From: Azolla caroliniana | Lineage: Eukaryota > Plantae > Polypodiophyta | Direction of reading: 5' to 3' | Length of the DNA stretch: 64,000 nucleotides | Assembly: GCA_043228905.1 (NCBI GenBank) | Contig: JBHGNT010000008.1 | Coordinates: 62,001 to 126,000, forward strand | In this document: in pieces, positions 1-64,000 of the stretch | Layout: each line of letters begins with the position of its first letter | Numbering within the stretch: the first letter of the stretch is position 1 | Translations under genes and position numbers: made by a program | The notes under the pieces: model-generated | Seen by the model: the letters and a program-made list of their open reading frames with translations, nothing else | Told to the model about the DNA's origin: nothing | Databases searched by the model: none

Positions 1-3000
1 TTAGTGTTCAAACATACGAATCGAAGCTAACAAGGCTAGTTATGATATGGAATTAATAAATCAAGGTTTTGAAACTCAGGTCGAGAGATATGAAGAAATT
101 ACAAAATTTGAGGAGGAAGTTGAGAAGAGCGCGTGAGTAAATTAAAATGTTCATACCTGGCCCATGTGATATGGGATTTTAGTGTTCAAACATACGAATC
201 GAAGCTAACAAGGCTAGCTATGATATGGAATTAAAAAATGAAGGTTTTGAAACTCAGGTCGAGAGACATGAAGAAATTAAAAAATTAGAGGAGGGAGTAG
301 GGAAGAGGCCGAGAGTAAATTAAAATGTTCATACCTGGCCCATGTGATATCGGATTTTAGTGTTCAAATATGAGAATCAAAGCTAACAAAGCTAGCTATC
401 ATATGCAATTAAAAAATCAAGATTTTGAAAATCAGGTCGAGAGACATGAAGAAGTTACCAAATTTGAGGAGGGAGTTGAGAAGAGCGCGTGAGTAAATTA
501 AAATGTTCATACCTGGCCCACGTGATATCCGATTTTAGTGTTCAAACATACGAATCGAAGCTAACAAGGCTAGCTATGATATGGAATTAAAAAATCAAGA
601 TTTTGTAACTCAGGTTGAGAGACATGAAGAAATTCCCAAATTAGAGGAGGGAGTAGAGAAGAGCCCGAGAGTAAATTAAAATGTTTAGACCTGGCCCATG
701 TGATATCGGATTTTAGTGTTCAAATATGCGAATCGAAGCTAACAATGCGAGCTATGTAATGGAATTCGAAAATCAAGATTTTGAATTTCAGGTCGAGAGA
801 CATGAAGAAATTCCCGAACTAGAGGAGGGAGTAGATAAGAGCCCGAGAGTAAATTAAAATGTTTAGACTTGGCCCATGTGATATCGGATTTTAGTTTTTA
901 AACATTGGAAGCGAAAATAACAACGCAAGCTATGATATGGAATTAAAAAATCTGGATTTTGAAACTCACGTCGAGAGACATGAAGAAATTACCCAATTTG
1001 AGGAGGGAGTTGAGAAGAGCCCGATCGTAAATTAAAATGTTCATAGCTGGCCCATGTGATATCCGATTTTAGTGTTCAAACATACGATTCGAAGCTAACA
1101 AGGCTAGCTATGATATGGAATTAAAAAATCAAGGTTTTGAAACTCAGGTTGAGAGACATAAAGAAATTCCCAAATTAGAGGAGGGAGTAGAGAGGAGCCC
1201 GAGACTAAATTAAAATGTTCATACCTGGCGCATGTGATATCGGATTTTAGTGTTCAAACATACGAATCGAAGCTAACAAGGCTAGTTATGATATGGAATT
1301 AATAAATCAAGGTTTTGAAACTCAGGTCGAGAGATATGAAGAAATTACAAAATTTGAGGAGGAAGTTGAGAAGAGCGCGTGAGTAAATTAAAATGTTCAT
1401 AGCTGGCCCATGTGATATCGGATTTTAGTGTTCAAACATACGAATTGAAGCTAACAAGGCTAGCTATGATATCGAATTAAAAAATCAAGGTTTTGAAACT
1501 CAGGTCGAGAGACATGAAGAAATTACCAAATCAGAGGAGGGAGTAGAGAAGAGCCCGAGAGTAAATTAAAATGTTCATACCTGGCCCATGTGATATCGGA
1601 TTTTAGTGTTCAAATATGAGAATCGAAGCTAATAAAGGTACCCATGATATGGAATTAAAAAATCAAGATTTTGAATCTCAGGTCGAGAGACATGAAGAAA
1701 TTACCATATTTTAGGAGGGAGTTGAGAAGAGCCCGAGAGTAAATTAAAATGTTCATACCTGGCCCACGTGATATCGGATTTTAGTGTTCAAACATACGAA
1801 TCGAAGCTAACAAGGCTAGCTATGATATGTAATTAAAAAATCAAGGTTTTGAAACTCAGGTCGAGAGACATGAAGAAATTACCAAATTAGAGGAGGGAGT
1901 AGAGAAGAGGCCGAGAGTAAATTAAAATGGTCATACCTGGCCCATGTAATATCGGATTTTAGTGTTCAAATATGAGAATCGAAGCTAACAAAGGTACCTA
2001 TGATATGGAATTAGAAAATCAAGATTTTGAAACTCAGGTCGAGAGACATGCAGAAATTACCCAATTTGAGGAGGGAGTTGAGAAGAGCCCGAGAGTAAAT
2101 TAAAATGTTCATACCTGGTCCATGTGATATCGGATTTTAGTGTTCAAACATACGAATTGAAGCTAACAAGGCTAGCTATGATATCGAATTAAAAAATCAA
2201 GGTTTTGAAACTCAGGTCGAGAGACATGAAGAAATTACCAAATTAGAGGAGGGAGTAGAGAAGATCCCGAGAGTAAGTTAAAATGTTCATACCTGGCCCA
2301 CGTGATATCGGATTTTAGTGTTCAAACATACGAATCGAAGCTAACAATGGGAGCTATGTTATGGATTTCGAAAATCAAGATTTTGAAACTCAGGTCAAGA
2401 GACATGAAGAAATTCCCGAATTAGAGGAGAGAATAGAGAAGAGGCCGAGAGTAAATTAAAATGGTCATACCTCGCCCATGTGATATCGGATTTTAGTGTT
2501 TAAATATGAGAATCGAAGCTAACAAAGGTACCCATGATATGGAATTAAAAAATCAAGATTTTGAATCTCAGGTCGAGAGACATGACGAAATTACCCAATT
2601 TGAGGAGGGAGTTGAGAAGAGCCCGAGAGTACATTAAAATATTCATACCTGGCCCACGTGATATCGGATTTTAGTGTTCAAACAAACAATTCGAAGCTAA
2701 CAAGGCTAGCTATGATATGGAATTAAAAAATCAAGCTTTTGAAACTCAGGTCGAGAGACATGAAGAAATTACCAAATTAGAGGAGGGAGTAGAGAAGAGG
2801 CCGAGAGTAAATTAAAATGGTCATACCTGGCCCATGTGATATTCGATTTTAGTGTTCAAATATGAGAATCGAAGATAACAAAGGTACCTATGATATGGAG
2901 TTAAAAAATCAAGATTTTGAAACTCAGGTCGAGAGACATGAAGAAATTACCCAATTTGAGGAGGGAATTGAGAAGAGCCCGAGAGTAAATTAAAATGTTC

Positions 3001-6000
3001 ATACCTGGTCCATGTGATATCGGATTTTAGTGTTCAAACATACGAATTGAAGCGAACAAGGCTAGCTATGATATCGAATTAAAATATCAAGGTTTTGAAA
3101 CTCAGGTCGAGAGACATGAAGAAATTACCAAATTAGAGGAGGGAGTAGAGAAGAGCCCGAGAGTAAATTAAAATGTTCATACCTGGCCCATGTGATATCG
3201 GATTTTAGTGTTCAAATATGCGAATCAAAGCTAACAATGCGAGCTATGTAATGGAATTCGAAAATCAAGATTTTGAATTTCAGGTCGAGAGACATGAAGA
3301 AATTCCCGAACTAGAGGAGGGAGTAGATTAGAGCCCGAGAGTAAATTAAAATGTTTAGACTTGGCCCATGTGATATCGGATTTTAGTGTTTAAACATTGG
3401 AATCGAAAATAACAACGCAAGCTATGATATGGAATTAAAAAACCTGGATTTTGAAACTCACGTCGAGAGACATGAAGAAATTACCCAATTTGAGGAGGGA
3501 GTTGAGAAGAGCCCGATCGTAAAGTAAAATGTTCATAGCTGGCCCATGTGATATCCGATTTTAGTGTTCAAACATACGATTCGAAGCTAACAAGGCTAGC
3601 TATGATATGGAATTAAAAAATCAAGGTTTTGAAACTCAGGTTGAGAGACATAAAGAAATTCCCAAATTAGAGGAGGGAGTAGAGAAGACCCCAGAGTAAA
3701 TTAAAATGTTTAGACCTGGCCCATGTGATATCGGATTTTCGTGTTCAAATATGCGAATCGAAGCTAACAATGCGAGCTATAATATCGAATTAAAAAATCA
3801 AGATTTTGAATTTCAGGTCGAGAGACATGAAGAAATTCCCGAATTAGAGGAGGGAGTAGAGAAGAGCCCAAGAGTAAATTAAAATGTTTAGACTTGGCCA
3901 ATGTGATATCGGATTTTAGTGTTTAAACATTGGAATCGAAGCTAACAACGCAAGCTATGATATGGAATTAAAAAATCAAGATTTTGAAACTCACGTCGAG
4001 AGACATGAAGAAATTACCCAATTTGAGGAGGGAGTTGAGAAGAGCCCGAGAGTAAATTAAAATGTTTAGACCTGGCCCATGTGATATCGGATTTTAGTGT
4101 TCAAACATACGAATCGAAGCTAACAAGGCTAGCTATGATATCGAATTAAAAAATCAAACTCTTAAAACTCACGTCGAGAGACATGAAGAAATTACTAAAT
4201 TTGAGGAGGGAGTTGAGAAGAGCCCGAGAGTAAATTAAAATGTTCATACCTGCCCATGTGATATCGGATTTTAGTGTTCAAACATGCGAATCGAGGCTAA
4301 CAACGCTAGCTATGACATGGAATGAAAATATCAAGATTTTGGAATTTGCAAATTAGAGGAGGGAGTAGATAAGAGCCCGAGAGTAAATTAAAATGTTTAG
4401 ACCTGGCCCATGTGATATCGGATTTTAGTGTTTAAACATGCGAATCGAAGCTAACAAGGCTAGCTATGATATGGAATTAAAAAATCAAGATTTTGTAACT
4501 CAGGTTGAGAGACATGAAGAAATTCCCAAATTAGAGGAGGGAGTAGAGAAGAGCCCGAGAGTAAATTAAAATGTTTAGACTTGGCCAATGTGATATCGGA
4601 TTTGAGTGTTTAAACATGCGAATGGAAGCTAACAAAGCTACCTATGATATGGAATAAAAAATCAAGATTTTCAAACTCACGTCGAGAGACATGAAGAAAT
4701 TACCAAATTTGAGGAGGGAGTTGAGAAGAGCCCGATCATAAATTAAAATGTTCATAGCTGGCCCATGTGATATCCGATTTTAGTGTTCAAACATACGATT
4801 CGAAGCTAACAAGGCTAGCTATGATATGGAATTAAAAAATCAAGGTTTTGAAACTCAGGTTGAGAGACATAAAGAAATTCCCAAATTAGAGGAGGGAGTA
4901 GAGAGGAGCCCGAGAGTAAATTAAAATGTTCATACCTGGCGCATGTGATATCGGATTTTAGTGTTCAAACATACGAATCGAAGCTAACAAGGCTAGTTAT
5001 GATATGGAATTAATAAATCAAGGTTTTGAAACTCAGGTCGAGAGATATGAAGAAATTACAAAATTTGAGGAGGAAGTTGAGAAGAGCGCGTGAGTAAATT
5101 AAAATGTTCATACCTGGCCCATGTGATATGGGATTTTAGTGTTCAAACATACGAATCAAAGCTAACAAGGCTAGCTATGATATCGAATTCATAAATCAAG
5201 ATTTTGAAACTCAGGTCGAGAGACATGAAGAAATTAAAAAATTAGAGGAGGGAGTAGGGAAGAGGCCGAGAGTAAATTAAAATGTTCATACCTGGCCCAT
5301 GTGATATCGGATTTTAGTGTTCAAATATGAGAATCAAAGCTAACAAAGCTAGCTATCATATGCAATTAAAAAATCAAGATTTTGAAAATCAGGTCGAGAG
5401 ACATGAAGAAGTTACCAAATTTGAGGAGGGAGTTGAGAAGAGCGCGTGAGTAAATTAAAATGTTCATACCTGGCCCATGCGATATCCGATTTTAGTGTTC
5501 AAACATACGAATCGAAGCTAACAAGGCTAGCTATGATATGGAATTAAAAAATCAAGATTTTGTAACTCAGGTTGAGAGACATGAAGAAATTCCCAAATTA
5601 GAGGAGGGAGTAGAGAAGAGCCCGAGAGTAAATTAAAATGTTTAGACTTGGCCAATGTGATATCGGATTTGAGTGTTTAAACATGCGAATGGAAGCTAAC
5701 AAAGCTACCTATGATATGGAATAAAAAATCAAGATTTTCAAACTCACGTCGAGAGACATGAAGAAATTACCAAATTTGAGGAGGGAGTTGAGAAGAGCGC
5801 GTGAGTAAATTAAAATGTTCATACCTGGCCCATGTGATATAAGATTTTAGTGTTCAAACATGCAAATCGAAGCTAAAAAGGCTAGCTATGATATCGAATT
5901 AAAAAATCAAGGTTTTGAAACTCAGGTCGAGAGACATGAAGAAATTACCCAATTTGAGGAGGGAGTTGAGAAGAGCCCGATCATAAATTAAAATGTTCAT

Positions 6001-8639
6001 AGCTGGCCCATGTGATATCCGATTTTAGTGTTCAAACATACGATTCGAAGCTAACAAGGCTAGCTATGATATGGAATTAAAAAATCAAGGTTTTGAAACT
6101 CAGGTTGAGAGACATAAAGAAATTACCAAATTAGAGGAGGGAGTAGAGAGGAGCCCGAGAGTAAATTAAAATGTTCATACCTGGCGCATGTGATATCGGA
6201 TTTTAGTGTTCAAACATACGAATCGAAGCTAACAAGGCTAGTTATGATATCGAATTCATAAATCAAGGTTTTGAAACTCAGGTCGAGAGATATGAAGAAA
6301 TTACAAAATTTGAGGAGGAAGTTGAGAAGAGCGCGTGAGTAAATTAAAATGTTCATACCTGGCCCATGTGATATGGGATTTTAGTGTTCAAACATACGAA
6401 TCAAAGCTAACAAGGCTAGCTATGATATGGAATTAAAAAATGAAGGTTTTGAAACTCAGGTCGAGAGACATGAAGAAATTAAAAAATTAGAGGAGGGAGT
6501 AGGGAAGAGGCCGAGAGTAAATTAAAATGTTCATACCTGGCCCATGTGATATCGGATTTTAGTGTTCAAATATGAGAATCAAAGCTAACAAAGCTAGCTA
6601 TCATATGCAATTAAAAAATCAAGATTTTAAAAATCAGGTCGAGAGACATGAAGAAATTACCATATTTGAGGAGGGAGTTGAGAAGAGCCCGAGAGTAAAT
6701 TAAAATGTTCATACCTGGCCCACGTGATATCGGATTTTAGTGTTCAAACATACGAATCGATGCTAACAAGGGTAGCTATGATATGTAATTAAAAAATCAA
6801 GGTTTTGAAACTCAGGTCGAGAGACATGAAGAAATTACCAAATTAGAGGAGGGAGTAGAGAAGAGGCCGAGAGTAAATTCAAATGGTCATACCTGGCCCA
6901 TGTGATATCCGATTTTAGTGTTCAAACATTTGAATTGAATCTAACAAGGCTAGCTATGATATGGAATTAAAAAATCTAGGTTTTGAAACTCAGGTCGAGA
7001 GACATGAAGAAATTGCCAAATTAGAGGAGGGAGTAGAGAAGAGCCCGAGAGTAAATTAAAATGTTTAGACTTGGCCAATGTGATATCGGATTTGAGTGTT
7101 TAAAAATGCGAATGGAAGCTAACAAAGCTACCTATGATATGGAATAAAAAATCAAGATTTCAAACTCACGTCGAGAGACATGAAGAAATTACCAAATTTG
7201 AGGAGGGAGTTCAGAAGAGCGCGTGAGTAAATTAAAATGTTCATACCTGGCCCATGTGATATAAGATTTTAGTGTTCAAACATGCGAATCGAAGCTAACA
7301 AGGCTAGCTATGATATCGAATTAAAAAATCAAGGTTTTGAAACTCAGGTCGAGAGACATGAAGAAATTACCCAATTTGAGGAGGAAGTTGAGAAGAGCCC
7401 GATCATAAATTAAAATGTTCATACCTGGCCCATGTGATATCCGATTTTAGTGTTCAAACATACGATTCGAAGCTAACAAGGCTAGCTATGATATGGAATT
7501 AAAAAATCAAGGTTTTAAAACTTTAGGTTGAGAGATATAAAGAAATTCCCAAATTAGAGGATGGAGTAGAGAGGAGCCCGAGACTAAATTAAAATGTTCA
7601 TACCTGGCGCATGTGATATCGGATTTTAGTGTTCAAACATACGAATCGAAGCTAACAAGGCTAGTTATGATATGGAATTAATAAATCAAGGTTTTGAAAC
7701 TCAGGTCGAGAGATATGAAGAAATTACAAAATTTGAGGAGGAAGTTGAGAAGAGCGCGTGAGTAAATTAAAATGTTCATACCTGGCCCATGTGATATGGG
7801 ATTTTAGTGTTCAAACATACGAATCAAAGCTAACAAGGCTAGCTATGATATGGAATTAAAAAATGAAGGTTTTGAAACTCAGGTCGAGAGACATGAAGAA
7901 ATTAAAAAATTAGAGGAGGGAGTAGGGAAGAGGCCGAGAGTAAATTAAAATGTTCATACCTGGCCCATGTGATATCGGATTTTAGTGTTCAAATATGAGA
8001 ATCAAAGCTAACAAAGCTAGCTATTATATGCAATTAAAAAATCAAGATTTTGAATCTCAGGTCGAGAGACATGACGAAATTACCCAATTTGAGGAGGGAG
8101 TAGAGAGGAGCCCGAGAGTAAATTAAAATGTTCATACCTGGCGCATGATATGGAATTAAAAAATCAAGATTTTGAATCTCAGGTCGAGAGACATGACGAA
8201 ATTACCCAATTTGAGGAGGGAGTAGAGAGGAGCCCGAGAGTAAATTAAAATGTTCATACCTGGCCCACGTGATATCGGATTTTAGTGTTCAAACATACGA
8301 ATCGAAGCTAACAAGGCTAGCTATGATATGTAATTAAAAAATCAAGGTTTTGAAACTCAGGTCGAGAGACATGAAGAAATTACCAAATTAGAGGAGGGAG
8401 TAGAGAAGAGGCCGAGAGTAAATTAAAATGGTCATACCTGGCCCATGTAATATCGGATTTTAGTGTTCAAATATGAGAATCGAAGCTAACAAAGGGACCT
8501 ATGATATGGAATTAGAAAATCAAGATTTTGAAACTCAGGTCGAGAGACATGCAGAAATTACCCAATTTGAGGAGGGAGTTGAGAAGAGCCCGAGAGTAAA
8601 TTAAAATGTTCATACCTGGTCCATGTGATATCGGATTTT

Positions 8640-10050
8640 AGTGTTCAAACATACGAATTGAAGCTAACAAGGCTAGCTATGATATCGAATTAAAAAATCA
8701 AGGTTTTGAAACTCAGGTCGAGAGACATGAAGAAATTACCAAATTAGAGGAGGGAGTAGAGAAGAGCCCGAGAGTAAATTAAAATGTTCATACCTGGCCC
8801 ATGTGATATCGGATTTTAGTGTTCAAATATGAGAATCGAAGCTAATAAAGGTACCCATGATATGGAATTAAAAAATCAAGATTTTGAATCTCAGGTCGAG
8901 AGACATGAAGAAATTACCATATTTTAGGAGGGAGTTGAGAAGAGCCCGAGAGTAAATTAAAATGTTCATACCTGGCCCACGTGATATCGGATTTTAGTGT
9001 TCAAACATACGAATCGAAGCTAACAAGGCTAGCTATGATATGTAATTAAAAAATCAAGGTTTTGAAACTCAGGTCGAGAGACATGAAGAAATTACCAAAT
9101 TAGAGGAGGGAGTAGAGAAGAGGCCGAGAGTAAATTAAAATGGTCATACCTGGCCCATGTAATATCGGATTTTAGTGTTCAAATATGAGAATCGAAGCTA
9201 ACAAAGGTACCTATGATATGGAATTAGAAAATCAAGATTTTGAAACTCAGGTCGAGAGACATGCAGAAATTACCCAATTTGAGGAGGGAGTTGAGAAGAG
9301 CCCGAGAGTAAATTAAAATGTTCATACCTGGTCCATGTGATATCGGATTTTAGTGTTCAAACATACGAATTGAAGCTAACAAGGCTAGCTATGATATCGA
9401 ATTAAAAAATCAAGGTTTTGAAACTCAGGTCGAGAGACATGAAGAAATTACCAAATTAGAGGAGGGAGTAGAGAAGATCCCGAGAGTAAGTTAAAATGTT
9501 CATACCTGGCCCACGTGATATCGGATTTTAGTGTTCAAACATACGAATCGAAGCTAACAATGGGAGCTATGTTATGGATTTCGAAAATCAAGATTTTGAA
9601 ACTCAGGTCAAGAGACATGAAGAAATTCCCGAATTAGAGGAGAGAGTAGAGAAGAGGCCGAGAGTAAATTAAAATGGTCATACCTCGCCCATGTGATATC
9701 GGATTTTAGTGTTTAAATATGAGAATCGAAGCTAACAAAGGTACCCATGATATGGAATTAAAAAATCAAGATTTTGAATCTCAGGTCGAGAGACATGACG
9801 AAATTACCCAATTTGAGGAGGGAGTTGAGAAGAGCCCGAGAGTACATTAAAATATTCATACCTGGCCCACGTGATATCGGATTTTAGTGTTCAAACAAAC
9901 AATTCGAAGCTAACAAGGCTAGCTATGATATGGAATTAAAAAATCAAGCTTTTGAAACTCAGGTCGAGAGACATGAAGAAATTACCAAATTAGAGGAGGG
10001 AGTAGAGAAGAGGCCGAGAGTAAATTAAAATGGTCATACCTGGCCCATGT
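8640..10050 (+). repeat. ~1.4-kb (8-monomer) duplicate of ~1430-2835
   Basis: Rare variants recur at offset 7213: AAGATCCCGAGAGTAAGTT at 2261/9474 and CAAACAAACAATTCG at 2679/9892. Also shared are AATGGGAGCTATGTT, CCTCGCCC and GTACATTAAAATATTC. Confidence 0.85.
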
Positions 10051-13000
10051 GATATCGGATTTTAGTGTTCAAACATTTGAATTGAAGCTAATAAAGGTAC
10101 CCATGATATGGAATTAAAAAATCAAGATTTTGAATCTCAGGTCGAGAGACATGAAGAAATTACCATATTTTAGGAGGGAGTTGAGAAGAGCCCGAGAGTA
10201 AATTAAAATGTTCATACCTGGCCCACGTGATATCGGATTTTAGTGTTCAAACATACGAATCGAAGCTAACAAGGCTAGCTATGATATGTAATTAAAAAAT
10301 CAAGGTTTTGAAACTCAGGTCGAGAGACATGAAGAAATTACCAAATTAGAGGAGGGAGTAGAGAAGAGCCCGAGAGTAAATTAAAATGTTCATACCTGGC
10401 CCATGTGATATCGGATTTTAGTGTTCAAATATGCGAATCGAAGCTAACAAAGGTACCTATGATATGGAATTAGAAAATCAAGGTTTTGAAACTCAGGTCG
10501 AGAGACATGAAGAAATTACCCAATTTGAGGAGGGAGTTGAGAAGAGCCCGATCGTAAATTAATATGTTCATAGCTGGCCCATGTGATATCCGATTTTAGT
10601 GTTCAAACATACGATTCGAAGCTAACAAGGCTAGCTATGATATGGAATTAAAAAATCAAGGTTTTGAAACTCAGGTTGAGAGACATAAAGAAATTCCCAA
10701 ATTAGAGGAGGGAGTAGAGAAGAGCCCGAGAGTAAATTAAAATGTTTAGACCTGGCCCATGTGATATCGGATTTTCGTGTTCAAATATGAGAATCGAAGC
10801 TAACAATGCGAGCTATGATATCGAATTAAAAAATCAAGATTTTGAATTTCAGGTCGAGAGACATGAAGAAATTCCCGAATTAGAGGAGGGAGTAGAGAAG
10901 AGCCCAAGAGTAAATTAAAATGTTTAGACTTGGCCAATGTGATATCGGATTTTAGTGTTTAAACATTGGAATCGAAGCTAACAACGCAAGCTATGATATG
11001 GAATTAAAAAATCAAGATTTTGAAACTCACGTCGAGAGACATGAAGAAATTACCCAATTTGAGGAGGGAGTTGAGAAGAGCCCGAGAGTAAATTAAAATG
11101 TTTAGACCTGGCCCATGTGATATCGGATTTTAGTGTTCAAACATACGAATCGAAGCTAACAAGGCTAGCTATGATATCGAATTAAAAAATCAAGCTCTTA
11201 AAACTCACGTCGAGAGACATGAAGAAATTACTAAATTTGAGGAGGGAGTTGAGAAGAGCCCGAGAGTAAATTAAAATGTTCATACCTGCCCATGTGATAT
11301 CGGATTTTAGTGTTCAAACATGCGAATCGAGGCTAACAACGCTAGCTATGACATGGAATGAAAAAATCAAGATTTTGGAATTTGCAAATTAGAGGAGGGA
11401 GTAGATAAGAGCCCGAGAGTAAATTAAAATGTTTAGACCTGGCCCATGTGATATCGGATTTTAGTGTTTAAACATGCGAATCGAAGCTAACAAAGGTACC
11501 TATGATATGCAATTAAAAAATCAAGATTTTGGAACTCAGGTCGAGAGATATGACAAAATTACCAAATTTGAGGAGGGAGTTGAGAAGAGCGCGTGAGTAA
11601 ATTAAAATATTCAAACCTGGCCCATGTGATATAGAATTTTAGTGTTCAAACATGAGAATCGAAGCTAACAACGCAAGCTATGATATGGAATTCCCAAATT
11701 AGAGGAGGGAGTAGAGAAGAGCCCGAGAGTAAATTAAAATGTTTAGACCTAGCCCATGTGATATCGGATTTTACTATTTAAACATGCAAATCGAAGCTAG
11801 CAAAGCTAGCTATGATATGAAATTAAAAAATCAAGATTTACAAACTCAGGTCGAGAGATATTAAGAAATTACCAAATTAGAGGAGGGAGTAGAGAGGAGC
11901 CCGAGAGTAAATTAAAATGTTCATACCTGGCCCATGTGATATCGGATTTTAGTGTTCAAATATGCGAATCGAAGCTAACAAAGGTACCTATGATATGGAA
12001 TTAAAAAATCAAGCTTCTAAAATCAAGTCGAGAGACATGAAGAAATTACCAAATTAGAGGAGGGAGTTGAGAAGAGCGCGTGAGTAAATTAAAATGTTTA
12101 TACGTGGCCCATGTGATATCGGATTTTAGTGTTCAAATATGCGAATCGAAGCTAACAAAGGTACCTATGATATGGAATTAAAAAATCAAGCTTCTGAAAA
12201 TCAGGTCGAGAGACATGAAGAAATTACCAAATTAGAGGAGGGAGTTGAGAAGAGCGCGTGAGTAAATTAAAATGTTCATACCTGGCCCATCTGATATCGG
12301 ATTTTAGTGTTCAAATATGCGAATCGAAGCTAACAAAGGTACCTCTGACAGGAGGGAGTAGAGAGGAGCCCGACAGTAAATTAAAATGTTCATACCTGGC
12401 CCATGTGATATCGGATTTTAGTGTTTAAATATGCGAATGGAAGCTAACAATACGAGCTATGTTATGGAATTAAAAAATCAAGATTTTGAAACTCAGGTCG
12501 AGAGACATGAAGCAATTCCCAAATTAGAGGAGGGAGTAGAGAAGAGGCCGAGAGTAAATTAAAATGTTCATACCTGGCCCATGTGATATCGGATTTTAGT
12601 GTTCAAATATAAGAATCGAAGCTAACAAAGGTACCTATGATATGGAATTAAAAAATCAAGATTTTGAAACTCAGGTCGAGAGACATGAAGACATCCCCAA
12701 ATTAGAGGAGGGAGTAGAGAGGAGCCCGAAAGTAAATTAAAATGTTCATACCTGGCCCATGTCATATCGGATATTAGTGTTCAAATATGCGAATCGAAGC
12801 TAACAAAGGTACCCATGATATGGAATTAAAAAATCAAGATTTTGAATCTCAGGTCGAGAGACATGACGAAATTACCCAATTTGAGGAGGGAGTTGAGAAG
12901 AGCCCGAGAGTACATTAAAATATTCATACCTGGCCCACGTGATATCGGATTTTAGTGTTCAAACAAACAATTCGAAGCTAACAAGGCTAGCTATGATATG

Positions 13001-13649
13001 GAATTAAAAAATCAAGCTTTTGAAACTCAGGTCGAGAGACATGAAGAAATTACCAAATTAGAGGAGGGAGTAGAGAAGAGGCCGAGAGTAAATTAAAATG
13101 GTCATACCTGGCCCATGTGATATCGGATTTTAGTGTTTAAATATGAGAATCGAAGCTAACAAAGGTACCCATGATATGGAATTAAAAAATCAAGATTTTG
13201 AATCTCAGGTCGAGAGACATGACGAAATTACCCAAATTTGAGGAGGGAGTTGAGAAGAGCCCGAGAATAAATTAAAATGTTCATACCTGGCCCATGTGAT
13301 ATCCGATTTTAGTGTTCAAACATACGAATTGAAGCTAACAAGGCTAGCTATGATATCGAATTAAAAAATCAAGGTTTTGAAACTCAGGTCGAGAGACATG
13401 AAGCAATTACAAAATTAGGGGAGGGAGTAGAGAAGAGGCCGAGAGTAAATTAAAATGTTCATACCTGGCCCATGTGATATCGGATTTTAGTGTTCAAATA
13501 TGAGAATCGAAGCTAACAAAGGTACCCATGATATGGAATTAAAAAATCAAGATTTTGAATCTCAGGTCGAGAGACATGAAGACATTCCCAAATTAGAGGA
13601 GGGAGTAGAGAGGAGCCCGAGAGTAAATTAAAATGTTCATACCTGGCCC

Positions 13650-14340
13650 ATGTGATATCGGATATTAGTGTGCAAATATGCGAATCGAAGCTAACAAAGG
13701 TACCTATGATATGGAATTAAAAAATCAAGATTTTGAAACTCAGGTCGAGAGACATGAAGACATTCCCAAATTAGAGGAGGGAGTAGAGAGGAGCCCGATA
13801 GTAAATTACAATGTTCATACCTGGCCCATGTGATATCGGATTTTAGTGTTCAAATATGCGAATCGAAGCTAACAAAGGTACCTATGATATGGAATAAAAA
13901 AATCAAGGTTCTTAAACTCAGGTCGAGAGACATGAAGAAATTACCAAATTAGAGGAGGGAGTTGAGAAGAGCCCGAGAGTAAATTAAAATGTTCATACCT
14001 GGCCCATGTGATATCGGATATTAGTGTTCAAATATGCGAATCGAAGCTAACAAAGGTACCTATGATATGGAATTAAAAAATCAAGATTTTGAAACTCAGG
14101 TCGAGAGACATGAAGACATTCCCAAATTAGAGGAGGGAGTAGAGAGGAGCCCGATAGTAAATTAAAATGTTCATACCTGGCCCATGTGATATCGGATTTT
14201 AGTGTTCAAATATGCGAATCGAAGCTAACAAAGGTACCTATGATATGGAATAAAAAAATCAAGGTTCTTAAACTCAGGTCGAGAGACATGAAGAAATTAC
14301 CAAATTAGAGGAGGGAGTTGAGAAGAGCCCGAGAGTAAAT
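13650..14340 (+). repeat. 356-bp dimer HOR, 2 copies
   Basis: GGATATTAG, GCCCGATAGTAAA (13793/14149) and GGTTCTTAAACT (13907/14263) recur at offset 356. Confidence 0.8.
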
Positions 14341-14699
14341 TAAAATGTTCATACCTGGCCCACGTGATATCGGATTTTAGTGTACAAACATAGAAATCGA
14401 AGCTAACAAGGCTAGCTATGATATGTAATTAAAAAATCAAGGTTTTGAAACTCAGGTCGAGAGACATGAAGAAATTACCAAATTAGACGAGGGAGTAGAG
14501 AAGAGGCCGAGAGTAAATTAAAATGGTCATACCTGGCCCATGTGATATCGGATTTTAGTGTTCAAATATGAGAATCGAAGCTAATAAAGGTACCCATGAT
14601 ATGGATTTAAAAAATCAAGATTTTGAATCTCAGTTCGAGAGACATGAATAAATTACCATATTTGAGGAGGGAGTTGAGAAGAGCCCGAGAGTAAATTAA

Positions 14700-15720
14700 A
14701 ATGTTCATACCTGGCCCATGTGATATCAGATTTTAGTGTTCAAACATACGAATCGAAGCTAACAAGGCTAGCTATGATATCGAATTAAAAAATCAAGCTC
14801 TTGAAACTCACGTCGAGAGACATGAAGGAATTACCAAATGAGAGGAGGGAGTTGAGAAGAGCCCGAAAGTAAATTAAAATGTTCATACCTGACCCATATG
14901 CGAATGGAGGCTAACAACGCTAGCTATCATATGGAATGAAAAAATCAATATTTTGAAACTCAGGTCGAGAGACATGAAGAAATTTGCAAATTAGAGGAGG
15001 GAGTAGATAAGAGCCCGAGAGTAAATTAAAATGTTTAAACCTGGCCCATGTGATATCGGATTTTAGCGTTCAAACATGCGAATCGAAGCTAATAAAGGTA
15101 CCTATGATATGCAATTAAAAAATCAAGGTTTTGAAACTCAGGTCGAGAGACATGAAGAAATTACCAAATTAGAGGAGGGAGTAGAGAAGAGGCGGAGAGT
15201 AAATTAAAATGTTCATACCTGGCCCATGTGATATCGGATTTTAGTGTTCAGCCATGCGAATCGAAGCTAACAAGGCTAGCTATGATATCGAATTAAAAAA
15301 TTAAGCTCTTGAAACTCACGTCGAGAGACATGAAAAAATTACCAAATGAGAGGAGGGAGTTGAGAAGAGCCCGAGAGTAAATTAAAATGTTCATACCTGA
15401 CCCAGATATGCGAATCGAGGCTAACAACGCTAGCTATCATATGGAATGAAAAAATCAAGCTTTTGAAACTCAGGTCGAGAGACATGAAGAAATTTGCAAA
15501 TTAGAGGAGGGAGTAGATAAGAGCCCGAGAGTAAATTAAAATGTTTAGACCTGGCCCATGTGATATCGGATTTTAGCGTTCAAACATGCGAATCGAAGCT
15601 AACAAAGGTACCTATGATATGCAATTAAAAAATCAAGGTTTTGAAACTCAGGTCGAGAGACATGAAGAAATTACCAAATTAGAGGAGGGAGTAGAGAAGA
15701 GGCGGAGAGTAAATTAAAAT
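14700..15720 (+). repeat. ~508-bp trimer HOR carrying a 26-bp deletion
   Basis: CCTGACCCA(GA)TATGCG (~14888/15396), TTTAGCGTT and GGCGGAGAG recur at ~508-510 bp (3x178 minus the deletion). Confidence 0.75.
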
Positions 15721-18700
15721 ATTCATACCTGGCCCATGTGATATCGGATTTTATTGTTCAGCCATGCGAATTAAAGCTAACCAAGCTACCTATGATATGG
15801 AATTAAAAAATCAAGATTTTCAAACTCAGGTCGAGAGATATGAAGAAATTGTCAAATTTGAGGAGGGAGTTGAGAAGAGCGCGTGAGTAAATTAAAATGT
15901 TCATACCTGGCCCATGTAATATAGCATTTTAGTGTTCAAACTTGCGAATGGAAGCTAACAAAGCTACCTATGAAGAAATTACCAAATTAGAGGAGGGAGT
16001 TGAGAAGAGTGCGTGAGTAAATTAAAATGGTCATACCTGGCCCATGTGATATCGGACTTTAGTGTTCAAATATGCGAATCGAAGCTAACAAATCTACCTA
16101 TGATATGGAATTAAAAAATCAAGATTTTGAAACTCAGGTCGAGAGACATGAAGACATTCCCAAATTTGAGGAGGGAGTATAGAAGAGCCCGAGAGTGAAT
16201 TAAAATGTTCATACCTGGCCCATGTGATATCAGATTTTAGTGTTCAAACATACGAATCGAAGCTAACAAGGCTAGCTATGATATCGAATTAAAAAATCAA
16301 GCTCTTGAAACTCACGTCGAGAGACATGAAGGAACTACCAAATGACAGGAGGGAGTTGAGAAGAGCCCGAAAGTAAATTAAAATGTTCATACCTGACCCA
16401 TATGCGAATCGAGGCTAACAACGCTAGCTATCATATGGAATGAAAAAATCAAGCTTTTGAAACTCAGGTCAAGAGACATCAAGAAATTTGCAAATTAGAG
16501 GACGGAGTAGAGAAGAGGCCGAGAGTAAATTAAAATGTTTAGACCTGGCCCATGTGATATCGGATTTTAGCGTTCAAACATGCGAATCGAAGCTAACAAA
16601 GCTAGCTATCATATGGAATTAAAAAATCAAGATTTTCAAACTCAGGTCGAGAGATATGAAGAAATTGTCAAATTTGAGGAGGGAGTTTAGAAGAGCGCGT
16701 GAGTAAATTAAAATGTTCATACCTGGCCCATGTAATATAGGATTTTAGTGTTCAAACTTGCGAATGGAAGCTAACAAAGCTACCTATGAAGAAATTACCA
16801 AATTAGAGAAGGGAGTTGAGAAGAGCGCGTGAGTAAATTAAAATGTTCATACCTGGCCCATGTGATATCGGATTTTAGTGTTCAAATATGCGAATCGAAG
16901 CTAACAAAGGTACCTATGATATCGGATTTTAGTGTTCAAATATGCTAATCGAAGCTAACAAAGGTACCTATGATATCGAATTAAAAAATCAAAATTTTGA
17001 AACTCAGGTCGAGAGACATGAAGACATTCCCAAATTAGAGGAGGGAGTAGAGAGGAGCCCGAGAGTAAATTAAAATGTTCATACCTGGCCCATGTGATAT
17101 CGGATTTTAGTGTTTAAATATGCGAATGGAAGCTAACAATACAAGCTATGTTATGGAATTCAAAAATCAAGATTCTGAAACTAAGGTCGAGAGACATAAA
17201 GAAATTCCCAAATTAGAGGAGGGAGTAGAGAAGAGCCCAAGAGTAAATTAAAATGTTTAGACCTAGCCCATGTGATATGGGATTTTAGTGTTTAAACATG
17301 CGAATCGAAGCTAGCAAAGATAGCAATAATATGGAATTAAAAACTCAAGATTTTCAAACTTAGGTCGAGAGTTATTAAGAAATTACCAAATTTGAGGAGG
17401 GAGTTGAGAAGAGCGCGTGAGTAAATTAAAATGTTCATACCTGGCCCATGTGATATAGGATTTTAGTGTTCAAACATGCGAATCGAAGCTAACAATGCTA
17501 GCTATGATATGGGATTAAAAAATCAAGGTTTTGAAACTCACGTCGAGAGACGTGAAGAAATTCCCAAATTAGAGGAGGGAGTTGAGAAGAGCCCGAGAGT
17601 AAATTAAAATGTTTAGACCTGGCCCATGTGATATCGGATTTTAGTGTTTAAACATGCGAATCGAAGCTAACTAAGCTACCTATGATATGGAATAAAAAAT
17701 CAGGATTTTGAAAATCAGGTCGAGAGACATGAAGAAATTACCAAATTTGAGGAGGGAGTTGAGAAGAGCGTGTGAGTAAATTAAAATGTTCATACTTGGC
17801 CCATGTGATATCCGATTTTAGTGTTCAAACATACGAATCGAAGCTAACAAGGCTAGCTATGATATGGAATTAAAAAATCAAGATTTTGAAACTCAAGTTG
17901 AGAGACATGAAGAAATTCCCAAATTAGAGGAGGGAGTAGATAAGAGCCCGAGAGTAAATTAAAATGTTTAGACCTAGCCATGGTGATATCGGATTTTAGT
18001 GTTTAAACATGCGAATCGAAGCTAACAAAGGTACCTATGATATGCAATTAAAAAATCAAGATTTCGGAACTCAGGTCGAGAGATATGACAAAATTACCAA
18101 ATTTGAGGAGGGAGTTGAGAAGAGCGCGTGAGTAAATTAAAATGTTCAGACCTGGCCCATCTGATATAGAATTTTAGTGTTCAAACATGAGAATCGAAGC
18201 TAACAATGCAAGCTATGATATGGAATTACAAAATCAAGATTTTCAAACACAGGTCGAGAGACATGAAGAAATTACCCAATTTGAGAAGGGAGTTGAGAAG
18301 AGCCCGAGAGTAAATTAAAATGTTCATACCTGGCCCATATGATATCAGATTTTAGTGTTTAAATATGCGAATCGAAGCTAACAATGCGAGCTATGTTATG
18401 GAATTAAAAAATCCAGATGTTGAAACTCAGATCGAGAGACATGAAGAAACTCCCAAATTAGAGGAGGGAGTAGAGAAGAGGCCGAGAGTAAATTAAAATG
18501 TTCATACCTGGCCCATGTGATATCGGATTTTAGTGTTCGAATATGTGAATCGAAGCTAACAGAGGTACCTATGATATGGAATTACAAAATCAAGATTCTG
18601 AAAATCAGGTCGAGAGACATGAAGAAATTACCACATTAGAGGAGGGAGTTGAGAAGAGCGCGTGAGTAAATTAAAATGTTCATACCTGGCCCATGTGATA

Positions 18701-21700
18701 TCGGATTTTAGTGTTCAAATATGCGAATCGAAGGTAACAAAGCTACCTATGATATCGAAGTAAAAAATAGAGATTTTGAAACTCAGGTCTAGAGACATGA
18801 AGACATTCCCAAATTTGAGGAGGGAGTATAGAAGAGCCCGAGAGTAAATGAAAATGTTCATACCTGGCCCATGTGATATCGGATTTTAGTGTTCAGACAT
18901 ACGAATCGAAGCTAACAAGGCTAGCTATGATATCGAATTAAAAAATCAAGCTCTTGAAACTCACGTCGAGAGACATGAAGAAATTACCAAATGAGAGGAG
19001 GGAGTTGAGAAGAGCCCGAGAGTAAATTAAAATGTTCATACCTGACCCATATGATATCGGATTTTAGTGTTCAAATATGCGAATCGAGGCTAACAACGCT
19101 AGCTATGACATGGAATGAAAAAATCAAGCTTTTGAAACTCAGGTCGAGAGACATGAAGAAATTTGCAAATTAGAGGAGGGAGTAGATAAGAGCCCGAGAG
19201 TAAATTAAAATGTTTAGACCTGGCCCATGTGATATCGGATTTTAGTGTTCAAACATGCGAATCGAAGCTAACAAAGGTACCTATGATATGCAATTAAAAA
19301 ATCAAGATTTTGGAACTCAGGTCGAGAGATATGACAAAATTACCAAATTTGAGGAGGGAGTTGAGAAGAGCGCGTGAGTAAATTAAAATGTTCAGACCTG
19401 GCCCATGTGATATAGAATTTTAGTGGTCAAACCTGAGAATCGAAGATAACAAAGCTACCTATGATCTGGAATTATAAAATCAAGCTTTTGAAACTCAGGT
19501 CCAGAGACATGAAGAAATTACCAAATTAGAGGAGGGAGTTGAGAAGAGCCCGAGAGTAAATTAAAATGTTCATACCTGGCCCATGTGATATCGGATTTTA
19601 GTGTTCAACCATACGAATCGAAGCTAACAAGGCTAGCTATGATATGGAATTAAAAAATCAAGGTTTTAAAACTCACGCCGAGAGTAAATTAAAATGTTCA
19701 TAACTGGCCCATTGAATATCGGATTTTAGTGTTCAAACAGGCGAATCGATGCTAACAATGCTAGCTATGATATGGAATTATAAAATGAAGATTTTGAAAC
19801 TCAGGTCGAGAGACATGAAGAAATTACCAAATTAGAGGAGGGATTGAGAAGAGCCCGAGAGTAAATTAAAATGTTCATACCTGGCCCATGTGATATCGGA
19901 TTTTAGTGTTCAAACATGAGAATCGAAGCTAACAATGCTAGCTATGATATGGAATTAAAAAATCAATGTTTTGAAACTCAGGTCGAGAGCCATGAAGAAA
20001 TTACCAAATTAGAGGAGGGAGTAGAGAAGAGCCCGAGAGTAAATTAAAATGTTCATACCTGGCCCATGTGATATCGGATTTTAGTGTTCAAATATGCGAA
20101 TCGAAGCTAACAATGCGAGCTATGACATGGAAATCAAAAATCAAGATTTTGAAACTCAGGTCGAGAGACATGAAGAAATTACCAAATTAGAGGAGGGAGT
20201 TGAGAAGAGCCCGAGAGTAAATTAAAATGTTCATACCTGGCCCATGTGATATCGGATTTTAGTGTTTAAACATGCGAATCGAAGCTAGCAAAGCTACCTA
20301 TGATATGGAATTAAAAAATCAAGCTTTTGAAACTCACGTCGAGAGACATGAAGAAATTCCCAAATTAGAGGAGGGCGTTGAGAAGTGCGCGTGAGTAAAT
20401 TAAAATGTTCATACCTGGCCCATGTGATATCGGATTTTAGTGTTCAAACATACGAATCGAAGCTAACAAGGCTAGCTATGATATCGAATTAAAAAATCAA
20501 GCTCTTGAAACTCACGTCGAGAGACATGAAGAAATTACCAAATGAGAGGAGGGAGTTGAGAAGAGCCCGAGAGTAAATTAAAATGTTCATACCTGACCCA
20601 TATGATATCGGATTTTAGTTTTCAAATATGCAATTGGAAGCTATCAAAGCTACCTATGATATGCAATTAAAAAATCAAGATTTTGAAACTCAGGTCGAGA
20701 GACATGAAGACATTCCCAAATTTGAGGAGGGAGTATAGAAGAGCCCGAGAGTAAATTAAAATGTTCATACCTGGCCCATGTGATATCGGATTTTAGTGTT
20801 CAAACTTGCGAATGGTAGCTAACAAAGCTACCTATGATATGGAATTAAAAAATCAAGATTTTGAGACTCAGGTCGCGAGAAATGAAGAAATTACCAAATT
20901 TGAGGAGGGAGTTGAGAAGAGCGCGTGAGTAAATTAAAATGTTCATACCTGGCCCATGTGATATCCGATGTTAGTGTTCAAATATGCGAATGGAAGCTAA
21001 CAAAGGTACCTATGTTATGGATTTCAAATTACAAGATTTTGAAACTCAGGTTGAGAGACATGAAGACATTCCCAAATTAGAGGAGGGAGTAGAGAGGAGC
21101 CCGAGGGTAAATTAAATGTTCATACGTGGCCCATGTGATATCGGATTTTATTGTTCAGCCATGCGAATTAAAGCTAACGAAGCTACCTATGATATGGAAT
21201 TAAAAAATCAAGATTTTGAAACTCAGGTCGAGAGATATGACAAAATTCCCGAATTAGAGCAGGGAGTAGAGAAGAGCCCGAGAGTAAATTAAAATGTTTA
21301 GACTTGGCCAATGTGATATCGGATTTTATTGTTTAAACATGCGAATGGAAGCTAACAAAGCTACCTATGATATGGAATAAAAAATCAAGATTTTGAAACT
21401 CAGGTCGAGAGACATGAAGAAATTACCCAATTTCAGGAGGGAGTTGAGAAGAGCCCGAGAGTTAATTAAAATGTTCATACCTAGCCCATGTGATATCGGA
21501 TTTTAGTGTTCAAACATTCGAATCGAAGCTAACAAGGCTAGCTATGATATCGAATTAAAAAATGAAGGTTTTGAAACTCAGGTCCAGAGACATGAAGAAA
21601 TTCCCAAATTAGAGGAGGGATTAGAGAAGAGCCCGAGAGTAAATTAAAATGTTTAGACCTAGCCCATGTGATATCGGATTTTAGTGTTTAAACATGCGAA

Positions 21701-24700
21701 TCGAAGCTAGCAAAGCTAGCTATGATATGAAATTAAAAAATGAAGAGTTTGAAACTCAGGTCGAGAGAAATGAAGAAATTCCAAAATTAGAGGAGGGAGT
21801 AGAGAAGAGCCCGAGAGTAAATTAAACTGTTCATACCTGGCCCATGTGATATCGGATTTTAGTGTTCAAACATGCGAATCGAAGCTAGCAAAGCTACCTA
21901 TGATATGGAATTAAAAAATCAAGCTTTTGAAACTCACGTAGAGAGACATGAAGAAATAATCAAAATTGAGGAGGGAGTTGAGAAGAGCCCGAGAGTAAAT
22001 TAAAATGTTCATACCTGGCCCATGTGGTATCAGATTTTAGTGTTCAAACATACGAATCGAAGCTACCAAGGCTAGCTATGATATAGAATTAAAAAATCTA
22101 AGTTTTGAAACTCAGGTCGAGAGACATGAAGAAATTCCAAATTCGAGGAGGGAGTAGAGAAGAGCCCGAGAGTAAATTAAAATGTTTAGACTTGGCCAAT
22201 ATGATATCGGATTTGAGTGTTTAAACATGCGAATGGAAGCTAACAAAGCTACCTATGATATGGAATAAAAAATCAAGATTTTCAAACTCAGGTCGAGAGA
22301 CATGAAGAAATTACCAAATTTGAGGAGGGCGTTGAGAAGAGCGCGTGAGTAAATTAAAATGTTCATACCTGGCCCATGTGATATAGGACTTTAGTGTTCA
22401 AACATGCGAATCGAAGCTAACAATGGTAGCTAGAATATGGCATTAAAAAATCAAGCTTTTGAAACTCAGGTCGAGAGACATGAAGAAATTACCAAATTAG
22501 AGGAGGGAGTTGAGAAGAGCCCAAGAGTAAATTAAAATGTTCATACCTGGCCCATGTGATATCGGATTTGAGTGTTCAAACATGCGAATCGAAGCTAACA
22601 ATGCTAGCTATGATATGGCATTAGAAAATCAAGCTTTTGAAACTCAGGTCGAGAGACATGAAGAAATTACCAAATTAGAGGAGGGAGTTGAGAAGAGCCC
22701 GAGAGTAAATTAAAATGTTCATACCTGGCCCATGTGATATCGGATTTTAGTGTTCAAACATGCGAATCGAAGCTAACAATGCTAACTGAGATATGGAATT
22801 AAAAAATCAAGCTTTTGAAACTCAGGTCGAGAGACATGAAGAAATTACCAAAGTTGAGGAGGGAGTTGAGAAGAGCCCGAGAGTAAATTAAAATGTTCAT
22901 ACCTGTCCCATGTGATATCCGATTTTAGTGTTCAAACATTTGAATCGAAGCTTACAATGTTAGCTATCATATGGAAGTATAAAATAAGGATTTTGAAACT
23001 CACGTTCAGAGACATGAAGAAATAACCAAATTTGAGGAGGGAGTTGAGAAGAGCCTGAGAGTAAATTAAAATGTTCATACCTGGCCCATGTGATATCGGA
23101 TTTTAGTGTTCAAACATGCGAATCGAAGCTAACAACGGTAGCTATGATATCGAATTAAAAAATCAAGATTTTGAAACTCAAGTCGAGAGACATGAAGAAA
23201 TTACCAAATTAAAGGAGGCATTGAGAAGAGCGCATGAGTAAATTAAAATGTTCATACCTGGCCCATGTGATATAGGATTTTAGTCTTCAAACATGCGAAT
23301 CGAAGCTAACAATGCTACCTATGATATGTACTTAGAAAATCAATCTTTTGAAACTCATGTCGAAAGACATGAAGAAATTACCAAATTAGAGGAAGGAGTA
23401 GAGAAGAGGCCGAGAGTAAATTAAAATGTTCATAACTGGCCCATTGAATATCGGATTTTAGTGTTCAAACAGGCGAATCGATGCTAACACTGCTAGCTAT
23501 GATATGGAATTATAAAATCAAGATTTTGAAACTCAGGTCGAGAGACATGAAGAAATTACCAAATTAGAGGAGGGATTGAGAAGAGCCCGAGAGTAAATTA
23601 AAATGTTCATACCTGGCCCATGTGATATCGGATTTTAGTGTTCAAACATGGGAATCGAAGCTAACAATGCTAGCTATGATATGGAATTAAAAAATCAATG
23701 TTTTGAAACTCAGGTCGAGAGCCATGAAGAAATTACCAAATTAGAGGAGGGAGTAGAGAAGAGCCCGAGAGTAAATTAAAATGTTCATACCTGGCCCATG
23801 TGATATCGGATTTTAGTGTACAAATATGCGAATCGAAGCTAACAATGCGAGCTATGTTATGGAAATCAAAAATCAAGATTTTGAAACTCAGGTCGAGAGA
23901 CATGAAGAAATTACCAAATTAGAGGAGGGAGTTGAGAAGAGCCCGAGAGTAAATTAAAATGTTCATACCTGGCCCATGTGATATCGGATTTTAGTGTTTA
24001 AACATGCGAATCGAAGCTAGCAAAGCTACCTATGATATGGAATTAAAAAATCAAGGTTTTGAAACTCACGTCGAGAGACATGAAGAAATTCCCAAATTAG
24101 AGGAGGGAGTTGAGAAGAGCCCGAGAGTAAATTAAAATGTTCATACCTGTCCCATGTGATATTGGATTTTAGTGTTCAAACATTTGAATCGAAGCTTACA
24201 ATGTTAGCTATCATATGGAAGTAAAAAATAAGGATTTTGAAACTCACGTTGAGAGACATGAAGAAATAACCAAATTTGAGGAGGTAGTTGAGAAGAGCCC
24301 GAGAGTAAATTAAAATGTTCATACCTGGCCCATGTTATATCAGATTTTAGTGTTCAAATATGAGAATCGAAGCTAACAAAGGTACCCATGATATGGAATT
24401 AAAAAATCAAGATTTTGAATCTCAGGTCGAGAGACATGAAGACATTCCCAAATTAGAGGAGGGAGTAGAGAGGAGCTCGAGAGTAAATTAAAATGTTCAT
24501 ACCTGGCCCATGTGATATCGGATTTTAGTGTTCAAATATGCGAATCGAAGCTAACAAAGGTACCTATGATATGGAATTAAAAAATCAAGGTTCTGAAACT
24601 CAGGTCGAGAGACATGAAGAAATTACCAAATTAGAGGAGGGAGTAGAGAAGAGGCCGAGAGTAAATTAAAATGTTCATACCTGGCCCATGTGATATCGGA

Positions 24701-27700
24701 TTTTAGTGTTTAAACATGCGAATCGAAGCTAGCAAAGCTACCTATGATATGGAATTAAAAAATCAAGCTTTTGAAACTCACGTCGAGAGACATGAAGAAA
24801 TTACCAAATTTGAGGAGGGAGTTGAGAAGAGCCCGAGAGTAAATTAAAATGTTCATACCTGGCCCATGTGATATCAGATTTTAGTGTTCAAACATAAGAA
24901 TCGAAGCTAACAAGGCTAGCTATGATATAGAATTAAAAAATGTAGGTTTTGAAACTCAGGTCAAGAGACATGAAGAAATTCCGAAATTAGAGGAGGGAGT
25001 AGAGAAGAGCCCGAGAGTAAATTAAAATGTTTAGACTTGGCCAATGTGATATCGGATTTGAGTGTTTAAACATGCGAATGGAAGCTAACATGTTTAGGCT
25101 AGCTATGATATGGAATAAAAAATCAAGATTTTCAAACTCAGGTCGAGAGACATGAAGAAATTACCAAATTTGAGGAGGGAGTTTAGAAGAGCGCGTGAGT
25201 AAATTAAAATGTTCATACCTGGCCCATGTGATATAGGATTTTAGTGTTCAAACATGCGAATCGAAGCTAACAATGCTAGCTATAATATGGAATTAAAAAA
25301 TCAAGATTTTCAAACTCAGGTCGAGAGACATGAAGAAATTCCAAAATTAGAGGAGGGAGTAGAGAAGAGCCCGAGAGTAAATTAAAATGTTCATACCTGG
25401 CCCATGTGATATCGGATTTTAGTGTTCAAACATACGAATCGAAGCTAACAAGTCTAGCTATGATATCCAATTAAAAAATGAAGGTTTTGAAACTCAGGTC
25501 GAGAGACATGAAGAAATTACCAAATTAGAGGAGGGAGTAGAGAAGAGCCCGAGAGTAAATTAAAATGTTCATACCTGGCCCATGTGATATCGGATTTTTG
25601 TGTTCAAACATGCGAATCGAAGCTAACAATGCTACCTATGATATGGAATTAAAAAATGAAGCTTTTGAAACTCAGGTCGAGAGACATGAAGAAATTACCA
25701 AATTTGAGGAGGGAGTTGAGAAGAGCCCGAGAGTAAATTAAAATGTTCATACCTGTCCCATGTGATATTGGATTTTAGTGTTCAAACATTTGAATCGAAG
25801 CTTACAATGTTAGCTATCATATGGAAGTAAAAAATAAGGATTTTGAAACTCACGTTGAGAGATATGAAGAAATAACCAAATTTGAGGAGGGAGTTGAGGA
25901 GAGCCCGAGAGTAAATTCAAATGTTCATACCTGGCCCATGTTATATCGGATTTTAGTGTTCAAATATGCGAATCGAAGCTAACAATGCTAGCTATGATAT
26001 GGAATTAAAAAATCAATGTTTTGAAACTCAGGTTGAGAGACATGAAGAAATTACCAAATTAGAGGAGGGAGTAGAGAAGAGGCCGAGAGTAAATTAAAAT
26101 GTTCATACCTGGCCCATGTGATATCGGATTTTAGTGTTTAAACATGCGAATCGAAGCTAGCAAAGCTACCTATGATATGGAATTAAAAAATCAAGCTTTC
26201 GAAACTCACGTCGAGAGACATGAAGAAATAACCAAATTTGAGGAGGGAGTTGAGAAGAGCCCGAGAGTAAATTAAAATGTTCATACCTGGCCCATGTGAT
26301 ATCAGATTTTAGTGTTCAAACATAAGAATCGAAGCTAACAAGGCTAGCTATGATATAGAATTAAAAAATCTAGGTTTTGAAACTCAGGTCGAGAGACATG
26401 AAGAAATTCCCAAATTAGAGGAGGGAGTAGAGAAGAGCCCGAGAGTAAATTAAAATGTTTAGACTTGGCCAATGTGATATCGGATTTGAGTGTTTAAACA
26501 TGCGAATGGAAGCTAACAAAGCTACCTATGATATGGAATAAAAAATCAAGATTTTCAAACTCAGGTCGAGAGACATGAAGAAATTACCAAATTTGAGGAG
26601 GGAGTTGAGAAGAGCGCGTGAGTAAATTAAAATGTTCATACCTGGCCCATCTGATATAGGATTTTAGTGTTCAAAAATGGGAATCGAAGCTAACAATGCT
26701 AGCTATAATATGGAATTAAAAAATCAAGATTTTCAAACTCAGGTCGAGAGACATGAAGAAATTCCAAAATTAGAGGAGGGAGTAGAGAAGAGCCCGAGAG
26801 TAAATTAAAATGTTCATACCTGGCCCATGTGATATCGGATTTTAGTGTTCAAACATACAAATCAAAACTAACAAGTCTAGCTATGATATCGAATTAAAAA
26901 ATCAAGGTTTTGAAACTCAGGTCGAGAGACATGAAAAAATTACCAAATTAGAGGAGGGAGTAGAGAAGAGGCCGAGAGTAAATTAAAATGTTTATACCTG
27001 GCGCATGTGATATCGGATTTTTGTGTTCAAACATGCGAATCGAAGCTAGCAAAGCTACCTATTATATGGAATTCAAAAATCAAGCTTTTGAAACTCACGT
27101 CAAGAGACATGAAGAAATAACCAAATTTGAGGAGAGAGTTGAGAAGAGCCCGAGAGTAAATTAAAATGTTCATACCTGGCCCATGTGATATCGGATTTGA
27201 GTGTTCAAACATGCGAATCGAAGCTAACAATGCTAGCTATGATATGGAATTAGAAAATCAAGCTTTTGAAACTCAGGTCGAGAGATATGAAGAAATTACC
27301 AAATTTGAGGAGGGAGTTGAGAAGAGCCCGAGAGTAAATTAAAATGTTCATACCTTGCCCATGTGATATCGGATTTTTGTGTTCAAACATGCGAATCGAA
27401 GCTAACAATGCTACCTATGATATGGAATTAAAAAATCAAGCTTTCGAAACTCAGGTCGAAAGACATGAAGAAATTACCAAATTTGAGGAGGGAGTTGAGA
27501 AGAGCCCGAGAGTAGATTAAAATGTTCATACCTGTCCCATGTGATATTGGATTTTAGTGTTCAAACATTTGAATCTAAGCTTAAAATGTTAGCTATCATA
27601 TGGAAGTAAAAAATAAGGATTTTGAAACTCACGTTGAGAGATATGAAGAAATAACCAAATTTGAGGAGGGAGTTGAGAAGAGCCCGAGAGTAAATTCAAA

Positions 27701-27771
27701 TGTTCATACCTGGCCCATGTTATATCGGATTTTAGTGTTCAAATATGCGAATCGAAGCTAACAATGCTAGC

Positions 27772-29025
27772 TATGATATGGAATTAGAAAATCAAGGTTT
27801 TGAAACTCAGGTCGAGAGACATGAAGAAATTACCCAATTTGAGGAGGGAGTTGAGAAGAGCCCGATCGTAAATTAGTATGTTCATAGCTGGCCCATGTGA
27901 TATCCGATTTTAGTGTTCAAACATACGATTCGAAGCTAACAAGGCTAGCTATGATATGGAATTAAAAAATCAAGGTTTTGAAACTCAGGTTGAGAGACAT
28001 AAAGAAATTCCCAAATTAGAGGAGGGAGTAGAGAAGAGCCCGAGAGTAAATTAAAATGTTTAGACCTGGCCCATGTGATATCGGATTTTCGTGTTCAAAT
28101 ATGCGAATCGAAGCTAACAATGCGAGCTATGATATCGAATTAAAAAATCAAGATTTTGAATTTCAGGTCGAGAGACATGAAGAAATTCCCGAATTAGAGG
28201 AGGGAGTAGAGAAGAGCCCAAGAGTAAATTAAAATGTTTAGACTTGGCCAATGTGATATCGGATTTTAGTGTTTAAACATTGGAATCGAAGCTAACAACG
28301 CAAGCTATGATATGGAATTAAAAAATCAAGATTTTGAAACTCACGTCGAGAGACATGAAGAAATTACCCAATTTGAGGAGGGAGTTGAGAAGAGCCCGAG
28401 AGTAAATTAAAATGTTTAGACCTGGCCCATGTGATATCGGATTTTAGTGTTCAAACATACGAATCGAAGCTAACAAGGCTAGCTATGATATCGAATTAAA
28501 AAATCAAGCTCTTAAAACTCACGTCGAGAGACATGAAGAAATTACTAAATTTGAGGAGGGAGTTGAGAAGAGCCCGAGAGTAAATTAAAATGTTCATACC
28601 TGCCCATGTGATATCGGATTTTAGTGTTCAAACATGCGAATCGAGGCTAACAACGCTAGCTATGACATGGAATGAAAAAATCAAGATTTTGGAATTTGCA
28701 AATTAGAGGAGGGAGTAGATAAGAGCCCGAGAGTAAATTAAAATGTTTAGACCTGGCCCATGTGATATCGGATTTTAGTGTTTAAACATGCGAATCGAAG
28801 CTAACAAAGGTACCTATGATATGCAATTAAAAAATCAAGATTTTGGAACTCAGGTCGAGAGATATGACAAAATTACCAAATTTGAGGAGGGAGTTGAGAA
28901 GAGCGCGTGAGTAAATTAAAATGTTCAGACCTGGCCCATGTGATATAGAATTTTAGTCTTCAAACATGAGAATCGAAGCTAACAACGCAAGCTATGATAT
29001 GGAATTCCCAAATTAGAGGAGGGAG
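27772..29025 (+). repeat. ~1.25-kb long-range copy of ~10458-11711
   Basis: The same 1-bp (CCTGCCCATG), 24-bp (TTTTGGAATTTGCA) and 46-bp (GGAATTCCCAAA) deletions recur at constant offset 17314 (11367/28681; 11687/29001). Confidence 0.9.
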
Positions 29026-29699
29026 TTGAGGAGAGCCCGAGAGTAAATTCAAATGTTCATACCTGGCCCATGTTATATCGGATTTTAGTGTTCAAATATG
29101 CGAATCGAAGCTAACAATGCTAGCTATGATATGGAATTAAAAAATCAATGTTTTGAAACTCAGGTCGAGAGACATGAAGAAATTACCAAATTAGAGGAGG
29201 GAGTAGAGAAGAGGCCGAGAGTAAATTAAAATGTTCATACCTTGCCCATGTGATATCGGATTTTTGTGTTCAAACATGCGAATCGAAGCTAACAATGCTA
29301 CCTATGATATGGAATTAAAAAATCAAGCTTTCGAAACTCAGGTCGAGAGACATGAAGAAATTACCAAATTTGAGGAGGGAGTTGAGAAGAGCCCGAGAGT
29401 AGATTAAAATGTTCATACCTGTCCCAAGTGATATTGGATTTTAGTGTTCAAACATTTGAATCTAAGCTTAAAATGTTAGCTATCATATGGAAGTAAAAAA
29501 TAAGGATTTTGAAACTCACGTTGAGAGATATGAAGAAATAACCAAATTTGAGGAGGGAGTTGAGAAGAGCCCGAGAGTAAATTCAAATGTTCATACCTGG
29601 CCCATGTTATATCGGATTTTAGTGTTCAAATATGCGAATCGAAGCTAACAATGCTAGCTATGATATGGAATTAAAAAATCAATGTTTTGAAACTCAGGT

Positions 29700-30950
29700 C
29701 GAGAGACATGAAGAAATTACCAAATTAGAGGAGGGAGTAGAGAAGAGGCCGAGAGTAAATTAAAATGTTCATACCTGGCCCATGTGATATCGGATTTTAG
29801 TGTTTAAACATGCGAATCGAAGCTAGCAAAGCTACCTATGATATGGAATTAAAAAATCAAGCTTTCGAAACTCACGTTGAGAGACATGAAGAAATAACCA
29901 AATTTGAGGAGGGAGTTGAGAAGAGCCCGAGAGTAAATTAAAATGTTCATACCTGGCCCATGTGATATCAGATTTTAGTGTTCAAACATAAGAATCGAAG
30001 CTAACAAGGCTAGCTATGATATAGAATTAAAAAATCTAGGTTTTGAAACTCAGGTCGAGAGACATGAAGAAATTCCCAAATTAGAGGAGGGAGTAGAGAA
30101 GAGCCCGAGAGTAAATTAAAATGTTTAGACTTGGCCAATGTGATATCGGATTTGAGTGTTTAAACATGCGAATGGAAGCTAACAAAGCTACCTATGATAT
30201 GGAATAAAAAATCAAGATTTTCAAACTCAGGTCGAGAGACATGAAGAAATTACCAAATTTGAGGAGGGAGTTGAGAAGAGCGCGTGAGTAAATTAAAATG
30301 TTCATACCTGGCCCATCTGATATAGGATTTTAGTGTTCAAACATGGGAATCGAAGCTAACAATGCTAGCTATAATATGGAATTAAAAAATCAAGATTTTC
30401 AAACTCAGGTCGAGAGACATGAAGAAATTCCAAAATTAGAGGAGGGAGTAGAGAAGAGCCCGAGAGTAAATTAAAATGTTCATACCTGGCCCATGTGATA
30501 TCGGATTTTAGTGTTCAAACATACAAATCAAAACTAACAAGTCTAGCTATGATATCGAATTAAAAAATCAAGGTTTTGAAACTCAGGTCGAGAGACATGA
30601 AAAAATTACCAAATTAGAGGAGGGAGTAGAGAAGAGGCCGAGAGTAAATTAAAATGTTTATACCTGGCGCATGTGATATCGGATTTTGGTGTTCAAACAT
30701 GCGAATCGAAGCTAGCAAAGCTACCTATGATATGGAATTCAAAAATCAAGCTTTTGAAACTCACGTCAAGAGACATGAAGAAATAACCAAATTTGAGGAG
30801 GGAGTTGAGAAGAGCCCGAGAGTAAATTAAAATGTTCATACCTGGCCCATGTGATATCGGATTTGAGTGTTCAAACATGCGAATCGAAGCTAACAATGCT
30901 AGCTATGATATGGAATTAGAAAATCAAGCTTTTGAAACTCAGATCGAGAG
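29700..30950 (+). repeat. Duplicate of ~26.0-27.3 kb block (offset 3666)
   Basis: Shared CCCATCTGATATAGG, CATACAAATCAAAACTAACAAGTCTAG and TTTATACCTGGCGCATG. Identical spurious ORFs lie at 27027 and 30693. Confidence 0.85.
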
Positions 30951-31899
30951 ATATGAAGAAATTACCAAATTAGAGGAGGGAGTTGAGAAGAGCCCGAGAG
31001 TAAATTAAAATGTTCATACCTGGCCCATGTGATATCGGATTTTTGTGTTCAAACATGCGAATCGAAGCTAACAATGCTACCTATGATATGGAATTAAAAA
31101 ATCAAGCTTTCGAAACTCAGGTCTAGAGACATGAAGAAATTACCAAATTTGAGGAGGGAGTTGAGAAGAGCCCGAGAGTAGATTAAAATGTTCATACCTG
31201 TCCCATGTGATATTGGATTTTAGTGTTCAAACATTTGAATCTAAGCTTAAAATGTTAGCTATCATATGGAAGTAAAAAATAAGGATTTTGAAACTCACGT
31301 TCAGAGACATGAAGAAATAACCAAATTTGAGGAGGGAGTTGAGAAGAGCCCGAGAGTAAATTAAAATGTTCATACCTGGCCCATGTGATATCGGATTTTA
31401 GTGTTCAAACATGCGAATGGAAGCTAACAACGATAGCTATGATATGGAATTAAAAAATCAAGATTTCGAAACTCAGGTCGAGAGACATGAAGAAATTACC
31501 AAATTTGAGGAGGGAGTTGAGAAGAGCCCGAGAGTAGATTAAAATGTTCATACCTGTCCCATGTGAAATTGGATTTTAGTGTTCAAACATTTGAATCTAA
31601 GCTTAAAATGTTAGCTATCATATGGAAGTAAAAAATAAGGATTTTGAAACTCACGTTCAGAGACATGAAGAAATAACCAAATTTGAGGAGGGAGTTGAGA
31701 AGAGCCCGAGAGTAAATTAAAATGTTCATACCTGGCCCATGTGATATCGGATTTTTGTGTTCAAACATACGAATCGAAGCTAACAAGGCTAGCTATGATA
31801 TCGAATTAAAAAATCAAGATTTTGAAACTCAGGTCGAGAGACATGAAGAAATTACCAAATTAAAGGAGGGATTGAGAAGAGCGCATGAGTAAATTAAAA

Positions 31900-34800
31900 T
31901 GTTCATACCTGGCCCATGTGATATAGGATTTTAGTGTTCAAACATGCGAATCGAAGCTAACAATGCTACCTATGATATGGACTTAAAAAATAAATCTTTT
32001 GAAACTCATGTCGAAAGACATGAAGAAATTACCAAATTAGAGGAAGGAGTAGAGAAGAGGCCGAGAGTAAATTAAAATGTTCATAACTGGCCCATTGAAT
32101 ATCGGATTTTAGTGTTCAAACAGGCGAATCGAAGCTAACAATGCTAGCTATGATATGGAATTAAAAAATCAAGATTTTGAAACTCAGGTCGAGAGACATG
32201 AAGAAATTACCAAATTAGAGGAGGGATTGAGAAGAGCCTGAGAGTAAATTAAAATGTTCATACCTGGCCCATGTGATATCGGATTTTATTGTTCAAACAT
32301 GGGAATCGAAGCTAACAATGCTAGCTATGATATAGAATTAAAAAATCAATGTTTTGAAACTCAGGTCGAGAGACATGAAGAAATTACCAAATTAGAGGAG
32401 GGAAGTAGAGAAGACGCCGAGAGTAAATCAAAATGTTCATACCTGGCCCATGTGATATCGGATTTTAGGGTTTAGGGTTGCGAATCGAAGCTAACAATGC
32501 GAGCTATGTTATGGAATTAAAAAATCAATGTTTTGAAACTCAGGTCGAGAGACATGAAGAAATTACCAAATTAGAGGAGGGAGTAGAGAAGAGCCCGAGA
32601 GTAAATTAAAATGTTCATACCTGTCCCATGTGATATCCGATTTTAGTGTTCAAAAATTTGAATCGAAGCTTACAATGTTAGCTATCATATGGAAGTAAAA
32701 AATAAGGATTTTGAAACTCACGTTGAGAGACATGAAGAAATAACCAAATTTGAGGAGGGAGTTGAGAAGAGCCCGAGAGTAAATTAAAATGTTCATACCT
32801 GGCCCATGTGATATCGGATTTTAGTGTTCAAACATGCAAATCGAAGCTAACAACGGTAGCTATTATATCGAATTAAAAAATCAAGATTTTGAAACTCATG
32901 TCGAGAGACATGAAGAAATTACCAAATTAAAGGAGGGATTGAGAAGAGCGCATGAGTAAATTAAAATGTTCATACCTGGCCCATGTGATATAGGATTTTA
33001 GTGTTCAAACATGCGAATCGAAGCTAACAATGCTACCTATGATATGGACTTAAAAAATCAATCTTTTGAAACTCATGTCGAAAGACATGAAGAAATTACC
33101 AATTTAGAGGAAGGAGTAGAGAAGAGGCCGAGAGTAAATTAAAATGTTCATAACTGGCCCATTGAATATCGGATTTTAGTGTTCAAACAGGCGAATCGAA
33201 GCTAACAATGCTAGCTATGATATGGAATTAAAAAATCAAGATTTTGAAACTCAGGTCGAGAGACATGAAGAAATTCCCAAATTAGAGGAGGGATTGAGAA
33301 GAGCCCGAGAGTAAATTAAAATGTTCATACCTGGCCCATGTGATATCGGATTTTAGTGTTCAAATATGCGAATCGAAGCTAACAATGCGAGCTATGTTAT
33401 GGAATTAAAAAATCAATGTTTTGAAACTCAGGTCGAGAGACATGAAGAAATTACCAAATTAGAGGAGGGAGTAGAGAAGAGCCCGAGAGTAAATTAAAAT
33501 GTTCATACCTGTCCCATGTGATATCCGATTTTAGTGTTAAAACATTTGAATCGAAGCTTACAATGTTAGCTATCATATGGAAGTAAAAAATAAGGATTTT
33601 GAAACTCACGTTGAGAGACATGAAGAAATAACCAAATTTGAGGAGGGAGTTGAGAAGAGCCCGAGAGTAAATTAAAATGTTCATACCTGGCCCATGTGAT
33701 ATCGGATTTTAGTGTTCAAACATGCGAATCGAAGCTAACAATGGTAGCTATGATATCGAATTAAAAAATCAAGATTTTGAAACTCATGTCGAGAGACATG
33801 AAGAAATTACCAAATTAAAGGAGGGATTGAGAAGAGCGCATGAGTAAATTAAAATGTTCATACCTGGCCCATGTGATATAGGATTTTAGTGTTCAAACAT
33901 GCGAATCGAAGCTAATAATGCTACCTATGATATGGACTTAAAAAATCAATCTTTTGAAACTCATGTCGAAAGACATGAAGAAATTACCAATTTAGAGGAA
34001 GGAGTAGAGAAGAGGCCGAGAGTAAATTAAAATGTTCATAACTGGCCCATTGAATATCGGATTTTAGTGTTCAAACAGGCGAATCGAAGCTAACAATGCT
34101 AGCTATGATATGGAATTAAAAAATCAAGATTTTGAAACTCAGGTCGAGAGACATGAAGAAATTCCCAAATTAGAGGAGGGATTGAGAAGAGCCCGAGAGT
34201 AAATTAAAATGTTCATACCTGGCCCATGTGATATCGGATTTTTGTGTTCAAACATGCGAATTGAAGCTAACAATGCTACCTATGATATGGAATTAAAAAA
34301 TGAAGCTTTTGAAACTCAGGTCGAGAGACATGAAAAAATTACCAAATTTGAGGAGGGAGTTGAGAAGAGCCCGAGATCAAATTAAAATGTTCATACCTGT
34401 CCCATGTGATATCGGATTTTAGTGTTCAAACATTTGAATCGAAGCTTACAATGTTAGCTATCATATGAAAGTAAAGAATAAGGATTTTGAAAGTCACGTT
34501 GAGAGACATGAAGAAATAACCAAATTTGCGGAGGGAGTTGAGAAGAGCCCGAGAGTAAATTAAAATGTTCATACCTGGCCCATGTGATATCGGATTTTTG
34601 TGTTCAAACATACGAATCGAAGCTAACAAGGCTAGCTATGATATCGAATTAAAAAATCAAGGTTTTGAAACTCAGGTCAAGAGACATGAAGAAATTACCA
34701 AATTAAAGGAGGGATTGAGAAGAGCGCATGAGTAAATTAAAATGTTCATACCTGGCCCATGTGATATAGGATTTTAGTGTTCAAACATGCGAATCGAAGC

Positions 34801-37800
34801 TAACAATGCTACCTATGATATGAACTTAAAAAATAAATCTTTTGAAACTCATGTCGAAAGACATGAAGAATTTACCAAATTAGAGGAAGGAGTAGAGAAG
34901 AGGCCGAGAGTAAATTAAAATGTTCATAACTGGCCCATTGAATATCGGATTTTAGTGTTCAAACAGGCGAATCGAAGCTAACAATGCTAGCTATGATATG
35001 GAATTAAAAAATCAAGATTTTGAAACTCATGTCGAGAGACATGAAGAAATTACCAAATTAGAGGAGGGATTGAGAAGAGCCTGAGAGTAAATTAAAATGT
35101 TCATACCTGGCCCATGTGATATCGGATTTTATTGTTCAAACATGGGAATCGAAGCTAACAATGCTAGCTATGATATAGAATTAAAAAATCAATGTTTTGA
35201 AACTCAGGTCGAGAGACATGAAGAAATTACCAAATTAGAGGAGGGAAGTAGAGAAGACGCCGAGAGTAAATTAAAATGTTCATACCTGGCCCATGTGATA
35301 TCGGATTTTAGTGTTCAAATATGCAAATCGAAGCTAACAATGCGAGCTATGTTATGGAATTAAAAAATCAATGTTTTGAAACTCAGGTCGAGAGACATGA
35401 AGAAATTACCAAATTAGAGGAGGGAGTAGAGAAGAGCCCGAGAGTAAATTAAAATGTTCATACCTGTCCCATGTGATATCCGATTTTAGTGTTCAAACAT
35501 TTGAATCGAAGCTTACAATGTTAGCTATCATATGGAAGTAAAAAATAAGGATTTTGAAACTCACATTGAGAGACATGAAGAAATAACCAAATTTGAGGAG
35601 GGAGTTGAGAAGAGCCCGAGAGTAAATTAAAATGTTCATACCTGGCCCATGTGATATCGGATTTTAGTGTTCAAACATGCGAATCGAAGCTAACAACGGT
35701 AGCTATGATATCGAATTAAAAAATCAAGATTTTGAAACTCAGGTCGAGAGACATGAAGAAATTACCAAATTAGAGGAGGGATTGAGAAGAGCCTGAGAGT
35801 AAATTAAAATGTTCATACCTGGCCCATGTGATATAGGATTTTAGTGTTCAAACATGCGAATCGAAGCTAATAATGCTACCTATGATATGGACTTAAAAAA
35901 TCAATCTTTTGAAACTCATGTCGAAAGACATGAAGAAATTACCAATTTAGAGGAAGGAGTAGAGAAGAGGCCGAGAGTAAATTAAAATGTTCATAACTGG
36001 CCCATTGAATATCGGATTTTAGTGTTCAAACAGGCGAATCGAAGCTAACAATGCTAGCTATGATATGGAATTAAAAAATCAAGATTTTGAAACTCAGGTC
36101 GAGAGACATGAAGAAATTCCCAAATTAGAGGAGGGATTGAGAAGAGCCCGAGAGTAAATTAAAATGTTCATACCTGGCCCATGTGATATCGGATTTTTGT
36201 GTTCAAACATGCGAATCGAAGCTAACAATGCTACCTATGATATGGAATTAAAAAATGAAGCTTTTGAAACTCAGGTCGAGAGACATGAAAAAATTACCAA
36301 ATTTGAGGAGGGAGTTGAGAAGAGCCCGAGATCAAATTAAAATGTTCATACCTGTCCCATGTGATATCGGATTTTAGTGTTCAAACATTTGAATCGAAGC
36401 TTACAATGTTAGCTATCATATGGAAGTAAAAAATAAGGATTTTGAAAGTCACGTTTAGAGACATGAAGAAATAACCAAATTTGCGGAGGGAGTTGAGAAG
36501 AGCCCGAGAGTAAATTAAAATGTTCATACCTGGCCCATGTGATATCGGATTTTTGTGTTCAAACATACGAATCGAAGCTAACAAGGCTAGCTATGATATC
36601 GAATTAAAAAATCAAGGTTTTGAAACTCAGGTCAAGAGACATGAAGAAATTACCAAATTAAAGGAGGGATTGAGAAGAGCGCATGAGTAAATTAAAATGT
36701 TCATACCTGGCCCATGTGATATAGGATTTTAGTGTTCAAACATGCGAATCGAAGCTAACAATGCTACCTATGATATGAACTTAAAAAATAAATCTTTTGA
36801 AACTCATGTCGAAAGACATGAAGAAATTACCAAATTAGAGGAAGGAGTAGAGAAGAGGCCGAGAGTAAATTAAAATGTTCATAACTGGCCCATTGAATAT
36901 TGGATTTTAGTGTTCAAACAGGCGAATCGAAGCTAACAATGCTAGCTATGATATGGAATTAAAAAATCAAGATTTTCAAACTCAGGTCGAGAGACATGAA
37001 GAAATTACCAAATTAGAGGAGGGATTGAGAGGAGCCTGAGAGTAAATTAAAATGTTCATACCTGGCCCATGTGATATCGGATTTTATTGTTCAAACATGG
37101 GAATCGAAGCTAACAATGCTAGCTATGATATAGAATTAAAAAATCAATATTTTGAAACTCAGGTCGAGAGACATGAAGAAATTACCAAATTAGAGGAGGG
37201 AAGTAGAGAAGACGCCGAGAGTAAATTAAAATGTTCATACCTGGCCCATGTGATATCGGATTTTTGTGTTCAAATATGCGAATCGAAGCTAACAATGCGA
37301 GCTATGTTATGGAATTAAAAAATCAATGTTTTGAAACTCAGGTCGAGAGACATGAAGAAATTACCAAATTAGAGGAGGGAGTAGAAAAGAGCCCGAGAGT
37401 AAATTAAAATGTTCATACCTGTCCCATGTTATATCCGATTTTAGTGTTCAAACATTTGAATCGAAGCTTACAATGTTAGCTATCATATGAAAGTAAAGAA
37501 TAAGGATTTTGAAACTCACGTTGAGAGACATGAAGAAATAACCAAATTTGCGGAGGGAGTTGAGAAGAGCCCGAGAGTAAATTAAAATGTTCATACCTGG
37601 CCCATGTGATATCGGATTTTTGTGTTCAAACATACGAATCGAAGCTAACAAGGCTAGCTATGATATCGAATTAAAAAATCAAGGTTTTGAAACTCAGGTC
37701 AAGAGACATGAAGAAATTACCAAATTAAAGGAGGGATTGAGAAGAGCGCATGAGTAAATTAAAATGTTCATACCTGGCCCATGTGATATCGGATTTTAGT

Positions 37801-40800
37801 GTTCACACATGCGAATCGAAGCTAACAATGCTACCTATGATATGGACTTAAAAAATCAATCTTGTGAAACTCATGTCGAAAGACATGAAGAAATTACCAA
37901 TTTAGAGGAAGGAGTAGAGAAGAGGTCGAGAGTAAATTAAAATGTTCATAACTGGCCCATTGAATATCGGATTTTAGTGTTCAAACAGGCGAATCGAAGC
38001 TAACAATGCTAGCTATGATATGGAATTAAAAAATCAAGATTTTGAAACTCAGGTCGAGAGACATGAAGAAATTCCCAAATTAGAGGAGGGATTGAGAAGA
38101 GCCCGAGAGTAAATTAAAATGTTCATACCTGGCCCATGTGATATCGGATTTTATTGTTCAAACATGGGAATCGAAGGTAACAATGCTAGCTATGATATAG
38201 AATTAAAAAATCAATGTTTTGAAACTTAGGTCGAGAGACATGAAGAAATTACCAAATTAGAGGAGGGAAGTAGAGAAGACGCCGAGAGTAAATTAAAATG
38301 TTCATACCTGTCCCATGTGATATCGGATTTCAGTGTTCAAACATTTGAATCGAAGCTTACAATGTTAGCTATCATATGGAAGTAAAAAATAAGGATTTTG
38401 CAAGTCACGTTGAGAGACATGAAGAAATAACCAAATTTGAGGAGGGAAGTAGAGAAGAGGCCGAGAGTAAATTCAAATGTTCATACCTGGCCCATGTGAT
38501 ATCGGATTTTAGTGTTCAAATATGCGAATCGAAGCTAACAATGCTAGCTATGATATGGAATTAAAAAATCAAGATTTTGAAAGTCACGTTGAGAGACATG
38601 AAGAAATAACCAAATTTGAGGAGGGATTGAGAAGAGCCCGAGAGTAAATTAAAATGTTCATACCTGGCCCATGTGATATCGGATTTTAGTGTTCAAACAT
38701 ACGAATCGAAGCTAACAAGGCTAGCTATGATATCGAATTAAAAAATCAAGGTTTTGAAACTCACGTCGAGAGACATGAAGAAATGACCAAATGAGAGGAG
38801 GGATTGAGAAGAGCGCTTGAGTAAATTAAAATGTTCATACCTGGCCCATGTGATATCGGATTTTCGTGTTCAAATATGCGAATCGAAGCTAACAATGCGA
38901 GCTATGTTATGGACTTAAAAAATAAATCTTTTGAAACTCATGTCGAAAGACATGAAGAAATTAGCAAATTAGAGGAAGGAGTAGAGAAGAGGCCGAGAGT
39001 AAATTAAAATGTTCATAACTGGCCCATTGAATATCGGATTTTAGTGTTCAAACAGGCGAATCGAAGCTAACAATGCTAGCTATGATATGGAATTAAAAAA
39101 TCAAGATTTTGAAACTCAGGTTGAGAGACATGAAGAAATAACCAAATTTGAGGAGGGAGTTGAGAAGAGCCCGAGAGTAAATTAAAATGTTCATAACTAG
39201 CCCATTGAATATCGGATTTTAGTGTTCAAACATGCGAATCGAAGCTAACAACGGTAGCTATGATATCGAATTAAAAAATCAAGATTTTGAAACTCATGTC
39301 GAGAGACATGAAGAAATTACCAAATTAAAGGAGGGATTGAGAAGAGCCTGAGAGTAAATTAAAATGTTCATACCTGGCCCATGTGATATAGGATTTTAGT
39401 GTTCACACATGCGAATCGAAGCTAACAATGCTACCTATGATATGGACTTAAAAAATCAATCTATTGAAACTCATGTCGAAAGACATGAAGAAATTACCAA
39501 TTTAGAGGAAGGAGTAGAGAAGAGGTCGAGAGTAAATTAAAATGTTCATAACTGGCCCATTGAATATCGGATTTTAGTGTTCAAACAGGCGAATCGAAGC
39601 TAACAATGCTAGCTATGATATGGAATTAAAAAATCAAGATTTTGAAACTCAGGTCGACAGACATGAAGAAATTCCCAAATTAGAGGAGGCATTGAGAAGA
39701 GCCCGAGAGTAAATTAAAATGTTCATACCTGGCCCATGTGATATCGGATTTTAGTGTTCAAACATGCGAATTGAAGCTAACAATGCTACCTATGATATGG
39801 AATTAAAAAATGAAGATTTTGAAACTCAGGTCGAGAGACATGAAAAAATTACCAAATTTGAGGAGGGAGTTGAGAAGAGCCCGACATCAAATTAAAATGT
39901 TCATACCTGTCCCATGTGATATCGGATTTTAGTGTTCAAACATTTGAATCGAAGCTTACAATGTTAGCTATCATATGGAAGTAAAAAATAAGGATTTTGA
40001 AAGTCACGTTGAGAGACATGAAGAAATAACCAAATTTGAGGAGGGAGTTGAGAAGAGCCCGAGAGTAAAATAAAATGTTCATACCTGGCCCATGTGATAT
40101 CGGATTTTTGTGTTCAAACATACGAATCGAAGCTAACAAGGCTAGCTATGATATCGAATTAAAAAATCAAAGTTTTGAAACTCAGGTCAAGAGACATGAA
40201 GAAATTACCAAATTAATGGAGGGATTGAGAAGAGCGCATGAGTAAATTAAAATGTTCATACCTGGCCCATGTGATATAGGATTTTAGTGTTCAAACATGC
40301 GAATCGAAGCTAACAATGCTACCTATGATATGAACTTAAAAAATAAATCTTTTGAAACTCATGTCGAAAGACATGAAGAAATTACCAAATTAGAGGAAGG
40401 AGTAGAGAAGAGGCCGAGTGTAAATTAAAATGTTCATAACTGGCCCATTGAATATCGGATTTTAGTGTTCAAACAGGCGAATCGAAGCTAACAATGCTAG
40501 GTATGATATGGAATTCAAAAATCAAGCTTTTGAAACTCAGGTCGAGAGACATGAAGAAATTCCCAAATTAGAGGAGGCATTGAGAAGAGCCCGAGAGTAA
40601 ATTAAAATGTTCATACCTGGCCCATGTGATATCGGATTTTTGTGTTCAAACATGTGAATTGAAGCTAACAATGCTACCTATGATATGGAATTAAAAAATG
40701 AAGATTTTGAAACTCAGGTCGAGAGACATGAAAAAATTACCAAATTTGAGGAGGGAGTTGAGAAGAGCCCGAGATCAGATTAAAATGTTCATACCTGTCC

Positions 40801-42400
40801 CATGTGATATCGGATTTTAGTGTACAAACATTTGAATCGAAGCTTACAATGTTAGCTATCATATGGAATTAAAAAATAAGGATTTTGAAAGTCACGTTGA
40901 GAGACATGAAGAAATAACCAAATTTGCGGAGGGAGTTGAGAAGAGCCCGAGAGTAAATTAAAATGTTCATACCTGGCCCATGTGATATCCGATTTTTGTG
41001 TTCAAACATACGAATCGAAGCTAACAAGGCTAGCTATGATATCGAATTAAAAAATCAAGGTTTTGAAACTCAGGTCAAGAGACATGAAGAAATTACCAAA
41101 TTAAAGGAGGGATTGAGAAGAGCGCTTGAGTAAATTAAAATGTTCATACCTGGCCCATGTGATATAGGATTTTAGTGTTCAAACATGCGAATCGAAGCTA
41201 ACAATGCTACCTATGATATGAACTTAAAAAATAAATCTTTTGAAACTCATGTCGAAAGACATGAAGAAATTACCAAATTAGAGGAAGGAGTAGAGAAGAG
41301 GCCGAGTGTAAATTAAAATGTTCATAACTGGCCCATTGAATATCGGATTTTAGTGTTCAAACAGGCGAATCGAAGCTAACAATGCTAGGTATGATATGGA
41401 ATTAAAAAATCAAGATTTTGAAACTCAGGTCGAGAGACATGAAGATATTCCCAAATTAGAGGAGGCATTGAGAAGAGCCCGAGAGTAAATTAAAATGTTC
41501 ATACCTGGCCCATGTGATATCGGATTTTAGTGTTCAAACATGGGAATCTAAGCTAACAATGCTAGCTATGATATAGTATTAAAAAATCAATGTTTTGAAA
41601 CTCAAGTCGAGAGACATGAAGAAATTACCAAATTAGAGGAGGGAAGTAGAGAAGAGGCCGAGAGTAAATTAAAATGTTCATACCTGGCCCATGTGATATC
41701 GGATTTTTGTGTTCAAACATGCGAATAGAAGCTAACAATGCTACCTATGATATGGAATTAAAAAATGAAGCTTTTGAAACTCAGCTCGAGAGACATGAAG
41801 GAATTACCAAATTTGAGGAGGGAGTTGAGAAGAGCCCGAGAGTAAATTAAAATGTTCATACCTGGCCCATGTGATATCGGATTTTTGTGTTCAAACATAC
41901 GAATCGAAGCTAACAAGGCTAGCTATGATATCGAATTAAAAAATCAAAGTTTTGAAACTCAGGTCAAGAGACATGAAGAAATTACCAAATTAATGGAGGG
42001 ATTGAGAAGAGCGCATGAGTAAATTAAAATGTTCATACCTGGCCCATGTGATATAGGATTTTAGTGTTCAAACATGCGAATCGAAGCTAACAATGCTACC
42101 TATGATATGAACTTAAAAAATAAATCTTTTGAAACTCATGTTGAAAGACATGAAGAAATTACCAAATTAGAGGAAGGAGTAGAGAAGAGGCCGAGAGTAA
42201 ATTAAAATGTTCATAACTGGCCCATTGAATATCGGATTTTAGTGTTCAAACAGGAGAATCGATGCTAACAATGCTAGCTATGATATAGAATTAAAAAATC
42301 AAGATTTTGAAACTCAGCTCGAGAGACATGAAGAAATTACCAAATTAGACGAGGGATTGAGAAGAGCCTGAGAGTAAATTAAAATGTTCATACCTGGCCC
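31900..42400 (+). repeat. Mixed 5-mer (888 bp) / 6-mer (1067 bp) HORs forming a 1955-bp 11-mer
   Basis: Marker CATAACT lies at 32082, 33149, 34037, 34925, 35992, 36880, 37947, 39014, 39547, 40435, 41323 and 42212. ORF pairs 34426/36381 and 35097/37052 are 1955 apart. Confidence 0.85.
32464..32479 (+). repeat. Interstitial plant telomeric motif (TTTAGGG)2TT replacing part of a monomer
   Basis: Sequence reads GATTTTAGGGTTTAGGGTTGCG where sister monomers read GATTTTAGTGTTCAAATATGCG. Confidence 0.85.
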
Positions 42401-45400
42401 ATGTGATATCGGATTTTATAGTTCAAACATGGGAATCGAAGCTAACAATGCTAGCTATGATATAGTATTAAAAAATCAATGTTTTGAAACTCAGGTCGAG
42501 AGACATGAAGAAATTACCAAATTAGAGGAGGGAAGTAGAGAAGAGGCCGAGAGTAAATTAAAATGTTCATACCTGGCCCATGTGATATCGGATTTTTGTG
42601 TTCAAACATGCGAATAGAAGCTAACAATGCTACCTATGATATGGAATTAAAAAATGAAGCTTTTGAAACTCAGGTCGAGAGACATGAAGAAATTACCAAA
42701 TTTGAGGAGGGAGTTGAGAAGAGCCCGAGAGTAAATTAAAATGTTCATACCTGGCCCATGTGATATCGGATTTTTGTGTTCAAACATACGAATCGAAGCT
42801 AACAAGGCTAGCTATGATATCGAATTAAAAAATCAAAGTTTTGAAACTCAGGTCAAGAGACATGAAGAAATTACCAAATTAATGGAGGGATTGAGAAGAG
42901 CGCATGAGTAAATTAAAATGTTCATACCTGGCCCATGTGATATAGGATTTTAGTGTTCAAACATGCGAATCGAAGCTAACAATGCTACCTATGATATGGC
43001 ATTAGAAAATCAAGCTTTGGAAACTCAGGTCGAGAGATATGAAGAAATTACCAAATTAGAGGAGGGAGTTGAGAAGAGCCCGAGAGTAAATTAAAATGTT
43101 CATACCTGGCCCATGTGATATCGGATTTGAGTGTTCAACCATGCGAATCGAAGCTAACAATGCTAGCTATGATATGGCATTAGAAAATCAAGCTTTGGAA
43201 ACTCAGGTCGAGAGATATGAAGAAATTACCAAATTAGAGGAGGGAGTTGAGAAGAGCCCGAGAGTAAATTAAAATGTTCATACCTGGCCCATGTGATATC
43301 GGATTTTTGTGTTCAAACATGCGAATTGAAGCTAACAATGCTACCTATGATATGGAATTAAAAAATGAAGCTTTTGAAACTCAGGTCGAGAGACATGAAG
43401 AAATTACCAAATTTGAGGAGGGAGTTGAGAAGAGCCCGAGATCAAATTAAAATGTTCATACCTGTCCCATGTCATATCGGATTTTAGTGTTCAAACATTT
43501 GAATCGAAGGTTACAATGTTAACAATCATATCGAAGTAAAAAATAAGGATTTTGAAAGTCACGTTGAGAGACATGAAGAAATAACCAAATTTGAGGAGGG
43601 AAGTAGAGAAGAGGCCGAGAGTAAATTAAAATGTTCATACCTGGCCCATGTAATATCGGATTTTAGTGTTCAAATATGCGAATCGAAGCTAACAATGCTA
43701 GCTATGATATGGAATTAAAAAATCAAGATTTTGAAAGTCACGTTGAGAGACATGAAGAAATAACCAAATTTGAGGAGGGATTGAGAAGAGCCCGAGAGTA
43801 AATTAAAATGTTCATACCTGGCCCATGTGATATCGGATTTTAGTGTTCAAACATACGAATCGAACCTAACAAGGCTAGCTATGATATCGAATTAAAAAAT
43901 CAAGGTTTTGAAACTCAGGTCGAGAGACATGAAGAAATTACCAAATTAAAGGAGGGATTGAGAAGAGCGCATGAGTGAATTAAAATGTTCATACCTGGCC
44001 CATGTGATATAGGATTTTAGTGTTCAAACATGCGAATCGAAGCTGACAATGCTACCTATGATATGGACTTAAAAAATAATTCTTTTGAAACTCATGTCGA
44101 AAGACATGAAGAAATTACCAAATTAGAGGAAGGAGTAGAGAAGAGGCCAAGAGTAAATTAAAATGTTCATAACTGGCCCATTGAATATCGGATTTTAGTG
44201 TTCAAACAGGCGAATCGAATCTAACATGGCTAGCTATGATATGGAATTAAAAAATCAAGATTTTGAAACTCAGGTCGAGAGACATGAAGAAATTACCAAA
44301 TTAGAGGAGGGATTGAGAAGAGCCCGAGAGTAAATTAAAATGTTCATAACTGGCCCATTGAATATCGGATTTTAGTGTTCAAACAGGCGAATCGAATCTA
44401 ACAATGCTAGCTATGATATGGAATTAAAAAATCAAGATTTTGAAACTCAGGTCGAGAGACATGAAGAAATTACCAAATTTGAGGAGGGAGTTGAGAAGAG
44501 CCCGAGAGAATTAAAATGTTCATACCTGGCCCATGTGATATCAGATTTTAGTGTTCAAACATAAGAATCGAAGCTAACAAGGCTAGCTATGATATAGAAT
44601 TAAAAAATATAGGTTTTCAAACTCAGGTCAAGAGACATGAAGAAATTCCCAAATTAGAGGAGGGAGTAGACAAGAGCCCGAGAGTAAATTAAAATGTTTA
44701 GACTTGGCCAATGTGATATCGGATTTGAGTGTTTAAACATGCGAATGGAAGCTAACAAAGCTACCTATGATATGGAATAAAAAATCAAGATTTTCAAACT
44801 CAGGTCGAGAGACATGAAGAAATTACCAAATTTGAGGAGGGAGTTGAGAAGAGCGCGTGAGTAAATTAAAATGTTCATACCTGGCCCATGTGATATAGGA
44901 TTTTAGTGTTCAAACATGCGAATCGAAGCTAACAATGCTAGCTATAATATGGAATTACAAAATCAAGATTTTCAAACTCAGGTCGAGAGACATGAAGAAA
45001 TTCCAAAATTAGAGGAGGGAGTAGAGAAGAGCCCGAGAGTAAATTAAAATGTTCATACCTGGCCCATGTGATATCGGATTTTAGTGTTCAAACATACAAA
45101 TCGAAGCTAACAAGTCTAGCTATGATATCGAATTAAAAAATCAAGGTTTTGAAACTCAGGTCGAGAGACATGAAAAAATTACCAAATTAGAGGAGGGCGT
45201 AGAGAAGAGGCTGAGAGTAAATTAAAATGTTCATACCTGGCCCATGTGATATCGGATTTTAGTGTTCAAATATGCGAACCGAAGCTAACAATGCGAGCTA
45301 TGTTATGCAGATCAAAAATCAAGATTTTGAAACTCAGGTCGAGAGACATGAAGAAATTCCAAAATTAGAGGAGGGAGTAGAGAAGAGCCCGAGAGTAAAT

Positions 45401-46294
45401 TAAAATGTTTATACCTGGCGCATGTGATATCGGATTTTTGTGTTCAAACATGTGAATCGAAGCTAGCAAAGCTACCTATGATATGGAATTCAAAAATCAA
45501 GCTTTTGAAACTCACGTCAAGAGACATGAAGAAATAACCAAATTTGAGGAGGGAGTTGAGAAGAGCCCGAGAGTAAATTAAAATGTTCATACCTGGCCCA
45601 TGTGATATCGGATTTTAGTGTTCAAACATGAGAATCGAAGCTAAGAATGTTAGCTATGATATGGAATTAAAAAATCAAGGTTTTGAAACTCAGGTCGAGA
45701 GACATGAAGAAATTACCAAATTAGAGGAGGGAGTAGAGAAGAAGCCGAGAGTAAATTAAAATGTACATACCTGGCGCATGTGATATCGGATTGTAGTGTT
45801 CAAACATGCGAATCGAAGCTAACAATGCTAGCTATGATATAGAATTAAAAAATCAAGATTTTGAAACTCAGGTCGAGAGATATGAAGAAATTACCAAATT
45901 AGAGGAGGGAGTTGAGAAGAGCCCGAGAGTAAATTAAAATGTTCATACCTTGCCCATGTGATATCGGCTTTTTGTGTTCAAACATGCGAATCGAAGCTAA
46001 CAATGCTACCTATGATATGGAATTAAAAAATCAAGCTTTCGAAACTCAGGTCGAGAGACATGAAGAAATTACCAAATTAGAGGAGGGAGTTGAGAAGAGC
46101 CCGAGAGTAGATTAAAATGTTCATACCTGTCCCATGTGATCTTGGATTTTAGTGTTCAAACATTTGAATCTAAGCTTAAAATGTTAGCTATCATATGGAA
46201 GTAAAACATAAGGATTTTGAAACTCACGTTCAGAGACATGAAGAAATAACCAAATTTGAGGAGAGAGTTGAGAAGAGCCCAAGAGTAAATTAAA

Positions 46295-47135
46295 ATGTTC
46301 ATACCTGACCGATATGATATCGGATTTTTGTTTTCAAATATGCAATTGGAAGCTATCAAAGCTACCTATGATATGCAATTAAAAAATCAAGATTTTGAAA
46401 CTCAGGTCGAGAGACATGAAGACATTCCCAAATTTGAGGAGGGAGTATAGAAGAGCCCGAGAGTAAATTTTAGTGTTCATACCTGGCCCATGTGATATCG
46501 GATTTTAGTGTTCAAACTTGCGAATGGTAGCTAACAAAGCTACCTATGATATGGAATTAAAAAATCAAGATTTTGAGACTCAGGGCGCGAGAAATGAAGA
46601 AATTACCAAATTTGAGGAGGGAGTTGAGAAGAGCGCGTGAGTAAATTAAAATGTTCATACCTGGCCCATGTGATATCGGATGTTAGTGTTCAAATATGCG
46701 AATGGAAGCTAACAAAGGTACCTATGTTATGGATTTCAAAATACAAGATTTTGAAACTCAGGTTGAGAGACATGAAGACATTCCCAAATTAGAGGAGGGA
46801 GTAGAGAGGAGCCCGAGAGTAAATTAAATGTTCATACGTGGCCCATGTGATATCGGATTTTATTGTTCAGCCATGCGAATTAAAGCTAACGAAGCTACCT
46901 ATGATATGGAATGAAAAAATCAAGATTTTGAAACTCAGGTCGAGAGATATGACAAAATTCCCGAATTAGAGCAGGGAGTAGAGAAGAGCCCGAGAGTAAA
47001 TTAAAATGTTTAGACTTGGCCAATGTGATATCGGATTTTAGTGTTTAAACATGCGAATGGAAGCTAACAAAGCTACCTATGATATGGAATAAAAAATCAA
47101 GATTTTGAAACTCAGGTCGAGAGACATGAAGAAAT
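46295..47135 (+). repeat. ~0.85-kb long-range copy of ~20585-21425
   Basis: The private variants CAATTGGAAGCTATC (20631/46343), GAATGGTAGC, TTAAATGTTCATACGTGG, TTCAGCCATGCGAATTAAAGCTAACG and TTAGAGCAGG recur in the same order at offset ~25712. Confidence 0.88.
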
Positions 47136-48429
47136 TACCAAATTTGAGGAGGGAGTTGAGAAGAGCCCGAGAGTAAATTAAAATGTTCATACCTTGCCCA
47201 TGTGATATTGGCTTTTTGTGTTCAAACATGCGAATCGAAGCTAACAATGCTACCTATGATATGGAATTAAAAAATCAAGCTTTCGAAACTCAGGTCGAGA
47301 GACATGAAGAAATTACCAAATTTGAGGACGGAGTTGAGAAGAGCCCGAGAGTAGATTAAAATGTTCATACCTGGCTCATGTGATATCGGATTTTAGTGTT
47401 CAAATATGCGAACCGAAGCTAACAATGCGAGCTATGTTATGCAGATCAAAAATCAAGATTTTGAAACTCAGGTCGAGAGACATGAAGAAATTCCAAAATT
47501 AGAGGAGGGAGTAGAGAAGAGCCCGAGAGTAAATTAAAATGTTCATACCTGGCCCATGTGATATCGGATTTTTGTGTTCAAACATGCGAATTGAAGCTAA
47601 CAATGCTACCTATGATATGGAATTAAAAAATGAAGCTTTTGAAACTCAGGTCGAGAGACATGAAGAAATTACCAAATTAAAGGAGGGATTGAGAAGAGCG
47701 CATGAGTAAATTAAAATGTTCATACCTGGCCCATGTGATATAGGATTTTAGTGTTCAAACATGCGAATCGAAGCTAACAATGCTACCTATGATATGGAAT
47801 TAAAAAATCAATCTTTTGAAACTCATGTCGAAAGACATGAAGAAATTGCCAAATTAGAGGAAGGAGTAGAGAAGAGGCCAAGAGTAAATTAAAATGTTCA
47901 TAACTGGCCCATGTGAGATCGGATTTTAGTGTTCAAACAGGCGAATCAAAGCTAACAATGCTAGCAATGATATGGAATTAGAAAATCAAGATTTTGAAAC
48001 TCAGGTCGAGAGACATGAAGAAATTACCAAATTAGAGGAGGGATTGAGAAGAGGCCGAGAGTAAATTAAAATGTTCATAACTGGCCCATTGAATATCGGA
48101 TTTTAGTGTTCAAACAGGCGAATCGAAGCTAACAATGCTAGCTATGATATGGAATTAAAAAATGAAGCTTTTGAAACTCAGGTCGAGAGACATGAAGAAA
48201 TTACCAAATTAGAGGAGGGATTGAGAAGAGCCCGAGAGTAAATTAAAATGTTCATACCTGGCCCATGTGATATCGGATTTTAGTGTTCAAACATGAGAAT
48301 CAAAGCTAAGAATGTTAGCTATGATATGGAATTAAAAAATCAAGGTTTTGAAACTCAAGTCGAGAGACATGAAGAAATTACCAAATTAGAGGAGGGAGTA
48401 GAGAAGAAGCCGAGAGTAAATTAAAATGT

Positions 48430-50870
48430 TCATACCTGGCCCATGTGATATCGGATTTTAGTGTTCAAATATGCGAATCGAAGCTAACAATGCTAGCTAT
48501 GATATGGAATTAAAAAATCAAGATTTTGAAAGTCACGTTGAGAGACATGAAGAAATAACCAAATTTGAGGAGGGATTGAGAAGAGCCCGAGAGTAAATTA
48601 AAATGTTCATACCTGGCCCATGTGATATCGGATTTTAGTGTTCAAACTTGCGAATCGAAGCTAGCAAAGCTACCTATGATATGGAATTCAAAAATCAAGC
48701 ATTTGAAACTCACGTCAAGAGACATGAAGAGATAACCAAATTTGAGGAGGGAGTTGAGAAGAGCCCGAGAGTAAATTAAAATGTTCATACCTGGCCCATG
48801 TGATATCGGATTTTTGTGTTCAAACATGCGAATTGAAGCTAACAATGCTACCTATGATATGGAATTAAAAAATGAAGCTTTTGAAACTCAGGTCGAGAGA
48901 CATGAAGAAATTACCAAATTTGAGGAGGGAGTTGAGAAGAGCCCGAGATCAAATTAAAATGTTCATACCTGTCCCATGTGATATCGGATTTTAGTGTTCA
49001 AACATTTGAATCGAAGCTTACAATGTTAGCTATCATATGGAAGTAAAAAATAAGGATTTTGAAAGTCACGTTGAGAGACATGAAGAAATAACCAAATTTG
49101 AGGAGGGAAGTAGAGAAGAGTCCGAGAGTAAATTAAAATGTTCATACCTGGCCCATGTGATATCGGATTTTAGTGTTCAAATATGCGAATCGAAGCTAAC
49201 AATGCTAGCTATGATATGGAATTAAAAAATCAAGATTTTGAAAGTCACGTTGAGAGACATGAAGAAATAACCAAATTTGAGGAGGGATTGAGAAGAGCCC
49301 GAGAGTAAATTAAAATGTTCATACCTGGCCCATGTGATATCGGATTTTAGTGTTCAAACTTGCGAATCGAAGCTAGCAAAGCTACCTATGATATGGATTT
49401 CAAAAATCAAGCATTTGAAACTCACGTCAAGAGACATGAAGAAATAACCAAATTTGAGGAGGGAGTTTAGAAGAGCCCGAGAGTAAATTAAAATGTTCAT
49501 ACCTGGCCCATGTGATATCGGATTTTTGTGTTCAAACATGCGAATTGAAGCTAACAATGCTACCTATGATATGGAATTAAAAAATGAAGCTTTTGAAACT
49601 CAGGTCGAGAGACATGAAGAAATTACCAAATTTGAGGAGGGAGTTGAGAAGAGCCCGAGATCAAATTAAAATGTTCATACCTGTCCCATGTGATATCGGA
49701 TTTTAGTGTTCAAACATTTGAATCGAAGCTGACAATGTTAGCTATCATATGGAAGTAAAAAATAAGGATTTTGAAAGTCACGTTGAGAGACATGAAGAAA
49801 TAACCAAATTTGAGGAGGGAAGTAGAGAAGAGTCCGAGAGTAAATTAAAATGTTCATACCTGGCCCATGTGATATCGGATTTTAGTGTTCAAATATGCGA
49901 ATCGAAGCTAACAATGCTAGCTATGATATGGAATTAAAAAATCAAGATTTTGAAAGTCACGTTGAGAGACATGAAGAAATAACCAAATTTGAGGAGGGAT
50001 TGAGAAGAGCCCGAGAGTAAATTAAAATGTTCATACCTGGCCCATGTGATATCGGATTTTAGTGTTCAAACTTGCGAATCGAAGCTAGCAAAGCTACCTA
50101 TGATATGGAATTCAAAAATCAAGCATTTGAAACTCACGTCAAGAGACATGAAGAGATAACCAAATTTGAGGAGGGAGTTGAGAAGAGCCCGAGAGTAAAT
50201 TAAAATGTTCATACCTGGCCCATGTGATATCGGATTTTTGTGTTCAAACATGCGAATTGAAGCTAACAATGCTACCTATGATATGGAATTAAAAAATGAA
50301 GCTTTTGAAACTCAGGTCGAGAGACATGAAGAAATTACCAAATTTGAGGAGGGAGTTGAGAAGAGCCCGAGATCAAATTAAAATGTTCATACCTGTCCCA
50401 TGTGATATCGGATTTTAGTGTTCAAACATTTGAATCGAAGCTTACAATGTTAGCTATCATATGGAAGTAAAAAATAAGGATTTTGAAAGTCACGTTGAGA
50501 GACATGAAGAAATAACCAAATTTGAGGAGGGAAGTAGAGAAGAGTCCGAGAGTAAATTAAAATGTTCATACCTGGCCCATGTGATATCGGATTTTAGTGT
50601 TCAAATATGCGAATCGAAGCTAACAATGCTAGCTATGATATGGAATTAAAAAATCAAGATTTTGAAAGTCACGTTGAGAGACATGAAGAAATAACCAAAT
50701 TTGAGGAGGGATTGAGAAGAGCCCGAGAGTAAATTAAAATGTTCATACCTGGCCCATGTGATATCGGATTTTAGTGTTCAAACTTGCGAATCGAAGCTAG
50801 TAAAGCTACCTATGATATGGAATTCAAAAATCAAGCATTTGAAACTCACGTCAAGAGACATGAAGAAATA
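48430..50870 (+). repeat. 712-bp tetramer HOR, ~3.4 near-identical copies
   Basis: ORF-track repeats at 48642/49354/50066 and 49037/49749/50461 are 712 apart. Monomers measure 178+178+179+177. Confidence 0.9.
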
Positions 50871-53800
50871 ACCAAATTAAAATGTTCATACCTGGCCCAT
50901 GTGATATCGGATTTGAGTGTTCAAACATGTGAATCGAAGCTAACAATGCTAGCTATGATATGGCATTAGAAAATCAAGCTTTGGATACTCAGGTCAAGAG
51001 ATATGAAGAAATTACCAAATTAGAGGAGGGAGTTGAGAAGAGCCCGAGAGTAACTTAAAATGTTCATACCTGGCCCATGTGATATCGGATTGTAGTGTTC
51101 AAACATGCGAATTGAAGCTAACAATGCTACCTATGATATGGAATTAAAAAATGAAGCTTTTGAAACTCAGGTCGAGAGACATGAAGAAATTCCAAAAAAA
51201 AAGGAGGGAGTAGAGAAGAGCCCGAGAGTAAATTAAAATAGGCGAATCGAAGCTAACAATGCTAGCTATGATATGGAATTAGAAAATCAAGATTTTGAAA
51301 CTCAGGTCGAGAGACATGAAGAAATTACCAAATTAGAGGAGGGATTGAGAAGAGCCTGAGAGTAAATTAAAATGTTCATACCTGGCCCATGTGATATTGG
51401 ATTTTATTGTTCAAACATGGGAATCGAAGCTAACAATGCTAGCTATGATATAGAATTAAAAAATCAATGTTTTGAAACTCAGGTCGAGAGACATGAAGAA
51501 ATTACCAAATTAGAGGAGGGAAGTAGAGAAGACGCCGAGAGTAAATTTAAATGTTCATACCTGGCCCATGTGATATCGGATTTTAGTGTTCAAATATACG
51601 AATCGAAGCTAACAATGCGAGCTATGTTATGGAAATCAAAAATCAAGATTTTCAAACTCAGGTGGAGAGACATGAAGAAATTCCAAAATTAGAGGAGGGA
51701 GTAGAGAAGAGCCCGAGAGTAAATTAAAATGTTCATACCTGGCCCATGTGATATCGGATTTTAGTGTTCAAACTTGGGAATCGAAGCTAGCAAAGCTACC
51801 TATGATATGGAATTCAAAAATCAAGCATTTGAAACTCACGTCAAGAGACATGAAGAAATAACCAAATTTGAGGAGGGAGTTGAGAAGAGCCCGAGAGTAA
51901 ATTAAAATGTTCATACCTGGCCCATGTGATATCGGATTTTTGTGTTCAAACATGCGAATTGAAGCTAACAATGCTACCTATGATATGGAATTAAAAAATG
52001 AAGCTTTTGAAACTCAGGTCGAGTGACATGAAGAAATAACCAAATTTGAGGAGGGAGTTGAGAAGAGCCCGAGAGTAAATTAAAATGTTCATACCTGGCC
52101 CATGTGATATCGGATTTTTGTGTTCAAACATACGAATCGAAGCTAACAAGGCTAGCTATGATATCGAATTAAAAAATCAAGGTTTTGAAACTCAGGTCGA
52201 GAGACATGAAGAAATTAACAAATTAAAGGAGGGATTGAGAAGAGCGCATGAGTAAATTAAAATGTTCATACCTGGCCCATGTGATATAGGATTTTAGTGT
52301 TCAAACATGCGAATCGAAGCTAACAATGCTACCTATGATATGGACTTAAAAAATAAATCTTTTGAAACTCATGTCGAAAGACATGAAGAAATTACCAAAT
52401 TAGAGGAAGGAGTAGAGAAGAGGCCGAGAGAAAATTAAAATGTTCATAACTGGCCCATTGAATATCGGATTTTAGTGTTCAAACAGGCGAATCGAAGCTA
52501 ACAATGCTAGCTATGATATGGAATTAAAAAATCAAGATTTTGAAACTCAGGTCAAGAGACATGAAGAAATTACCAAATTAGAGGAGGGATTGAGAAGAGC
52601 CTGAGAGTAAATTAAAATGTTCATACCTGGCCCATGTGATATCGGATTTTATTGTTCAAACATGGGAATCGAAGCTAACAATGCTAGCTATGATATAGAA
52701 TTAAAAAATCAATGTTTTGAAACTCAGGTCGAGAGACATGAAGAAATTACCAAATTAGAGGAGGGAAGTAGAGAAGACGCCGAGAGTAAAGTAAAATGTT
52801 CATACCTGGCCCATGTGATATCGGATTTTAGTGTTCAAATATGCGAATCGAAGCTAACAATGCGAGCTATGTTATGGAAATCAAAAATCAAGATTTTCAA
52901 ACTCAGGTGGAGAGACATGAAGAAATTACCAAATTTGAGGAGGGAGTTGAGAAGAGCCCGAGATCAAATTAAAATGTTCATACCTGTCCCATGTGATATC
53001 GGATTTTAGTGTTCAAACATTTGAATCGAAGCTTACAATGTTAGCTATCATATGAAAGTCAAAAATAAGGATTTTGAAAGTCACATTGAGAGACATGAAG
53101 AAATAACCAAATTTAAGGAGGGAGTTGAGAAGAGCCCGAGAGTAAATTAAGATGTTCATACCTGGCCCATGTGATATCGGATTTTAGTGTTCAAACATAC
53201 GAATCGAAGCTAACAAGGCTAGCTATGATATCGAGTTAAAACATCAAGGTTTTGAAACTCAGGTCGAGAGACATGAAGAAATTACCAAATTAGAGGAGGG
53301 AGTAGAGAAGAGCCCGAGAGTAAATTAAAATGTTCATACCTGTCCCATGTGATATCCGATTTTAGTGTTCAAACATTTGAATTGAAGCTTACAATGTTAG
53401 CTATCATATGGAAGTAAAAAATAAGGATTTTGAAACTCACGTTGAGAGACATGAAGAAATAACCAAATTTGAGGAGGGAGTTGAGAAGAGCCCGAGAGTA
53501 AATTAAAATGTTCATACCTGGCCCATGTGATATCGGATTTTAGTGTTCAAATATGCGAATCGAAGCTAACAATGCGAGCTATGTTATGGAATTAAAAAAT
53601 CAATGTTTTGAAACTCAGGTCGAGAGACATGAAGAAATTACCAAATTAGAGGAGGGAGTAGAGAAGAGCCCGAGAGTAAATGAAAATGTTCATACCTGTC
53701 CCATGTGATATCCGATTTTAGTGTTCAAACATTTGAATTGAAGCTTACAATGTTAGCTATCATATGGAAGTAAAAAATAAGGATTTTGAAACTCACGTTG

Positions 53801-54197
53801 AGAGACATGAAGAAATAACCAAATTTGAGGAGGGAGTTGAGAAGAGCCCGAGAGTAAATTAAAATGTTCATACCTGGCCCATGTGATATCGGATTTTATT
53901 GTTCAAACATGGGAATCGAAGCTAACAATGCTAGCTATGATATAGAATTAAAAAATCAATGTTTTGAAACTCAGGTCGAGAGACATGAAGAAATAACCAA
54001 ATTAGAGGAGGGAAGTAGAGAAGACGCCGAGAGTAAATTAAAATGTTCATACCTGGCCCATGTGATATCGGATTTTAGTGTTCAAATATGCGAATCGAAG
54101 CTAACAATGCGAGCTATGTTATGGAAATCAAAAATCAAGATTTTGAAACTCAGGTGGAGAGACATGAAGAAATTCCAAAATTAGAGGAGGGAGTAGA

Positions 54198-57100
54198 GAA
54201 GAGCCCGAGAGTAAATTAAAATGTTCATACCTGGCCCATGTGATATCGGATTTTAGTGTTCAAACTTGCGAATCGAAGCTAGCGAAGCTACCTATGATAT
54301 GGAATTCAAAAATCAAGCATTTGAAACTAACGTCAAGAGACATGAAGAAATAACCAAATTTGAGGAGGGAGTTGAGAAGAGCCCGAGAGTAAATTAAAAT
54401 GTTCATACCTGGCCCATGTGATATCGGATTTTTGTGTTCCAACATGCGAATTGAAGCTAACAATGCTACCTATGATATGGAATTAAAAAATGAAGCTTTT
54501 GAAACTCAGGTCGAGAGACATGAAGAAATTACCAAATTTGAGGAGGGAGTTGAGAAGAGCCCGAGATCAAATTAAAATGTTCATACCTGTCCCATGTGAT
54601 ATCGGATTTTAGTGTTCAAACATTTGAATCGAAGCTTACAATGTTAGCTATCATATGGAAGTAAAAAATAAGGATTTTGAAAGTAACGTTGAGAGACATG
54701 AAGAAATAACCAAATTTGAGGAGGGAAGTAGAGAAGAGTCCGAGAGTAAATTAAAATGTTCATACCTGGCCCATGTGATATCGGATTTTAGTGTTCAAAT
54801 ATGCGAATCGAAGCTAACAATGCTACCTATGATATGGAATTAAAAAATCAAGATTTTGAAAGTCACGTTGAGAGACATGAAGAAATAACCAAATTTGAGG
54901 AGGGATTGAGAAGAGCCCGAGAGTAAATTAAAATGTTCATACCTGGCCCATGTGATATCAGATTTTAGTGTTCAAACTTGCGAATCGAAGCTAGCAAAGC
55001 TACCTATGATATGGAATTCAAAAATCAAGCATTTGAAACTCACGTCAAGAGACATGAAGAGATAACCAAATTTGAGGAGGGAGTTGAGAAGAGCCCGAGA
55101 GTAAATTAAAATGTTCATACCTGGCCCATGTGATATCGGATTTTTGTGTTCAAACATGCGAATTGAAGCTAACAATGCTACCTATGATATGGAATTAAAA
55201 AATGAAGCTTTTGAAACTCAGGTCGAGAGACATGAAGAAATTACCAAATTTGAGGAGGGAGTTGAGAAGAGCCCGAGATCAAATTAAAATGCTCATACCT
55301 GTCCCATGTGATATCGGATTTTAGTGTTCAAACATTTGAATCGAAGCTTACAATGTTAGCTATCATATGGAAGTAAAAAATAAGGATTTTGAAAGTCACG
55401 TTGAGAGACATGAAGAAATAACCAAATTTGAGGAGGGAAGTAGAGAAGAGTCCGAGAGTAAATTAAAATGTTCATACCTGGCCCATGTGATATCGGATTT
55501 TAGTGTTCAAATATGCGAATAGAAGCTAACAATGCTAGCTATGATATGGAATTAAAAAATCAAGATTTTGAAAGTCACGTTGAGAGACATGAAGAAATAA
55601 CCAAATTTGAGGAGGGATTGAGAAGAGCCCGAGAGTAAATTAAAATGTTCATACCTGGCCCATGTGATATCGGATTTTAGTGTTCAAACTTGCGAATCGA
55701 AGCTAGCAAAGCTACCTATGATATGGAATTCAAAAATCAAGCATTTGAAACTCACGTCAAGAGACATGAAGAGATAACCAAATTTGAGGAGGGAGTTGAG
55801 AAGAGCCCGAGAGTAAATTAAAATGTTCATACCTGGCCCATGTGATATCGGATTTTTGTGTTCAAACATGCGAATTGAAGCTAACAATGCTACCTATGAT
55901 ATGGAATTAAAAAATGAAGCTTTTGAAACTCAGGTCGAGAGACATGAAGAAATTACCAAATTTGAGGAGGGAGTTGAGAAGAGCCCGAGATCAAATTAAA
56001 ATGTTCATACCTGTCCCATGTGATATCGGATTTTAGTGTTCAAACATTTGAATCGAAGCTTACAATGTTAGCTATCATATGGAAGTAAAAAATAAGGATT
56101 TTGAAAGTCACGTTGAGAGACATGAAGAAATAACCAAATTTGAGGAGGGAAGTAGAGAAGAGTCCGAGAGTAAATTAAAATGTTCATACCTGGCCCATGT
56201 GATATCGGATTTTAGTGTTCAAATATGCGAATCGAAGCTAACAATGCTAGCTATGATATGGAATTAAAAAATCAAGATTTTGAAAGTCACGTTGAGAGAC
56301 ATGAAGAAATAACCAAATTTGAGGAGGGATTGAGAAGAGCCCGAGAGTAAATTAAAATGTTCATACCTGGCCCATGTGATATCGGATTTTAGTGTTCAAA
56401 CTTGCGAATCGAAGCTAGTAAAGCTACCTATGATATGGAATTCAAAAATCAAGCATTTGAAACTCACGTCAAGAGACATGAAGAAATAACCAAATTAAAA
56501 TGTTCATACCTGGCCCATGTGATATCGGATTTGAGTGTTCAAACATGTGAATCGAAGCTAACAATGCTAGCTATGATATGGCATTAGAAAATCAAGCTTT
56601 GGATACTCAGGTCAAGAGATATGAAGAAATTACCAAATTAGAGGAGGGAGTTGAGAAGAGCCCGAGAGTAAATTAAAATGTTCATACCTGGCCCATGTGA
56701 TATCGGATTGTAGTGTTCAAACATGCGAATTGAAGCTAACAATGCTACCTATGATATGGAATTAAAAAATGAAGCTTTTGAAACTCAGGTCGAGAGACAT
56801 GAAGAAATTCCAAAAAAAAAGGAGGGAGTAGAGAAGAGCCCGAGAGTAAATTAAAATAGGCGAATCGAAGCTAACAATGCTAGCTATGATATGGAATTAG
56901 AAAATCAAGATTTTGAAACTCAGGTCGAGAGACATGAAGAAATTACCAAATTAGAGGAGGGATTGAGAAGAGCCTGAGAGTAAATTAAAATGTTCATACC
57001 TGGCCCATGTGATATTGGATTTTATTGTTCAAACATGGGAATCGAAGCTAACAATGCTAGCTATGATATAGAATTAAAAAATCAATGTTTTGAAACTCAG

Positions 57101-59168
57101 GTCGAGAGACATGAAGAAATTACCAAATTAGAGGAGGGAAGTAGAGAAGACGCCGAGAGTAAATTTAAATGTTCATACCTGGCCCATGTGATATCGGATT
57201 TTAGTGTTCAAATATACGAATCGAAGCTAACAATGCGAGCTATGTTATGGAAATCAAAAATCAAGATTTTCAAACTCAGGTGGAGAGACATGAAGAAATT
57301 CCAAAATTAGAGGAGGGAGTAGAGAAGAGCCCGAGAGTAAATTAAAATGTTCATACCTGGCCCATGTGATATCGGATTTTAGTGTTCAAACTTGGGAATC
57401 GAAGCTAGCAAAGCTACCTATGATATGGAATTCAAAAATCAAGCATTTGAAACTCACGTCAAGAGACATGAAGAAATAACCAAATTTGAGGAGGGAGTTG
57501 AGAAGAGCCCGAGAGTAAATTAAAATGTTCATACCTGGCCCATGTGATATCGGATTTTTGTGTTCAAACATGCGAATTGAAGCTAACAATGCTACCTATG
57601 ATATGGAATTAAAAAATGAAGCTTTTGAAACTCAGGTCGAGTGACATGAAGAAATAACCAAATTTGAGGAGGGAGTTGAGAAGAGCCCGAGAGTAAATTA
57701 AAATGTTCATACCTGGCCCATGTGATATCGGATTTTTGTGTTCAAACATACGAATCGAAGCTAACAAGGCTAGCTATGATATCGAATTAAAAAATCAAGG
57801 TTTTGAAACTCAGGTCGAGAGACATGAAGAAATTAACAAATTAAAGGAGGGATTGAGAAGAGCGCATGAGTAAATTAAAATGTTCATACCTGGCCCATGT
57901 GATATAGGATTTTAGTGTTCAAACATGCGAATCGAAGCTAACAATGCTACCTATGATATGGACTTAAAAAATAAATCTTTTGAAACTCATGTCGAAAGAC
58001 ATGAAGAAATTACCAAATTAGAGGAAGGAGTAGAGAAGAGGCCGAGAGAAAATTAAAATGTTCATAACTGGCCCATTGAATATCGGATTTTAGTGTTCAA
58101 ACAGGCGAATCGAAGCTAACAATGCTAGCTATGATATGGAATTAAAAAATCAAGATTTTGAAACTCAGGTCAAGAGACATGAAGAAATTACCAAATTAGA
58201 GGAGGGATTGAGAAGAGCCTGAGAGTAAATTAAAATGTTCATACCTGGCCCATGTGATATCGGATTTTATTGTTCAAACATGGGAATCGAAGCTAACAAT
58301 GCTAGCTATGATATAGAATTAAAAAATCAATGTTTTGAAACTCAGGTCGAGAGACATGAAGAAATTACCAAATTAGAGGAGGGAAGTAGAGAAGACGCCG
58401 AGAGTAAATTAAAATGTTCATACCTGGCCCATGTGATATCGGATTTTAGTGTTCAAATATGGGAATCGAAGCTAACAATGCGAGCTATGTTATGGAAATC
58501 AAAAATCAAGATTTTCAAACTCAGGTGGAGAGACATGAAGAAATTACCAAATTTGAGGAGGGAGTTGAGAAGAGCCCGAGATCAAATTAAAATGTTCATA
58601 CCTGTCCCATGTGATATCGGATTTTAGTGTTCAAACATTTGAATCGAAGCTTACAATGTTAGCTATCATATGAAAGTCAAAAATAAGGATTTTGAAAGTC
58701 ACATTGAGAGACATGAAGAAATAACCAAATTTAAGGAGGGAGTTGAGAAGAGCCCGAGAGTAAATTAAGATGTTCATACCTGGCCCATGTGATATCGGAT
58801 TTTAGTGTTCAAACATACGAATCGAAGCTAACAAGGCTAGCTATGATATCGAATTAAAACATCAAGGTTTTGAAACTCAGGTCGAGAGACATGAAGAAAT
58901 TACCAAATTAGAGGAGGGAGTAGAGAAGAGCCCGAGAGTAAATTAAAATGTTCATACCTGTCCCATGTGATATCGGATTTTAGTGTTCAAACATTTGAAT
59001 TGAAGCTTACAATGTTAGCTATCATATGGAAGTAAAAAATAAGGATTTTGAAACTCACGTTGAGAGACATGAAGAAATAACCAAATTTGAGGAGGGAGTT
59101 GAGAAGAGCCCGAGAGTAAATTAAAATGTTCATACCTGGCCCATGTGATATCGGATTTTAGTGTTCAA
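54198..59168 (+). repeat. ~5-kb near-identical duplicate of ~48580-53550 (offset 5618)
   Basis: ORF pairs 48642/54260, 50784/56402, 51372/56990, 51768/57386 and 52617/58235 are all 5618 apart. Both copies carry the 35-bp and 43-bp deletions and the A9 variant. Confidence 0.92.
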
Positions 59169-62100
59169 ACATGCGAATCGAAGCTAACAACGGTAGCTAT
59201 GATATCGAATTAAAAAATCAAGATTTTGAAACTCATGTCAAGAGACATGAAGAAATTACCAAATTAAAGGAGGGATTGAGAAGAGCGCATGAATTAATTA
59301 AAATGTTCATACCTGGCCCATGTGATATAGGATTTTAGTGTTCAAACATGCGAATCGAAGCTAACAATGCTACCTATGATATGGACTTAAAAAATCAATC
59401 TTTTGAAACTCATGTCGAAAGACATGAAGAAATTACCAATTTAGAGGAAGGAGTAGAGAAGAGGCCCAGAGTAAATTAAAATGTTCATAACTGGCCCATT
59501 GAATATCGGATTTTAGTGTTCAAACAGGCGAATCGAAGCTAACAATGCTAGCTATGATATGGAATTAAAAAATCAAGATTTTGAAACTCAGGTCGAGAGA
59601 CATGAAGAAATTCCCAAATTAGAGGAGGGATTGAGAAGAGCCCGAGAGTAAATTAAAATGTTCATACCTGGCCCATGTGATATCGGATTTTTGTGTTCAA
59701 ACATGCGAATCGAAGCTTTCGAAACTCAGGTCGTGAGACATGAAAAAATTACCAAATTTGAGGAGGGAGTTGAGAAGAGCCCGAGATCAAATTAAAATGT
59801 TCATACCTGTCCCATGTGATATCGGATTTTAGTGTTCAAACATTTGAATCGAAGCTTACAATGTTAGCTATCATATGGAAGTAAAAAATAAGGATTTTGA
59901 AAGTCACGTTGAGAGACATGAAGAAATAACCAAATTTGAGGAGGGAGTTGAGAAGAGCCCGAGAGTAAATTAAAATGTTCATACCTGCCCCATGTGATAT
60001 CGGATTTTTGTGTTCAAACATACGAATCGAAGCTAACAAGGCTAGCTATGATATCGAATTAAAAAATCAAGGTTTTGAAACTCAGGTCGAGAGACATGAA
60101 GAAATTACCAAATTAAAGGAGGGATTGAGAAGAGCGCATGAGTAAATTAAAATGTTCATACCTGGCCCATGTGATATAGGATTTTAGTGTTCAAACATGC
60201 GAATCGAAGCTAACAATGCTACCTATGATATGGACTTAGAAAATCAATCTTTTGAAACTCATGTCGAAAGACATGAAGAAATTACCAATTTAGAGGAAGG
60301 AGTAGAGAAGAGGCCGAGAGTAAATTAAAATGTTCATAACTGGCCCATTGAATATCGGATTTTAGTGTTCAAACAGGTGAATCGAAGCTAACAATGCTAG
60401 CTATGATATGGAATTAGAAAATCAAGATTTTGAAACTCAGGTCGAGAGACATGAAGAAATTACCAAATTAGAGGAGGGATTGAGAAGAGCCTGAGAGTAA
60501 ATTAAAATGTTCATACCTGGCCCATGTGATATCGGATTTTATTGTTCAAACATGGGAATCGAAGCTAACAATGCTAGCTATGATATAGAATTAAAAAATC
60601 AATGTTTTGAAACTCAGGTCGAGAGACATGAAGAAATTACCAAATTAGAGGAGGGAAGTAGAGAAGACGCCGAGAGTAAATTAAAATGTTCATACCTGGC
60701 CCATGTGATATCGGATTTTAGTGTTCAAATATGCGAATCGAAGCTAACAATGCGAGCTATGTTATGGAAATCAAAAATCAAGATTTTCAAACTCAGGTGG
60801 AGAGACATGAAGAAATTCCAAAATTAGAGGAGGGAGTAGAGAAGAGCCCGAGAGTAAATTAAAATGTTCATACCTGGCCCATGTGATATCGGATTTTAGT
60901 GTTCAAACTTGGGAATCGAAGCTAGCAAAGCTACCTATGATATGGAATTCAAAAATCAAGCATTTGAAACTCACGTCAAGAGACATGAAGAAATAACCAA
61001 ATTTGAGGAGGGAGTTGAGAAGAGCCCGAGAGTAAATTAAAATGTTCATACCTGGCCCATGTGATATCGGATTTTTGTGTTCAAACATGCGAATTGAAGC
61101 TAACAATGCTACCTATGATATGGAATTAAAAAATGAAGCTTTTGAAACTCAGGTCGAGTGACATGAAGAAATTACCAAATTTGAGGAGGGAGTTGAGAAG
61201 AGCCCGAGATCAAATTAAAATGTTCATACCTGTCCCATGTGATATCGGATTTTAGTGTTCAAACATTTGAATCGAAGCTTACAATGTTAGCTATCATATG
61301 GAAGTAAAAAATAAGGATTTTGAAAGTCACGTTGAGAGACATGAAGAAATAACCAAATTTGAGGAGGGAAGTAGAGAAGAGTCCGAGAGTAAATTAAAAT
61401 GTTCATACCTGGCCCATGTGATATCGGATTTTAGTGTTCAAATATGCGAATCGAAGCTAACAATGCTAGCTATTATATGGAATTAAAAAATCAAGATTTT
61501 GAAAGTCACGTTGAGAGACACGAAGAAATAACCAAATTTGAGGAGGGATTGAGAAGAGCCCGAGAGTAAATTAAAATGTTCATACCTGGCCCATGTGATA
61601 TCGGATTTTAGTGTTCAAACATACGAATCGAAGCTAACAAGGCTAGCTATGATATCGAATTAAAAAATCAAGGTTATGAAACTCACGTCGAGAGACATGA
61701 AGAAAATACCAAATGAGAGGAGGGATTGAGAAGAGCGCATGAGTAAATTAAAATGTTCATACCTGGCCCATGTGATATCGGATTTTCGTGTTCAAATATG
61801 CGAATCGAAGCTAACAATGCGAGCTATGTTATGGAAATAAAAAATCAAGATTTTGAAACTCAGGTCGAGAGACATGAAGAAATTCCAAAAAAAAAGGAGG
61901 GAGTAGAGAAGAGCCCGAGAGTAAATTAAAATGTTCATACCTGGCCCATGTGATATCGGATTTTAGTGTTCAAACTTCCGAATCGAAGCTAGCAAAGCTA
62001 CCTATGATATGGAATTCAAAAATCAAGCTTTTGAAACTCACGTCAAGAGACATGAAGAAATAACCAAATTTGAGGAGGGAGTTGAGGAGAGCCCGAGAGT

Positions 62101-63329
62101 AAATTAAAATGTTCATACCTGGCCCATGTGATATCGGATTTGAGTGTTCAAACATGCGAATCGAAGCTAACAATGCTGCCTATGATATGGACTTAAAAAA
62201 TAAATCTTTTGAAACTCATGTCGAAAGACATGAAGAAATTACCAAATTAGAGGAGGGAGTAGAGAAGAGGCCGAGAGTAAATTAAAATGTTCATACCTGG
62301 CCCATTTGATATCGGATTTTAGTGTTCAAACTTGCGAATCGAAGCTAGCAAAGCTACCTATGATATGGAATTCAAAAATCAAGCTTTTGAAACTCACGTC
62401 AAGAGACATGAAGAAATAACCAAATTTGAGGAGGGAGTTGAGAAGAGCCCGAGAGTAAATTAGAATGTTCATACCTGGCCCATGTGATATCAGATTTGAG
62501 TGTTCAAACATGCGAATCGAAGCTAACAATGCTAGCTATGATATGGCAATAGAAAATCAACATTGGAAACTCAGGTCGAGAGATATGAAGAAATAACCAA
62601 ATTTGAGGAGGGAGTTGAGAAGACCCCGAGAGTAAATTAAAATGTTCATACCTGGCCCATGTGATATCGGATTTTTGTGTTCAAACATGCGAATTGAAGC
62701 TAACAATGCTACCTATGATATGGAATTAAAAAATGAAGCTTTTGAAACTCAGGTCGAGAGACATGAAGAAATTACCAAATTTGAGGAGGGAGTTGAGAAG
62801 AGCCCGAGATCAAATTAAAATGTTCATACCTGTCCCATGTGATATCGGATTTTAGTGTTCAAACATTTGAATCGAAGGTTACAATGTTAGCAATCATATG
62901 GAAGTAAAAAATAAGGATTTCGAAAGTCACGTTGAGAGACATGAAGAAATAACCAAATTTGAGGAGGGAAGTAGAGAAGAGGCCGAGAGTAAATTGGATT
63001 TTAGTGATATCGGATTTTAGTGTTCAAATATGCGAATCGAAGCTAACAATGCGAGCTATGATATGGAAATCAAAAATCAAGATTTTCAAACTCAGGTCAA
63101 GAGACATGAAGAAATAACCAAATTTGAGGAGGGATTGAGAAGAGCCCGAGAGTAAAATAAAATGTTCATACCTGGCCCATGTGATATCGGATTTGAGTGT
63201 TCAAACATGCGAATCGAAGCTAACAAGGCTAGCTATGATATGGCATTAGAAAATCAATCTTTGGAAACTCAGGTCGAGAGATATGAAGAAATTACCAAAT
63301 TAGAGGAGGGAGTTGAGAAGAGCCCGAGA

Positions 63330-64000
63330 GTAAATTAAAATGTTCATACCTGGCCCATGTGATATCGGATTTTAGTGTTCAAACTTCCGAATCGAAGCTA
63401 GCAAAGCTACCTATGATATGGAATTCAAAAATCAAGCTTTTGAAACTCACGTCAAGAGACATGAAGAAATAACCAAATTTGAGGAGGGAGTTGAGGAGAG
63501 CCCGAGAGTAAATTAAAATGTTCATACCTGGCCCATGTGATATCGGATTTGAGTGTTCAAACATGCGAATCGAAGCTAACAATGCTGCCTATGATATGGA
63601 CTTAAAAAATAAATCTTTTGAAACTCATGTCGAAAGACATGAAGAAATTACCAAATTAGAGGAGGGAGTAGAGAAGAGGCCGAGAGTAAATTAAAATGTT
63701 CATACCTGGCCCATTTGATATCGGATTTTAGTGTTCAAACTTGCGAATCGAAGCTAGCAAAGCTACCTATGATATGGAATTCAAAAATCAAGCTTTTGAA
63801 ACTCACGTCAAGAGACATGAAGAAATAACCAAATTTGAGGAGGGAGTTGAGAAGAGCCCGAGAGTAAATTAGAATGTTCATACCTGGCCCATGTGATATC
63901 AGATTTGAGTGTTCAAACATGCGAATCGAAGCTAACAATGCTAGCTATGATATGGCAATAGAAAATCAACATTGGAAACTCAGGTCGAGAGATATGAAGA
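63330..64000 (+). repeat. Repeat of ~61920-62590 at offset 1409 (8-mer HOR, truncated by the window end)
   Basis: CTTCCGAATC, TGCTGCCTATG, CCCATTTGAT, AATTAGAATG and GGCAATAGAAAATCAACATTGG recur. ORFs 61970/63379 and 62326/63735 are 1409 apart. Confidence 0.88.

What the first reader, a model, noticed from the sequence alone, without database searches (positions are those of the whole stretch)
32461..32482. Telomere repeats written into a satellite monomer, in register: candidate telomerase-mediated repair scar
Seen: this monomer reads GATTTTAG-GGTTTAGGGT-TGCG where HOR sisters (e.g. ~35304, ~51579, ~52824) read GATTTTAG-TGTTCAAATA-T(G/A)C. That is 6 changes in 10 bp, giving TTTAGGG TTTAGGG TT exactly in phase with the monomer's own TTTAG. 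The spacing is unchanged (anchor 32467 to 32645 = 178). Known: TTTAGGG is the Arabidopsis-type plant telomere repeat, telomerase primes on short telomere-like 3' ends, and short interstitial telomeric sequences are attributed to insertion at double-strand breaks. Inference: a break after TTTAG was extended by ~1.5 repeats and then end-joined back into the array. If so, every monomer carries a latent telomerase seed (TTTTAG). I saw this variant only once in the window, so it postdates the local HOR amplification.
Basis: partly seen in the sequence, partly recalled or inferred. Interest (0 to 1): 0.8.

Follow-up and report, generated by a model that had tools for sequence, protein, structure and literature searches.

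The report
Telomere patch inside a satellite monomer
One of 358 copies of a 178-base plant satellite repeat has ten bases replaced, without any change of length, by plant telomere sequence; it is likely a repair scar copied from a telomeric template, a known kind of event, but it is a single case not yet confirmed in raw reads.

Summary
In a 64-kb array of a 178-bp satellite, one monomer of 358 has bases 32469-32478 replaced 10-for-10 (six changes against two near-identical sisters). This gives a perfect 16-bp tract, (TTTAGGG)2 plus TT, in phase with the monomer's own TTTAG, the best telomerase-type seed of 356 possible ends. Independent point mutation is excluded (expected 1e-7 to 6e-5 per window; no monomer has two of the six changes), and the window holds no template. 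Best reading (0.6): a 3' end at TTTAG was extended on a telomeric template, likely by telomerase, and rejoined; this is the short interstitial-telomere scar known from mammals. Raw-read support and the species' telomere repeat remain untested. The scan noted similar short tracts in a diatom satellite before. It may be a snapshot of the step that a 2026 Arabidopsis preprint could not explain by point mutation. Modest interest: one event.

The parts
32464..32479 (+). Perfect 16-bp plant-type telomeric tract, (TTTAGGG)2 plus TT, G-rich strand on +
32464..32468 (+). The monomer's own TTTAG: 5-nt seed in telomeric phase, the only 5-nt seed among 356 possible 3' ends of the consensus; intact in 250 of 334 monomers
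32469..32478 (+). Replaced 10 bp (six changes against the sister allele TGTTCAAATA); net length change zero; the base at 32479 fits both the old monomer and the telomeric phase
32356..32534 (+). Host monomer (179 bp in this phasing, with a 1-bp insertion shared by 21 monomers)
32429..32429 (+). Private T>C change 40 bp upstream (0 of 333 others); could belong to the same conversion tract or be independent
35199..35377 (+). Nearest sister monomer, in a duplicated block 2843 bp away; holds the ordinary allele (empty site)
37154..37332 (+). Second nearest sister monomer, ordinary allele
1..64000 (+). Uninterrupted head-to-tail 178-bp satellite array with higher-order repeats; likely centromeric (inferred from unit length and array size, not tested)

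Best explanation
Ten bases of one satellite monomer are replaced by telomeric sequence in phase with the monomer's own TTTAG, likely because a broken or stalled 3' end at that TTTAG was extended on a telomeric template, most likely by telomerase, and then rejoined to the array. Shown: the tract, its phase, the empty sisters, the absence of intermediates and of a template in the window. Inferred: a free 3' end after 32468; addition of 10 or 11 bases (about one and a half repeats); loss of the same number of monomer bases. For the rejoining I favour return to the old template in register over free end-joining, because it explains the zero length change: the added 11 bases can still form 5 Watson-Crick and 3 G-T wobble pairs with the old opposite strand, including the last base. 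Telomerase RNA, telomeric DNA and a telomere-linked retroelement as the template cannot be told apart from the sequence. The tract most likely has no function; it is a scar.
For: Perfect 16-bp tract, unique in 64 kb. Expected number of monomers with a perfect 14-mer by independent substitution: 9e-8, 4e-6 and 6e-5 in 358 at 1.2, 3 and 6% divergence; a random 10-base replacement gives such a tract with probability 2.6e-7. It starts at the only 5-nt seed of 356 ends; 1-8 nt in register with the insertion mark mammalian short ITSs (PMC2246262). No template in the window: best match of the 11-mer has 3 mismatches on + and 4 on -. The first-step T>G allele is in 0 of 333 other monomers. Telomeres are added at breaks in the Arabidopsis centromeric satellite (10.64898/2026.07.24.740321). 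More than one telomeric repeat per monomer by point mutation is called negligible in 10.64898/2026.05.10.723265. Pairing count. The window looks accurate: 6 singleton small indels against 104 singleton substitutions in 334 monomers.
Against: One event only. The two-step local route gives identical letters, and the array shows local templated changes elsewhere (25091, 46470, 61885). None of 21 larger deletions in 17 irregular segments has filler, telomeric or other, in the alignments. With the two plant templates seen in PMC6765143 the tract would need two rounds and would end inside the template (my inference). Contigs of 4 public runs show the ordinary allele as the majority at all six sites and no telomeric loose end among the 24 of 327 rows shown. 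No genome is held, so the species' telomere repeat and other copies could not be checked.
Confidence: 0.6

Rival explanations
1. No outside template: a T>G point mutation turned the monomer's near-telomeric stretch into one perfect repeat, and a local slip (replication slippage or polymerase-theta-type synthesis) then copied the preceding 7 bases over the next 7.
For: Reproduces the observed sequence exactly and needs no length coincidence: 3 placements give a tract of 14 or more, all with this T>G and period 7, and 2 of them give the observed letters. The consensus is one change away from a perfect heptamer at this place only. Single-change telomeric motifs are common in Arabidopsis centromeres. 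Other local templated changes exist in the array.
Against: 0 of 1780 placements give such a tract without the prior change. The intermediate is in 0 of 333 monomers. My rough product of T>G frequency (median 0.3% at T columns), 1-2 local overwrites in 334 monomers and 2 of 1780 placements is about 1e-5 per window; this assumes independent steps, and the window was picked from a very large scan.
Confidence: 0.17
2. The tract arose elsewhere (a monomer at a satellite-telomere junction, or a class of monomers carrying this variant) and was copied into this monomer by non-allelic gene conversion.
For: Gene conversion is in register by nature. In Arabidopsis mutation-accumulation lines 15 of 16 clusters of centromeric point mutations had a donor monomer on the same chromosome, mean tract 58.5 bp. 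The private change at 32429 and the tract span 50 bp. In one search the depth at 32476 not accounted for by other letters is 3-11% of the depth crossing that place, which leaves room for such a class (upper bound only).
Against: No donor among 358 sites in 64 kb, whereas the median donor distance in Arabidopsis was 16 units. A private change within 50 bp on either side is expected about 17% of the time (my estimate from 104 singletons in 334 monomers). It moves the origin elsewhere and does not explain it.
Confidence: 0.12
3. Assembly, base-calling or polishing artefact.
For: Not confirmed in reads. Polishing over-corrected several hundred positions in Arabidopsis assemblies (section 5 of 10.1101/2025.06.02.657473). 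A singleton in a repeat array.
Against: Errors in that study were mostly small indels in simple repeats, and centromeric arrays were among the most accurate regions. The window has few private indels. An aligner would tend to clip rather than vote in six clustered changes (my inference).
Confidence: 0.08
4. Six independent point mutations accumulated stepwise.
For: Three of the six letters occur as separate polymorphisms; 58 of 357 other sites carry one of them.
Against: None carries two; three of the six letters are in 0 of 333 other monomers; expectation at most 6e-5 per window; the sisters differ by only 2 of 168 other columns.
Confidence: 0.01

Closest known systems
Short interstitial telomeric sequences inserted at double-strand breaks (Nergadze et al. 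2007, PMC2246262; passages read; review PMC6410037, passages)
   Same: Exact telomeric units at an internal site, an empty ancestral copy for comparison, several bases of the old sequence in register with the repeats, loss of bases at the break.
   Different: Plant heptamer; only about 1.5 repeats are new; the site is inside a tandem satellite; net length change is zero; one case, so no statistics.
Telomeric-repeat-bearing CEN178 monomers and CenTel satellites of Arabidopsis (10.64898/2026.05.10.723265; whole text read; supplements not seen)
   Same: A 178-bp satellite one change away from TTTAGGG; telomeric repeats inside a monomer; the authors propose telomerase healing, slippage, break-induced replication or microhomology joining for the step from one repeat to several.
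   Different: There single repeats arise by one substitution and are amplified to thousands of copies, and telomeric islands are about 180 bp, antisense to and abutting truncated monomers. Here there is one unamplified monomer with two repeats, no truncation, and no single-substitution class in the window.
De novo telomere addition at Cas9 breaks in the Arabidopsis centromeric satellite (10.64898/2026.07.24.740321; passages)
   Same: Sharp boundary between satellite and perfect TTTAGGG repeats.
   Different: There about 2 kb are added and the chromosome ends; here 10-11 bases, and the array goes on.
Non-allelic gene conversion between centromeric monomers (10.1101/2025.06.02.657473; passages and section 5)
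   Same: Clustered, length-neutral substitutions inside one monomer.
   Different: No donor monomer in the window; the new letters are telomeric, not satellite.

Membership tests
Short interstitial telomeric sequence from break repair | Exact telomeric units at an internal site | tested here: met
   16-bp perfect tract in mid-array
Short interstitial telomeric sequence from break repair | An empty ancestral site shows that the repeats are new | tested here: met
   Sisters at 35199 and 37154 hold the ordinary allele, 2 other differences in 168 columns
Short interstitial telomeric sequence from break repair | Old bases at the 5' junction in register with the repeats | tested here: met
   5 nt, the longest seed of 356 ends
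Short interstitial telomeric sequence from break repair | The repeat is the organism's own telomere repeat | not testable with these tools
No genome held.
Short interstitial telomeric sequence from break repair | Not derivable from local sequence | tested here: inconclusive
   No direct template, but one substitution plus a 7-bp local overwrite suffices
Short interstitial telomeric sequence from break repair | Present in the organism's DNA (raw reads) | tested here: inconclusive
   Contigs of 4 runs laid at 80% likeness neither show nor exclude it
CenTel satellite / interstitial telomeric repeat domain | Amplified mosaic unit with telomeric islands of about 180 bp | tested here: not met
   One monomer of 358, 16 bp
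CenTel satellite / interstitial telomeric repeat domain | Class of monomers with a single-substitution telomeric motif | tested here: not met
   0 of 333 in the window; the rest of the genome was not available
Non-allelic gene conversion tract | A donor monomer with the same letters | tested here: inconclusive
   None in 64 kb; outside the window not testable

The most novel reading that the evidence does not exclude
Telomerase acts as an in-register mutator of satellite DNA: it extends a nicked or stalled 3' end at the monomer's TTTAG by about one and a half repeats, the strand returns to its template, and the 178-bp period is kept. This monomer would then be a fresh snapshot of the missing step between ordinary centromeric monomers and centromere-derived interstitial telomere domains, reached without a prior point mutation, in a plant far from Arabidopsis.
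Probability: 0.2. Interest if true: 0.65.

Novelty: new member of a known kind. Interest (0 to 1): 0.3.

Why it matters
Telomeric repeats at repair junctions are known, and telomere addition to broken plant satellite DNA has been shown. What this case adds, if real, is a clean before-and-after pair inside a satellite: two near-identical empty sisters and one monomer with two perfect repeats and no length change. A 2026 preprint argues that large interstitial telomeric domains grow out of centromeric monomers but that point mutation cannot give more than one repeat per monomer; satellites with thousands of identical seeds allow the alternatives (telomerase, slippage, conversion) to be counted genome-wide. 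By itself one 10-bp event settles nothing.

Tried and rejected
Whole-genome scan: no genome held. Laying 4 of the 22 runs showed the satellite to be abundant with the ordinary allele dominant; only 40 of 115 difference rows, 24 of 327 loose-end rows and 32 of 17,406 pieces were displayed, so the variant is neither shown nor excluded. A read-level look centred on the variant was not obtained. A scan of metagenome contigs for a 29-base satellite motif found 0 stretches. No look-alike stretch in other scanned genomes, no earlier satellite note in this one. A fern telomerase RNA template was not found (two look-ups by recalled identifier found no paper). PMC12685076 held nothing relevant. Other telomere-like bits were examined and rejected as telomeric scars: 7522 (ordinary variant plus one extra T), 1710, 8923, 10169 (shared satellite variant); 25092 is better explained by a local inverted copy. 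Stepwise point mutation rejected. The ungapped block comparison failed through indels and was replaced by the monomer-wise one; one search ended in a script error. No report of a length-neutral two-repeat overwrite in a satellite monomer appeared in the listings of ten paper searches, which cover open-licence PMC and bioRxiv only; supplements of the bioRxiv preprints were not seen and may hold such cases.

Full report
Setting. The whole window is one head-to-tail array of a 178-bp satellite with higher-order repeats. An anchor just upstream of the site is found 358 times. A second anchor gave 353 monomers, of which the 334 of 174-183 bp were projected on a consensus; the other 19 were set aside and their segments examined apart. 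No genome is held for the window. An earlier, unchecked note calls the genome a fern and places one of its findings 2.09 Mb beyond the window's end, so the array would not be at the chromosome tip on that side. That the array is centromeric is my inference from unit length and size.

The observation. Positions 32464-32479 are a perfect 16-bp plant telomere tract, (TTTAGGG)2 plus TT. It is the only telomeric tract of 8 bp or more on either strand; one 7-mer lies at 25092. The two nearest sisters, monomers at 35199 and 37154, differ from the host monomer at 2 of the 168 columns outside the site and carry the ordinary allele. Ten bases, 32469-32478, are replaced by ten, with six changes; the spacing to the next monomer is 178. 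Neighbouring monomers match those of the block 2843 bp downstream at 0-8 differences each over 14 monomers, so the change reached this monomer after that duplication, at about 1-2% divergence around the site.

Chance and intermediates. The cluster is the densest in the array: 6 changes in 10 bp in 1 of 334 monomers, and a 12-mer at least 5 changes from every other monomer. Three of the six letters are in 0 of 333 other monomers, the other three in 29, 5 and 17. In the table, 58 of the other 357 sites carry one of the six letters, none two, none the first. Independent substitution from the consensus is expected to give a perfect 14-mer 9e-8 to 6e-5 times in 358 monomers for 1.2-6% divergence. 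The shuffle control allowed 2 mismatches and was passed by 37 of 100 shuffles, so it is not evidence either way. Stepwise mutation is rejected.

Where the letters came from. The window has no template: the new 11-mer matches elsewhere with 3 mismatches at best. The tract begins at the only place of 356 (178 columns, two strands) where the consensus offers five bases in telomeric phase; 250 of 334 monomers keep that seed. In mammals, short interstitial telomeric sequences sit at break sites with 1-8 bases in register far more often than chance, sometimes with deletions (passages of PMC2246262), and Cas9 breaks in the Arabidopsis centromeric satellite gain perfect telomeres with a sharp boundary (passages of 10.64898/2026.07.24.740321). 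TTTAGGG is the typical land-plant repeat (passages of PMC7046594, and PMC10856949), but this species' repeat was not checked.

The length problem. End-joining after addition would leave the exact 10-for-10 match to luck, and the array tolerates broken periods: 21 deletions of 10-124 bp in 17 segments, none with filler in the alignment. The added 11 bases could still form 5 Watson-Crick and 3 wobble pairs with the old opposite strand, so a return to the old template in register would explain it. This step is inferred, and I saw no paper that shows it.

Rivals. First, the consensus is one change from a perfect heptamer at this very place. That T>G change followed by copying the preceding 7 bases over the next 7 gives exactly the observed letters; 0 of 1780 column-and-period placements give a long tract without the change, 3 with it, 2 of them exact. 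The array does show local templated changes (see noticed in passing). My rough estimate for the two steps being independent is about 1e-5 per window, but the window comes from a very large scan and one error-prone repair event could do both, so it stays open (0.17). Second, clustered centromeric changes in Arabidopsis lines had a donor monomer in 15 of 16 cases, mean tract 58.5 bp (passages of 10.1101/2025.06.02.657473); the private change at 32429 and the tract span 50 bp. No donor is in the window, but one may lie outside (0.12). Third, artefact: 6 singleton small indels against 104 singleton substitutions argue for an accurate sequence, and centromeric arrays were assembled accurately in Arabidopsis though polishing over-corrected elsewhere (section 5 of the same preprint) (0.08).

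Public data. 22 runs were listed, all as contigs; 4 of them, from at most 3 samples, were laid at 80% likeness. The satellite is abundant in all four and the ordinary letter is the commonest at each of the six sites. The depth at 32476 left after the three other letters is 6, 11, 3 and 3% of the depth crossing it, an upper bound that includes gaps and misalignments. No telomeric loose end is among the 24 of 327 rows shown. Contigs drop rare variants, so this neither confirms nor excludes the tract. A metagenome scan for the satellite found nothing. Raw-read support stays open.

Relation to what is known. The anatomy is that of a short interstitial telomeric sequence: three defining features are met, two inconclusive, one untestable. 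It is not a CenTel unit: no amplification, no long island. The Arabidopsis preprint on CenTel satellites (10.64898/2026.05.10.723265, whole text; supplements not seen) finds that single repeats arise readily by one substitution, that several repeats in one monomer by point mutation are negligible, and names telomerase healing, slippage, break-induced replication or microhomology joining as the likely further step; monomers with repeats carry less CENH3. This monomer looks like a product of that further step. Passages of PMC6410037, PMC9498494, PMC6765143, PMC8287931, PMC8557442 and PMC12685076 were also seen; none gave a fern template or an equal case.

Verdict. Real in the assembly, not chance, most likely telomere-templated (0.6), enzyme unproven, single event, known kind. 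Interest 0.3; 0.65 if in-register overwriting by telomerase proved recurrent (probability 0.2).

Noticed in passing
window 25091-25095: Private 5-bp insertion in one monomer. It completes a telomeric 7-mer (25092-25098) but is also part of an inverted copy of 25068-25074 and of an 8-bp palindrome, so fold-back templated synthesis is the simpler reading.
   Followed up: partly
window 46464-46477: Length-neutral cluster in which one internal sub-repeat of the monomer has taken the letters of the other; the two lie 35 bp apart and match at 12 of 16. Looks like conversion or template switching within a monomer.
   Followed up: partly
window 61885-61895: Length-neutral cluster of 5 changes against the nearest sister that turns part of the monomer into a run of nine A.
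   Followed up: partly
window 4340, 11376, 28690; 50873, 56491; 51239, 56857; 11688, 29002; 15969, 16785: The same period-breaking deletions (24, 35, 43, 46 and 48 bp) recur in copies of higher-order blocks, some between short direct repeats; the array does not strictly keep its 178-bp period.
   Followed up: partly
window 17971, 22778, 17317: Three further monomers whose 12-mer differs by 3 from every other monomer, with no template identified.
   Followed up: no
whole window: Of 104 singleton substitutions only 7 are C>T or G>A; probably because such changes recur and so are not singletons, not tested.
   Followed up: no
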